Shown here piece after piece: positions 1-64,000 of a stretch of 64,000 nucleotides of DNA. Source of the stretch: a virus. Its lineage: Duplodnaviria; Caudoviricetes. The stretch lies in IMG/VR virus record IMGVR_UViG_3300028591_000082, one strand, 5' to 3'. The notes below the pieces were generated by a model, which saw nothing but the letters and a program-made list of their open reading frames with translations, searched no databases and was not told where the DNA came from. Positions within the stretch are counted from its first letter, which is position 1. Each line of letters begins with the position of its first letter. The position numbers were made by a program, and so were the translations under genes.

Positions 1-1
1 G

Positions 2-1033
2 ATTATTAAAAAGAACCCAGAACTTGCAGCAAAGATTGTAAGAGAGTCTGGAACATCTCTTGTTTCTGTTTATACTCATATTATTAACGCACTTAAAATA
101 GATAAAAAAGAAAAAGAACTTTATAATGCACTTAAAGATGGTAATATGGAACTTGCCAAAAAAATAGTTGCAGAAATTGGTGATGATAGACTTACAAAGA
201 ACTGGGCTGGTGATCAGAAAAAGTTCGAGAAGATGGGAAATCTTAATGATCTTGATTCATACAGAGAGAAAAATTTAAAAGATGTAAAAAAACACATTAA
301 AGGACAATATCTTGATGATGAAACAAGAGATAAAATAAAGGGTTCTAAAGGAATGGGAGCTGGAAATAAAACTTCCGATATAGTTTCTTATAAAAATTTC
401 TCAATTCAGAACATTAGAGATCTTAAAGGATATCCAGATAGATTTATAAATTCTTTATTTGGTGAAAATGGATATATGAACCCTTATGGAATTAAGAAAT
501 TTCCTAAGTTTGTTCAGGTTGCTTGTAATCCACTTTATAAAGGAAATGTAGATTTTTCTAAAGTTGCTCAAAAGGTACTTCCTGAAATTAAACAGAAGCT
601 TTTGGATTCTGGAAAACTTAATGAAAAAGAAGTAAATAAAATTATGGATGCAATGCTTGAAGAAAATGGCGGACATAAAGCAATTTATTCTTTCCAAGGA
701 TTTAGTCAGATTAAAGCACCATATAATATTTCTGGAAAATTCTATGGAAGTTCTGATTTCTTAAAGAGAGTTGATGCTGTAGCAAAGAGTGCAAAAGAAA
801 AAGGAACACCTATAGATAAAGAAAAACTTGATGTAATGAAGAAAAAGGCAAAGATTACAAATAGCTGGGCTGGAAAAGAAGTAGCTGCTTATGATGAGCT
901 CAGGAAAGAGATTTTAAATTTCACTGCAAATAGAATTGTTTATTGGACAAATGTAATGTTCCCAGTAGATAACAATGCTAGAGAAAAACTTAAAATGATA
1001 GATGATAAATTTGAAAGACCTCAAGAAAAATAA
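2..1033 (+). CDS. Lys-rich hypothetical protein, 5'-truncated (possibly an internal virion protein)
   Basis: The frame is open from position 2, upstream of the called ATG at 146, and is followed by a terminator. No recognisable motif. Confidence 0.6.
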   Translation: MIKKNPELAAKIVRESGTSLVSVYTHIINALKIDKKEKELYNALKDGNMELAKKIVAEIGDDRLTKNWAGDQKKFEKMGNLNDLDSYREKNLKDVKKHIKGQYLDDETRDKIKGSKGMGAGNKTSDIVSYKNFSIQNIRDLKGYPDRFINSLFGENGYMNPYGIKKFPKFVQVACNPLYKGNVDFSKVAQKVLPEIKQKLLDSGKLNEKEVNKIMDAMLEENGGHKAIYSFQGFSQIKAPYNISGKFYGSSDFLKRVDAVAKSAKEKGTPIDKEKLDVMKKKAKITNSWAGKEVAAYDELRKEILNFTANRIVYWTNVMFPVDNNAREKLKMIDDKFERPQEK

Positions 1034-1050
1034 TATGCAAAATACTTGAC

Positions 1051-1080
1051 AAAAAAGGGTAGCTTCGCTACCCTTTTTTT
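1051..1080 (+). terminator. Rho-independent terminator
   Basis: GGGTAGC-ttc-GCTACCC stem followed by a T run and preceded by an A run. Confidence 0.85.
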
Positions 1081-1086
1081 TATTAA

Positions 1087-1093
1087 AAGTTAA
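1087..1093 (+). promoter_or_regulatory. Putative phage late promoter AAGTTAA
   Basis: Recurrent motif located just after a terminator and before an SD; see the promoter finding. Confidence 0.7.
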
Positions 1094-1122
1094 ATTTAGA
1101 AAAAGAAAAGGAGAAATTTATA

Positions 1123-2016
1123 ATGGCAGAAAAAAAGAATGAAGAAGTAGTTGAGTCAACAAAACCTGTAGCTCCTATTGATCTTTCAGCTATAAAAAAT
1201 CTTGAAACAGCAAGTGAAAGAGATGAATCTCTTAAAGGAATAAAGAAAGCAAGCGAGATGAGAAAAAAGAAGAGTAAGTTCTGCTTTATGGAAGCAAACA
1301 AAATTCCTCTTCTTTCTGGTGGAAGATATTATCTCGATGCAGAAGATGAAGATTTAAGGAATGGATATATAAAACTTTATCCAATTTCAATGACCGAAGA
1401 AGAGGTTCTTACAAATCAAGCTTATCTTAAGTCAAATTCGGCATTTAGAATTTTGTTTGAAAATTGTATGGCATCAAATTATGATGCTTCAAAGCTTTTG
1501 AGTTATGATGCATATTATCTTCTTTATGCTTTGAGAAATATTTCTTATGGTAGTGATTACAAATTTGACTGTAAGTGCGCTGACTGTGGAAAAGAATTTA
1601 AGAAAGAAATAGATATTGAAGAAGTTGATTGGGAAGAAATTCCAGAAAGCGTAAAGGATATTAATGAAATTAAACTTCCAGTTTCTAATTATACAGTAAA
1701 GATTAGACTGGCAAGACTTGCAGATGAAGAGGAAGCAACAAGACTTAAAACAACAAAGAAATATGAAGATGTTTCAGATAGAGTTGTAAGTTTAGTTGTT
1801 CAAACTTTGGAAATTAAAGATGATAATGGGGAATTGCTTAATCCTAATGACTGGGCAGATTTCTATGAGGCATTGCCTGGAAAGGATAGAGTTGAAATTT
1901 CAAAATGCTTTGAATTTGCAAATAATGTTCCAACAGCGACAATAGTATGTCCAAAGTGTGGTGCTACAAGGCAAGTACCAATTCCAATGGACAGAGACTT
2001 TTTTCGCCTTTCCTAA
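1123..2016 (+). CDS. gp26: Baseplate hub assembly protein, T4 gp26-like
   Basis: Has EEEVL..., YLLYALRNISYG, two CxxC pairs (CADC, CPKC) and a C-terminal ...DFF, at the head of the baseplate cluster. Confidence 0.7.
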   Translation: MAEKKNEEVVESTKPVAPIDLSAIKNLETASERDESLKGIKKASEMRKKKSKFCFMEANKIPLLSGGRYYLDAEDEDLRNGYIKLYPISMTEEEVLTNQAYLKSNSAFRILFENCMASNYDASKLLSYDAYYLLYALRNISYGSDYKFDCKCADCGKEFKKEIDIEEVDWEEIPESVKDINEIKLPVSNYTVKIRLARLADEEEATRLKTTKKYEDVSDRVVSLVVQTLEIKDDNGELLNPNDWADFYEALPGKDRVEISKCFEFANNVPTATIVCPKCGATRQVPIPMDRDFFRLS

Positions 2017-2233
2017 AGGTCATATAAATGAGATAAGATGGAATGCTCTCCAACTTATCCACTATGGCTTTTCAAGGGATGAGGTATATTTTATGCCAAT
2101 AACAGAAATGCAGGATTATATAAAAATAATCAATCAAACATATGAAGAAGAAGAAGCTGAAAGAAGGAGTATAATGGCTTCTTCAAATACATCTACACAA
2201 GAAGGTATTACTTCTGGTATGATAAATATGTAA
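1999..2233 (+). CDS. gp51-like hub assembly segment, probably expressed by frameshift from the gp26-like ORF
   Basis: LIHYGFSRDEVYFMPITEMQDYI resembles gp51-like proteins. No ATG or SD precedes the conserved part, and it overlaps gp26 at TTT TTT C. Confidence 0.5.
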
Positions 2234-2236
2234 AAC

Positions 2237-2266
2237 AAAAGCCAGTTATAAATAACTGGCTTTTTT
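2237..2266 (+). terminator. Rho-independent terminator
   Basis: AAAAGCCAGTTA-taaa-TAACTGGCTTTTTT, nearly identical to the terminator at 62178. Confidence 0.85.
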
Positions 2267-2271
2267 AATTT

Positions 2272-2278
2272 AAGTTAA
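2272..2278 (+). promoter_or_regulatory. Putative late promoter AAGTTAA (leaderless gene)
   Basis: Motif lies 4 nt before ATG 2283 with no SD. Confidence 0.7.
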
Positions 2279-2282
2279 TAAT

Positions 2283-3749
2283 ATGAGAACAGTCCAAACC
2301 AAGACGACGCAAAATATAGGAAATAATCAACAAAAAGTTGTTACAAAAACAGTAACATACATGAAAGTTGGTGATCTTATAGGAACAGCAAAAACAGCAT
2401 ATGATCTTGGTAAAACATTAAGAAGAAAAAAAGGAACAATAGCAAAAACTCTTAAACAATATGGTGTTGGGTATATACAAAACCTTATTACACCTCTTAT
2501 TGCATTAGTAACTGGTATGGATGCATATAAAAAGGTTATGACTATTCTCGAAAAAGTAACCCCAATAGCAAAAATAATTGCTCGTGCATCTGGTATTCTT
2601 CGTTCTTGGGGAAATGCTGGTGATATTGCTGCTATTATTCTTAGTACTGTAAGTAAAATAATTGTTCAACTTGCAACAATATTCCTTTTAAAAATGAAAG
2701 AAATGATTTGGAATTTTGAGTTTAAAATCAGAGAAATTTCAGATCAGTATATAATAGATCAAATATCTATGGCTACAAGAGATACAGTTGATAAATGTAA
2801 TGAAACTGTTACAAAAGATATGAAAGATGCTCCAGATAACATAGATAAAACTACAGAAAAGGACGAAGGAAATGTTGAAGACGGAAATGAACGTAGTGAT
2901 GCTAGTATAGTTATGTCACCTGGTGGAACTAATATTTTATATTCAGAAATAAATGAAGGAATAAAGATTTTCTTAAATGGTGATTGGAGAAGTACAAACA
3001 TTACAGATGGAAGCTTTATGCCTTGTAAGAAACCTTGGAATGGAATTCTGTTTGCTTTTAGTTATGAGGGAAGAAATGCAGATTCTAAACAATATGGAGT
3101 ACTTTATTCATTAGATGATGGAAGCACTTGGTATCCATTAAATCCAAACGATAATAATTATTATGTTTATGATGCTGCAATATTTGGAAATAATATAAAT
3201 TTCAGTCAATATACAGATGTATTAAAATTAAGAACAGATGAAGAAGGAAGTGACCAAGAAGGAAAACTTGAATACGATATAATTTCAGTTCTTGAAAATA
3301 CAACTGGCCCTAAAAAAGTTTATATACCAAAAACTGGAGAAGTTAAATATTATATTATTGGTGAAAATAATGAACTTCAAGAAGCACCAAAGTATACAAT
3401 ATCTTCAAGAACTAGTTTTATAATTAAACCACAAAGAATAATAAGCTGCACATTATCATATCAGAATGATACTTTTGAAATAGGTGCTTTTGATGATGAA
3501 AAAACATCAGATAATCAGTTGGTTGCAGATTTAATGGAACATGATATAAAATATTTTGGAGATACATCTTGTATTGATATTACAGTATTTATTTTTGAAA
3601 GTAATATAGAAGTGCAAAATGATATTTCTGCTGATTTAGGATTATTAAATATGATTGATGTTTCAGAAGATATTATTGGCGTTGAAGCAAGCGTTTATAA
3701 TTCATCTGCTGATATTTATAGTGGCGGTCATTTAATAACAACACCATAA
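2283..3749 (+). CDS. Hypothetical baseplate-region protein with an Asp-box
   Basis: Basic amphipathic N-terminus and an SLDDGSTW Asp-box, within the structural operon. Confidence 0.5.
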   Translation: MRTVQTKTTQNIGNNQQKVVTKTVTYMKVGDLIGTAKTAYDLGKTLRRKKGTIAKTLKQYGVGYIQNLITPLIALVTGMDAYKKVMTILEKVTPIAKIIARASGILRSWGNAGDIAAIILSTVSKIIVQLATIFLLKMKEMIWNFEFKIREISDQYIIDQISMATRDTVDKCNETVTKDMKDAPDNIDKTTEKDEGNVEDGNERSDASIVMSPGGTNILYSEINEGIKIFLNGDWRSTNITDGSFMPCKKPWNGILFAFSYEGRNADSKQYGVLYSLDDGSTWYPLNPNDNNYYVYDAAIFGNNINFSQYTDVLKLRTDEEGSDQEGKLEYDIISVLENTTGPKKVYIPKTGEVKYYIIGENNELQEAPKYTISSRTSFIIKPQRIISCTLSYQNDTFEIGAFDDEKTSDNQLVADLMEHDIKYFGDTSCIDITVFIFESNIEVQNDISADLGLLNMIDVSEDIIGVEASVYNSSADIYSGGHLITTP

Positions 3750-3761
3750 GGAAACTGTTAA

Positions 3762-5573
3762 ATGGAAAGAGGAATAACTACACAAGTAACTGGGTTTGGA
3801 TATGGACAAAATAAAGGAACCTGGAAAACATACGATAATGGAAAAACTTGGGAATATATAGCAGATGAAACTTTGGAGCAGGCATCTATAGGTGGTACAA
3901 CTATATCAAAAGAGGATGATGGAATATATTGTACAAATGCAGATGGAACATCAAAAGTATTTGAGGATAATAATTATAAAGTTTTTACATTTGGTGATAG
4001 TTTTTATTTAGCAAAGACAGATAGTGACGGAAATTTAAACGGTGGTGAATTTCTTACATCAAAAGATGGAAAGATTTGGGAACTTGAAATAAATGGAAGA
4101 TTCTCAAATATTAATGATAAAAGTGGTAAATGTACTGGAAAAGATGGAATTTATGAACTTTCAAATAAAAAACATTATAACGATAAATTCATAGAAGTAG
4201 ATGATTCAATGAATGAAGAAATGTTAAATGTTTTATTCTTATATGCTATAAATTGTATATTCTTACCAGCAGTTTCATTTAAAGTTACTGGAAGCACTCT
4301 TTTTGATGAAGGAGAATATTATGATGATGATCCAAGACAGCAAAAGTTTGTTATAGATGGAGATGAAGTTTATAAATATAATGAATTTTCCAGTCTTATA
4401 GATTGGCAAGAAGATGTTGGTATGTTCTCATTTGAAGGTGTTACTTATAAAGATTTAGTAGACAATGAGAGAATTATTACTGGTGATAGAACATTTAGAT
4501 TAAATACTGATAAAAAATTAAATAAAGCAATAGCATATGTAAATGCATTTTATGCAAAAAAGAAAAATGAACTTTTAATGCTTACGGCAAATAAAATAAA
4601 AGATATAAAACCAGATGGATCATTTAGTGATACAATTGCAAATTTTGACTATGAAAATGAAACAGAGAAAGTGAATGCACTTGAAACTTATTCAGAATAT
4701 GTTCTTGGAGCAAAAGGAGCAGCCATAGAAATATATAATAAATTTCTTGAAGCAACTCATTATTTAGATGATTATAAAGCAAAAATAGTAATAAAAGCAG
4801 CTGTATATGAAACAGTTAGAGATATTGCTCCTTTAGTAAAAGGTAGAATTTATGATACATATGTAGAATCAAAAAAACTTGGAAGAAAACTAAGGGTTGA
4901 TTTCAGTGATATATCTTGGGATTATAATAAGGCATTAATGACTGTATATGTAAGATATCAAAAATATATAAATAGAAATATGGCACGTTTCTCAGAAGGT
5001 GGAGATAAAAATATAATTAAAATAGCAGCTGTAAATTATAGAACTGATATAAGAGATGTGTATCTTGATAAACTTAATAAAAAACTTTTAAATATAAGTC
5101 TTTATGATGATTTGGCAAGACATTATTCTGAAAAAATAACGGAACTTAATAATTATTTAGATGGTAATACAATAGAAGAACCATCACTTGAAACACCAGA
5201 AGACTTTAAAGATTTTTATCTTGATAGATTACTAATGAGAATAGTATACATTGTTAATGAATTTAATCCAACATTCTTTGAATATGATGCTGATTATTTG
5301 GAACTTGAAGAAGATGAAAAAAGAAGAGCTATGGAATACGCTAAAGAAATTTTTTCAATGTTTAAATTAAGAATTTGTGATTATTTCTCATTCTTAAGGA
5401 ATAAAGATTATTTAAATTTTAAAATAGACAACGCAATAAAAACAGATTTTCAGTTATGGAAATCTGGTAATAGTGAGAAAAAACCAAGCTGGGAAGAAGA
5501 ACTTAAAAGGCTTGATGTTTTAGCAAGAGATTCTATAGTTTATATATTTATATCAGAGGAGCATAGAATATAA
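3762..5573 (+). CDS. Hypothetical structural protein with N-terminal Asp-boxes
   Basis: TYDNGKTW and SKDGKIW motifs; helical C-terminal half. Confidence 0.5.
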   Translation: MERGITTQVTGFGYGQNKGTWKTYDNGKTWEYIADETLEQASIGGTTISKEDDGIYCTNADGTSKVFEDNNYKVFTFGDSFYLAKTDSDGNLNGGEFLTSKDGKIWELEINGRFSNINDKSGKCTGKDGIYELSNKKHYNDKFIEVDDSMNEEMLNVLFLYAINCIFLPAVSFKVTGSTLFDEGEYYDDDPRQQKFVIDGDEVYKYNEFSSLIDWQEDVGMFSFEGVTYKDLVDNERIITGDRTFRLNTDKKLNKAIAYVNAFYAKKKNELLMLTANKIKDIKPDGSFSDTIANFDYENETEKVNALETYSEYVLGAKGAAIEIYNKFLEATHYLDDYKAKIVIKAAVYETVRDIAPLVKGRIYDTYVESKKLGRKLRVDFSDISWDYNKALMTVYVRYQKYINRNMARFSEGGDKNIIKIAAVNYRTDIRDVYLDKLNKKLLNISLYDDLARHYSEKITELNNYLDGNTIEEPSLETPEDFKDFYLDRLLMRIVYIVNEFNPTFFEYDADYLELEEDEKRRAMEYAKEIFSMFKLRICDYFSFLRNKDYLNFKIDNAIKTDFQLWKSGNSEKKPSWEEELKRLDVLARDSIVYIFISEEHRI

Positions 5574-7456
5574 TGAATTCGACACAAAGAAAACTTTATT
5601 CACAAGCAATACTTGATGCAATATCTTCTCTAGAAAATGATCTTTCATCTATAACTGGGCAGGCAGATAATGCTAAAAATGATATGAATGATCCAACAAA
5701 AGATGATTATATGGTTAGAGAAAAAACATATGAACTTGCTTCTCAATATTCTGGTACAAAAAACGAAATGCAAATTATAGAAGGAAGCACATTTAAAAGT
5801 GGCAAAGAATATGAGGTATCTCTTCTTAATGGCGGTAATATAAATTATGGTGATTATATTTATGGTAGACCATATGTAACAACAAAAGACTCTGTTGGAA
5901 TTTATCAAAACTGGTTTTATAGATATGGTGAGGCTAACAATAGAGATAAAAAATTTAAATCAGATAAATTTTATGATTCAAAAGATATAAGTCCAGAAAG
6001 TGATAACACAGAATTTGCTCCAAATCTAAAGCCTTGGGAATATATTCAGCAAAATGAAAACCAAGGTTTTATACATGAATTATCTGCTTATATTGGTAGT
6101 TATAATATAATAACAAAAGGCATACCTCATAGTTATAGAATTGGTTATACAACTGTAACTGATAAACCAAAATCTATAACTATAAAAGAGATGCCAGTTG
6201 GACAGGAAAGATATAATTATTACAAATATTCATTTACTGGAAAAAAAGTATCAGAAGGTAGTTGGAATTCTAGCGTAAAAAATGAATACTGGACTGGAAC
6301 ACTTCCGCCATATTCAATAATAGCATTATTTACAGAAGATGAAAGTAAAATTTGTTTTGCAGAAATAGAATATTGTACAGCTACTTGGGAAACTGTAACA
6401 GAATATGAAACATATTGGACTACTGTTTCTAATTCTATGCCATCTGGCGGATGCCCAAGTGGATATAGCTCAACTAGTCAAGTATCTAGTCAAAGACCAA
6501 TTTATTATAAAGTTTATAAAATAGATATGAGGTTTAGAATTGTATCTGATGTTCCATATTATGTTGTAAATGAACCTTATAATACCATTCAGTGGGTTAA
6601 CGGAATACCAACCGTAGTTACTCTTTATAAAGAAGTTCATAAATATTATGACTTTTATCCAATGAAAAAAATTTCAATTGGGGCAAGTTATAGAAGACTA
6701 TTTTCTGAACAAATACAAAAACTAATAAGAGAAAGACTTTTACAACTTTATAGATGCTGCACTGATGAAGGTGGAATAAAGAAATACAATGAATTTGTAA
6801 AAACATACTCAATAGCTTTAAATAACTCAAATTATAATACTGTTTGGAATAATATACCATCTGTACTTTCTTATATTAGATATAGGAATGCTCAATGTCA
6901 TGATGTATGGTCTGATAGATTAATAGCAGAAGAATTAAATGAAGTACTTGAGGATAGATTGGATAAATCTGGTGGAAGTCTTAAACAATGGTATGAGAGT
7001 GCAGTTAGCGTTGATAAAATGGAAAGAGATTATTATGCAAAACTCAAGAAAAAGAAGGGAATGTTCAAAAAACTTTTGGTTCAGCAGCCAGCAGAAGAGT
7101 TTGAAAGCGGAAATCAAATTATAATAGATTATAATTGCTCTGTTTATTATAGTTATTCTCTTGGAAAGTATCCACAATTCAATGTTGGTGATACTGTATA
7201 TGTAAGAGATGAAGAAAATAATGAAACAATGTGTACTATAATAAAAAAAGATCTTATTGAAATAAATGATAAAGCTGAAGTTCAATATGAAGAAGTAAAA
7301 CATAGTGATGGTAAAGTTGAGCAAGTTGCAAAAACAGATAATAATGGAGAACCTATTACTATATATACAAAGAAAAAAGCTTGGCAATTAACATTTAATG
7401 GAAATATACCAACAATTTATGATCCAGATACAATGTGTATTATAAAGGAACTGTAA
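5573..7456 (+). CDS. Hypothetical baseplate-region protein
   Basis: 627-aa ORF translationally coupled (TAATG) to the upstream gene and directly before gp25. Confidence 0.5.
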   Translation: MNSTQRKLYSQAILDAISSLENDLSSITGQADNAKNDMNDPTKDDYMVREKTYELASQYSGTKNEMQIIEGSTFKSGKEYEVSLLNGGNINYGDYIYGRPYVTTKDSVGIYQNWFYRYGEANNRDKKFKSDKFYDSKDISPESDNTEFAPNLKPWEYIQQNENQGFIHELSAYIGSYNIITKGIPHSYRIGYTTVTDKPKSITIKEMPVGQERYNYYKYSFTGKKVSEGSWNSSVKNEYWTGTLPPYSIIALFTEDESKICFAEIEYCTATWETVTEYETYWTTVSNSMPSGGCPSGYSSTSQVSSQRPIYYKVYKIDMRFRIVSDVPYYVVNEPYNTIQWVNGIPTVVTLYKEVHKYYDFYPMKKISIGASYRRLFSEQIQKLIRERLLQLYRCCTDEGGIKKYNEFVKTYSIALNNSNYNTVWNNIPSVLSYIRYRNAQCHDVWSDRLIAEELNEVLEDRLDKSGGSLKQWYESAVSVDKMERDYYAKLKKKKGMFKKLLVQQPAEEFESGNQIIIDYNCSVYYSYSLGKYPQFNVGDTVYVRDEENNETMCTIIKKDLIEINDKAEVQYEEVKHSDGKVEQVAKTDNNGEPITIYTKKKAWQLTFNGNIPTIYDPDTMCIIKEL

Positions 7457-7458
7457 AA

Positions 7459-7465
7459 AAGTTAA
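7459..7465 (+). promoter_or_regulatory. Putative late promoter AAGTTAA (leaderless gene)
   Basis: Motif lies 4 nt before ATG 7470. Confidence 0.7.
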
Positions 7466-7469
7466 AATT

Positions 7470-7814
7470 ATGAGCGAAAGAGGTCTTGTAATTGGAGAAG
7501 GAAAAGGAATTAGTTTTTCCAGTACAGAAGATAAATTAATTCTTGAAAATGTTAAAAGAATACTTCTCACAAAAAGAGGTGAAAGAGTCAAAGAACTTGA
7601 ATTTGGTTCGGATATAAGAGAATATCTTTTTCTTCCAGAAATGAGGATTGATGATATTTTAACAGAAGCAAAGAATAGTATAGAGAGATGTGAACCAAGA
7701 GTAAAAGTTTTAGAGGCAAAACTTATCTATTCTCAAGACGAAGAGTTTAAAATACAAATAACGCTAAAAAAAGTTTCTGATGATAAAATAATTTCAGGTG
7801 AAATAGGATTATAG
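7470..7814 (+). CDS. gp25: Baseplate wedge / sheath initiator, gp25/GPW family
   Basis: ILLTKRGERV..EFGS.I...LF and IERCEPRV motifs. Confidence 0.9.
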   Translation: MSERGLVIGEGKGISFSSTEDKLILENVKRILLTKRGERVKELEFGSDIREYLFLPEMRIDDILTEAKNSIERCEPRVKVLEAKLIYSQDEEFKIQITLKKVSDDKIISGEIGL

Positions 7815-7822
7815 GAGTAATA

Positions 7823-10800
7823 ATGGCTACACAAAGATTAACAGAACTTCCAAATATATTATATGAAGGAATTAATTATGATAATACATTAGCAGAAATG
7901 CTAGAGATTATAGAAAATAATCCAAATTGGAAAGACAATTGGACCAGCTATTATAATAGTGAAGCTGGTTCTATGCTTACACAGCTTATGGCTTGGATTT
8001 CTGATAATCTAGGTGTAAAACAAGACCTTATTTATAATGAAATGTTTATAGGGACAGCCCAATCAGATGATAGCAGAATAATGCATCTTAATCAAATTGG
8101 CTATACTCCAACAATGGCAAAGTCTGCAAGAGGAAAAGTACAAATTGATGTTAACTCATTTTCACAGACAGATATAATTCTTACACCAAGAAGAGACGTA
8201 GATGAAGATATTTCAGAACGCGTAAGCAATATTTTTAGATTTAAGGGAAAAAATATTAATGGCGATGAAACAGATTATGAAATTCTTCAGTATAATAATG
8301 GTAAGCCAGACTATATGAGTGAAGTAGCACTTACTGGTGGTTATACAAGTTTTGATGCAGATATAAATGGTAATGTTATTTATGCATATGAAGGAACTAC
8401 AATATATGAAGAGTTCTATTCTGAAACAAGTGATGGCCCAGTATTTGAAATTTCAAATGAAAATATAGATGATAATACTATCAGAGTATATGATGTAACT
8501 GATAACAACCTTGAATTTTATAAAGTTTCATCATTTATAGATATAGATGCTAAAAATGATAATAAACCAGTTCCATATGTAATAGAATACACAACTGATA
8601 AGAAGTATAGAATAAGATTTGCTTCAAAAGGCGTAATGACATATGGTGGTTCAACTAATTATGGAAGACTATTCCCAGCTGGACATACAATTGGTGTAAT
8701 ATATAGAACAACGTCAGGAAATCTTGGTAATTCGCCTATAGGATTTTTGAAGGCAACTGTAAGCGTAAAGAACAGAAATGGTGATATAGTTCAGATAACA
8801 GTAAATAATACTGAAGCATGTCAAGGTGGTGCAGACCAAGAAACAATCCAAGATGCAGTTCTTAATGCTCCGTTGTCTTTAAGAACAATGGACAGAGCTG
8901 TAACACCTGATGACTTTGACTATATTCTAGGAAAAAATACAAGTATACTAAAAATTAAAACTTATACACCTTCTAACCAGCCAAATAATTTTAAATCTTA
9001 TTTTGGTAGAAATATAAATCCTCAGGAAGCATTTGCTTTTGTTGCATTAAAGAAAAATTATGAAGGCGTACCTACTTCTGAATATAAAAACTTCCCTTGG
9101 ATTACAATGAATAAAGAACAGGTTTTAAATGAAGAATACTGTTTTGATGCTGGTGTATTCAATAAAGAAATTGAATATAGTAGAATGTATAGTAATTATA
9201 AAGTAAAGCTTCCAGGTGGAGAAGATGTTATATATGAAAATGCAAGAATAATTCAAATGCCAGATGATTTCTGTAATCAGATTGCAAGTGGTAATACATC
9301 TGGAATTGCAGTTAAATTAAGTATAGAAAAAAACGAAGAAGATTTCTTTGCTGATATTCCTTTCTCACTTGAATATGATTCAGAAGATTCAAGATATAAA
9401 GATGCAATGACTGTGTTTGAAGAAGAAACTGCTGAAGAAAGTACTTCTATTTTAAGAAGAACAGTTGATAAGCATGCTCAATATATATCATCTGTTGGAT
9501 TTGATAAAAACGAACCAATAAATTGTACTAATGCTACAATGATTATATATATTGATGAAAAGACTGGTGTTACAATTCCTCTTGGTGCTAGAAATAATGA
9601 ACAATGTTGGAGATTTATTACAAATCCAGAAGAAGAGCAAACAGCAAGCCCAGTTGGTTCAAGTAACGAAGGTCTTGCAAAAGCAAATGATGGAATTATC
9701 GAGATGATAAATAAGCAGTTTGTTAATTTGTATACAACAAACGCAGAGTATTCTATGTATGATGCAAATCATTCTTTACAGCTTGTTGGTCTTGACTTTA
9801 ATAGTGCAACAACAACTGCTACATCAACTAAGAATATAGCAGATGAATATAATTCTCAATTTAATAATAATACTAATATTATTATTGGTATTGGTGATGA
9901 TATATTTAGTATAAGAGTTTTAGAAGAAGTAAACGAAAACTCATTTGAAATATATCCAGATTCAATGTATGCAAGGATAGACAGAAAATACAGAAATTCT
10001 GAAAATCAAGCATTTAACGGAAATGAACTTTATAATAATGGCGTTTTGTTATATAATGAAGGAACTCCTAATTATTATATGACAATTGAAAAAACTGACT
10101 TTGGAAATTATAGTAATGGTTCTTTGGGAGATATAGCATATAAGGTAACATATGCACTTTCTAAAGCAGAACAAGCAGAATATGTTAAAATATGGGATGG
10201 AACATCATTTAACGGTATTGTTGATACTGATATTATAAATAAATTAAAATCAATAAGATTAAATGTTATAAGAAAATTTACATTTGATGAAAATTATAGT
10301 CAGACAGCAGCAAATTCATATGATTTAGCATTTGAAACACTTAATGCAAATCCACTTGAAAATGGTGCTTTGGTTATGGATTTTGAACCAAATATATTAA
10401 TTTCAGAAGATATTGGAATAAAAGCAAAGCAGTATTTTGGAACAAAATCAGTTCCTTCTGTTCAGAAGGCTGCAAGTTATTCAAAAATAGCTTCTGCTAT
10501 TTCTGATGGTAAAAAATTACATTTAAAAATAGAATCTCCTATTACTGGAAGTTCTTCTACACTTTATTTCGAAAAGCCAAATTCAAGTTCTAGAGATTTA
10601 CTTAATGATGTATTTAGACTTCCATATGTTGGACAAACAAGTGATAAGGCTATTGGTGTAAGAAAGATAGATTTGTATCTTGAAGATTCTGCTGGTGCAA
10701 TGTTTAAAAAAGATGAAGTAGCAGAAGATAGACCAAAGTCTGGATATTTTGTATTACAAGACAATGTAATAGATTCAGAAGCAAGATATAATAATATTTA

Positions 10801-12220
10801 TGCAAACTACAAACTTCAATTTATAGATACTCTTGAGCTTGGAAGTATATATGAAAACTTCTATTTAACAGGAGACCCAGATATTGATGAAGAAAACAAA
10901 CCAGAAATAATTGGAATTGAAGGTCAGAGTGTAGTTGGATATAATGATAATGGTATAACAAGGTATAAAGTTGATGAAGCAAAATCTAACTTTGATGTAA
11001 GATTTACAAGAAAACCAAAAGACACAAACTCGCTTGCTTCAATTAAGACAGATTTGGATATTCTAAAAGCAGATCTTATAAAACTTCAAACATCTCAGAT
11101 TGTTAGAGAACCAACAAATGGAGTAGTTTGCCCAGATAAATTTATTTTCTCTGTTGATAATTATGAAATGATGGAAATAAATCTTCGCTATAAGTATGAA
11201 ACTGTTGGGGATATAGATGCTGAAAGTTTTAGAGATTTGATATATAAAGCAATAACAAATTCTGGTACAGAAGCAATAAACCTTTCAAATATAGATCCAT
11301 TAATTTCTGAAAATGTTTATAATATAATAAATTATTCTTATAAATATCAGAACCAACTTGAAATTGGAAACTTTACAAAAAATTCTGATTCTAATATTAC
11401 TTTCTATCATTGTGCTGGAGCATCATATGAACAGGAAAAAGCTTTGTATGAAAAAATATTTGGAACAAAATATACTAATCCAGCTTTATTTGAATTATAC
11501 GAAGAAGAACTTGCCGATTACGAAACTGAAGATGGTGGTTTCTGCCCAAGAGAGGAAGATGATTTAAGCGAAATAAGATTAACATATAAAAAGAAAGTAG
11601 AAAAGGATAATGGAGAAATAGAGATAAGAGATCCAGATTATTATATAGAAACAGTTGCTTCAACTGGAGCAGACGGAAATATTAAGTATAAGTTTAATCT
11701 CAAAAAGACAGTAAATTCTAAATTCCCAGATGTTCCTTTCTATATTCATTTTATAAATGATAGAACTTATGCAATAGATATGGCTGGAAATAAAGTAGAA
11801 TATGATGAAGATATTTTACAAGATTATATGTATAAATATAAGATTTCTGGAACAGATATTTACTTCTTAAAACCATATTTTAGAACTTATGATATTGCTG
11901 CAACAATTCATTATAACTCAAACTTTAATCTTTCTAATATTAAAGCAGAAATTGAAAATGCAATAAACAATAATTTTGGTCTTGAAAAAGCTGAAATAAA
12001 CAAGAGTGTTTCTAAGTCAAAGATTATTAAAACAATAATGAATTGTAGTGGAGTTGAATCTGTAAATATTGAATATTTTGGTCTTGATTATACAAACCAA
12101 GATACATATCAAAATGAGATATATGAAATTCCTGCAGATTTCTATGAAATATTGTTCTTGCATGAGGATGAAGAAAACTCTCATGGAAAAATATTTAATT
12201 ATGTACAATATAATGAATAA
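7823..12220 (+). CDS. gp6: Baseplate wedge protein, gp6/baseplate-J-like, with a large central insertion
   Basis: SEAGSMLTQLMAW, IGYTP, GGADQET and RAVTPDDF motifs, a C-terminal IIKTIMNCSGVESV, and position after gp25. Confidence 0.85.
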   Translation: MATQRLTELPNILYEGINYDNTLAEMLEIIENNPNWKDNWTSYYNSEAGSMLTQLMAWISDNLGVKQDLIYNEMFIGTAQSDDSRIMHLNQIGYTPTMAKSARGKVQIDVNSFSQTDIILTPRRDVDEDISERVSNIFRFKGKNINGDETDYEILQYNNGKPDYMSEVALTGGYTSFDADINGNVIYAYEGTTIYEEFYSETSDGPVFEISNENIDDNTIRVYDVTDNNLEFYKVSSFIDIDAKNDNKPVPYVIEYTTDKKYRIRFASKGVMTYGGSTNYGRLFPAGHTIGVIYRTTSGNLGNSPIGFLKATVSVKNRNGDIVQITVNNTEACQGGADQETIQDAVLNAPLSLRTMDRAVTPDDFDYILGKNTSILKIKTYTPSNQPNNFKSYFGRNINPQEAFAFVALKKNYEGVPTSEYKNFPWITMNKEQVLNEEYCFDAGVFNKEIEYSRMYSNYKVKLPGGEDVIYENARIIQMPDDFCNQIASGNTSGIAVKLSIEKNEEDFFADIPFSLEYDSEDSRYKDAMTVFEEETAEESTSILRRTVDKHAQYISSVGFDKNEPINCTNATMIIYIDEKTGVTIPLGARNNEQCWRFITNPEEEQTASPVGSSNEGLAKANDGIIEMINKQFVNLYTTNAEYSMYDANHSLQLVGLDFNSATTTATSTKNIADEYNSQFNNNTNIIIGIGDDIFSIRVLEEVNENSFEIYPDSMYARIDRKYRNSENQAFNGNELYNNGVLLYNEGTPNYYMTIEKTDFGNYSNGSLGDIAYKVTYALSKAEQAEYVKIWDGTSFNGIVDTDIINKLKSIRLNVIRKFTFDENYSQTAANSYDLAFETLNANPLENGALVMDFEPNILISEDIGIKAKQYFGTKSVPSVQKAASYSKIASAISDGKKLHLKIESPITGSSSTLYFEKPNSSSRDLLNDVFRLPYVGQTSDKAIGVRKIDLYLEDSAGAMFKKDEVAEDRPKSGYFVLQDNVIDSEARYNNIYANYKLQFIDTLELGSIYENFYLTGDPDIDEENKPEIIGIEGQSVVGYNDNGITRYKVDEAKSNFDVRFTRKPKDTNSLASIKTDLDILKADLIKLQTSQIVREPTNGVVCPDKFIFSVDNYEMMEINLRYKYETVGDIDAESFRDLIYKAITNSGTEAINLSNIDPLISENVYNIINYSYKYQNQLEIGNFTKNSDSNITFYHCAGASYEQEKALYEKIFGTKYTNPALFELYEEELADYETEDGGFCPREEDDLSEIRLTYKKKVEKDNGEIEIRDPDYYIETVASTGADGNIKYKFNLKKTVNSKFPDVPFYIHFINDRTYAIDMAGNKVEYDEDILQDYMYKYKISGTDIYFLKPYFRTYDIAATIHYNSNFNLSNIKAEIENAINNNFGLEKAEINKSVSKSKIIKTIMNCSGVESVNIEYFGLDYTNQDTYQNEIYEIPADFYEILFLHEDEENSHGKIFNYVQYNE

Positions 12221-12255
12221 AAGTTAAATATAAATCTTTTTTCATTGGAGTAAAA

Positions 12256-15200
12256 ATGACATTTAACACGCCAAACGTTGATACAATTCTTGAGACATTA
12301 GTATGTAATAACGCACTCATTAATTCTCTTAGAGAAAATGGTGCGCTTATTACTAAAGAAAAACTTCTTGAAGAGTATCATATATCTGTAATGAAACAGG
12401 CGGTTATTGACGCAAATTTCAAAAACGTACAGGCAATGCAAGATTTGGCATTGCTTATTTTAGAAAATGAAGAACACATAAGAAAAGAATCAATTTGGCA
12501 ATTAACAGCAGAGGAATTCTTATTTAAAGAAATAAGAGAAATATTTGGAATTTCAAAAGCAAAAGACAATCTTTATCAATCAATATTTTATTGCTATAAA
12601 TATTGTTATGTTTCATCATTCTTCCAAAATAACGCAGATAAATTTGTACCTCAATGTGATATAGATGAAATAAAAAATAATCCAGCTGCAGATGCATTTC
12701 TTGATGCTATGCTTAAGGAATTTGATAAAATAAGCAGATTGCTTGATGAAACAAAAGATTATCTTGATTATGATAAAATACCTTGGGATTATATAGTATA
12801 CTTAACTCAACTTCTTGGTCTTGAAAAAGATTATCTTAATATAGATGACACAGAAGAAGCTTATTATAGAGAGCTTGCAAAGAACATTCTTGATATTTAT
12901 AGAGTAAAAGGTACAAATTATTCTTTCCAGTTATTCTTTAATTTTCTTGGAATTGAAATAGAAATACATGAATTCTTCTTTGATAGAAGATATTATTACT
13001 CAAAGTATCCTCAGCAAAATGAAGAAACTGGTACATCTGATAAATTCTCAAAGGATTTTTATTTAACAACAATAAACCCATCATATAATTTAAATCCAAA
13101 TTTCAGTACTTCTGAAATTATTAATTTAAGTGATTTTTCAGAGCAACAGAATCTTAAGGATTTTGAAGAACTTGTTTCTGAATATGGTCTTGAAGCTGTT
13201 CTTGGATATTCTGATTATGATAAGAATGGTGAAAAATACGAAGGAAAAGTATATAAATATTTTAAAACAAATTATATTTACTACTATGCTTCGTCACTTG
13301 GAAATAGAGCAAACCTTACTGGAAAACAAATAAATTCTCTTTCTAAATATCTAGACTTTCTTACACCTATTTTTGTAATGAGGGATATTAAGACTATTGC
13401 TTACTCTATAAGTGGAGATTCTGATTTTATAGCATTTAATGGTGGCGGAGATAGAAAATATGGAGCTCTTATAGATGGAACATTTGAAGGTTTCCAGATG
13501 CTTGATAGTGAGTGTTGGGATACTGTAAATAAGGATCTTTATACAACAATTAATGATAATAATGAGATAGTTTATTACTCAAAAAATGGACAAGAAATAA
13601 AGTATAAAAACTCATTACCTACTTGGAATGATGTTGATACACTTACATTTAGACAACCTCTTGATTTTGGATATATTAGTATTTTTACAAGTAGATATCT
13701 TGGTCCAGAAAAACAAATAAATGATAGCACAAATAGGATTCAAAAGAGTTGTCCAAGAAGAGTAAAATTTTATTCATACGATGATGGAAGTGGTAGAGTA
13801 TATAAATATTCTACACCTAGAAGGGTTAGCTTAGATGTTTCAAAAACTGATGTAAGCACAGAAAAAATAAATGGATATTCTAAAATAAATAGTACAAAAG
13901 GTAAAGATGACCCATCAACAGTAAGAAATAGAATAGAAGAAAATGAATATTACAAAGAAATAAAATACGTTATAGACTCTGAAGGTAAAGATGTTAATCT
14001 TTTGCTTGATGGTAAACTAAGCCTAGAAAACTCTAATAACATAAGTAAATTCGAAGAATTAAATAAATGTAGTTGGAAAGAATATTTACTTCCATATGAT
14101 ATAAAAATGTTGAAAACAACAATGTATAGTCAGGAAGTAAATGGAACAACTATTGGAAATGCTGGTATAATATATCCAGCAGAATTAGAAACAAGTGCTG
14201 AAAAAATATTAAATTCATTTAATATAGTTTTATTTACTGGTCAAAAAATAACTAACCCAAGAAATGAAGCTGAAAGATACCTTAATAGTATATATGTAGA
14301 TATAGGAAAAATAAGAAAATATTTAACAGTTGGGGATTGCTTTGTAAAACTTGAAAGTGGAAAATTTAATGTATATAGATGCCAGTATGCAAATAAAAAA
14401 GTTTGGTGGCTTTCTAAACTTTTCCCAGATGTAATTGATTCAAATAACATACCGCATAGAGACTCAAATAATAATATACAACTTAGTGGAAATTATAGAA
14501 ATGAAAGAAATTTCACAAACGCTCTTAAAAATTTCTATACTATATGCCAAAGAGGAAATGTAGATATAGATAGATATTCTCATTTATATAAAGTTGGCGG
14601 TTCAAGTGGGTATTATTATGCTCCTACTCAAGTTTATACAGAAATATATAATGAGGATATATCAAAACCATCTGGACTTGTACGTCATAGCGATAGAACA
14701 AAAGGATGGTATATTGGTAAAAAAGATGATGTTGGAAAAACATTCTTCGAGGGAATAAATATAACATATAGCAATGGAAATCTCTTAGAAAATGCTGCAG
14801 ATAATAATATGAGATATATCTGTTTCTGGGATAGACAGATAGGTGATCTTATATATGATGAATATGATGGAAAAATTTATTGTGTGTGCAATTATGGACC
14901 AAAAGGTCTTGTTGAAATAAAATTTAACGGAACAGTAAAAAAAGTAGGTAATAATTATAGACTTTATGAATATGATGAGTTCTGGAAAGGATATGATGAA
15001 GAAGCTGATTCTGACGATTTTATAGCTTATAATAATGAACATATTATAAATTGGAATGAACTTGGAATTTATGGATATAAATGGCATAGACCAACAAAAC
15101 CATTTACAGATAGACTTTATGATAACTTAGATAATTTCAAAAATCAATTTAACGAAAAGCTTTTTGAAATAATAAGTGATACAAAAGGCGAAAAATCTTT

Positions 15201-18081
15201 CAAAAAAATGCTTTTGAGAGATATTTGGAATAGAACTTATGAAAGTTTTTCTGAAGATTTGAAGAATAGTTTTATTGCAAATTTACCAGATATTCCAGAA
15301 GATGATCCAAATACACAGATTATTGAATATTATACATCGGAAGAATTGTTCTCAGTATTTTATAAAATGTTTGATGAAAACAAATATGATACTGTAGGTG
15401 ATTTGATTCAATTACTTGAAGATAGTGTATTAAAAGAGCATTATGAGTTATCATCAAAAGAATCTATACTTGAAATAGCTTCATTATTTCAAAATGAATG
15501 GTCTGGATTTGACCAATATTATAATTATACATTACAAAGATTTGAAAATTTAGGAAATAATATTAATGATTTTGTAATTGAAGACGATAACAGAGTTTTA
15601 CATGCTAGAGGTAGATATAATTATAATGAGCATAAAGTAATGGATGATTTTGATGAATATAGTTCTTCAACATTCTTAATGCTTGATTTACTTAAAAATT
15701 TTCATGGAAATAACGGAACAAATAATTCTGATGAATTTTTAAAGGAATACTTTTATGAAGAGCTTTTAAAGAGATATAGAGAAGCATTTGTATCTGATGA
15801 CAACGGAACAAATATAGACTCAGTTGATTTTGGAATATTTAGAGCTCTACCTTCGACAGTTGAAAAACTTAACGGTAAAGGTGGAAAATTTGCCGCTCCT
15901 AAAATGCTCAATTCTCAGTTTATAAATGAAGGTGGAGATAATTATACTTCTACAAAAATACCATTAAAATCAATAGAGTTTATAAGAAATACAGATCCAG
16001 GAAAAAAGATTTATATAAAAATAGGAAATCAAACAATACAAAAAGACTCTACAGATATTATTTTCAAATTTGGCTTGAAAGAATGGTATGTTTCATCAAG
16101 AGAAATATTTGGAATTAATACTGTAAATGATTTTAAAGGTGGATGGCTAAAATATGGTGATGTAAATTTAGCTATAGATGAACTTAGAGAAAACTATTTA
16201 AAGAGTTTTTCACCTACAATAAGTATTCCTAGAGACGCCTTGAATGATAATGGTACAATTTCTAAAACATTATCAGATATGGTAGTGTTTAAAACAGAAA
16301 TAGAAAAAGATTATAGTAATGAATATGAATATCATGCTTATTATGTAAATAATAATGTTAAAACAGAAATTAAGTCTATTGAAGATGGTGTTGTAAAAAT
16401 TTATTATAATGGAAGCTGGGCTGATTATAATGAAGATACAAATACATCTGAAAAACTTAATAAATTAAGAGATATATTTAATAAATCTATAATTGAAATA
16501 AAAATAAATAATTCTTCTAAAAATCCTTATTTAACAAAGAAGCGCTTTAAAGATGTTGATTTTGGAAATATTTATGCTTTAAGTGATTGCCAAATTATTG
16601 GAAGTGGTAGATTTGAATTAAAAAGAGAAAACCCTCAGCTTGATGGAAATGTTGGGTATATAACACTTAAATACTTAAGACATAAATTTAAAGATAATGT
16701 TATTTCTGTTCCAAATAGTATTGACTGGGTAAAAATAAAGAATGGTATAAAAGATGAATATACATCATATTTGGATGATAGAGAAGTAGCATCTAAAACA
16801 GTAAATACATTCTATAAAGATGGTGATGAATATGATGAAGAAAAAATTTCTTCTAAAATAGAATTATTAAAAAATGGTGGAGTAATAAATCTTGAAACTG
16901 GTGAGATTGTAAAAAATCCAACTGTTATAGAAAGTAATATTACAGCAGATGCTCCAGCTGGAGCTCAACGTAAAACTTATAGAATAATAACATCTATAAA
17001 AGATGGTGCAACTGATATTACTTCTAAAGCAAAAAAAATAAATGCAAATCTTAGCGAGTTTGCAGAAAGACTTATTGATAAAAGTGGTGATATAATTTTA
17101 AAATTAAAGAATATTTCTTTAAGTGACGTAAAACAAATAGCACTTGCATTTAATTTAAGTTTTGTTAAAGTTGCTTCTAGTGTAATACGTGTATCATCAT
17201 ATTTTAAATTTAGAATATGTATTAGAAAGCAATTAAATGATTTATTATTAAATGTACTAAATTTAAATAATATACATTCTATTGGTATTTTATTAAGAGT
17301 TTTACAGGATAGTATTGATATAGAATCTAATTTAGATAATATTTATAGAAAAGGAATATATGAAGAATCTGATTTAAATGATATAGATACATCATTTAAT
17401 TACAGAATGATTTGTATAAATAAAAAGCCAAGACTTCTTAGAATTTCTGTAAAGAATGCTGTCAAATATTTAAAACTTTTAATAGGATTGCGTTTTATAG
17501 CTTCACTTATAAATGTTATTAGTAATACATCTTCTAGAATTAGAATTGGACATAAATTTAGTTCTTTATTAGATGCAATAGGAATAAGTTTTACCGCAGT
17601 GCATAGAATTGGACATAAATTTAGTTCTTTATTAGATGCAATAGGAATAAGTTTTACCGCAGTGCATAGAATTGGACATAAATTTGGTTCTTTATTAGAT
17701 GCAATAGAAGCAAGATTATCTGATGCTTATGGCAAAATTGGTAAAAAAATAAGAATAAATAATATAACACTTGTAAATAGCAACCTTTTTAGCATTAGTG
17801 ATGAAGAACAAGTACCAGTAGGTGTTTATAAAATATGCTATGGTCTTGATGCACTTTATTGTATAGATACAATTATAGTTAATGGCTCTTCTTCTGAAGC
17901 TAAAGTATATTATATTGCTAAAGCCTCTAATAATTTTGAAATTGCAACTGGTATTGTACCTAATGGTTTTGAATATTATATTATAGTTACAGAAGAAGAA
18001 TGGACAGCACTATCAGAAGAAGAAAAAAATTCTGGAATGTATATAAAAAAAGTAGAACCAGAACCAGAACCTAACCCTTAA
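12256..18081 (+). CDS. Large baseplate wedge protein, gp7/P2 gpI-like N-terminal domain
   Basis: LDYDKIPWDYIVYLTQLLG...IYRVKGTNYSFQLFFNFLG is a tail-protein-I-type motif, and the gene follows gp6. Confidence 0.65.
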   Translation: MTFNTPNVDTILETLVCNNALINSLRENGALITKEKLLEEYHISVMKQAVIDANFKNVQAMQDLALLILENEEHIRKESIWQLTAEEFLFKEIREIFGISKAKDNLYQSIFYCYKYCYVSSFFQNNADKFVPQCDIDEIKNNPAADAFLDAMLKEFDKISRLLDETKDYLDYDKIPWDYIVYLTQLLGLEKDYLNIDDTEEAYYRELAKNILDIYRVKGTNYSFQLFFNFLGIEIEIHEFFFDRRYYYSKYPQQNEETGTSDKFSKDFYLTTINPSYNLNPNFSTSEIINLSDFSEQQNLKDFEELVSEYGLEAVLGYSDYDKNGEKYEGKVYKYFKTNYIYYYASSLGNRANLTGKQINSLSKYLDFLTPIFVMRDIKTIAYSISGDSDFIAFNGGGDRKYGALIDGTFEGFQMLDSECWDTVNKDLYTTINDNNEIVYYSKNGQEIKYKNSLPTWNDVDTLTFRQPLDFGYISIFTSRYLGPEKQINDSTNRIQKSCPRRVKFYSYDDGSGRVYKYSTPRRVSLDVSKTDVSTEKINGYSKINSTKGKDDPSTVRNRIEENEYYKEIKYVIDSEGKDVNLLLDGKLSLENSNNISKFEELNKCSWKEYLLPYDIKMLKTTMYSQEVNGTTIGNAGIIYPAELETSAEKILNSFNIVLFTGQKITNPRNEAERYLNSIYVDIGKIRKYLTVGDCFVKLESGKFNVYRCQYANKKVWWLSKLFPDVIDSNNIPHRDSNNNIQLSGNYRNERNFTNALKNFYTICQRGNVDIDRYSHLYKVGGSSGYYYAPTQVYTEIYNEDISKPSGLVRHSDRTKGWYIGKKDDVGKTFFEGINITYSNGNLLENAADNNMRYICFWDRQIGDLIYDEYDGKIYCVCNYGPKGLVEIKFNGTVKKVGNNYRLYEYDEFWKGYDEEADSDDFIAYNNEHIINWNELGIYGYKWHRPTKPFTDRLYDNLDNFKNQFNEKLFEIISDTKGEKSFKKMLLRDIWNRTYESFSEDLKNSFIANLPDIPEDDPNTQIIEYYTSEELFSVFYKMFDENKYDTVGDLIQLLEDSVLKEHYELSSKESILEIASLFQNEWSGFDQYYNYTLQRFENLGNNINDFVIEDDNRVLHARGRYNYNEHKVMDDFDEYSSSTFLMLDLLKNFHGNNGTNNSDEFLKEYFYEELLKRYREAFVSDDNGTNIDSVDFGIFRALPSTVEKLNGKGGKFAAPKMLNSQFINEGGDNYTSTKIPLKSIEFIRNTDPGKKIYIKIGNQTIQKDSTDIIFKFGLKEWYVSSREIFGINTVNDFKGGWLKYGDVNLAIDELRENYLKSFSPTISIPRDALNDNGTISKTLSDMVVFKTEIEKDYSNEYEYHAYYVNNNVKTEIKSIEDGVVKIYYNGSWADYNEDTNTSEKLNKLRDIFNKSIIEIKINNSSKNPYLTKKRFKDVDFGNIYALSDCQIIGSGRFELKRENPQLDGNVGYITLKYLRHKFKDNVISVPNSIDWVKIKNGIKDEYTSYLDDREVASKTVNTFYKDGDEYDEEKISSKIELLKNGGVINLETGEIVKNPTVIESNITADAPAGAQRKTYRIITSIKDGATDITSKAKKINANLSEFAERLIDKSGDIILKLKNISLSDVKQIALAFNLSFVKVASSVIRVSSYFKFRICIRKQLNDLLLNVLNLNNIHSIGILLRVLQDSIDIESNLDNIYRKGIYEESDLNDIDTSFNYRMICINKKPRLLRISVKNAVKYLKLLIGLRFIASLINVISNTSSRIRIGHKFSSLLDAIGISFTAVHRIGHKFSSLLDAIGISFTAVHRIGHKFGSLLDAIEARLSDAYGKIGKKIRINNITLVNSNLFSISDEEQVPVGVYKICYGLDALYCIDTIIVNGSSSEAKVYYIAKASNNFEIATGIVPNGFEYYIIVTEEEWTALSEEEKNSGMYIKKVEPEPEPNP
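17541..17707 (+). repeat. In-frame 63-bp tandem repeat, about 2.65 copies
   Basis: Units start at 17541, 17604 and 17667 and encode RIGHKFSSLLDAIGISFTAVH; the third copy has one mismatch. Confidence 0.95.
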
Positions 18082-18114
18082 TCTTAGCAAAGTTAAAATA
18101 AAAGGAGAATAATT

Positions 18115-18582
18115 ATGATTACACAACAAATGGTAACACATATAAAAAATAAATTACAAGAAGTAGCAACTAAAACTGGTAATACTTGGACAGCTGATAG
18201 TGCTGGAAGCCAAGATGGAATTTTTATTGTTCTTGCTGAAGCTGCAAATGGTGGAAATCCTGGTAAAATATTAGCAGTTTCAACAAGACTTCCTAAAGAC
18301 ATTATATCAAGCTCAACTACTACAATTTCAATAGGTAACATTCCATATACAGAAACATTATCTATTGATGCTGGTACTGCTAAAGTTTTTAGAATTGTTA
18401 GCGGAACAACAAGAGCAACAACTAACTCAATTATAAATGATCAAGGTAATGAAGTTCCTAAATACCTTCTTGAAACAAGCACTGCAGTAACATTGTTTGA
18501 AGGTGCATTGTCTGGTAATGGTCAAACAATAGAGCAAAACAATAGCTTTGCGCTTACAAATATACAGATATCATTTACCTAA
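18115..18582 (+). CDS. Hypothetical tail/baseplate protein
   Basis: AAGTTAA at 18090 plus AGGAG SD; beta-rich and Thr-rich. Confidence 0.55.
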   Translation: MITQQMVTHIKNKLQEVATKTGNTWTADSAGSQDGIFIVLAEAANGGNPGKILAVSTRLPKDIISSSTTTISIGNIPYTETLSIDAGTAKVFRIVSGTTRATTNSIINDQGNEVPKYLLETSTAVTLFEGALSGNGQTIEQNNSFALTNIQISFT

Positions 18583-18595
18583 TGGATAATTAATT

Positions 18596-18787
18596 ATGGA
18601 TTTTTTAAATTCTAAAGTGATTAAAACAGAAAAACAGGAAGTTATAGATAATAATGGAGAAATTACAACTACAGTATTACTACATCTTCCTGGAACAGAT
18701 GAAAACAGGAAGTTGCTTTACTCTGAGGATATTTTAATCCTTGCTAAATCACAAAGAGAGGGTTTAGCAACTCCAATGGAGCTTTAA
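18596..18787 (+). CDS. Small hypothetical protein
   Basis: Fills the gap between co-oriented structural genes. Confidence 0.5.
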   Translation: MDFLNSKVIKTEKQEVIDNNGEITTTVLLHLPGTDENRKLLYSEDILILAKSQREGLATPMEL

Positions 18788-18789
18788 AG

Positions 18790-19968
18790 ATGCTTAAAGA
18801 TTTGTTTAAAATAAAAGAAAAAGAACAAAATAAAGACCCCATAAAGATTTCTATAGCAGATGGCTATGTTGATATAAAAGGGTATAAAGTTCACGAAGAC
18901 GGCACAAAAGAACTTATTTATCATGATACTGGCGATAATGTAGTTACTGACTGGATGAGACATGCTATTATTTCTCTTCTTGGTGGATATATTTATTCAA
19001 AAAGCGGTAACGTAAGTACATTATCAACCTCACCTGGAATTTCGAGACCAATTGTTAGTGGAGATGCAGGCTTTGAAGATGGGAAAAACAAAGATGGTTA
19101 TATAATTAATGGAGCTCAGTTTCTTGATACTGGTGCTAGAACAAGTATAGCTAGTGGTAAAAATGCATTTTCTTCTTCGAATGATACATATATAATGTAC
19201 CCAACAAAAATTCTTTTTGGAACTGGAAAAGAGTATGCTTCTTTTGATGCTCTTTCTGCAGAGAACTCTGTAGTAAACCAAAACTGGTATAATGATATAG
19301 TTGCTGAATATGGTGGAATTCAGAATGCAACATCTATATTTAATACACAAATATCAACAGATACTAATAAGTTTAGTGGAACAATTGCAAACAATAAACA
19401 TTCTGGTATTGGAAAAACAGTACCTTGTAGAACTGTAAATGATCCAGATACTACATCATCTGTAATACCATCATCTGCAACTATGGCTAAAAACTATAAT
19501 GTAGTTGGAGCTATAAAAACAACATATACTGGAGAAGATAACTCAAAATTAATGCCTTCTATTTCAGAGGTTGGTAAACTTTTAAAACCAGAATGGAGAG
19601 GTGTTGGAAGGCCTTGCTTTATATATTTCACACAGCATCTTAATCTTGGTGCTAACCAGTCTGAAATATTCTTATCAAAAGATTCTTCTTCTGACTTTCT
19701 TAATAAAATAACATTTAAAGTAGTTATGCCAGCGCAGAATGCAACAAATGATGCTATTGGAAAATATTATCCATATAATGGATATACACTTAAGCAGATG
19801 GGTCTTTATAATGATGCTTATCTTGACCCTTCTATGGGTAATGATAATCCAGATAGTTACGCCTACACAAATATGTGTTGCGGAATGCTTCTTGCATTAA
19901 AAAATATAACAAGTTTTACAAAAACGGATGATAACGAAATGACAATTACTTGGACACTTACAATATAA
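18790..19968 (+). CDS. Baseplate / fibre-attachment protein (gp8- or tail-collar-like)
   Basis: Pattern NVVTDW..., KILFGTG, LKQMGLY, LLALKN...TKT...ITWTL is typical of fibre-attachment domains. Confidence 0.5.
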   Translation: MLKDLFKIKEKEQNKDPIKISIADGYVDIKGYKVHEDGTKELIYHDTGDNVVTDWMRHAIISLLGGYIYSKSGNVSTLSTSPGISRPIVSGDAGFEDGKNKDGYIINGAQFLDTGARTSIASGKNAFSSSNDTYIMYPTKILFGTGKEYASFDALSAENSVVNQNWYNDIVAEYGGIQNATSIFNTQISTDTNKFSGTIANNKHSGIGKTVPCRTVNDPDTTSSVIPSSATMAKNYNVVGAIKTTYTGEDNSKLMPSISEVGKLLKPEWRGVGRPCFIYFTQHLNLGANQSEIFLSKDSSSDFLNKITFKVVMPAQNATNDAIGKYYPYNGYTLKQMGLYNDAYLDPSMGNDNPDSYAYTNMCCGMLLALKNITSFTKTDDNEMTITWTLTI

Positions 19969-19975
19969 AATAAAA

Positions 19976-20001
19976 AAGAGGGTTGGATTTCCAACCCTCT
20001 T
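19976..20001 (+). terminator. Stem-loop, probable terminator
   Basis: AAGAGGGTTGGA-tt-TCCAACCCTCTT, followed by AAGTTAA at 20010. Confidence 0.7.
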
Positions 20002-20042
20002 CCTTTATAAAGTTAAAATTATAAAACTTATAGAGGAAAAGG

Positions 20043-23000
20043 ATGAAAACAGTATCTTATGGTAATGAAATTGACAATGCTGAGATAGCAACTTCAAATC
20101 TTGAGTTGCTTGTAAGTGATGATAAAATAAGTGCTAACAGTATAAATAGAACAATCCAAAATATTTATGAAGATGAAGAATATAGTTATATTTTGTTACA
20201 AAATATTGTAAAAAATATATATGGAAGAGAAAATGGCGTTTTGCCAAATATTTTGGAAGAGTTTAAAAATGTAAGACTTCTTGAAAGCGGTACTGGAAAG
20301 CAATATTTAAGAATTCCATTTGGAGCAATAAACTTATCTCAACCGCACCATAAAGACAATGGAATGTCTCATGGACTTTCATACAGTGGTGAAGAAGGTA
20401 CTGATGAAAAGAAAATAGTAAATACAGAATTTTTAGATGATGGATTTGATACATATACAATAATTAATAAGCCAAGATTAGGGATTGCAAAAAGACAAAT
20501 AGCAGATTTTATAAATCTTGATATTGCTGACCTTGATAATAATATAAAAATTTATGCAAAGAAATTTGATAATAAAGAGCAGCTTGGAAAATCATATGTA
20601 TATAAAATGGTTGCAAGTGAACAAGGTAAAGCAGAACTTGAAACATATGGTATAAATGGTGGTACAAATGCTGATGGTACAGAAAATTCTTCAAATGTGT
20701 TAGATAATCTTACATTCCCATTTGTCGGATATAATGTTTCAATAACAGAAAATACTATTGGTGCGGTTAATTCAGATATTTATGCAGCAAATACAGAAAC
20801 TTCTTATTTCCCAAATAATGCAGAAGATACATCTTGGGTAATTTTATTTAAACGGTTAATGCAGCCAGGTTCTGGGTCAACAGAAGAAGAAAGTAAAAAT
20901 TATCCAATATCTTTTTCTTTCAGAGAGAAAGGTAAAAATAAAGATGAAGATAAAACTTCAGATTATCTTCCAACTATAGATACTTATATAGATATAAGAA
21001 ATTCTTCAACAATAGAAAATCAAATTAACTCAATTGTTTCTGATATAAATACATCATATAAAGATTATTACTATGCAGAAAAAATAGAAGATACATTTAC
21101 TTATTTATCAAATGGTATATCATATAGCGAAAATCATCCTGCTGTAAAAATTGTAAGTAAAATTAATTACACAGATTTAACAAACAATGTTTTGCTTTCA
21201 ATAGATAACAAAGAAACAAGCTATATTGATAGTAACACACAAGATGGATATTATACATCTTCAGGAAGAGAAGAATTCCCAACAAAAACAGTAAAAGCAT
21301 TAGCTCAAGATTATTATTATGATTCTGTTTCTCTTTTAACTGGTATTTTTTCAAAATATAGTTCTTATGTTGTTAATCAAGAATTATCAAAGAAAGAATT
21401 TGCTCTAGAAGAACTTATAGAGCTTCCAGAATTGGAAGAAAGTTATGCTATAGGTGATATATACAAATGTTTTGTTTATCTAAATTCAGATCTTGATAAT
21501 AAAATTGATGATGGATCATCAAGAGAAAACAAGGATATATCTATATCTAAACTTTTTGGTTGTGTTCAAGCAAGAAAAATATCAGAAAATTCAGAAGAAA
21601 GATTTGAGAATTTTAATGAAACTAAAGTTTATACAGACACAATTTCTAAAACTTTAAGAAGTAAACCTATAGCATTGTTCTCATTAAATATAGAATATAT
21701 TAATGGTTTCCCAAAAATAACAGATCAAGAATTATTGTTCCCAATACTTGATCCTAGTAAAATAAACACTCGTGCAGCTGGATTGAATAATCTTTTTGTA
21801 GATACAAATACAAAAATACAAAATCAATTTTATTATAGCGACGAAGGTGTAGTAGAATGGACTCCAGATGCTGGCTCTATTTCAAACGATGAAAATAATT
21901 CCCCAACTGCTTGGAACCCAATTCCAGTAGAGGAAAAAAGAGCTATAAAATCTTGTGTTTCTACAGATAGAGACCAATTTTCAGAAATTGATGATGATGT
22001 AGCAAATAAAGCAGTTGATATCGGTATTGATGATGCTATAGAAACTTTTGCTCCATATATATATAATCACTCACAAGATGGTAACACTCAGGAAGTTATT
22101 GGTAATGATTATGGTAAAAGAATCAAGCTTCTTGGTAGAAAATTAAGAATTGAGCAGCAACAAACATCTGGAAATTATAATGATTTAAATCTTCTTGAAT
22201 TAAAAGCAGAAGGATTACTATTTAAGAGAAATGAAACTACTAAAATAAAGAATTATATAGAACTTAGAGATAACACTTCTGAAATGAAGACAAGAGATAC
22301 TGGTCTTGAACTTTTTGCAGATAAATATATTGGAGATGATGATGTAAGCAATTATTTCAAACTTTATTCAAATAACAACAAGACTTGGATAAAAGGTATA
22401 ACTGGAAGAATAACATTAGCAGCAAACAAATCAGAATCTAATGAAGCAGATGTAACTCTTGAAAATGAAACAACAAATTATTTTGATTTTGAAGCAATTT
22501 ATAATGGTAGTGACAATAGAGACAAAGAACAAACAAATAAAGGCACAAAGTATTTAAAATTACTTGGTAATTTTATAGTAGGTGATTCAAATACAAAATT
22601 TGCTAATGATGTTAGTTATGTATCTGTATTAAATACGGACACATTTATAAAAGGAAAATTCAATGTTTCTGCGTTAAATGATATTGAAAATGTAAATGAT
22701 TGTTCTAGTTTAACTATAGAAAAAGATAAGGTTTATGCTTCTAATTATAATGATTTCTGGTTAAGTGGAAATCTTAAAGGTGAGATAGCAGATACAGGAA
22801 CTGGTGCAGATAACAAAGGAAGATATAGCCTTAGAATAAGAAACAATGAAGGTCTTGAATTTAGAAAAATAGTTAATAATAATACAGACAATAATGAAAA
22901 AAATAATGAAGAAAATAATGAAGAAAATAGCACAAGCAAATTATTCTTGAATGATGATAATGTATTAGCAGAATTTAAGAATAATTATTTAAAGCTTTAT

Positions 23001-24821
23001 GAGCAGCGTTTTGATGTAGATGTAGGGTCTAAAACAAATGTAAACAGTCACACAAAACTTGAAATGAATTATGTGACTGTTGATAATAATGGAGCATCAA
23101 CAGATGTTGGTAAATTTAAAGTATCTATCAATAAATTAGATGCAAATACCGAAGATTATATTTCTCTTGATAGCACTGGAAAATTTAATGTAAGAACAAG
23201 TAATAAAGTAATTGAAGATACACCTAATGTAAAAATTAATACAAATTTAATAGAAATAGGTGCATACGAAGAAGATATAAATATTCTTAATAGTTCTAGC
23301 TCATTTAGAAGCGGAGATGTTAAAGTAAAAGGAAAAGTAAACATAGGTGTTAATAATTCAGAGAATGGAAATCTTTCTGTTTATGGAAAAACTATTCTTG
23401 GATATTATATTGATGATGAAACACAACATAAAATTATTAGTTATTATGGTAAAGAGTACGAAGTAACATCTGATGATGGAGGTATAGTTACACTTACAAA
23501 TATTGATTCATCCGCACCAAATAATGAAAAATTCTTGGATTATAGACTTTATGTTGAAGGTAATACATCTTTGCATAATGATGTGTCTGTGCGTGATAAA
23601 ACAGAATTTTTTGGAAATCTTTCTGTTACTGGTGATACTATTATTAATGGTGGTCTTACTGTAAATAGTGATGTAGAAATTAATAATCTTGAAAGTCTTA
23701 AAAAGATTGTTGATGGTAATGAAGTTGAAACAACTACTGTTATTAACGGAGATCTTACAGTAAATGGTGCAACTAACTTCAATTATAAACTTAATGACGA
23801 TGATACTGTAGATACAAGTGGAACAACTACTGTAAGAAAGAACGTAACATTAACAAATTTTGTTTCAAATGCTACAGTTACAGCAGAAGAAAATCTCAAA
23901 ATTAATGGAGTGTCTACATTTAACTCTGAAAATGGTAATGAAGTTAATGGTTCTACTGTAAATGCTACTACAACTGTTACTAATAATGTAACAATAGAAA
24001 CACTTATTGCTAACGATGTTACAGAAGTAAAATCTAAATTAACACTTAAAGGAAATACGACATTTAATAGCACTAGTGGAGCAACTACAGTAAAAGGTGA
24101 TGCTACATTAAATAATAATCTTATTGCAAATGGGCAAGTAGAAGTAGATAGCGGTGCTATATTATATCTTAAAAGAAATGCTACATTTAATAGTACAAGC
24201 GGAACAACTACTGTAAAAGGTAATGCTACATTAGGATCTCTTAGCGCAAATATTACAAAAGTTGAAAATACAAATGGAGACGCAAGTTTAACAATTGCAA
24301 GAGATGCTACATTTAATAGTGAAAGCGGAACAACTACAGTAAAAGGTGATGCTACAATAACAACTCTTAAAGTAGAAGGTTCATCTGCTGTAACTACTGT
24401 AACTGGTTCATTAAATATAGGACCTAATGCATCATCTGCTACTACAAATAAAACTACTGTTAGTGGTGGAGCAATTACTATAATTGGTAGTAGCGCTACT
24501 ACTGATGCAACTACTATTAGTGGTGGAGCAATTACGACAACTTCTGTTCAAACAAATTCTTCTAAGACAAAGAAAAAGAATATTGTTCATTCTGAAAGAA
24601 ATGCAGTAAAAGCAATTAATGATATAGAGATTGTAGACTTCTTCTATAAGAGTGATGTAAAAGAAGAAAATCAGAAAGTCGGATTTATCGCTGAAGATGT
24701 AGATTCTATATTCTCAACAAATAAAAAAGACTGCATGGATCATTCTAACTGTATTGGTATGCTTCTTAAGGCAGTTCAGGAGCTTTCAAAAGAAATTGAG
24801 GAGCTTAAGAAGCATGCTTAA
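20043..24821 (+). CDS. Long tail fibre/spike with a C-terminal intramolecular chaperone (peptidase S74)
   Basis: C-terminal SSKTKKKNI...FFYK...KVGFIAEDV...LLKAVQELSKEIEELK, with imperfect ATFNS..GxTTVKGxAT repeats. Confidence 0.8.
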   Translation: MKTVSYGNEIDNAEIATSNLELLVSDDKISANSINRTIQNIYEDEEYSYILLQNIVKNIYGRENGVLPNILEEFKNVRLLESGTGKQYLRIPFGAINLSQPHHKDNGMSHGLSYSGEEGTDEKKIVNTEFLDDGFDTYTIINKPRLGIAKRQIADFINLDIADLDNNIKIYAKKFDNKEQLGKSYVYKMVASEQGKAELETYGINGGTNADGTENSSNVLDNLTFPFVGYNVSITENTIGAVNSDIYAANTETSYFPNNAEDTSWVILFKRLMQPGSGSTEEESKNYPISFSFREKGKNKDEDKTSDYLPTIDTYIDIRNSSTIENQINSIVSDINTSYKDYYYAEKIEDTFTYLSNGISYSENHPAVKIVSKINYTDLTNNVLLSIDNKETSYIDSNTQDGYYTSSGREEFPTKTVKALAQDYYYDSVSLLTGIFSKYSSYVVNQELSKKEFALEELIELPELEESYAIGDIYKCFVYLNSDLDNKIDDGSSRENKDISISKLFGCVQARKISENSEERFENFNETKVYTDTISKTLRSKPIALFSLNIEYINGFPKITDQELLFPILDPSKINTRAAGLNNLFVDTNTKIQNQFYYSDEGVVEWTPDAGSISNDENNSPTAWNPIPVEEKRAIKSCVSTDRDQFSEIDDDVANKAVDIGIDDAIETFAPYIYNHSQDGNTQEVIGNDYGKRIKLLGRKLRIEQQQTSGNYNDLNLLELKAEGLLFKRNETTKIKNYIELRDNTSEMKTRDTGLELFADKYIGDDDVSNYFKLYSNNNKTWIKGITGRITLAANKSESNEADVTLENETTNYFDFEAIYNGSDNRDKEQTNKGTKYLKLLGNFIVGDSNTKFANDVSYVSVLNTDTFIKGKFNVSALNDIENVNDCSSLTIEKDKVYASNYNDFWLSGNLKGEIADTGTGADNKGRYSLRIRNNEGLEFRKIVNNNTDNNEKNNEENNEENSTSKLFLNDDNVLAEFKNNYLKLYEQRFDVDVGSKTNVNSHTKLEMNYVTVDNNGASTDVGKFKVSINKLDANTEDYISLDSTGKFNVRTSNKVIEDTPNVKINTNLIEIGAYEEDINILNSSSSFRSGDVKVKGKVNIGVNNSENGNLSVYGKTILGYYIDDETQHKIISYYGKEYEVTSDDGGIVTLTNIDSSAPNNEKFLDYRLYVEGNTSLHNDVSVRDKTEFFGNLSVTGDTIINGGLTVNSDVEINNLESLKKIVDGNEVETTTVINGDLTVNGATNFNYKLNDDDTVDTSGTTTVRKNVTLTNFVSNATVTAEENLKINGVSTFNSENGNEVNGSTVNATTTVTNNVTIETLIANDVTEVKSKLTLKGNTTFNSTSGATTVKGDATLNNNLIANGQVEVDSGAILYLKRNATFNSTSGTTTVKGNATLGSLSANITKVENTNGDASLTIARDATFNSESGTTTVKGDATITTLKVEGSSAVTTVTGSLNIGPNASSATTNKTTVSGGAITIIGSSATTDATTISGGAITTTSVQTNSSKTKKKNIVHSERNAVKAINDIEIVDFFYKSDVKEENQKVGFIAEDVDSIFSTNKKDCMDHSNCIGMLLKAVQELSKEIEELKKHA

Positions 24822-25444
24822 AATTACGGGGGGGGGGCAGTAACAATGCTCACAGTTTAGATGTTGGTAAAAATGGAGAACTGCAATATGATGGGCAATC
24901 AATTATAAAAGTTATTGCTGACTCAATATATCCAATTGGTAGTTTGTATTGGTCTACAAACAGTACAAATCCAAAAACTTTTTTGCCTGGAACAGATTGG
25001 GAACAAATAAAAGATTGTTTTATTTGGGCAAAAGGAGATCAGACAAATTTACCATCTGGAGAAATGTATCATACTTTAACAATAGATGAGCTTCCAGAAC
25101 ATAGTCATAAAAACAGTTTAAATAGTGGTAGTGCATCATTAAGTAACAATAGTATAAATTTTAATCTTGAAACAAGAGATACATCTAGTAGCCATGGACA
25201 AGTATCACATTTAAATTCATCTACTGGAAGTATTAAGACAACTACTGGTGAAAAATGGCAAATGATAGCAGTTTCTGCTGGAACGTCTCATCATAATATA
25301 ACTAATTTTGATCAAACAATATATATTGATTATACAGATCCTACAATAAATAATAGTCAACAGATAAATAATAAAATTAAAAATGATGATATACCAATTA
25401 TGCCTCCATATTTACAAGCTTATTGTTGGAAAAGAATAAGTTAA
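24814..25444 (+). CDS. Fibre/baseplate-tip protein (YPIGSLY, gp10 C-terminal-like) interrupted by a G10 tract; OFF as assembled
   Basis: ATG 24814 overlaps the upstream stop. The G10 tract gives a TAA at 24841, while G9 joins it to the ORF carrying IYPIGSLYWSTNSTNP...WEQIKD.F...MPPYLQAYCWKRIS. Confidence 0.7.
24828..24837 (+). repeat. Poly-G tract (G10), candidate slippage switch
   Basis: Ten consecutive G in an AT-rich genome, starting in codon 5 of the gene. Confidence 0.9.
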
Positions 25445-25462
25445 AAATATAAGGAAACTAAA

Positions 25463-26398
25463 ATGAATAATGAATTAATAAATGAAGGCAAGTCTGAACA
25501 AATTCAGAAACAGCTTATAAAATTAAACAATACAGCTCTTTCAAATGCTGAAAATATGATACAGAGAAAAATAAATGAAAAATTTGGAAAAGCTGGATCA
25601 TTTTTTAAAGTAAAGGTTTTTGCAAATAAAGAAGATTCTTCACCAAGCAGAAGAGCAAGCCCAGAGGAATCTGATTATGGTACTAGCTTGTATATAGTAG
25701 ATCTTATGCCTAGAAATTTTAAAATAAATGATAAATATGGAAAATATTATAAACCATATGCAGAATATCATATAGAAAACGGTGGAACAGAAGGAAAATT
25801 TGCTATTAAAACACATGTTATAAATAGACATACAAGAACTTGGAGTGACACAGTTTATAATAATGAAGATGCAGAATATATAAAAAAGCATACTAATGCT
25901 AATGTAGAGGCTTATTACCGTTTTATTGAAAAATATAGTGATGATATTAAGAAAATAATAGAAGAAGTTTCTAATAAAATAGTATTTAATCTTGCAAAAT
26001 CAGCAAGACAGGCAAAAGAGCTTGATAAAGAAAGAAGCTGGAAGGATGAAAGAACTTCTGACGAATGGGGACCTTCTGATAAAATGAGACCAGATGCTTG
26101 GTCGAAAAGAGCGAAGGTTCCAACACAGGAAAATGATTTTAATAATAAATGGTATCATGTTCCAGAAAAATTAAAGAAAGAAATTTGGGATAAAATTTAT
26201 TTTAGTGTTGGACAGAAAGTAGCTCGTGAACTTAACAATGAACACTGGCGCAATGGTATGTCAGATGATGAACATAAAAAACTTAGAAAAATGATAGAAG
26301 AAAAAACAAAAGAAGAAGCTACAGAGATATTTAAAAAAGAAATGGATAAAAAAGAAAAACTTGCTGTAAAAGAAAAAAAATCTTATTTTAATTATTAA
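25463..26398 (+). CDS. Putative internal head protein
   Basis: AAGTTAA at 25438, N-terminal LINE/G cleavage-like site, highly charged, ends in YFNY. Confidence 0.5.
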   Translation: MNNELINEGKSEQIQKQLIKLNNTALSNAENMIQRKINEKFGKAGSFFKVKVFANKEDSSPSRRASPEESDYGTSLYIVDLMPRNFKINDKYGKYYKPYAEYHIENGGTEGKFAIKTHVINRHTRTWSDTVYNNEDAEYIKKHTNANVEAYYRFIEKYSDDIKKIIEEVSNKIVFNLAKSARQAKELDKERSWKDERTSDEWGPSDKMRPDAWSKRAKVPTQENDFNNKWYHVPEKLKKEIWDKIYFSVGQKVARELNNEHWRNGMSDDEHKKLRKMIEEKTKEEATEIFKKEMDKKEKLAVKEKKSYFNY

Positions 26399-26403
26399 AA
26401 TAT

Positions 26404-26428
26404 AAAGCCCGCATATGCGGGCTTTTTT
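26404..26428 (+). terminator. Rho-independent terminator
   Basis: AAAGCCCGCATATGCGGGCTTTTTT. Confidence 0.85.
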
Positions 26429-26482
26429 AGTATTTATAAAATAAACTCTTAACTAAAAGTTAAATTTATTAGGAGACGCATA

Positions 26483-28303
26483 ATGACTTTATTAAATCAA
26501 ATCCGCGTTTATTCTGGGAAAGAAGTATTAAACGAAGGCGCTCAAAGCATAACAGATAAAGCAAAACAAGAGTTAGAAAATAGAAAGAAGGCTAATAAAA
26601 GACCAGTTACAATAGAAGATTTCAAACCTATAGTTGAAAAGATGAAGGGTTGGTCTACTGAAAAAATCAATAAATGGATTGAAGCCCATAGAAAAGGAAC
26701 TAATGCTAATGCAGAATCTAATTATGTACCTTGGGCAGATGAATCACTTGAAATGCTTAAAAAAGCACTTGAAGAATATGGTCTTGATCTTAAAGCAGGA
26801 GAAGTAGAATCTAGAAACTTCTCTCCAGCAAACAGAAGAATTAAGGGAAGTAATGCATATGCTTATCAAGACAAAATAAATAACAAGAATGCCGCAAAAG
26901 TATCTGCATTGAAAGTAATGGGAGTTCTTGGTTGGAAAGACGGAAATAATGGTCTTTCACTTACTGGAATTCCTTCTGTTCTTCATACAGAAGCAGAAAT
27001 TAAAACTGTTCTTAAAAAAGAAATGAATACTCTTGCTGCTGTTATTTCACAGGCAAAAGACAAGAGCGGAAAAGATATAGAAATTTGTAAAAAGTTCCTT
27101 GATGAATATAAATCAATTTATGAAGATGAAGATTTTGATAAGACACCAGAAGATGTTAAAGGATACAATGAATGGAAAGCAGCATTGGATAAATATCTTA
27201 AATCAAAATCACCAGAAGATAAAAAAGCACTTGAAAAATTCAACACAAAAGATGTAAAGCCTAATAAATCAATTTTTGAAGATCTTTGGTCTCTTTATAC
27301 AAGTCAATTCCATTCACAGAATAGAACACTTGTAGGAGTTAGCAAAAAGACAGAAGTTAAGGACTTTGGTGATGGAATTAAGAAAGAAGTAAGTCAGCCT
27401 AAATGGGTTGCAGATCCGTCAAGCGCAAAGAGAGATAGCGAAACTTCTTTAGGTAGAGATATTATTCCTACAGATGGAAGAACTCTTGCCAGAGACCTTG
27501 GACCAGATTCTATTAGAGCAATCCAGACAGATAAAGAAGAACTTATTAAAGTATATAATGAAATTGTAGCATTCCTTAGAAAGAATGATATAGATTTGGA
27601 AAAACTTCGTGATCCAAGATATAAGGATGATGGATACGAAGAGGAAACTGATGAAGAAAATGATGAGCTTATGAACAGACTTGATAAACTTATCAAGACT
27701 ACACAGGCTGATTATAAGAAACTCTTTAGAGATTTGAAAACATATTGGGGAACAAACAAAGGATTAAATGTTCCAGATCTTGACGATGAACATTGGCTTT
27801 CATCTGACGAAATAAGAGGTGCTCTTTCAGCTGCTTCAAAAGTATACGAAGCTGCTTCAGATGAAGGAAAGAAGAAAATCAAAGAAGATATTAAAAATAT
27901 GAGAAGTAATCTCGAAGCTGCAAGAAAATCAGATGTTGTAAACAAACTTCGTGAACAGAAGAAATCTGGTGAACTTGGAGCAAGAAGAGCTGATAGAAAA
28001 GAAACATTCAAGAATAATGCAGTAGTACAGGTTCTTAAAAAGGATATTGAGCACGTATTTGGGCCAATGCAGAAGTATTACTACCTTGCTCTTGTAAAAG
28101 GAAATAATGAATCGAAAGTTTATCTTGGAGACGATGATAAGATTTACATTCTTAATAAGAGAAATGGTGGAATAATGCAAATGACTTATCCTAACAAGAT
28201 GGTTGATAAGCATAATGATAAGGCTTTCCTTGAAAAATACAAACCAGTTCTTGACGCAATAAGAAGTAAAGCTTCAGTTGAAACCAAGTATTTTAATTAT
28301 TAG
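26483..28303 (+). CDS. Putative internal head protein
   Basis: AAGTTAA at 26457, VLNE/G site, Lys/Glu-rich, ends in YFNY, lies just before the scaffold. Confidence 0.5.
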   Translation: MTLLNQIRVYSGKEVLNEGAQSITDKAKQELENRKKANKRPVTIEDFKPIVEKMKGWSTEKINKWIEAHRKGTNANAESNYVPWADESLEMLKKALEEYGLDLKAGEVESRNFSPANRRIKGSNAYAYQDKINNKNAAKVSALKVMGVLGWKDGNNGLSLTGIPSVLHTEAEIKTVLKKEMNTLAAVISQAKDKSGKDIEICKKFLDEYKSIYEDEDFDKTPEDVKGYNEWKAALDKYLKSKSPEDKKALEKFNTKDVKPNKSIFEDLWSLYTSQFHSQNRTLVGVSKKTEVKDFGDGIKKEVSQPKWVADPSSAKRDSETSLGRDIIPTDGRTLARDLGPDSIRAIQTDKEELIKVYNEIVAFLRKNDIDLEKLRDPRYKDDGYEEETDEENDELMNRLDKLIKTTQADYKKLFRDLKTYWGTNKGLNVPDLDDEHWLSSDEIRGALSAASKVYEAASDEGKKKIKEDIKNMRSNLEAARKSDVVNKLREQKKSGELGARRADRKETFKNNAVVQVLKKDIEHVFGPMQKYYYLALVKGNNESKVYLGDDDKIYILNKRNGGIMQMTYPNKMVDKHNDKAFLEKYKPVLDAIRSKASVETKYFNY

Positions 28304-28314
28304 AAAAATTCTTA

Positions 28315-28361
28315 AAGTTAAAAATTTTACCTTATAGCAAAGATAAAACTATAAGGTAAAA
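28315..28361 (+). promoter_or_regulatory. Late promoter AAGTTAA plus a 13-bp 5'-leader hairpin for the scaffold-capsid operon
   Basis: Motif at 28315-28321; TTTTACCTTATAG...CTATAAGGTAAAA at 28325-28361. Confidence 0.65.
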
Positions 28362-28393
28362 AACTATTTAAGTTTTTCTAATTGGAGGAAACG

Positions 28394-29266
28394 ATGGCAG
28401 ATGAAAATACTATCAATTTGCTCGACAACTCATTAGACGAAGCTTCACAGAAATATATTCAGGAAGCTCTCGAAAACTGGAAAGAATCAGTTACTAATCA
28501 GCTTGTAGAACAAATGGAAGAAGTTAAGGCAGCCAAAATCGAAGAGCTTGAAGAAGAGAATCAGAAGTATCGCGAACAGCTCAGAGAAGAATATGCAGAC
28601 AAAATGATGGCTGGTCTTAGCGATCTTGAGGGTAAAATGAAAGCCGAAGTTACTGCAAAAGTTGTAAAGGATAATCCAGAGCTCAAGATTCTTGAACAAA
28701 TCAAGGAAATCGTAGCTCCTCTTCTTAATGAAGATTACAGAGAGTCTACATACAGCGATACACTTGCAGCACTTAGTGAAGAAGTAGAATCACTCAAGAG
28801 AGAAAAAGCAATTAGCGAAGGAAAAGAAACACTTAATGATCTCCTTGCTCCTTATTCAGATAGAACAAAGAGAATGGTAAGTGCTTTAATCAAGGAAGGA
28901 ACTTCAGATGAAGTTACAGAGAATTTCTATAATCTCGTAGAAAATCTTCCAGAACTTTTCGAAGCAGAAGAAGATGATGACGAAGATGAAGGAAATGAAG
29001 ATGATCAGCAGGAACCTGGCAAAGACGACGGTGATAACACCGACGACGATGACGAAGGTGATGATGATAAAAAGAAAAAAGGAAAAAAGAATAAGAAATC
29101 TAATGACGATGACGGAAAAGACGGAAGCGATGAGAACGACGCCGAAGATGATCCATCATTGAAAGAAGAATCTTATATAAATGAAGGTTTTGAAGGCGAC
29201 GATGCTTCTAGTAAGCCAGCCGATAACACTTTCAAGAAAATGCTCAAGGCTTATGCCACAAAATAA
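28394..29266 (+). CDS. gp22: Prohead core / scaffold protein, gp22-like
   Basis: Acidic coiled coil with several L/I-x-E sites, GGAGG SD, directly upstream of the major capsid gene. Confidence 0.7.
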   Translation: MADENTINLLDNSLDEASQKYIQEALENWKESVTNQLVEQMEEVKAAKIEELEEENQKYREQLREEYADKMMAGLSDLEGKMKAEVTAKVVKDNPELKILEQIKEIVAPLLNEDYRESTYSDTLAALSEEVESLKREKAISEGKETLNDLLAPYSDRTKRMVSALIKEGTSDEVTENFYNLVENLPELFEAEEDDDEDEGNEDDQQEPGKDDGDNTDDDDEGDDDKKKKGKKNKKSNDDDGKDGSDENDAEDDPSLKEESYINEGFEGDDASSKPADNTFKKMLKAYATK

Positions 29267-29283
29267 TTTTGGAGGAAGTATAA

Positions 29284-30771
29284 ATGTTAGAAAATAATTT
29301 CGTTATAAAGGAAGAAGTTGAGAAGGAGCTTGCTGGACGTTGGGATTGGCTTACAGAAGACATTGCAGACGCAGAAGAAAAACTTAATACTCAGATCGTT
29401 CTCGAAAGCTCATACCACGAAATGGTAAAAAATGGTTCTCTTCCAAGAGGCTGGCTCGAAGAACAGCTTAATGAAGAGGGAGTTCTTACAGAAGCTCCAC
29501 AGATGTCTGGTGCAGTTGGTGACTACGTTATCCCTAAGGTAATGTTCCCAATGATTAGACGTGTTATGCCTGATTTGATTGCTAACAAGCTTGTATCAGT
29601 ACAGCCATTGTCAGCACCAACTGGTGTAATTTACTATATCGTTAACAGCTACTCTAATAACAAGGGTAATATTAAGGCTGGAGACGAATTCTCTGGAAAC
29701 CCAATGCAGACAACTCCTGCTTATGGTGTATACTACTCTTCTGAGAAAGTAGGTCCATTCATCAAGGAAGCTCCTGCTGGTGATGTAACATTCACAGCTG
29801 CTGAACTTCAGTCAGTTTATGACTTCTTGGCAGATGGCGACCAGCTTAAGAGATTTGAAGTATTCGATAAGGTAGCAGGTAGAGCAGTTGACTCTTCAGA
29901 TGCTTTCGCTGCATATGGAAATGTAATTGATAGCTCAAAGGATATCACAATTGATGCTTCAGCTTTCAAAGAAAATGCTGACGGAAATGTTGTAGTACAG
30001 CTCTTCGTTGTATACAACCAGGAAGGTTCTTCAAAGATCCCAGAAATGGAATTTGGTATTGAACATCAGAACATCAGCACAACTGAACGTAAGTTGAAAG
30101 TTAGATGGACAAAAGAAGCTGAACAGGATATGATGGCTTATCATAAGATTAACGTAGAACAGGAACTTGTAAAAGTTGCTGCTATTCAGATGAACTACGA
30201 AATCGACCGTGAAGTTATGAACTTCATTGATGACCACATCATCCCAGAACTTAGATTCGAACACAACTGGATCGATGATCTTGCAGCTACTGGACAGAAC
30301 ACACAGGGTAACTACCTTGACAGACATCGTTGCTTGGCTCAGCATATGTACCAGATTGCAACAAAGATTGCAGAATTCAACCACATTGCTCCAGCTGATT
30401 GGATGGTTTGTTCTCCACAGGTAGCAGCTGTACTCCAGATGCTCCCAGATTGGAAAGCAGGTGAAATTGCAGGTGCTAAGACAACATTCTACAATGCTGG
30501 ATTCCTTTCAAATGGAACAATGGCTGTATATGTTGATCCTAACAGAGTAGGAGCACAGGCTTACGAAATCACACTTGGATACAAGTCAAAGGATTCTACA
30601 TATGGTGCTGGTGTAGTTTACTCACCATATGCTAACTGGATGTCTAGCACAGTTGTTAATCCAGAAAACTTCAACAATGTTCGTGGAACATTTACAAGAT
30701 ATGGATTGACACTCTGTCCACGTGGACAGTACAACTATGCTACAATCAGAATTGACAACTTGGCAATCTAA
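29284..30771 (+). CDS. gp23: Major capsid protein, T4 gp23 family
   Basis: PMIRRVMPDLIANKLVSVQPLSAPTGVIYY, RKLKVRWTKEAEQD, EIDRE, GVVYSPY and TRYG motifs; LTE/A maturation site. Confidence 0.95.
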   Translation: MLENNFVIKEEVEKELAGRWDWLTEDIADAEEKLNTQIVLESSYHEMVKNGSLPRGWLEEQLNEEGVLTEAPQMSGAVGDYVIPKVMFPMIRRVMPDLIANKLVSVQPLSAPTGVIYYIVNSYSNNKGNIKAGDEFSGNPMQTTPAYGVYYSSEKVGPFIKEAPAGDVTFTAAELQSVYDFLADGDQLKRFEVFDKVAGRAVDSSDAFAAYGNVIDSSKDITIDASAFKENADGNVVVQLFVVYNQEGSSKIPEMEFGIEHQNISTTERKLKVRWTKEAEQDMMAYHKINVEQELVKVAAIQMNYEIDREVMNFIDDHIIPELRFEHNWIDDLAATGQNTQGNYLDRHRCLAQHMYQIATKIAEFNHIAPADWMVCSPQVAAVLQMLPDWKAGEIAGAKTTFYNAGFLSNGTMAVYVDPNRVGAQAYEITLGYKSKDSTYGAGVVYSPYANWMSSTVVNPENFNNVRGTFTRYGLTLCPRGQYNYATIRIDNLAI

Positions 30772-30790
30772 TTGTTAGATAGATAATATA

Positions 30791-30821
30791 AAAAGGAGGT
30801 TGTTAAAACCTCCTTTTTTTT
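30791..30821 (+). terminator. Rho-independent terminator after gp23
   Basis: AAAAGGAGGTT-gttaa-AACCTCCTTTTTTTT. Confidence 0.85.
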
Positions 30822-30886
30822 GTTTATAGATATTAAAATCATAAAATGGTTTTTAACAAAGTTAATTTATATTGGAGGAATTTTGT

Positions 30887-31900
30887 ATGAAAATTCAGAA
30901 AGAGTTTGATGTTATTCAAGCATCAACAACAGTAAGAATAGAAAAGACAAGAGAAGATGTAACTCCTATTGTAGGATATAAAAAATTCATTTCCAAAGGA
31001 ATTGAAATTGATGGAGAAGTAGTTAATCAGAGACTCGAAACAGTATTGCCAGAGAACGTTGGTACAACTCTCTTCCAAGATACTACTGCAAATGGAGTAA
31101 ACATTAAGGAAGCTGTAGAAAATACAACAGCTAAAGCAACAGTTGAGTATGCTGAAAAGACTGGCCAGAGACCTTATATTGAAATGAAGTATAGACAGCC
31201 AGCTGCAAACCCAGATGGTGGAAGTGGCTCAACACCAACACCAACACCAGTAACAGTTGCTAAGCCAATAATTTCTATTACATCAGACGGTAAGGTTACT
31301 ATTACTTGTGCAACAGCAGGAGCAACAATTTATTATACAATAAATAATACTAACCCTTCAGATGCTTCAACAGAATATGCAGGACAGTTCACACTTGCTG
31401 ATAGTGCAACTGTTAAGGCAATTGCTTATGCAACAATCGAAGGTGAAGAAAAGGTTTCTGCAGTAGTTTCTAAAACTTATACAAAACAGTCTACACCACC
31501 ACAGCCAACAACTTTCACAGTTTATCATGGTGTTACAACACTTGACTATGATGGAATGTCAAATCAAAACACAGTTGGAACATATCTTGAAGGTGCCGTA
31601 ACAGCAGAAGTTATTAAGGGTCTTACAAGATCAGTAGTATCAAATCAATATCAGGATTATTCATTTACTGGTACAGATGAAGATGATGATCATATTTCAA
31701 CAGCTATTGTTGCATTCCCAAGTACAGCTGAACCAATTTTACCAGGAATTATGTTTAATGGAGAAATTAAACAGTCTTCAGGTTATCACAAATTCAATGT
31801 TGAAATTGACGGCGTAGATTATGTTGTATTTGCACTTAAGGGTGGATTAGCAGATTCTGGATCTACAGCTGATGTATATTTCAGAGCAAGCTTTAACTAA
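30887..31900 (+). CDS. Capsid decoration/appendage protein with an Fn3-associated (chitobiase C-terminal-like) domain
   Basis: VAKPIIS...VTITCATAGATIYYTINNTNP...TVKAIA motif with a Pro/Thr linker; first gene after gp23; AAGTTAA at 30859. Confidence 0.7.
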   Translation: MKIQKEFDVIQASTTVRIEKTREDVTPIVGYKKFISKGIEIDGEVVNQRLETVLPENVGTTLFQDTTANGVNIKEAVENTTAKATVEYAEKTGQRPYIEMKYRQPAANPDGGSGSTPTPTPVTVAKPIISITSDGKVTITCATAGATIYYTINNTNPSDASTEYAGQFTLADSATVKAIAYATIEGEEKVSAVVSKTYTKQSTPPQPTTFTVYHGVTTLDYDGMSNQNTVGTYLEGAVTAEVIKGLTRSVVSNQYQDYSFTGTDEDDDHISTAIVAFPSTAEPILPGIMFNGEIKQSSGYHKFNVEIDGVDYVVFALKGGLADSGSTADVYFRASFN

Positions 31901-31924
31901 TTATAATTTTTAGGAGGAAAACAA

Positions 31925-32260
31925 ATGGTAATAAGCGAAACACTTGAAAATAACACAATGACACCAAATTTTGGAAGAGATACTTTTGCTACACTTGCTG
32001 AAATGAAGGCAGTATCTAAGAAAAAGATGCCACAGATGATTATAGCTACTTGCCAGGAAGATGGTAAAGTTTATATTTATAATAAATCAAACGCAGAAGA
32101 TGATACTTTGGGTCTTTGGAGACCACTTGCTACAGAAGAAAAAGTAGAAGAAGAAACAGAAACAAATAAGCTTACATATGTATTGCTTGAAAATCAAGCA
32201 GCTTATGATGCTATAGAAACAAAAGATCCAAACACTCTTTACCTTATAAAGGAGGAATAA
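31925..32260 (+). CDS. Appendage adaptor (module A plus C-terminal YDAIETKDPNTLYLI motif)
   Basis: N-terminus paralogous to 32903 and 34354; the C-terminal motif is typical of phage fibre proteins. Confidence 0.6.
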   Translation: MVISETLENNTMTPNFGRDTFATLAEMKAVSKKKMPQMIIATCQEDGKVYIYNKSNAEDDTLGLWRPLATEEKVEEETETNKLTYVLLENQAAYDAIETKDPNTLYLIKEE

Positions 32261-32261
32261 A

Positions 32262-32852
32262 ATGATAGTAAGCAAGAATAACGAGAGTGTCAGAGTTGTA
32301 TCTGGCTTTTATCAAGGTTATGGACTTGCTGGTATCTGGAACAAGGGAGTATATGTCCCTTTTACTAATGAGGAAGAAGTTCTTTTCTCAACAGTTAAGG
32401 GATATGTAGTTCTTACAGATGGTGTGTCACCAGGAGATAATACACCAGCATTTAATGGAGCTACTGTATCAAAAGAACAACTTATAGCTGGACTTAAAAA
32501 TTGTATTTTAAATTATGATATTGTAGAAATGAAAAAACCATTTGAAGCAGAAGTTGTTTTCAATGAAACTGAAGTTCCTTATACAGATAACGAAGATAAC
32601 GAATTCCCATTTGGCTTTTTTGCAATAGAAAAAGCAGCATTACCAGATGGAGCTACTATAGATAATATAGTTACAAAGACAATTAACCCTATAAATAATG
32701 AGATTGTTAAATCTAGTGCATATGAAATAGGAGAATTAAGCGTCGTTTATAACGAAGGTGAGCCTGAAGAAAAAACAATAGAATATTATGTTATTATTGG
32801 TAAGGCAAATGTTTCTGGACAAGGAATTATACTTTATCCAACAGTAGAATAA
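32262..32852 (+). CDS. Appendage-array protein
   Basis: GGAGG SD, coupled to the upstream gene, acidic and beta-rich. Confidence 0.55.
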   Translation: MIVSKNNESVRVVSGFYQGYGLAGIWNKGVYVPFTNEEEVLFSTVKGYVVLTDGVSPGDNTPAFNGATVSKEQLIAGLKNCILNYDIVEMKKPFEAEVVFNETEVPYTDNEDNEFPFGFFAIEKAALPDGATIDNIVTKTINPINNEIVKSSAYEIGELSVVYNEGEPEEKTIEYYVIIGKANVSGQGIILYPTVE

Positions 32853-32902
32853 AAATATAGCTAAGAGGCATTTATGCCTCTTAGCTTTTAATGGAGACAA
32901 TA

Positions 32903-34342
32903 ATGATAATAAATGAATCATTTGAAAATAATACGATGCTCCCAAATTTTACTAGAGATATTTATGATACATTGGAAAGCATGAAAAATGTTTCTAAGAA
33001 AAAGATGCCACAGATGTATATAGCTCTATGTTTGGAAGATGGTAAAGCATATTTATATAATAAATCGAATGAAGTAGATCAAACACTTGGTCTTTGGAGA
33101 GAGTTAAATATTAGTGGAGGCTCTTCTGGTTCAGGTCTTTCAGAAGAACAACTTTCTCATTTAATGTTCCAGTTCTCAGAGCTTCCATCACAGAGCACAG
33201 AAAATATGCCAATTACAACTGGTACAAAGGCTTTTAATCTTTCAGATGGAAAGATTTACGAAGCAACAGTAGATGGAAATAATATTACTTGGAATGAAGT
33301 TGAAAAAGTAACAATTGGAGCACCAACTATATCAATTGCAAACGATGGAACAATTACAGTTGGAAATATTACAAATGGAGCAACAGCTTACTATTCATTG
33401 GATGGTAGCGAACCTTCAATTGCTTATGATCCAGCAAATCCACCACAGGCAGAATATGGTCAAACAGTAAAAGTAAAAGTTGTTAAGAGTGGAATTTCAG
33501 CAGAAGCTACACCAGCAACTTATACAGTACCAGCACCAACAGTAAGTGTTAATAATGATACTGGATCAATTTCTATTACTCAAAATGCAGTAAATGGAAA
33601 TACTTATTATACAACTGATGGCACAACACCAACTGAAGCTTCAACATTACTTGATGGAATTCCAGAGTTTGACGAAGGACAATCAATAGTTAAGGCAATA
33701 ACAATTGCAGAAAATAATGTAGAATCAATAGTAGCAAGTGCAACTTATATAGTACCAGCTCCAACAGTAAATGTTGATGGAACTGGACTTGCAACAATTG
33801 CACAGGCTTCTTCTGCAGGAACAACTTATTATACAATTGATAATACAACACCAACTGCAGCTTCAACTTCTTATAGTGAACCAGTTCAATTAGCAGACGG
33901 ACAAACAATTAAGGCAATAACAATTAATAACGGTGTATCTTCAACAGTGGCACAAAAGAGCTATACAGAAGCTAAACCATATTATTATGGATTTATAAAC
34001 TCTGATAGTGCTGATGCTGTAGGAGATTTACCAGCAATAACATTTGCTACATTATCTAATACAGCAAATACAAAGTATGAATCTGAAGAAAATGCTACTA
34101 ATAAGGCAGTAACAATAAGCCCAGCAGCAACTTCTAAAGAAGAAAATGCTGAATCAGCAAGCTTTATATTCTATGCTTATCCATCTAATTTAGGAAATCT
34201 TTCTACATACAACAATGGATTTGGAACAGCACCTATAGGTGGTGGATTTACTAAGTTTGTAGATAGTGGATATAACATTTATGTTCAAAATGTAGGTGCT
34301 TCATATTCAGCAGGACAAGGTCCAACTTACACATTTAACTAA
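32903..34342 (+). CDS. Appendage protein (module A plus three Fn3-associated domains)
   Basis: Three repeats of APT...YY(S/T)xD..P...(V/I)K; GGAG SD before ATG 32903. Confidence 0.7.
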   Translation: MIINESFENNTMLPNFTRDIYDTLESMKNVSKKKMPQMYIALCLEDGKAYLYNKSNEVDQTLGLWRELNISGGSSGSGLSEEQLSHLMFQFSELPSQSTENMPITTGTKAFNLSDGKIYEATVDGNNITWNEVEKVTIGAPTISIANDGTITVGNITNGATAYYSLDGSEPSIAYDPANPPQAEYGQTVKVKVVKSGISAEATPATYTVPAPTVSVNNDTGSISITQNAVNGNTYYTTDGTTPTEASTLLDGIPEFDEGQSIVKAITIAENNVESIVASATYIVPAPTVNVDGTGLATIAQASSAGTTYYTIDNTTPTAASTSYSEPVQLADGQTIKAITINNGVSSTVAQKSYTEAKPYYYGFINSDSADAVGDLPAITFATLSNTANTKYESEENATNKAVTISPAATSKEENAESASFIFYAYPSNLGNLSTYNNGFGTAPIGGGFTKFVDSGYNIYVQNVGASYSAGQGPTYTFN

Positions 34343-34353
34343 GGAGATGCAAG

Positions 34354-34731
34354 ATGGTTATAGGAGAAAATTTTAGCTTAAAAGGAAAATTTCAGAACTT
34401 TGAAAGAGATAGTTATGCCACACTTGCTGCAATGAAAGCTGTTAAAGATAAAGATTTGCCAAATATCTTCATAGCAACTTGTGAAGAAACTGGTAAACTT
34501 TATATCTATAAGAAAACCAATGAAGTAGACGAAACTCTTGGCAAGTGGCGTGAAGCTGGCGGTGGCTCTGATTTTGAAGAAGAGACAGACACAATCGACT
34601 TCTCTACTTGGCCAGAATTTGACCCAGATTTGGAAGCTGGTGGTATCATACTTGATGGACAGGGTGGAGCTAACGTAGATGGTTCTAATGTTGGTGTAGA
34701 CCCAGACGATATTGAACCAGATGAACCATAA
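34354..34731 (+). CDS. Appendage adaptor (module A plus acidic DFST tail)
   Basis: NFERDSYATLAAMKAV...CEETGKLYIY...DETLGKWR. Confidence 0.6.
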   Translation: MVIGENFSLKGKFQNFERDSYATLAAMKAVKDKDLPNIFIATCEETGKLYIYKKTNEVDETLGKWREAGGGSDFEEETDTIDFSTWPEFDPDLEAGGIILDGQGGANVDGSNVGVDPDDIEPDEP

Positions 34732-34741
34732 GGAGTGAATA

Positions 34742-34903
34742 ATGGCAAGCACATCAAAGATTACAGTTAACGGTGTTAAGTATGCCGTTAAAGATCAATA
34801 TCTTAGAGATGAAATTGAAAAACTGCAAGATCCAGTAACAGCTGGTGACGGGATTGAGATTTCAGCTGACGGCACTGTTTCTCTAGTAGAGGACAATGAC
34901 TAA
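34742..34903 (+). CDS. 53-aa stand-alone module C protein (absent from the ORF track)
   Basis: AGGAG SD; MASTSKITVNGVKYAVKDQYLRDEIEKLQDPVTAGDGIEISADGTVSLVEDND matches the module in 38008, 44024 and 44808. Confidence 0.75.
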   Translation: MASTSKITVNGVKYAVKDQYLRDEIEKLQDPVTAGDGIEISADGTVSLVEDND

Positions 34904-34907
34904 AAAG

Positions 34908-34934
34908 AAAGCCTGAGATTTCTCAGGCTTTTTT
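34908..34934 (+). terminator. Rho-independent terminator
   Basis: AAAGCCTGAGA-tt-TCTCAGGCTTTTT. Confidence 0.8.
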
Positions 34935-34951
34935 AGTTTGGAGGAAATATA

Positions 34952-35284
34952 ATGAAATTTATAACATTAAGCAAACTAAATGAAAACTTAAGAAGTTTTT
35001 TCAGTAGCATAATTAAACCTTATATAGATAAAGAACTTGCAAAACCAAGCAGCTTTACAATGACAGCAAACCAACCAGAATGGTGGGATAATAACAATGC
35101 TAGTAACACAGTTGTTCCTGTTGGAAGTAAAGTTTATTTTTCTATATATGGTAATGAAATAACTGTTGTAGAGGGCGATGGTGAAACATCTTTAGGTAGT
35201 ATAGTAGCACCAACTGGTGATTTCAGCATTATGTTTGTTGGTGAAGTAAATGGAGATGTAATTGCTTATCCATATGGAGGTTAA
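34952..35284 (+). CDS. Appendage protein (module B)
   Basis: MKFITLSKLNENLRSFF..IIKPYI shared with 35287, 38831 and 43539. Confidence 0.6.
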   Translation: MKFITLSKLNENLRSFFSSIIKPYIDKELAKPSSFTMTANQPEWWDNNNASNTVVPVGSKVYFSIYGNEITVVEGDGETSLGSIVAPTGDFSIMFVGEVNGDVIAYPYGG

Positions 35285-35286
35285 TC

Positions 35287-36489
35287 GTGAAATTTCTTAC
35301 AAATAACGGATTAAATGAAAATCTTCATGAGTTTTTTGAGAAAATTGTAAAACCATATATTTCAAAAGAGAAAATAGAATTTCCTTGGAAAAACAAAAAA
35401 GTAACTTTTACCAAGAAATCAAATTATGATTCTCCTGCAAATTTCATTGTAGATGATACAACTGGCGAAATTATTATGTACTATTCAAAAAAGGATGGAG
35501 ATACTGTTACTAATACAGTGTTTTTGAAAAGTACAGATGGAGAAAATTGGGAAGAAGTAGTAAGTAGCTATACTGACAGACCACAAAGTATTGTTAGAGC
35601 AAGTAATGGAGACTATTATATTGGACCTCAGATCAATGGCACAACTGTTCCAAAAAATCTTCGTTCTACAGATGATCTAGAAACAATAACTAATGTAGAT
35701 GCATCAGTTTTACCAGATATTAGTGGCGGCATGTTTAATTTTAATAAACAATATGAAATAATCAATTTACCTGATGGTAAGACACTCGCTTATAATAGTA
35801 AAGCAAATCTTTATCAGCAAGATAGCAATGGCAATTTTGTTAGTATTTATAATCCATATGTAGTTGGCTATGAATTACTTGTAACAGAAAATTATGTGTG
35901 GATAATAAATCATCATAGTGGATATACTTATAATTATGTTTACCGAGCTAAACTATGGGAATCAAGTTTAAACTTTGTTCAGGTTTGTACAGTTACAAAA
36001 ACGGATTATGACAACGCAGAAAGATGTTTAAGTTTTACAGACGATGAAATTGTTTTAGAGTATGTTTGTTATAAAAATGATACTTATAGTGACTATAAAC
36101 TTTATTCTATAAAAGGAAACGGTACTATTACTCAGTTATCAGTTCAGGATTACTTTAAGGTTCCTGAAAAGCAAGCTGCTTGGAAAGTTACTAAATTAAA
36201 AAATGGAAGATTATTTGGAAGACTAGGATCAGATAAATTATTACGATCTGATGATAATGGTCATAATTGGACTCTTATTACAAATAATGACTATTATTTT
36301 AGCAGAATGGCTCAACTGGATAATGGCAATGTTTTGATTAGTACAGCAAAAGGTCTTTATGTATCATATGATAACGGAGACAATTTTGAATTAAAAATAA
36401 ATAAAGATTATTATAAAGATTTCTGTGTTTATGGTAATACTGTATCGTTATTAACAAGCGATGGCAATATTGAAACTATGAAATTTTAA
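35287..36489 (+). CDS. Module B plus BNR/Asp-box beta-propeller (candidate receptor or glycan binding)
   Basis: STDGENW, SDDNGHNW and SYDNGDNF Asp-boxes. Confidence 0.7.
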   Translation: MKFLTNNGLNENLHEFFEKIVKPYISKEKIEFPWKNKKVTFTKKSNYDSPANFIVDDTTGEIIMYYSKKDGDTVTNTVFLKSTDGENWEEVVSSYTDRPQSIVRASNGDYYIGPQINGTTVPKNLRSTDDLETITNVDASVLPDISGGMFNFNKQYEIINLPDGKTLAYNSKANLYQQDSNGNFVSIYNPYVVGYELLVTENYVWIINHHSGYTYNYVYRAKLWESSLNFVQVCTVTKTDYDNAERCLSFTDDEIVLEYVCYKNDTYSDYKLYSIKGNGTITQLSVQDYFKVPEKQAAWKVTKLKNGRLFGRLGSDKLLRSDDNGHNWTLITNNDYYFSRMAQLDNGNVLISTAKGLYVSYDNGDNFELKINKDYYKDFCVYGNTVSLLTSDGNIETMKF

Positions 36490-36502
36490 GAGTATCGTTG
36501 TA

Positions 36503-37252
36503 ATGTTATTATCAATTGTAATACCATTCTGCGACAATGATTATAAGCTCCTTGATAGAGCTATAAATTCTATCAGGGAGCATATTAAATTCAATGATTA
36601 TGAAATTGTTGTTGTAGATAATAGGGAAGAAAAAAAAGAAGAAAAAATCTCATTAGAAAACATAAAAATCATTTCAAAAGGATATAATTTTTATACATTT
36701 GAAAGTAGAAGGTTTGGGTTTCAAAATTCTACTGGTAAGTTTATTTGGAATTTTGATGCTGATGATGAAATGATTGGTGATTTGTTTGAAGAAGATATTA
36801 AAGAAGATTATGAGTTTCTTCAAATGTATTATTTGCATGATGAAAAAACTAGACCAAAACCAATTCCACTTTTAAAAAGATACAACCCATCATTATTTGG
36901 GCCATGCGTTTGGTCTAGATTATATAGAAGAGATTTGTTGGAAAAGATTTATACAAGATTAGAAAAACCAATAATAGTACCAAAATTTGAAGACAGAATT
37001 CTTTTTGACTTTGTGCTATCTTATAATCCAAAATATGAATATATAGAAAGACCAATTTATATGTACAACCATTCAGTTTCTACAACTAATACAAAACTTG
37101 TAGAAAGGGTTGACAAAATTGGAATAGGCGGATACGATTATCCTTATGAAGTTTTAGGTAAACCTAATGCTGCAGAAGATTTAAAAAGAAGAGTAGGAAT
37201 TATATGTCAAAATTTGAAAAGGAACAGACGTTTCAATACCCAGATGTGTTGA
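36503..37252 (+). CDS. Glycosyltransferase family 2
   Basis: LSIVIP...YEIVVVDN, RRFG, FIWNFDADD (DxD), VWSRLY and ED motifs. Confidence 0.9.
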   Translation: MLLSIVIPFCDNDYKLLDRAINSIREHIKFNDYEIVVVDNREEKKEEKISLENIKIISKGYNFYTFESRRFGFQNSTGKFIWNFDADDEMIGDLFEEDIKEDYEFLQMYYLHDEKTRPKPIPLLKRYNPSLFGPCVWSRLYRRDLLEKIYTRLEKPIIVPKFEDRILFDFVLSYNPKYEYIERPIYMYNHSVSTTNTKLVERVDKIGIGGYDYPYEVLGKPNAAEDLKRRVGIICQNLKRNRRFNTQMC

Positions 37253-37992
37253 TAGCTGGATATGGTATAGTTGGAAAACATTTAAAAGAAGAATTTCCAT
37301 TTGCAAAAACTTACGATCCAGACAAAGGTCAAAAAGCAGATTATTTTAGACCACCAAAAGATACTTATGATATTGCATTTATAGCAGTACCAACCCCAAA
37401 CGATGAACACTTTTTTTGTAATACTTCATATGTTGAAAAAGCAATAGAAGAAATAGATGCAAAGATTTATGTTATAAAATCTACAGTACCTCCAGAAACA
37501 ACTTCTAAGCTTTCTGCTAAATATGGGAAAACAATATTGTTTTCACCAGAATATTATGGTAATACACAGTTTGCTTTAAAGCCAGATTTTGTAATTATTG
37601 GTGGAAATTTTAAAGCTTATCACGAAGTAAGACAATTATATGAGCTTATTAAATCAGCAGACTTTAAATTTTATCATTGTAGTTCTACAGAAGCAGAGAT
37701 TATTAAATATATGGAAAATTCTTTCTTGGCAATGAAAGTGATTTTCTGCAATCAATTTAAAGATATAGCAGATCTTTATGGTGTAGATTATGATAGAATA
37801 AGGGATGGATTTATTCTCGATAAAAGAGTTGGTGAATCTCATACTTTTGTGTTTGATGATTACAGAGGATATGATAGCAAATGCTTAAATAAAGATATTC
37901 CAGCTTTTTCAAGTGCCGTTAAAGAAAAAGGATTTAATAAACAATTTATAATGGATGTTGTAGAAAACATAAATGATGGTTATAGAAGTTAA
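37204..37992 (+). CDS. ugd: UDP-glucose/GDP-mannose 6-dehydrogenase family, short form lacking the C-terminal domain
   Basis: AGYGIVG, FIAVPTP, KSTVPP, SPEY, AEIIKYMENSFLAMKV and KCLNKD motifs. Confidence 0.85.
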   Translation: MSKFEKEQTFQYPDVLIAGYGIVGKHLKEEFPFAKTYDPDKGQKADYFRPPKDTYDIAFIAVPTPNDEHFFCNTSYVEKAIEEIDAKIYVIKSTVPPETTSKLSAKYGKTILFSPEYYGNTQFALKPDFVIIGGNFKAYHEVRQLYELIKSADFKFYHCSSTEAEIIKYMENSFLAMKVIFCNQFKDIADLYGVDYDRIRDGFILDKRVGESHTFVFDDYRGYDSKCLNKDIPAFSSAVKEKGFNKQFIMDVVENINDGYRS

Positions 37993-38007
37993 TCTAAGAG
38001 GTATAAA

Positions 38008-38838
38008 ATGACAGAGATTTACTATATAACACAAAATGGTGAAAAAGTTTATCTAAAAGATGCAACTGGACGTGAACTTCTAGCCTCTAAGCAGACAAAA
38101 TTAAAACCAGGAAATGGAATTTCCATTGCTGAAGATGGAACTATTTCTGCTACTGGCGGTGGTTCTGCTAAAGGCTTTTTTATTAATGCAAGTGGCACTT
38201 TGAATAATTTATCTTTTGATAAAACACCATTAGAATTAAATGATGCAATTGATAATAATAAAGTTGTAATTGTTAAAGTAAATAATGCAAAATTTATTTT
38301 AACAGACAAAAAAGATGATACTTATCTTTTTAGTTACTTGGTAGCTTCTGACGAAGAAGATGCTGTTGCTCAATTAGCAACAATATATGCTAAAGGAACA
38401 AATAGTTGGCAAGAAATAAAAACAAGATTTGTTTCTATTAAAACTTCTGATGGAATTGAAACTGGAGCCACAGCAGAATGTGATGGAGATGTTGATTTTT
38501 CTACATTTGAAGATTTTGATGAAGACAGTATTTCAATCTATGGAAATAAAGTGGAAGAAGAGGGTATAATTTCTAATATAGAACAAAGATATTATGATTC
38601 ATCAACTGGAAATTATATAGATCCAAACGATTACAATACAAATGTTAATATCGATGAAGATGATATAGTCGATGAAGAAACAAACAAAATAATAATAGAT
38701 AATAAAAAGTATTCAATAGCTGATGAGTATGCTAGAGAAGTATATGAAACATTACAGGATACATTTGTTTTATCTGACGGTTTTGTTATTTCTGAAGATG
38801 GAGAATTGTCTTTAAGTGAGGAGGTTGGAAATGAATAA
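38008..38838 (+). CDS. Appendage adaptor with module C at both ends
   Basis: N-terminal YITQNGEKVYLKDATGR...GNGISIAEDGTIS, C-terminal IIIDNKKYSIADEYAR...DGFVISEDGELS, and an internal DFST motif. Confidence 0.65.
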   Translation: MTEIYYITQNGEKVYLKDATGRELLASKQTKLKPGNGISIAEDGTISATGGGSAKGFFINASGTLNNLSFDKTPLELNDAIDNNKVVIVKVNNAKFILTDKKDDTYLFSYLVASDEEDAVAQLATIYAKGTNSWQEIKTRFVSIKTSDGIETGATAECDGDVDFSTFEDFDEDSISIYGNKVEEEGIISNIEQRYYDSSTGNYIDPNDYNTNVNIDEDDIVDEETNKIIIDNKKYSIADEYAREVYETLQDTFVLSDGFVISEDGELSLSEEVGNE

Positions 38839-40519
38839 ATTAAATAATTCATTTAAGGTTTTTTTGGATAATGTTATTAAACCATTATTAAAAAAACATA
38901 ATAGTATGAACTATAAAATGGATTATGCTGATGGTTCATATAATTCTTTTAAAACATCAACAACATTTGGAGAAATAAATTATAGTGATCCAAAGAGAAA
39001 TAAAATAATTAAAATATCAGATAAAGACAAGGCATTATTTGAATGTAATTATTTAGCAGGTAGTGACTCATCATTTAGCAGTTTAAATACCAGAAACAGT
39101 TATAAAAAAGTAAAAGAAATCGAAGGACTAAAAGATTATTCATTTATTGTAAATGATGGAGTTAGTGGAAGATATATGTTTGTAAAGTGCTTCCCTAATG
39201 GCGGAAAAGTATATGTTACTATAACAGATAGTAGTTATAATATTTTAGTTGATTATTTGGAAGTTCCAACAAAAATTATTAAATATTTAGGCAGTACTGG
39301 TAAAGCTGGTGACGGTTCTTGGAACTCTTCTCTTGAATACTATTGTTTTTTGGGTTATGAATATGAATCTATAACTGGTGGAAGTATAACACGATACCAA
39401 TACATTTTTTTAAATAGATCAAAACTATTTAGCGATGATCCACAAACTATTCTTCAGGCTTTTGAAGAAGCAAAAGAATATAGAATAGATAATAGTAATC
39501 TTGGAGAAGGAGTAGAAGGAGAAGAATTAGGAAAATATCAAGATTACTATACTCTAACTTATGATACATATGCAACTCTTCAAAGCGGTTTTATTAGTAA
39601 TTCTTATGCACATGGTATATTATATATAGTAAGATTTATTGAAAAACGTCAAGGGTCAGGTTCTTTTGATGGTATAATAAGAGCTGTTGGAACTGTTATA
39701 GATTTTGTTAAGAACCAAGACGGAACAGATGTAGTAATGAATATTTCAGAAAGAGTTTTAACAGAATTACCAACATTTAGAGCTGATGCTTATGGTCATC
39801 ATGTACCAAGAGTTGCTTTTGCAAATGTAAGTTCTTATGATAGCAATAAAACAGGAACTGTAACAATATTCTATGGTAAAAAACTATATGTTTCAGGATT
39901 CCCAAAAGTAGAGGTTGGAACTGCAATAACAGCAGTACCAAGTTTTACAGAATATACTACTACAGCAGAAGGAGATTTCCAATCAGTTGCTAATCTTGGT
40001 CGTAATTATAACACATCATATGATAGTGTATTCCTTGTAGCTGATTCTTATGGTAATATCTATACATACTCTACTAACTATAATACAACAGTAACATTAT
40101 TAAAATCTAAAGATGAAACAAAAAAGTATCATAATTTTAATTACAAAAATTTACAAAACTTTAGTGGTGCTTGGATAACAGATGGTAGTTATGTTACTAG
40201 AGATTTGGTTACTTGGTATCCATTATCAAAAAAGACAAATTTACCAAATGGAAATTATAATGATGGAAATTATAGTATAAATTATATAGAAGGAAGAGTA
40301 ATATATGAACTCAATATTGATAAACTTATAAGTGCTGAAACTAGTGGCAATATAAGTTGGATAAAATATAATTTATTGTACAATAACAGTAATTACTATC
40401 AAAAAGAGAAACCAATCAAAAAATTAACATTCTTCTATACACAAAATAAAATACCAATGTTAAACTCAATTAATTTTACTATAGAAGATGATAAATATAT
40501 TATAAATAATAATTATTAG
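38831..40519 (+). CDS. Module B plus large beta-rich domain
   Basis: MNKLNNSFKVFLDNVIKPLL start; TRDLVTW Asp-box-like motif; Tyr/Asn-rich. Confidence 0.6.
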   Translation: MNKLNNSFKVFLDNVIKPLLKKHNSMNYKMDYADGSYNSFKTSTTFGEINYSDPKRNKIIKISDKDKALFECNYLAGSDSSFSSLNTRNSYKKVKEIEGLKDYSFIVNDGVSGRYMFVKCFPNGGKVYVTITDSSYNILVDYLEVPTKIIKYLGSTGKAGDGSWNSSLEYYCFLGYEYESITGGSITRYQYIFLNRSKLFSDDPQTILQAFEEAKEYRIDNSNLGEGVEGEELGKYQDYYTLTYDTYATLQSGFISNSYAHGILYIVRFIEKRQGSGSFDGIIRAVGTVIDFVKNQDGTDVVMNISERVLTELPTFRADAYGHHVPRVAFANVSSYDSNKTGTVTIFYGKKLYVSGFPKVEVGTAITAVPSFTEYTTTAEGDFQSVANLGRNYNTSYDSVFLVADSYGNIYTYSTNYNTTVTLLKSKDETKKYHNFNYKNLQNFSGAWITDGSYVTRDLVTWYPLSKKTNLPNGNYNDGNYSINYIEGRVIYELNIDKLISAETSGNISWIKYNLLYNNSNYYQKEKPIKKLTFFYTQNKIPMLNSINFTIEDDKYIINNNY

Positions 40520-40530
40520 GAGGAAATAAT

Positions 40531-41187
40531 ATGACAGAAATTAAATATGCTACAGTAAAAAGAGATTATAAAGAAGATGAAAAAGTTTACTTTGCAGATG
40601 AAAAACTTAGAGGTGAACTTGACAAAAAACAAAAAAAAATAACTGTTGGAAGAGGTCTGAGGCTAAATGGAAATGTTCTCTCACTTGCAGACAATATTGG
40701 TGGTGGAAGCAACTTTAAGTATTTTACAATTGATGGCTTAAAAGCTAGTGGATTATATGAAGGTTCAGAGCCTTTTGAAGGAGCTGAGTGTTCAAAGCTT
40801 ACTGTAGAGTGTGCTTATGTAGGAAACCCAAAAGTTTATATTGACTATATAGATGCTGGAGATTTTTCTTCTGATAGTTATAACAACAGATGTTTTAGTT
40901 TTATTAATGAAGTTAGTGATGAAGAAGTAAATATGCAAAAAGCAAGAGAAGTGCTAGCTACTCTTGGAGATAGTGGCGAAGACTTTTTCTGCATACTTCC
41001 AACAAGAATAATATCTGGTGAATTTATAAGAATAATGCATGGTATCCAAGATGATGGATTTGAAGCATGTATTTTTGCGCCATGGTATTATGATTCTTAT
41101 GGTGTTAAGCAAACAAGAGAAAGTGTACAACCATCAAGAGATAAATCAGAAATTATACCAGTTATTTGGGAACAACTTGCAAATTAA
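40531..41187 (+). CDS. Appendage protein (module C variant)
   Basis: MTEIKY...KVYFADEKLR..LDKKQKKITVGRGL, plus a YxGNP motif similar to those in 44024 and 44808. Confidence 0.6.
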   Translation: MTEIKYATVKRDYKEDEKVYFADEKLRGELDKKQKKITVGRGLRLNGNVLSLADNIGGGSNFKYFTIDGLKASGLYEGSEPFEGAECSKLTVECAYVGNPKVYIDYIDAGDFSSDSYNNRCFSFINEVSDEEVNMQKAREVLATLGDSGEDFFCILPTRIISGEFIRIMHGIQDDGFEACIFAPWYYDSYGVKQTRESVQPSRDKSEIIPVIWEQLAN

Positions 41188-41915
41188 TGATTCTTAGTGT
41201 CGTAATACCTTTTTGCGATAATGATTATCAATTCCTTAATGGAGCAGTTAGCTCCATTAAGGAACATATTAAATTTGATGATTATGAAATTATCGCAGTA
41301 GATAACAGAGAAAAAAATAAGTCTCAAATAGATATTAACAATGTTAAAATTGTTTCAAGCGGGCACAACCTTGGCTGCTTTGATGGACGTCGCTTTGGCG
41401 TTTCACATAGCCAAGGCGTTTTTATCTGGAACTTTGATGTAGATGATTTAATGGTCGGAGACCTTTATAGAGAAGATATTAAAGAAGATGCTGATGTTAT
41501 GCAAATGTATTATATTTATAACACAGGCCCAAGATATGATCAAAAAATGTTCCCTGTAGCATATGGTGTTAACGTTTGGTCTCGTTTGTATAAAGCAGAG
41601 ATTGTTAAAAATTTTTATGCCAAATTAGAAAAACCTATAAAAATTTTTATGAGAGAAGATTCTTTATTATTTGATGCTGTGTGCGGAACAGCTAAAGTCT
41701 GGAAATATATACCAAAAGTTATATATGAGTACAACTTTAAGAATGCTAGGTTTAATAAATATAACAAAGGTAACAACAAAAAATCTAAAATGTCCGAGCA
41801 GGAAGCAAAAGAAACCTATGAGGGTTATAAATATATTTATAATATCTTAGGGACACCAGAAAAAGCAGATGTTTTATTCAAAAGAGTAAAAGAAATAACT
41901 GAACGAGGATACTAG
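41187..41915 (+). CDS. Glycosyltransferase family 2, paralog of 36503
   Basis: MILSVVIPFCDNDY, FIWNFDVDD and VWSRLY motifs; TAATG coupling. Confidence 0.9.
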   Translation: MILSVVIPFCDNDYQFLNGAVSSIKEHIKFDDYEIIAVDNREKNKSQIDINNVKIVSSGHNLGCFDGRRFGVSHSQGVFIWNFDVDDLMVGDLYREDIKEDADVMQMYYIYNTGPRYDQKMFPVAYGVNVWSRLYKAEIVKNFYAKLEKPIKIFMREDSLLFDAVCGTAKVWKYIPKVIYEYNFKNARFNKYNKGNNKKSKMSEQEAKETYEGYKYIYNILGTPEKADVLFKRVKEITERGY

Positions 41916-41972
41916 ACATAAGAGTATAAACCATCGATATGTAAAAATTAAGTTAATCATAGGAGAAAAACG

Positions 41973-42326
41973 GTGAGAACAATTACAGTCGAAAAAATAG
42001 ATGGTGAATATAAAGTAAATACAAAAGCAAAAGCAAGCGCTGGTTCAAATATAGCTTATGCTTGGGTAGAAGAATACGGAAGAGTGTATTACACTAGCTT
42101 TGATATAGCACCTGAACAGGATGCAGCTGAAAATGAGTTTATGCTAGATAGTGATGATTCTGAAACAGGCATACTTGTAAGGGGATTACTGTATGATGCT
42201 CCTGGTTATGGTATTGAGTATACCAAAATAAGTGATACAGAGTTTTCTCTGGTTAATGAAGCAGAAGGTCGTACATTTACAAGAGACAGTACCAAAGATT
42301 TCACATTATGGGAATTGTCTAATTAA
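41973..42326 (+). CDS. Appendage protein (module D)
   Basis: MRTITVEKIDGEYKVNTKA identical to 42696; AAGTTAA at 41950 plus AGGAG. Confidence 0.6.
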   Translation: MRTITVEKIDGEYKVNTKAKASAGSNIAYAWVEEYGRVYYTSFDIAPEQDAAENEFMLDSDDSETGILVRGLLYDAPGYGIEYTKISDTEFSLVNEAEGRTFTRDSTKDFTLWELSN

Positions 42327-42341
42327 TTTTGGTGGTTAGCG

Positions 42342-42668
42342 ATGCAAGGAAAAACAAATAGTGTAGTGAATTTAACTGGCTTATATTGTTGGGTAAACAG
42401 AAAAACTGGTAGTAATATAGCCTACTTTTATACTCTTTTTGAAAAACCAGAAATAAATGATATAATTTTTCAACAAAGTAATCTTAGCTCATCCACTAAC
42501 AATAAAAAGCCATATGCAACAACTATTGATAGATGGGTTGGGAAAATAAATAGTGACGGATCTATAGAAAGCTGGTATAATGGCGCCCCTTCTGGAGATC
42601 CATATGATAGATGCCCAGAATATGATATTGGAAAAACCTGGGGAGTTTTTAGACCAAAGCATGTTTAA
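42342..42668 (+). CDS. Small appendage-array protein
   Basis: LYCW echoes the AYAW/FYAW motif of the module D neighbours. Confidence 0.5.
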   Translation: MQGKTNSVVNLTGLYCWVNRKTGSNIAYFYTLFEKPEINDIIFQQSNLSSSTNNKKPYATTIDRWVGKINSDGSIESWYNGAPSGDPYDRCPEYDIGKTWGVFRPKHV

Positions 42669-42695
42669 TTTTTAAGATAGTTGCAGGAAAAAACA

Positions 42696-43535
42696 ATGAG
42701 AACAATTACAGTTGAAAAAATAGATGGTGAATATAAAGTAAACACAAAAGCAAGTTCTGGAGCTAAAGAGAATACTATAACTTTTTACGCTTGGCAAGAG
42801 CAAAATAAAAATAGCGAAGGTGGACCTGATAGTATAAGCAACAACCTTTCTAGAGGATATGGAAGTGAAAATGTTCATGGGCAAGGAATTATATTCTTTG
42901 ATTTTGATGTTAGTCCACAAACAAGAGAAGATTTAATACAATCACATATTCTTTATCAAGGAGTTGTTTATGATTTTTCAGATTATTTTGAAAGAACAGC
43001 TCATAATCCGACAACAAATATTTTTAATTATGAAGTTGCTAATGATGGTTTAATTAAATTTGATTACTACTGGAGTAAATACAACACACCTGTACAATTT
43101 GCTAGATATGCTTTAGTTGATAATATTGAATATAAGATTTCTGATTTTAAAGCAAGCAATACTGCAACTGTTTATGGATATGATCCGTCAACTGGATATG
43201 TTGGGCAAAGTAGCCAAAGAGATCATTCTGAATATTATATGTTTATAAATGCCGATGGTTCTATTGCAACTAAAGATGATTTTTCAAATGTAAATCTTAT
43301 AATTCGCGGCGGTGCTATTGGTGGTTCACAAGATATATATTATAAAGGATTAAAACCAGAATTATATGCATCCGAAATGTATGAATTCATAAACATAAAT
43401 GTTGAAGATACAAATGATAACGGAGAGGAAGAAATTATAATATCTGTTAAAGACTCTTCAGATATTGAAATTAGTAGCAGGGCTACAAATGTTTCTGCTA
43501 TTCAGCTTATGCTTCAAGGATATTATGGAGGTTAA
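42696..43535 (+). CDS. Appendage protein (module D)
   Basis: Same 19-aa N-terminus as 41973 with an unrelated C-terminus; ends in YGG like 34952. Confidence 0.6.
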   Translation: MRTITVEKIDGEYKVNTKASSGAKENTITFYAWQEQNKNSEGGPDSISNNLSRGYGSENVHGQGIIFFDFDVSPQTREDLIQSHILYQGVVYDFSDYFERTAHNPTTNIFNYEVANDGLIKFDYYWSKYNTPVQFARYALVDNIEYKISDFKASNTATVYGYDPSTGYVGQSSQRDHSEYYMFINADGSIATKDDFSNVNLIIRGGAIGGSQDIYYKGLKPELYASEMYEFININVEDTNDNGEEEIIISVKDSSDIEISSRATNVSAIQLMLQGYYGG

Positions 43536-43538
43536 TAA

Positions 43539-43958
43539 ATGAAGTTTATAACTTTAAATAGTTTAAATAAAAACTTAAAGATTTTTTTTAGAAATATAAT
43601 TAGTCCAAAAATAGAAGAAGCTAAAGAAACAGCAGTAGGTGCTTTAGCATTAGCAGAACAAGCAAATGAACTAGCATCTGAAGAAAAATTAATAGTTGTT
43701 AAAGGAACAGATATTGACGAAGTTGAGTTTGTGCAAGATGAAACTTATGATGATTATCCATATAAAGCTTCTATTAGAGTTAGCAAAGTTACAGAAAATT
43801 TTTCACCAGATGTAAGATTTGGTCCACAAGATGCTATGAGCGGCAATCTTGCTCCCTTCGCTGATACTGTTGATGGTTATGTAAACATTTATTCAAAAAC
43901 AGATGATGGTCTCATAGAACAGAATTTATTGGCAATTATATTAACAAAAAGTATTTAA
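43539..43958 (+). CDS. Appendage adaptor (module B)
   Basis: MKFITLNSLNKNLKIFF; DYPYKASI...PDVRF...SGNLAP is a tail-associated domain pattern. Confidence 0.6.
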   Translation: MKFITLNSLNKNLKIFFRNIISPKIEEAKETAVGALALAEQANELASEEKLIVVKGTDIDEVEFVQDETYDDYPYKASIRVSKVTENFSPDVRFGPQDAMSGNLAPFADTVDGYVNIYSKTDDGLIEQNLLAIILTKSI

Positions 43959-44023
43959 GTTAATATACTTGAAAAAAATGAGATATGAAGGTGTTTAAAT
44001 TATTTTTTAAATAGGAGATATAA

Positions 44024-44797
44024 ATGACAGAAATTAGTTATATTACACAAAATGGTGAGCAGATAAATCTTAAAGATGCTGCTGGTAGAGAAATGTTAGC
44101 ACAAAAACAGCCTAAGCTTAAAGCTGGTAAAGGAATTACAATTTCACCCGCTGGAGTAATTAGCGCTGTTGCTGGTAGCGATAGGGTTAAAACAATCGTA
44201 GCAGAAGATGTAGAAGTTAACGAGTATTCTTCTTGGACAGATTTTACATTTGATGTTGTGGTTGATTATATTGGTAATCCAGCATTAATATCAAAACCTC
44301 ATGCTATGTTAAGCGAAAGCGCATCAGCCACTTATAACTTTGAAGATGGATATATGATGGAAATAGGAATAAAAAATGCGCCTGATTTTAATAGTTGGCT
44401 TGGACATACTTTTAATGCAGCTATTAAAGAAGAGATGCTTAAAGAACCAGCCACAGATGACGACTTTTTGATTATTTTCCCAAGAAAAGCTATTACTAAA
44501 TCTATTGTTTCAAACACTGAAGGACATGATGTATATGTTCCAGCAGGAGTTCCTGAAGAAAACAATGAATCAGATCTTAGCGTAGTTTATATTTACTTTA
44601 AAGATATTGGTAAAGAAGACTATCCTATGAATGCTTATACATTTTTTGAGTATGCTGATGATAGCGAACATGATATTTACAGTATGGAATCATCTTACAG
44701 TTGGTCTTATATAAATAGTGATGGTGAAGTTGATTATATTACAAGTCCTTCTGAATATTCAATTTTAGCCATGATGATTAAAGATCTTTTGAAGTAG
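44024..44797 (+). CDS. Appendage protein (module C)
   Basis: MTEISYITQNGEQINLKDAAGREMLAQKQPKLKAGKGITIS. Confidence 0.65.
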   Translation: MTEISYITQNGEQINLKDAAGREMLAQKQPKLKAGKGITISPAGVISAVAGSDRVKTIVAEDVEVNEYSSWTDFTFDVVVDYIGNPALISKPHAMLSESASATYNFEDGYMMEIGIKNAPDFNSWLGHTFNAAIKEEMLKEPATDDDFLIIFPRKAITKSIVSNTEGHDVYVPAGVPEENNESDLSVVYIYFKDIGKEDYPMNAYTFFEYADDSEHDIYSMESSYSWSYINSDGEVDYITSPSEYSILAMMIKDLLK

Positions 44798-44807
44798 GAG
44801 GTATAAT

Positions 44808-45590
44808 ATGACAGAAATTAGCTATATAACACAAAACGGACAGCAGATAAATTTAAAAGACGCTGCAGGTAGAGAAATGCTTGCAACTAAACAATCAAAG
44901 CTTAAAGCAGGTAAAGGAATTAATATTTCTGATAATGGAGTTATTTCAGTAAAAGATGCTAAAGGTAGTGATTTTAGTGATCTTGTTATTGAAAATATTC
45001 AAGTAACAACAAGTGATGAAGAATATACATATACAATAGGCAGTATGAATGTTAAGTATAAAGGTAATCTTTCATTGCTTAAGGATGTAATAGACTCTTC
45101 TGAATCTTCAGGAAATTTTTATTTATTGACTTCTATCCTTGACGATAGTTATATAAGAGAACCACTAAACAAGTATGCAAGTTTTTATGATGGTGAAAAT
45201 TCTTTAGGAAAAGTTGTAAGCGTTGCTATTAATAAACTTATTGCAAATGGAGATTGTGAAGATACAGGTGAAGATTATCTTTATTTTGTACCAATGACTA
45301 TTAACAACGTAAATCCTGTTGGTGGTGAAAGACTTCCAAACAGTCAATTCCATATTGATGAAGAAAGTTGTAATATGATCATTGCCCTTAAAGATGCAGA
45401 TTATAGTATAAATATTGCTGAAGAAGAAGAACACAGAGGCGATATTCCTGCTGACTATGACAGTAATCGTTTGGTAGGTGCTTATATTGCTTCAAAAAGC
45501 GAGTATGTAGATTTGTATGAATTCTATTCTAACAGTTACGGTACTGATGGAAGAGAAGGAATATTTACAGAACTAATGGCACTTCTTTAA
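44808..45590 (+). CDS. Appendage protein (module C)
   Basis: First ~48 aa nearly identical to 44024; the remainder diverges. Confidence 0.65.
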   Translation: MTEISYITQNGQQINLKDAAGREMLATKQSKLKAGKGINISDNGVISVKDAKGSDFSDLVIENIQVTTSDEEYTYTIGSMNVKYKGNLSLLKDVIDSSESSGNFYLLTSILDDSYIREPLNKYASFYDGENSLGKVVSVAINKLIANGDCEDTGEDYLYFVPMTINNVNPVGGERLPNSQFHIDEESCNMIIALKDADYSINIAEEEEHRGDIPADYDSNRLVGAYIASKSEYVDLYEFYSNSYGTDGREGIFTELMALL

Positions 45591-45609
45591 ATAAAAAAGA
45601 ATTATTAAT

Positions 45610-45638
45610 AAAAGCCAATTCTTAAGAATTGGCTTTTT
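45610..45638. terminator. Bidirectional terminator between convergent genes
   Basis: AAAAGCCAATTCTTAAGAATTGGCTTTTT palindrome. Confidence 0.85.
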
Positions 45639-45641
45639 AAA

Positions 45642-46184
45642 TTATTTTACCGAACAACTAATAGTTGGACTTCTACAGTTATGACAATCAACACAAGTAT
45701 TGCACCCAGTGCAATTATTACAAGAATCACATTTACTATCGCAGGTTTTGCAGCCATGTTTTCCAGTACAGCTATCGCATGAATTGCATCCAGAACAATT
45801 AGTTGAGTTTTGACAATTAGCATTGCAATCAATGCATAATCTACAATCTGTGCAAGTAGTTGAGTTTTGACAATTAGCATTGCAATCAATACAGCTAACA
45901 CACTCATCAACACATCTAAAACATAAATAAGTTTGAGCATTTACATTACAGGTATAAAATTCTATATTATCTATAAAGGATCCTGTTTTTTTTACATTTG
46001 AATTTTCTATACCACTTGGAGTAAAGTCTGTTAAATTACTTGTATCAAAAAATATATGTTTTGGGTTTTTATTTTCAGATATTAAAGTTCCACTATCTTT
46101 AAGATTATTAGAATTCATATATAAGAGATATTTATTATTTTCTTCAAGGCTTATTCTATCTGATATTTTTCCTATTGTAATCAT
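45642..46184 (-). CDS. Cys-rich repeat protein 1 (CxxC repeats)
   Basis: C-terminal ~100 aa has Cys every 3-4 residues; paralog of 46823; contains an internal exact duplication (45801-45833 and 45858-45890). Confidence 0.75.
   Translation of the reverse strand: MITIGKISDRISLEENNKYLLYMNSNNLKDSGTLISENKNPKHIFFDTSNLTDFTPSGIENSNVKKTGSFIDNIEFYTCNVNAQTYLCFRCVDECVSCIDCNANCQNSTTCTDCRLCIDCNANCQNSTNCSGCNSCDSCTGKHGCKTCDSKCDSCNNCTGCNTCVDCHNCRSPTISCSVK
45913..45959 (-). repeat. 47-bp inverted repeat, left copy
   Basis: Reverse complement of 47036-47082 with 2 mismatches and a 30-bp perfect core. Confidence 0.9.
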
Positions 46185-46199
46185 ATTTATATTCCTGTA

Positions 46200-46787
46200 T
46201 TAGCTATTGCCGCCCATACATACACCACCTTGACATCCAGTAGTACATGCTCCTTGACAATCTGCTGCACAAGCACTGTTACATCCATTGCAAGGTGAGC
46301 AAGAAGGTCCTGGTGTTGGTGTATTGCTACATTGGGCAGCAAAATGACAGCCATTATTACATCCACTATTGCAGTTATTACAACTTACACAAGATTTTTG
46401 ACATCCATTGCAGGTTACACATTTTCCTGTACAATTTGTGCAGGTATCACAATCAGTAGTACATGTTTGACAGCTATCACAACTTTGGCAACTATTACAT
46501 CCAGTGCAATTATCACATGCTGTACATCCACTATCACAATTTGCGCAATTATTACAAGAAGTACAATTATTACAAGAAGTGCAATTATCACAAGTAGTAC
46601 AATCTACACAGTTATTACAGTTATAAAATATTCTGTTGCCATTAAAATATACATAATCATCTTTAAAAATTAAGTTTTTAACATTATTATTTTTTATAAA
46701 ATTTATTCTATCCTGCTTTATTTCTATTTTATCAAATAATGAAGAATAATAAGAATTAAATTGCATTCTTTTTGCCAATGTAATCAT
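46200..46787 (-). CDS. Cys-rich repeat protein 2
   Basis: Long CxxCxxC run ending CAADCQGACTTGCQGGVCMGGNS; leaderless start at the palindrome. Confidence 0.75.
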   Translation of the reverse strand: MITLAKRMQFNSYYSSLFDKIEIKQDRINFIKNNNVKNLIFKDDYVYFNGNRIFYNCNNCVDCTTCDNCTSCNNCTSCNNCANCDSGCTACDNCTGCNSCQSCDSCQTCTTDCDTCTNCTGKCVTCNGCQKSCVSCNNCNSGCNNGCHFAAQCSNTPTPGPSCSPCNGCNSACAADCQGACTTGCQGGVCMGGNS

Positions 46788-46825
46788 AAAATTAACTTAA
46801 AGTTTAACTTTAAGTTAATTTTATG
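46785..46825. promoter_or_regulatory. Perfect 41-bp palindrome: back-to-back AAGTTAA promoters from start codon to start codon
   Basis: CATAAAATTAACTTAAAGTT-T-AACTTTAAGTTAATTTTATG. Confidence 0.85.
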
Positions 46826-47275
46826 GTACTAATTGGTGGAACAAATATTGGTTTTGATGACGAAAACAATTTAGTATATTTAGGAAACAAAAGAAACTCA
46901 GGAACTGAATTAATACACGAAAACGCAAATGAAGTTTTCTTCGACAATAAAAATGTTCCAAATATTACAGATATTACACAAAATAACAATAATATAGAAT
47001 TAATAAATACAGCAAGTTTTATAAATGATGCTAATTTTTATACATGTAATGCAAATGCTCAAACTTATTTATGTTTTAGATGCTTTAATAGTTGTGTATT
47101 ATGTGTTAGTTGCAACACTTGTGATGCTTGTAATGACTGTACTAACTGCACCAGTAATTGCAATACTGGATGTGACTCTATATGTTTTGATAGATGCCAA
47201 ACCTGTGTTAATTGTACTACTTGCAATAACTGCCAAAGTTGTGATGGTTGTTATAAACATAGTAATATTAAATAA
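46823..47275 (+). CDS. Cys-rich repeat protein 3
   Basis: FYTCNANAQTYLCFRC followed by CxxC repeats. Confidence 0.75.
   Translation: MVLIGGTNIGFDDENNLVYLGNKRNSGTELIHENANEVFFDNKNVPNITDITQNNNNIELINTASFINDANFYTCNANAQTYLCFRCFNSCVLCVSCNTCDACNDCTNCTSNCNTGCDSICFDRCQTCVNCTTCNNCQSCDGCYKHSNIK
47036..47082 (+). repeat. 47-bp inverted repeat, right copy
   Basis: TTTTATACaTGTAATGcAAATGCTCAAACTTATTTATGTTTTAGATG. Confidence 0.9.
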
Positions 47276-47296
47276 AAGTTAATATAGGAGATAATT

Positions 47297-47965
47297 ATGA
47301 TTAAAGCGCAAATAATTATAGAAATGACAGATGGTCAGCTTTATACATATGTAAATAGCCATCTTGCAGATAAAGCAGAAACAGATAATAATGGAAATTA
47401 TATATTCAAAGGAGAGCCTGGAAAATACTATATGTATACAGGTGAAGATGGGGATGAATATGATGACCAAGATTCTGCTGGAATGGCAAAAGCAGATTAC
47501 GAAGCACTTTTAAGTGATGCTGCTGGAACATCTGGATACCTTCATTTTCCTGATGGATATGATGAACTTCTTATTCCAAGAGATAAAGAAATAAACAATG
47601 AAGATGCTTTTACAAGAGTAAAGCTCCCAAGAGAAAATGTAAAATCAATTAAACTTGTAGAAACACATGTTGTTTATCCTTTTGGTAGACCAAGTACAGA
47701 TTATGTTGCAAAACCTCCAAAAATGGGAGAACTTTATTCTATTCCAAAAGAAGTTAAAACAACTTATGACAGATATGTTTCAATGCCAGTTGTAAAAGAA
47801 AATAAGGTAAATAATTTTAATGATTTTGAATTTGTTTACTACAGAAAACCAAAAACAGAACAGTGGATTGAAATTGATAATGAAAACTTTACAGTTGATT
47901 TTGACTGCGAACTTGTTGGTGAAATAAACGGAATTAAAGGCGGGGTTTCATTTTATAAGGCTTAA
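47297..47965 (+). CDS. Hypothetical late protein
   Basis: AAGTTAA at 47276 plus AGGAG SD. Confidence 0.55.
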   Translation: MIKAQIIIEMTDGQLYTYVNSHLADKAETDNNGNYIFKGEPGKYYMYTGEDGDEYDDQDSAGMAKADYEALLSDAAGTSGYLHFPDGYDELLIPRDKEINNEDAFTRVKLPRENVKSIKLVETHVVYPFGRPSTDYVAKPPKMGELYSIPKEVKTTYDRYVSMPVVKENKVNNFNDFEFVYYRKPKTEQWIEIDNENFTVDFDCELVGEINGIKGGVSFYKA

Positions 47966-47968
47966 TAG

Positions 47969-48559
47969 ATGAGTTTTTATTCTTCTATAATAAATTGGAT
48001 GAGGGGGCTTAGAAAAAACAATGGCTCTCTTTATGTAGATGGAAACAAATATGTTTTCGGTGCTATCGTATCTGGTAGCTATCAAAATGCCAAGACAGAT
48101 AACAATCCAACATTACTCTGTCTTGGCAATTATTTTGACCAAAAAAATAATAATTGGAAAGTTCACGGAATTCAATTTCATCATTTAAATCCATACGATT
48201 TGCAATGGTTATTACAACAATTAATTATTTGGAAAAAGAATGGAGCAATTATAGACCCACGCTCTTTTTATAATTACTTGAAAAGTTCACATAAAGAAAT
48301 AATAGATGCTTACAGAACATACCATACAGAACTTACTTCTTTTAAAGTAATATCTCCAGGAATTTCAAATGTTTCTTTTGAAAATTGTTCTGCTCCGTTT
48401 GATTCTAGAGATGGTATTATAAATCAATTTAATCAATTTATAAGAAATCCATCTGAACTTTCTAACTATCATCAAGCTTCTGAAGTACAACAGCAATATG
48501 ATGTCCAAGAACTCAATATGCGTGTTGCAGAAACAATTAACCAAAGAAAACTATGGTAG
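47969..48559 (+). CDS. Possible DNA end-protector protein (T4 gp2-like)
   Basis: D.NPTLLCL...HGIQFHHL...AYRTY loosely resembles the gp2 D..PL...G.NLHYL...Y pattern. Confidence 0.4.
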   Translation: MSFYSSIINWMRGLRKNNGSLYVDGNKYVFGAIVSGSYQNAKTDNNPTLLCLGNYFDQKNNNWKVHGIQFHHLNPYDLQWLLQQLIIWKKNGAIIDPRSFYNYLKSSHKEIIDAYRTYHTELTSFKVISPGISNVSFENCSAPFDSRDGIINQFNQFIRNPSELSNYHQASEVQQQYDVQELNMRVAETINQRKLW

Positions 48560-48943
48560 CTCAGCTTCAACATCTTTAATCAAATTGGTGTGTTCTTTAA
48601 AGAACGGTTCTTTACTAAGAAGCTCTTCTTCGTCAGTTGTTCTTTTTATAAGACATTCAATAAGTCTAAAAATAAATAATCTTTTTACATACCTTTGTGA
48701 TTGCTTTAATGTTTTATTATAGCGATTATCAAAAGCTTCTTTCTTCTCAAGATAATCATCTTCTCCAACATGATCTCTTATCCAAGCACAAATACAGTCT
48801 TGATATTTTTTGATAAAAGATGTAGTGCCTTTTGTTATTACTAAATTGTATTTTAAGAATTTTAAATAATATTTTTTAAATAAATAAATAGATATTGCAA
48901 TAACCACAAACGCAATTATTGCAACTGCTATACTTTTTTCCAT
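48551..48943 (-). CDS. Membrane-anchored hypothetical protein
   Basis: N-terminal hydrophobic helix and its own sigma70 promoter. Confidence 0.6.
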   Translation of the reverse strand: MEKSIAVAIIAFVVIAISIYLFKKYYLKFLKYNLVITKGTTSFIKKYQDCICAWIRDHVGEDDYLEKKEAFDNRYNKTLKQSQRYVKRLFIFRLIECLIKRTTDEEELLSKEPFFKEHTNLIKDVEAELP

Positions 48944-48960
48944 ATTTTTTCCTTTTATTT

Positions 48961-48989
48961 ATTATACTATAAACTTTAGTATAAGTCAA
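48961..48989 (-). promoter_or_regulatory. sigma70-type promoter
   Basis: TTGACT-N17-TATAAT on the minus strand. Confidence 0.85.
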
Positions 48990-48990
48990 T

Positions 48991-49017
48991 AAAAAGGCTG
49001 GCGATAGTTTGCCAGCC
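48991..49017 (-). terminator. Terminator of the flagellin transcript
   Basis: Minus strand GGCTGGC-aaactatc-GCCAGCC-TTTTT. Confidence 0.8.
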
Positions 49018-49071
49018 ACAACTTTTTTATTTATGCCACAGGTGAGAAACCCACTCAAACCTCACCAGGCT

Positions 49072-49920
49072 CTACTGTAAGAGCGCTAATACACTTTGAG
49101 ATTGTGAGTTTGCTTGACTAAGCATTGCTACAGCAGACTGACTCAAAATCTGATTTTTTGTATATTCAACCATTTCCTGAGCAATATCTGCATCACGAAT
49201 TCTTGATTCAGCAGCTTGAGTATTCTCTGCGGCTACATTGATTCCTTTCTGTGCCATTTCCATTCTGTTCTGGTAAGCACCAAGATCAGCACGCTGTTTG
49301 TTAACATTTTTCAATGCTTCATCAAGAGTAGCAATTGTTAAATTTGCTTCATCTGGTGATGAAATAGAAATTGTGTTTTCATCACTCTGTAATCCTTTAA
49401 GCCCAAGTGCTGAAGCAGTCATTGTTCCAATATATGCTCTTATGTTTTGATCGCAGTTTGCACCTACTTGGAACTGCATTACAGTATCAGACTCTCTTGA
49501 GAATTTACCAGTAAGCAATGACATTCCATTAAACTGAGCAGAAGAAGCAATTCTGTCTACTTCAGCTACAAGCTGACTTACTTCTACCTGAATTTGCATT
49601 CTGTCTTCGTCTGAGTAAACACCATTTGAAGCCTGAACTGCAAGTTCACGAATTCTCTGAAGAACATCTGTTGTTTCTGAAAGATAACCTTCTGCTACCT
49701 GTACGAATGAAACAGCATCTCCAATATTTCTTGAAGCCTGATTAAGACCTCTAATCTGAGATCTCATTTTTTCAGAAACCGCAAGACCGCTGGCATCATC
49801 ACCAGCTTTGTTAATTCTTTCACCACTTGAAAGTTTTGACATTGAGTTCTGTAAATTTGCGGCATTAATGCCTTCTTGGCGTGCTGCAAACATACTAGAT
49901 AAATTGTGATTTATAATCAT
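49072..49920 (-). CDS. flaB: Flagellin, spirochete FlaB (periplasmic filament core) type
   Basis: [68 protein letters not shown] and [10 protein letters not shown] motifs; 282 aa with no D2/D3 domain. Confidence 0.97.
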
Positions 49921-49924
49921 ATTA

Positions 49925-58945: not shown

Positions 58946-59929
58946 CTACATAGATTTTAAAACTTTTTCAAAATATTTTAAAAGTTTACTATTATCAATT
59001 CCTTCTGCTTTTGTTTCTTTTAAATATTTTGTCATTCCAACACTAACACTTTCTGTAGAAGATATTGTATGAACTCCAACATCTTGTGGAGTTTCTTCTT
59101 TTATAAATTCTGGTTCTACAGAAATACAGCCTTTAGAATACATTATGTCTCTAAGTTTTACAAAATTTTCAACTTTTTTAGATATTCTGATTGTTATCAT
59201 TTTATTAGAAAAATCTAAATCTTCATTAAATTGCTCTGCGTTTATTATCATATATTTTGGAGCATCTTCGTATCTTACAAGTTCATAAGTTGCTGGTCTA
59301 TCTGGCTCAGCATAGACCACGCAGAAATAATTTTCTTTACCCATTTCATCTTTTCGTGTTTCGTATGGAGAACCAATAAAAAGCATATTTTTTCCTTCTT
59401 GCTTTTTGTGTAAATGCCCAGAAACTACAAGTTCATAATTTTCAAATAAATCTTCTGTAAAAAGAGAACCTTCAACTTTTTTCTTGGCATTAAAATAATA
59501 ACCCTCTACTTCAAGATGTCCAAATAAAATTCTTCCTTCGTTTGGAATATCAGATACATCTTCTGTGTAAGCTAAGAAATCACAAGGAACTCCATCTATA
59601 TCTATTGTTTGAGATTTTTTAATAAAAGTTGAGAATGCACAGAATGTTTCTGCAAGACAATCATTATCATTTGACATTATATCATGATTGCCTGGAAAAA
59701 CATAAAGATGAAATTCTTTGCTCATTTCAAATAATTTCATAAATACAGGAACAAATGCCTGATTTTTTATTGAATTTGCTGTGTCGAAAATATCACCACC
59801 AAAAATAATATTTGGAATATTATGTTCTCTACAATATTCTTGCAAATAATCTAAGAAGTTTAGTCCTTCCATAATTCTTATATTATTTTTTGCCGTGAAA
59901 TGTAAATCACTACAAAATGCTGCTTTCAT
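58946..59929 (-). CDS. gp47: Recombination nuclease, gp47/SbcD/Mre11-like
   Basis: SDLH, GGDIFD, PGNHD, SGHLH and IGSP motifs. Confidence 0.95.
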   Translation of the reverse strand: MKAAFCSDLHFTAKNNIRIMEGLNFLDYLQEYCREHNIPNIIFGGDIFDTANSIKNQAFVPVFMKLFEMSKEFHLYVFPGNHDIMSNDNDCLAETFCAFSTFIKKSQTIDIDGVPCDFLAYTEDVSDIPNEGRILFGHLEVEGYYFNAKKKVEGSLFTEDLFENYELVVSGHLHKKQEGKNMLFIGSPYETRKDEMGKENYFCVVYAEPDRPATYELVRYEDAPKYMIINAEQFNEDLDFSNKMITIRISKKVENFVKLRDIMYSKGCISVEPEFIKEETPQDVGVHTISSTESVSVGMTKYLKETKAEGIDNSKLLKYFEKVLKSM

Positions 59930-59935
59930 AAATAT

Positions 59936-59964
59936 ATTATACCTATTGTTTTTATTAATGTCAA
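59936..59964 (-). promoter_or_regulatory. sigma70-type promoter, near-leaderless gp47
   Basis: TTGACA-N17-TATAAT, with the -10 box 6 nt from the ATG. Confidence 0.85.
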
Positions 59965-60018
59965 GAAAAAAAGAAGCATTGAAAAATATACTCTGATGTT
60001 CTAATCTAGAGTTAACTA

Positions 60019-60085
60019 TGATAGGAAACTATCAAACTCCTTTTTCTTTTTTCTTTTCTTGGGTGGTAGAAATACCACCCTTTTT
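60019..60085 (+). ncRNA. Candidate small RNA (two GAAA-capped hairpins flanking a CUCCUU-containing pyrimidine tract)
   Basis: Orphan plus-strand terminator with no plus-strand gene upstream. Confidence 0.4.
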
Positions 60086-60087
60086 AT

Positions 60088-60306
60088 TTAGATTTCTCCA
60101 TCATAAAAATAATCTTTATCATTTAACCAGTCTGGTTCTTCATTTAAAATTTTCTGAAATTCTTTTTCAGCTTTATCTGAATCATCTCTCCAGTCTGGTA
60201 AAGAATTCAAAACATCTGATGGTGGATCTATATAAACATCATTTTTTTCATCATAAGCCCACCACTGTTTTGTATTAAAACCAAGTACTGCCAAATATCT
60301 AGCCAT
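60088..60306 (-). CDS. Small acidic hypothetical protein
   Basis: GGAGG SD before MARYL. Confidence 0.6.
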   Translation of the reverse strand: MARYLAVLGFNTKQWWAYDEKNDVYIDPPSDVLNSLPDWRDDSDKAEKEFQKILNEEPDWLNDKDYFYDGEI

Positions 60307-60314
60307 TATTCCTC

Positions 60315-60953
60315 CTATATCCAATCTATTGTTGGTAAACCGTTAAATCCTTTTTGCCAAACAAACCAACAATAACATACTGCAGAACTTCCTCCAATAT
60401 CTTCATCATTTTTTAAACATTTTTGTCTTTCTGAGAAAACCCATACAAATTTTGGTGGATACTTTTTAAACATATTTTTTCTTGCTTTTCCCTCTAAGAA
60501 TTGGATTTTTAAAAGCATAATACAATATTCATTATCATCTAATAATTCCATACTATGCTCAACAAAATCTTTTGCAAGACTATATGGTGGATTTGTAATA
60601 ATTGATTTGGTTTCTTCTTTTGGAAGTTCTTCTTTAGTTAAAGTTAAAAAATCTTGAATATTTGTTCTTTCAAAACCTCTATCAACTATATCATAAGCAA
60701 GAAATTTATTATATTTTTCACCACATCCACGTTTAAAAAATGCTTTAAGAATATTTCCACTGCCTACTGCAGGCTCAATTAGTATATTATCTTCTATTGA
60801 TATATTGTTTTCTTCAAGTTTATCAATAAGAGCAGTTACAGTACTTTCTTGTGTTGAATAAAAATCTTCAGATTGCCTATCTCCATCTGAATGATTTGAG
60901 GCACCTAATGTTGTATAAATACTTTTGACATTTCCAGTCCAATCTTTAGCCAT
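60315..60953 (-). CDS. DNA adenine methyltransferase, small phage type
   Basis: DFYST, LIEPAVGSG, DFL, IITNPPY, FLEG..R and WFVW motifs. Confidence 0.88.
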   Translation of the reverse strand: MAKDWTGNVKSIYTTLGASNHSDGDRQSEDFYSTQESTVTALIDKLEENNISIEDNILIEPAVGSGNILKAFFKRGCGEKYNKFLAYDIVDRGFERTNIQDFLTLTKEELPKEETKSIITNPPYSLAKDFVEHSMELLDDNEYCIMLLKIQFLEGKARKNMFKKYPPKFVWVFSERQKCLKNDEDIGGSSAVCYCWFVWQKGFNGLPTIDWI

Positions 60954-60974
60954 TTATTTCCTCCACATATTTTA

Positions 60975-61003
60975 ATTATATATTTAAATAAAAATTAAGT
61001 CAA
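60975..61003 (-). promoter_or_regulatory. sigma70-type promoter
   Basis: TTGACT-N17-TATAAT on the minus strand. Confidence 0.85.
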
Positions 61004-61004
61004 C

Positions 61005-61193
61005 CTAGAAAGAAAAAAGAAAACTTTTTCTTTCTAGCTAATTTTTTATAATTAGTATGTTTAATGGCGGTCAAAAATGTCTTTTTAAAGGACAAATTTG
61101 TCTTCCGAATGGACATTTTTGACCATAAAAAATTTTAATATTTTTACTTGACAAAAATCATGTCACAAAAAATATACAATTTTTGTGACATGA
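61005..61193. repeat. Cluster of inverted repeats in a divergent intergenic region
   Basis: 13-bp arms at 61005/61025, 13-bp arms at 61069/61112 enclosing the palindrome GACAAATTTGTC, and 14-bp arms at 61158/61180. Confidence 0.85.
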
Positions 61194-61236
61194 AAAAAAT
61201 ATGATTTAGAAAGTTAATAATATTAAGGAGAATAAT

Positions 61237-61680
61237 ATGGATATTAATGCTGTATTAACTGCTGAAAAACCAGAGGCTAACCAAATAGCAAAGAAAATAA
61301 ATTTCAGATCTGCTGTTGTAGATATCAAAAGCAGACTTTCAGATTACCCAAAAGAAATTACAAATAGAATTAATTGGATTGTAAGAGATACAATTCTTGC
61401 AACAGACTATTGTGGACCAACAAGAACACCAAAATTCTCTCCAGAAGAACAAAAGGAGCTCATTAAGGTTCTTGCAAGTGCACTTAAGGATTTACCAAAA
61501 GAAATTGAAAATTCAATTAATGAATATATTGGAATTATCGGAGCGGAAAAAACAAATGCTTCTGACGAAACTTCTGAAGGAGATCAGGCATCTGCTAGTG
61601 ATGAAGCTAGTGGAGAAGGTGATGGAGGAGAAGCTTCTGTAAATACTTCTGTACCAACACAGAAAGTATTTAATTACTAA
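61237..61680 (+). CDS. Late hypothetical protein ending in VFNY
   Basis: AAGTTAA at 61211, AGGAG SD, and a low-complexity acidic linker before the terminal motif. Confidence 0.6.
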   Translation: MDINAVLTAEKPEANQIAKKINFRSAVVDIKSRLSDYPKEITNRINWIVRDTILATDYCGPTRTPKFSPEEQKELIKVLASALKDLPKEIENSINEYIGIIGAEKTNASDETSEGDQASASDEASGEGDGGEASVNTSVPTQKVFNY

Positions 61681-61690
61681 GGAGAAATTT

Positions 61691-62164
61691 ATGACATTTG
61701 AACAGGCAACTATTTTAGCAGAAGCTAGTAAGTATAAGCCTTATTACAACGGACATAAAGAAGATCCAAATAAGAATGGTCATAGAGCAGATCAGGGAAA
61801 GCATAAGAATTATTACAATCACGATTCTTATTATAAACATCTTTATGATGTAGATGAAAGAGACCCAGATTATGACTGGCACAGAGAAGTTCTTGTTTCA
61901 AGAATTGCAAATAGACTTCTTGAAGAAACAGGATATGCTCCAGAAAGAAAGAGAATTCGTGAGTATCTTGTTGAAAAAAGAAAGCATCCAGGTGCTGCTC
62001 TTAGAAGAAAACACTCTTCTATGAAGCCAGAACAGTTTTATGCAATGATGACAGAAATGGCTGTTAGGCACTTTACTAAGAATTCTACAAATAAGAAATA
62101 TGGAAGTAGAAGAGCTAGAGAGGCGGATACATTTACTAACAAGGATACAAAGAAAAGTAAATAA
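61691..62164 (+). CDS. Basic putative internal head protein
   Basis: MTFEQATILAE/A cleavage-like N-terminus; His/Lys/Arg-rich. Confidence 0.5.
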   Translation: MTFEQATILAEASKYKPYYNGHKEDPNKNGHRADQGKHKNYYNHDSYYKHLYDVDERDPDYDWHREVLVSRIANRLLEETGYAPERKRIREYLVEKRKHPGAALRRKHSSMKPEQFYAMMTEMAVRHFTKNSTNKKYGSRRAREADTFTNKDTKKSK

Positions 62165-62177
62165 TAAAAAGTAAATC

Positions 62178-62205
62178 AAGCCAGTTAGAAATAACTGGCT
62201 TTTTT
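62178..62205 (+). terminator. Rho-independent terminator
   Basis: AAGCCAGTTA-gaaa-TAACTGGCTTTTTT. Confidence 0.85.
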
Positions 62206-62244
62206 ATTGACTTGAAAAAAATAATTTGATATATAAATAATATT

Positions 62245-63636
62245 ATGAAAATAAGGCTTACCGATAGAGTATGTATACTTAATTTTAAAAACTCATTTGA
62301 AGAAAAATCTATAAATAAATTTCTTACATATAAAGATACATCTTTATGTTTTTCTCGTGGTGGGTATGACCCAATGAAAGAAAAGATGGTTCATTTTTTA
62401 AAAGAATCTCAAAAGGCTCCTGGAAACTTTGTATGCTTTGCTGGATTTTGTAAAGAGATAATGGTTTTCTCTAAAGAAAATGGAATAGAAATAGAAGATT
62501 TTGAAGACCAAAGAACTCATTTTGATTTCCAAGATAAGCCTTGGGAACACGATGAATTAAGAGAATTATTTGATCCAAATTTTAAATATGTAGAGCATCA
62601 GATAAGAACACTTCAAGCAATGCAAAAAACAAATACAGCACTTTGTGTTCTTCCAACTTCTGCTGGTAAATCATATATAATGGCAGCATTTATGAAAAAA
62701 ACTGGGCTTAAAACTTTGATACTTAATGATAGAGCAACGCTTGCTATGCAGCTTGCAGAAGATTTTAATAAATATGGGCTTGATTGTGGATGGTGTTGCG
62801 GTAAGGGCAGAAAAGAAGGATATAATATGGTATCAACAATTCAGTCTGTAAAAAAGATACCAGATTTAAATTTATATGATTGTGTAATAATTGATGAGTG
62901 CCATCGTGCAAGTGCAGCAACATTCCAAGAGTTTTTATCTGCTTTCGGATGCCCACTTAAATATGGTTTCTCGGCTTCTCCGAATAATGGTAATTATTTG
63001 AATTATGCAAAAATAAGACAGTTTCTTGGTTCTCCTTGTATAGATGTTGGATCAGAAGAGCTTGTAGAAAATGAAGTAATGGCAAAGCCAGTAATAAAAT
63101 TAGTAGAAGTAAATTGTATGGAAACATTTGATTATGTTTCAGCATATGATTCTGAACTTGTTCATAATAGTCAAAGAAATAATATAATAGCAGAAATAGC
63201 AAACTCATATGAAGATGGTGTTGCAATTCTTGTAACACATCTTGATCACGGAAAAATACTTGAGGAAATGATTCCAGATTCTGTATTTATAAGAGGAGAA
63301 ACATCTCTTAGTGAAAGAATGAGAATATTAAAAGAATTTAATGAAGGAAAAATAAAAAGAATTATAGGTTCAAATATTTTAAATGAAGGAATTTCTATTA
63401 CAAATATGAAAGTACTTATAATGGCAAGTGGAAATAAAGGTCTTGCACAAACTACACAAAAAATTGGTCGTGTTCTTAGAATTTCAAAAGACAAAAAAGA
63501 AGGAATATTTTATGACTTTATTGATAAAGGAAATAAATATCTTTTAAAACATTCAAAACTGAGAATTTCTATTTATAGAAAAAATGGATTTAATGATATT
63601 ACTTTATATAATTCAGATCTTACTCCAAAAGCTTGA
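62245..63636 (+). CDS. uvsW: SF2 helicase, UvsW-like
   Basis: LPTSAGKS, IIDECH, SASP, NEGISI and QKIGRVLR motifs; TTGACT-N17-TATATA upstream. Confidence 0.9.
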   Translation: MKIRLTDRVCILNFKNSFEEKSINKFLTYKDTSLCFSRGGYDPMKEKMVHFLKESQKAPGNFVCFAGFCKEIMVFSKENGIEIEDFEDQRTHFDFQDKPWEHDELRELFDPNFKYVEHQIRTLQAMQKTNTALCVLPTSAGKSYIMAAFMKKTGLKTLILNDRATLAMQLAEDFNKYGLDCGWCCGKGRKEGYNMVSTIQSVKKIPDLNLYDCVIIDECHRASAATFQEFLSAFGCPLKYGFSASPNNGNYLNYAKIRQFLGSPCIDVGSEELVENEVMAKPVIKLVEVNCMETFDYVSAYDSELVHNSQRNNIIAEIANSYEDGVAILVTHLDHGKILEEMIPDSVFIRGETSLSERMRILKEFNEGKIKRIIGSNILNEGISITNMKVLIMASGNKGLAQTTQKIGRVLRISKDKKEGIFYDFIDKGNKYLLKHSKLRISIYRKNGFNDITLYNSDLTPKA

Positions 63637-63660
63637 CAAATATTTTTAAGTTTTTATAAT
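63633..63660 (+). promoter_or_regulatory. sigma70-type promoter
   Basis: TTGACA-N16-TATAAT. Confidence 0.75.
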
Positions 63661-63682
63661 AATTAAAATTTCGGAGGAAATA

Positions 63683-63988
63683 ATGGTAGAATATGTCTAT
63701 TTACCAATAGAAGATAAAGATGAAAAAGAAAGGCTTGCAAAAATAGTAGAAACAACAATATCAGTTTTTAAGAAATGTGATTTTGTTAATCCAAAAGGTC
63801 AAACGATAGCTTATGCTTCTAAGTTTGAAGTACTTGGAAGTGGTTTGAGTTTTGAACTAAACGATCCAATAATGGATAATGATACTATAAAAAGAGGTGT
63901 TGCACAAGATTATAAAATAGAACCTTTTATAAAAAACGTAAAAAATAAGCCAAAAGAAATGGAAAGAATAACAGAGATAGTTATTTAA
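63683..63988 (+). CDS. Hypothetical protein
   Basis: GGAGG SD and its own promoter. Confidence 0.6.
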   Translation: MVEYVYLPIEDKDEKERLAKIVETTISVFKKCDFVNPKGQTIAYASKFEVLGSGLSFELNDPIMDNDTIKRGVAQDYKIEPFIKNVKNKPKEMERITEIVI

Positions 63989-64000
63989 AAAAGTTAATTC

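Follow-up and report, generated by a model that had tools for sequence, protein, structure and literature searches.

The window analysed here is a 64,000-nt stretch (64 kb) of the ~222-kb genome of a caudovirus (IMG/VR record IMGVR_UViG_3300028591_000082), and it contains a flagellin gene, flaB, on its minus strand. The features that bear on this gene are the following.

29284..30771, plus strand: Gp23-family major capsid protein, a marker of T4-like phages (Pfam Gp23, E = 2e-56; phrog_138)
48990..49017, minus strand: predicted bidirectional intrinsic terminator (fold), GGCUGGC...GCCAGCC followed by a U-run
49035..49070, minus strand: conserved predicted 3'-UTR hairpin (fold) directly after the flaB stop codon, its loop ending in GAGUGGGUU
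49072..49920, minus strand: flaB, a FlaB3-type core flagellin of a phage-only clade with a Glu16 signature (ORF, Pfam, trees, dN/dS and signature residues)
49925..49942, minus strand: candidate 5'-leader hairpin resembling a CsrA site, AUGCGC-AAGGAG-GCGCAU (fold of −8.4 kcal/mol, z = −2.9)
49948..49974, minus strand: sigma-28 (FliA)-type promoter-like element (motif match), TTAAGTTA-N11-TCCGATAA
49971..50171, minus strand: 66-aa protein, zinc-ribbon-like with its two CxxC pairs, immediately preceding flaB (ORF list)
50173..50721, minus strand: conserved 182-aa neighbor without a Pfam or PHROG match, with a homolog upstream of flaB in related phages
56792..59929, minus strand: gp46/gp47-like (SbcCD-type) recombination nuclease pair (Pfam AAA_23/SMC_N and Metallophos)

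The flaB frame is unbroken and encodes 282 aa starting with MIINHN. Both the N-terminal and the C-terminal D0/D1 regions of a bacterial flagellin score above the curated Pfam cut-offs: Flagellin_N (PF00669) covers residues 3–139 (E = 1e-42; 146 bits for a cut-off of 26.6) and Flagellin_C (PF00700) covers residues 197–281 (E = 1e-25; 90 bits for a cut-off of 23). The closest solved structures are spirochete filament flagellins of 284–286 aa (E = 1e-111 to 1e-115), with Leptospira FlaB1 at 3e-85; together with its size and a make-up of D0/D1 alone, this identifies the protein as a spirochete core FlaB. It is 70–76% identical to FlaB of rumen and gut Treponema over its whole length, termini included, and its top genome matches are Treponema/Spirochaetota, mis-binned contigs excepted. 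A preliminary description of this DNA had recognized a full-length, uninterrupted FlaB with the start and size typical of Treponema, and these observations agree with it. The Treponema orthologs measure 282–285 aa.

The same description placed the gene among phage genes with no other flagellar gene nearby, which was confirmed: phage structural and replication genes lie on both sides, and the scan of ~53 ORFs of the window against Pfam or PHROGs revealed no second flagellar gene. No integrase or host junction was seen among these scanned ORFs either. T4-type genes other than the capsid gene include T4_baseplate (PF12322, E = 9e-19), Gp10_C, a baseplate wedge gene (phrog_219) and the gp46/47-like pair. 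A Gp23 capsid combined with T4-type baseplate proteins places the virus among the T4-like, Gp23-type myoviruses, but the relationship is distant: the capsid protein shares at most 30% identity with that of any GenBank phage. Related phages are represented by two loci (L081 and L084) in which the capsid gene adjoins flaB and whose capsid protein is 63% identical to that of the window. Judged by its gene content, the carrier of flaB is a large T4-like (jumbo) phage whose kinship to T4 is loose. The phage comes from the gut of sheep, goat and cattle. Searches of PHROGs, Pfam and the protein Atlas yielded no family for the neighboring genes of 66, 130, 182, 196 and 222 aa, and the Atlas matches of the 182-aa protein were viral hypothetical proteins only.

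Synteny between the window and L081/L084 extends over a gp46-like gene, a dUTPase gene, a 178-aa gene and then flaB. The 182-aa neighbor is 52–53% identical to the 178-aa ORF found upstream of flaB in these loci, and the first gene of the gp46/gp47-like pair, a pair that shows synteny with the surroundings of flaB in related phages, is 38% identical to their SMC-like gene upstream of flaB. FlaB is 90% identical between these loci and the window, as compared with 63% for the capsid protein and 38–53% for the other shared genes, and flaB stays beside the same 178–182-aa neighbor in the related phages.

These comparisons bear on whether flaB is a recent passenger or an assembly chimera, i.e., a host gene caught or mis-joined by accident and useless to the phage. 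De Bruijn graphs do break up inside flaB, which is explained by the conservation of flagellin, and the GC-content of the gene (38%) exceeds the mean of the window (30%). However, both junctions of flaB are spanned at even depth (20–24) by contigs of the likely source run, and the 5' junction also by one contig of a goat-gut run. The order of genes, including the 66-aa gene followed by flaB, is repeated on a 3.2-kb contig with its own ENA entry, possibly from the same sample. Continuity across the flanks, a check that had been proposed from the outset, therefore does not support a chimera. The GC3 of flaB is intermediate between that of ordinary phage genes and that of the capsid gene, and the position of flaB is kept in divergent relatives. 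Considering also the monophyly of the phage FlaBs without any host sequence, their dN/dS of 0.07–0.19 and regulatory regions unlike those of host flaB3 (see below), we regard an accidental passenger or chimera as extremely improbable.

We reconstructed the phylogeny of FlaB, using the gene names of PMC9481697. The FlaBs whose phage context was confirmed (14/14) all group in one clade (SH-aLRT 99), which sits inside the host FlaB3 group (support 100). The tree keeps this orthogroup apart from both the 286-aa tandem partner and the third paralog, and the phage FlaB groups with the 282–285-aa flaB located between flaB1 and fliD. The position of the gene is a different matter: it does not lie in a flaB1-flaB3-fliD cluster, and the phage flanks share nothing with the Treponema flaB flanks, for which a genuine host flaB locus (L065) served for comparison. 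Every one of the 116 top metagenomic matches (116/116) falls in the phage clade, no genome-derived Treponema sequence does so in the tree, and the sister sequence lies on a genuine Treponema chromosome. Over a hundred metagenomic protein clusters belong to the clade, which is carried by several unrelated phage backbones. It is also marked by fixed substitutions (Glu16, Met220 and Ser26). Glu16 is present in 128/128 members of the phage clade and in 0/152 host FlaBs, 143 of which carry Leu at this position.

Members of the phage FlaB clade have so far been encountered solely on contigs of phages, which represent several unrelated lineages of jumbo phages, and we rejected a one-off capture of flaB for this reason. 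The capsid protein of the window has no detectable homolog in three other flaB-carrying phages (G303, G305 and G306), and in a fourth (G304) its sole match is a distant Gp23 protein; vertical descent within one phage family is therefore unsupported. Among the relatives, one copy of flaB is frameshifted (L092) and another is fast-diverged (L127/L128), which indicates that the gene is dispensable or changeable in some lineages.

Placement within the Treponema FlaB3 orthogroup, next to a Treponema chromosome, together with the gut habitat, makes Treponema the best inference for the host, as initially suggested. CRISPR spacers gave no clean link: the comparison of positions 20001–40000 of the window with the DNA of 301 Treponema genomes returned AT-rich noise. 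A related capsid gene (73% nucleotide identity) is present on short contigs of two MAGs, which constitutes weak evidence of co-binning.

We further analyzed selection on the gene. The dN/dS ratio ranged from 0.066 to 0.19 between phage copies of flaB and from 0.07 to 0.13 between host copies, and it was 0.04–0.19 in each of five regions of FlaB, ND0 and ND1 included. Purifying selection acts on every domain of phage FlaB, with a strength equal to that seen for host flagellins; the relaxed selection that would have pointed to a transient passenger was not seen. The D0 and D1 parts of flagellin mediate export and polymerization.

The preliminary description also attributed to flaB its own promoter and terminator. 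The terminator is there as a predicted structure, and so is a promoter-like element, but it is of the sigma-28 type rather than the sigma-70 type. This predicted element (49974–49948, minus strand) lies within the 50-nt spacer upstream of flaB, overlaps the stop codon of the 66-aa ORF and is close to the pattern of sigma-28 (FliA) class III promoters, TAAA-N15-GCCGATAA upstream of a gene. It is the single match on both strands of the window, where ~0.7 would be expected per shuffled window. Five other phage loci (L084, L089, L088, L090 and L094) have similar elements preceding flaB, and one of these loci (L089) presents the perfect consensus CTAAAGTTT-N11-GCCGATAA. We did not find a recognizable sigma-28 motif upstream of flaB in the lineages L086, L095, L098 and L115–L117. 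Host flaB3 genes have a long structured leader, and the motif occurred within 320 nt in 0/79 host loci.

Between this element and flaB, the candidate leader hairpin exposes in its loop the Shine-Dalgarno/GGA motif AAGGAG. The equivalent hairpin of L081/L084 reads ACCC-AAGGAG-GGGT, a compensatory change of the stem, and hairpins with an AAGGA loop are also present in the leaders of L093, L094, L090, L098 and L127, as well as in that of host flaB1. A hairpin loop that displays a GGA and overlaps the Shine-Dalgarno sequence is the pattern of CsrA-type leaders (motif as described in PMC13418256), and the hairpin of the window is a candidate for such control. On the other side of the gene, the 3' hairpin recurs with the same loop motif and wholly different, compensatory stems in L081/L084, L086, L090, L094/L095/L059 and L127. 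Its loop motif occurs once in the window, and the 3' hairpin of host flaB3 genes is a different one. Rfam contains no family for the leader hairpin or the 3' hairpin. Metatranscriptome contigs from sheep gut cover positions 49025–49181, 49850–50000 and 49975–50737, but contigs of RNA libraries cannot prove transcription, and the higher depth observed inside flaB may reflect other flagellins. Bins left without coverage in the other runs carry no information.

These motifs suggest that phage flaB is apparently under the host's own flagellar gene controls. Host RNA polymerase with the flagellar sigma-28 would transcribe the gene from the promoter-like element of the spacer and, since AAGGAG lies in the hairpin loop of a very short leader, the CsrA/FliW checkpoint of the host would control translation. 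In Treponema denticola, flaB2 is driven by sigma-28, and CsrA sites are located near the Shine-Dalgarno sequences of flaB1 and flaB2 (PMC9481697). Host Treponema genomes carry fliW-csrA ~6 kb from the flaB locus. Three large phage records with flaB, of which two are rated as complete, encode none of CsrA, FliW and FliS, and one of the two complete records encodes no sigma factor either. A phage-encoded sigma-28 was also considered and rejected: the one sigma factor found, in the relative G304, is a generic RpoD-like protein and not FliA.

The same leader might serve a regulatory decoy, in which flagellin held in the cytoplasm, or the mRNA leader itself, would titrate FliW, FliS or CsrA without becoming a building block. 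The outcome proposed for such a decoy is a reprogrammed CsrA regulon or a shut-off of host flagellin synthesis. It would draw on the CsrA-type AAGGAG hairpin, on the presence of fliW-csrA in the hosts and its absence from the three phage records searched, and on the partner-switching of flagellin, FliW and CsrA that is established in Bacillus subtilis and Borrelia according to the work cited in PMC9481697. Yet the FliW/FliS-binding C-terminal part or the leader would suffice for titration, and all five regions of the protein are under purifying selection. Moreover, a secreted FlaA-like sheath partner co-occurs with flaB in other lineages: FlaA-like genes are located next to or near flaB in L094, L098, L086, L115/L116, L092, L117 and G305, which indicates a periplasmic filament. 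No FlaA-like gene was detected in the window with a custom FlaA profile, in L081/L084 or in the capsid-lineage loci L126–L151. We conclude that a decoy role is rather unlikely.

Recruitment of the flagellin fold as a component of the virion or another phage structure, such as fibers or decoration, is less likely still. It could account for the location of flaB next to the major capsid gene in L081, L084, L127 and L128, for the fixed substitutions of the phage clade and for the fast-diverged copy of L127/L128. But flaB is convergent to the capsid gene and is preceded by a predicted host-type flagellar promoter, not by a phage late promoter, and its similarity to host FlaB includes the termini. 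The assembly of virions takes place in the cytoplasm, but flagellin does not polymerize until it has been exported.

An effect on TLR5 signaling in the animal host had also been envisaged. Flagellin released by lysis would alter this signaling in the gut of ruminants and thereby favor the phage or its host. Phage FlaB does contain the 10-residue TLR5-type segment, and a prophage flagellin, FliC-P, is known to reduce TLR5 activation (PMC13418256). This segment is, however, identical to that of host FlaBs, so that it lends no specific support to the idea. Spirochete flagella lie inside the periplasm, where they also shape the cell, and there would be no apparent selective route from TLR5 to a lytic phage. 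Immune modulation therefore appears very improbable.

Four roles had been put forward initially, and incorporation into the filament or altered motility appears to fit our results best. Poisoning of the filament, another of the four, is unsupported: we abandoned the idea that replacing Leu16 by Glu disrupts assembly because position 16 is variable in solved spirochete filament flagellins, which carry G, Q or L. We infer that the phage probably makes an isoform of FlaB for export and assembly into the periplasmic flagella. Following expression through the host controls described above, the flagellar type III apparatus of the host would export phage FlaB, which would co-polymerize with host FlaB1-3 in the flagellar core. 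The supply of subunits might be kept up in this way, or their mix shifted, and infected cells might in turn swim differently or change shape in the phage's favor. In T. denticola, the three FlaBs can substitute for one another in the filament and FlaB3 is the minor subunit (FlaA:B1:B2:B3 of ~1:0.7:0.6:0.2; PMC9481697). Flagellar filaments are stable, and a simple gain from resupplying subunits within a single lytic cycle is not obvious.

The restriction of the clade to phage contigs suggests that these viruses probably supply or rebuild the swimming organelle of their host. A more far-reaching version of this proposal is that the sigma-28 promoter, the CsrA-type leader, the Glu16 FlaB and the 3' hairpin constitute a mobile module for taking over motility, passed between unrelated Treponema jumbo phages and rebuilding the periplasmic flagellum. 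A phage-specific version of the normally minor FlaB3 would then be over-supplied, with a phage FlaA sheath added in some lineages, and infected cells would swim or be shaped differently. We consider this version possible, although it is somewhat doubtful at present. If true, a lytic-type virus would direct a bacterial motility organelle via the host's own late-flagellar checkpoint.

The spread of the clade and the strong selection acting on it raise a testable question: do viruses maintain or remodel the motility organelle of their host during infection, and to what end? Glu16 provides a signature by which phage and host FlaBs can be told apart in metagenomes, and phage FlaB a host marker for a group of phages without cultured members. 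The leader and 3' hairpins represent two compact candidate regulatory RNA elements.

Among cellular proteins, phage FlaB most resembles Treponema FlaB3 (T. denticola TDE1475, 285 aa), a minor periplasmic core flagellin with the same D0/D1-only make-up and a size of ~282–285 aa. It differs in its location on a phage rather than in the host flaB1-flaB3-fliD cluster, and the gene has a short sigma-28-type promoter/leader and a different 3'-UTR hairpin. Among viral proteins, it matches phrog_16088 (E = 2e-51), a family of flagellin-like proteins in phage and prophage records. Flagellin matches in GenBank phages are at most 45% identical to it and consist for the most part of short fragments, 'Bacteriophage sp.' contigs from human feces or a Bacillus record; none of the GenBank phage records with a flagellin match contains a spirochete FlaB. 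Close viral counterparts are the jumbo phages of Treponema that encode both FlaB and FlaA, whose FlaB belongs to the same clade. The lineage of the window (the window, L081, L084 and L126–L128) is distinguished by a Gp23-type capsid and by the lack of a FlaA-like gene in the window or the examined flanks.

Experimental work on phage-encoded flagellin has been limited to temperate enterobacterial prophages, which a 2026 paper describes as the first known example (PMC13418256). In the FR-phi prophage of Enterobacter, FliC-P is accompanied by an RNA-guided repressor, TldR, and it takes the place of the host flagellin, with an effect on motility (Walker et al. 2026, PMC13418256). The divergence between FliC-P and host FliC is concentrated in the outer domains D2–D4, whereas the FlaB of the window has no outer domains. 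FR-phi also needs the adjacent TldR, a nuclease-dead TnpB-like protein, and its guide RNA, whereas the system of the window is without TldR: no TnpB/TldR-like gene was found in the window (tblastn with E up to 10 gave noise only, and the scanned ORFs contain no OrfB or TNB domains). The TnpB located beside flaB in one relative (L115) has an intact RuvC D-E-D triad, with GID, VEDIN and DRDINAA motifs. The carriers differ as well, FR-phi being an Enterobacter prophage and the window part of a T4-like jumbo phage of a spirochete. The two systems are alike in that a phage-borne flagellin isoform would be expected in the host filament and in their CsrA-type control of the leader, predicted for the window. 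By this analogy, FliC-P with TldR is the nearest precedent for the flaB of the window, and the same idea would here be realized in uncultured jumbo phages, T4-like and others, with spirochete hosts in gut and rumen.

On the minus strand of the window, 49072-49920 forms one unbroken open reading frame of 282 aa, starting with MIINHN, in which Pfam recognises Flagellin_N (E 1e-42) and Flagellin_C (E 1e-25). Since these domains are separated by just a short linker, the product possesses no outer domains. Its closest solved structures are spirochete filament flagellins of 284-286 aa (E 1e-111 to 1e-115). The reading frame, both Pfam domains and a hairpin followed by a T-run are all present, which confirms the preliminary description of a full-length, uninterrupted FlaB with a terminator. 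The main features of the window are the following:

49072-49920, minus strand: flaB, FlaB3-type flagellin
49070-49035: hairpin directly after the flaB stop codon, loop end GAGUGGGUU
49017-48996: G+C-rich hairpin closing flaB, then a T-run
29284-30771: Gp23-family major capsid protein (Pfam E 2e-56)
30872-49000: 18-kb block between the capsid gene and flaB, two genes that abut in the related phage contigs L081 and L084; besides many genes without an assigned function, it holds two CHB_HEX_C/Fn3-associated domain proteins at 30872-31900 and 32891-34342, two GT2 glycosyltransferases at 36503-37252 and at 41166-41915, and, at 37204-37992, a fragment resembling UDP-glucose dehydrogenase
45642-47275, both strands: ORFs for three small paralogues (180, 195 and 150 aa) with a common N-terminal domain, then long runs of CxxC-type repeats (e.g., CNNCTSCDNC); their sole match is a weak PHROG of unknown function
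51116-51580: PTH2-type peptidyl-tRNA hydrolase, about 1.2 kb from flaB; another is found two genes away from flaB in an unrelated phage lineage (L117 11136-11606 and a 366-kb NCBI contig)

The locus is not chimeric. In the likely source run, two contigs (47500-49297 and 49809-51600) present no differences to the window, and the gene interior is filled by overlapping short contigs at a depth of 20-24, as in the flanks. A goat-gut run yielded a contig across 49715-50178, and on a separately filed 3.2-kb ENA contig, which may derive from the same sample, the same neighbours accompany a gene for an identical protein. The order gp46-like gene, dUTPase, 178-aa gene and flaB is kept in L081 (165 kb) and L084 (234 kb). 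We therefore rejected an assembly chimera based on the bridging contigs with even depth over both junctions, the separate ENA contig and this conserved gene order.

The window also encodes a T4 baseplate protein, Gp10_C and a baseplate wedge subunit; a P2-I-like tail protein and a tail fibre with an endosialidase chaperone domain; and a gp46/gp47-like nuclease pair, a dUTPase, a DNA methylase, the PTH2 hydrolase and a helicase. Its GC-content is about 30%, no tRNA genes were found in it, and the protein database assigns its flagellin to a contig of 222,619 bp. No GenBank phage has a capsid protein more than 30% identical to the window's, so this phage is T4-like at the protein-family level only. 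As described previously, no other flagellar genes accompany flaB: none was found among the approximately 53 window ORFs scanned, and FlaA, for which a custom profile gave no match, is not visible in the window of this Gp23-type lineage.

Within species-representative genomes, and mis-binned contigs aside, the best matches of the protein belong to Treponema and other Spirochaetota (69-76% identity). Treponema genomes possess a tandem pair of FlaB paralogues and a third at another site; under the names used in T. denticola, the pair is flaB1 (286 aa) then flaB3 (285 aa), and the third gene is flaB2 (PMC9481697). The phage FlaB groups with FlaB3-type genes (support 100), and its sister (support 84) is locus L065, whose full host synteny identifies a genuine Treponema chromosome. 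Window DNA occurs in gut metagenome runs from sheep, goats and cattle. A direct host link through CRISPR spacers was sought and none was found; Treponema is the best inference for the host, as had been proposed, based on the FlaB3 placement, the database matches and the gut habitat.

Metagenomic proteins 84-90% identical to the window FlaB are abundant, and every such relative with context examined sits on phage-like DNA: beside Gp23 and DNA polymerase III genes (P0006, P0012), on a 592-kb contig of small unannotated ORFs (P0088), on a 222-kb scaffold with NrdD, thymidine kinase and type IB topoisomerase (P0117), on a 366-kb contig (P0068) and, for twelve IMG/VR loci, on viral contigs of up to 386 kb. 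The 14 phage-context FlaBs form one clade in a 79-sequence tree (support 99). A tree of 280 sequences places all 116 further metagenomic matches inside this clade, but none of the genome-derived Treponema sequences. Among four large viral records with flaB, three, including a complete 300,878-bp genome with terminal repeats, have no detectable homologue of the window capsid protein, and the fourth has only a distant Gp23 match. The backbones carrying flaB represent more than one family, and the simplest reading is one capture followed by spread among phages sharing hosts. Synonymous sites are close to saturation between subclades, which obscures direction and timing.

Several carriers present additional features. 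Contig L059 (JAZNWZ010000130.1, 306,108 bp), binned in a MAG of 'Candidatus Fimenecus' (Bacillota), belongs to the same lineage as IMG/VR contigs L094/L095, with proteins gene for gene up to 97% identical, and is very likely a mis-binned jumbo phage. In L092, a 385,934-bp IMG/VR phage rated complete, flaB (10001-10848) is frameshifted after approximately codon 43, representing either a pseudogene or an assembly indel. Contigs L127 (3887-4714) and L128 (6053-6880) encode a fast-diverged 281-aa sister flagellin beside the capsid gene, with Ala16 and 63% identity to the window FlaB; their capsid protein is 64% identical to the window's, the leader has two AAGGA sites and the 3' hairpin is as in L081. 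A 222-kb phage scaffold carrying flaB encodes a eukaryotic-type topoisomerase IB (Topoisom_I_N, Topoisom_I, Topo_C_assoc; L115 16086-17771, L116 17750-19435). Finally, the 592,065-bp contig L086, which carries P0088 (85% identical to the window FlaB) and a FlaA-like gene, has almost exclusively small, unannotated ORFs within 8 kb of these genes and may be a Treponema megaphage.

We then considered selection. Pairwise dN/dS (Nei-Gojobori) ranges from 0.066 to 0.19 between phage flaB copies, and host orthologues compared with each other give values in the same range (0.07-0.13); for the window and L081 it is 0.11 with a dS of 0.83. Pooled over six phage pairs, dN/dS is 0.19 in ND0, 0.08 in ND1, 0.11 in the middle region, 0.04 in CD1 and 0.14 in CD0. 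These low values in all five regions indicate that the whole FlaB is constrained, its export and polymerisation parts included. Between the window and L081/L084, FlaB identity is 90%, against 63% for the capsid proteins and 38-53% for other shared proteins. The transient passenger under relaxed selection raised in the preliminary description is rejected, given purifying selection along the full length. This constraint also argues against a cytoplasmic decoy for FliW/CsrA. Overall, flaB is a real feature, and its status as a selected phage gene is well supported.

All 128 members of the main phage clade have Glu16, against none of 152 genome-derived Treponema FlaBs, 143 of which have Leu. Met220, Ser26 and Phe11 are fixed or nearly so in the phage clade, and each also occurs in some host paralogues. 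Position 16 is G, Q or L in solved spirochete filament flagellins; Glu16 is a clade marker, without grounds to call it disruptive, which leaves the earlier suggestion of a filament poison unsupported.

The 50-nt spacer from the upstream 66-aa ORF to flaB contains TTAAGTTA-N11-TCCGATAA, an element near the sigma-28 consensus and the sole such match on both window strands. Comparable elements precede flaB in L084, L088, L089 (perfect consensus), L090 and L094, and are absent in L086, L095, L098 and L115-L117. Nearly the whole leader is taken up by one hairpin, AUGCGC-AAGGAG-GCGCAU (-8.4 kcal/mol, z -2.9). In L081/L084 the stem is ACCC/GGGT with the loop unchanged, a compensatory change, and other phage lineages present one or two AAGGA-loop hairpins. 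By its sequence, this hairpin is a putative CsrA site, following the pattern described in flagellin leaders (PMC13418256; PMC9481697). In host flaB3-type genes the leader is long and of another structure, with conserved hairpins (loop GGGGCGCA) shared across L001-L080, and a sigma-28 motif is absent within 320 nt (0 of 79 loci). Host flaB1 and flaB2 present sigma-28-like motifs, and flaB1 also AAGGA hairpins; fliW-csrA lies about 6 kb from the flaB locus in T. bryantii and T. parvum. With CsrA, FliW and FliS missing from three large flaB phage records (two rated complete) and a sigma factor missing from the complete record G305, phage flaB looks tied to host late-flagellar control.

The loop motif of the hairpin following the stop codon occurs once in the window and recurs at the same place in L081/L084, L086, L090, L094/L095/L059 and L127, on wholly different, mutually compensating stems; the hairpin has no Rfam match. 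An element common to unrelated phages supports one origin of the flaB cassette. Host flaB3 genes possess another conserved 3' hairpin, AAGAGAU-UUCUGGAUGUC-AUCUUUU, with a CsrA-site-like loop; their 5' leader and 3' hairpin are possibly uncatalogued cis-regulatory RNAs.

The window phage carries an intact, selected FlaB3-type flagellin of a phage-only clade, and a plausible mechanism can be proposed. Host sigma-28 polymerase would transcribe flaB, CsrA/FliW would gate its translation, the host flagellar export apparatus would secrete the product, and this FlaB would join host FlaBs in polymerising the core of the periplasmic filament. The plausibility of this proposal draws on three observations: the three FlaBs of T. 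denticola are interchangeable, FlaB3 being the minor subunit (PMC9481697); an Enterobacter prophage flagellin replaces the host's and alters motility (PMC13418256); and FlaA-like sheath genes accompany flaB elsewhere (Pfam FlaA in L094 and L098; profile matches in L086, L115/L116, L092 and L117; a copy about 50 kb from flaB in G305). The gain to the phage could lie, among other options, in a sustained subunit supply or in a change of swimming or cell shape. Recruitment as a virion component, or moonlighting of another kind, is argued against by the host-type promoter-like element and by the need of flagellin for export before polymerising. Among the roles initially suggested, filament incorporation or changed motility is the most plausible; modulation of TLR5 signalling is disfavoured, as the relevant segment is the same as in host FlaB.

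The flaB product matches a flagellin-like PHROGs family, and flagellin matches in GenBank phage records are at most 45% identical, none being a spirochete FlaB. Full-text searches, with most subscription journals outside their coverage, returned no papers on flagellin in spirochete or jumbo phages. The nearest described system is FliC-P with TldR, a prophage flagellin and an RNA-guided repressor of temperate Enterobacter prophages. Its carrier is a temperate siphovirus, whereas the window carrier is of a jumbo T4-like type, its inferred host is a spirochete with periplasmic flagella, and its flagellin is core-only, unlike FliC-P. No TldR or TnpB was found in the window. In L115, a 441-aa TnpB (8628-9953; HTH_OrfB_IS605, OrfB_IS605, Cas12f1-like TNB) is inserted 47 nt upstream of flaB and is missing from the sister contig L116; it recalls TldR, but its RuvC D-E-D triad is intact and it is not nuclease-dead. 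Phage-encoded flagellin as such is already known, and the flaB described here is another form of it.
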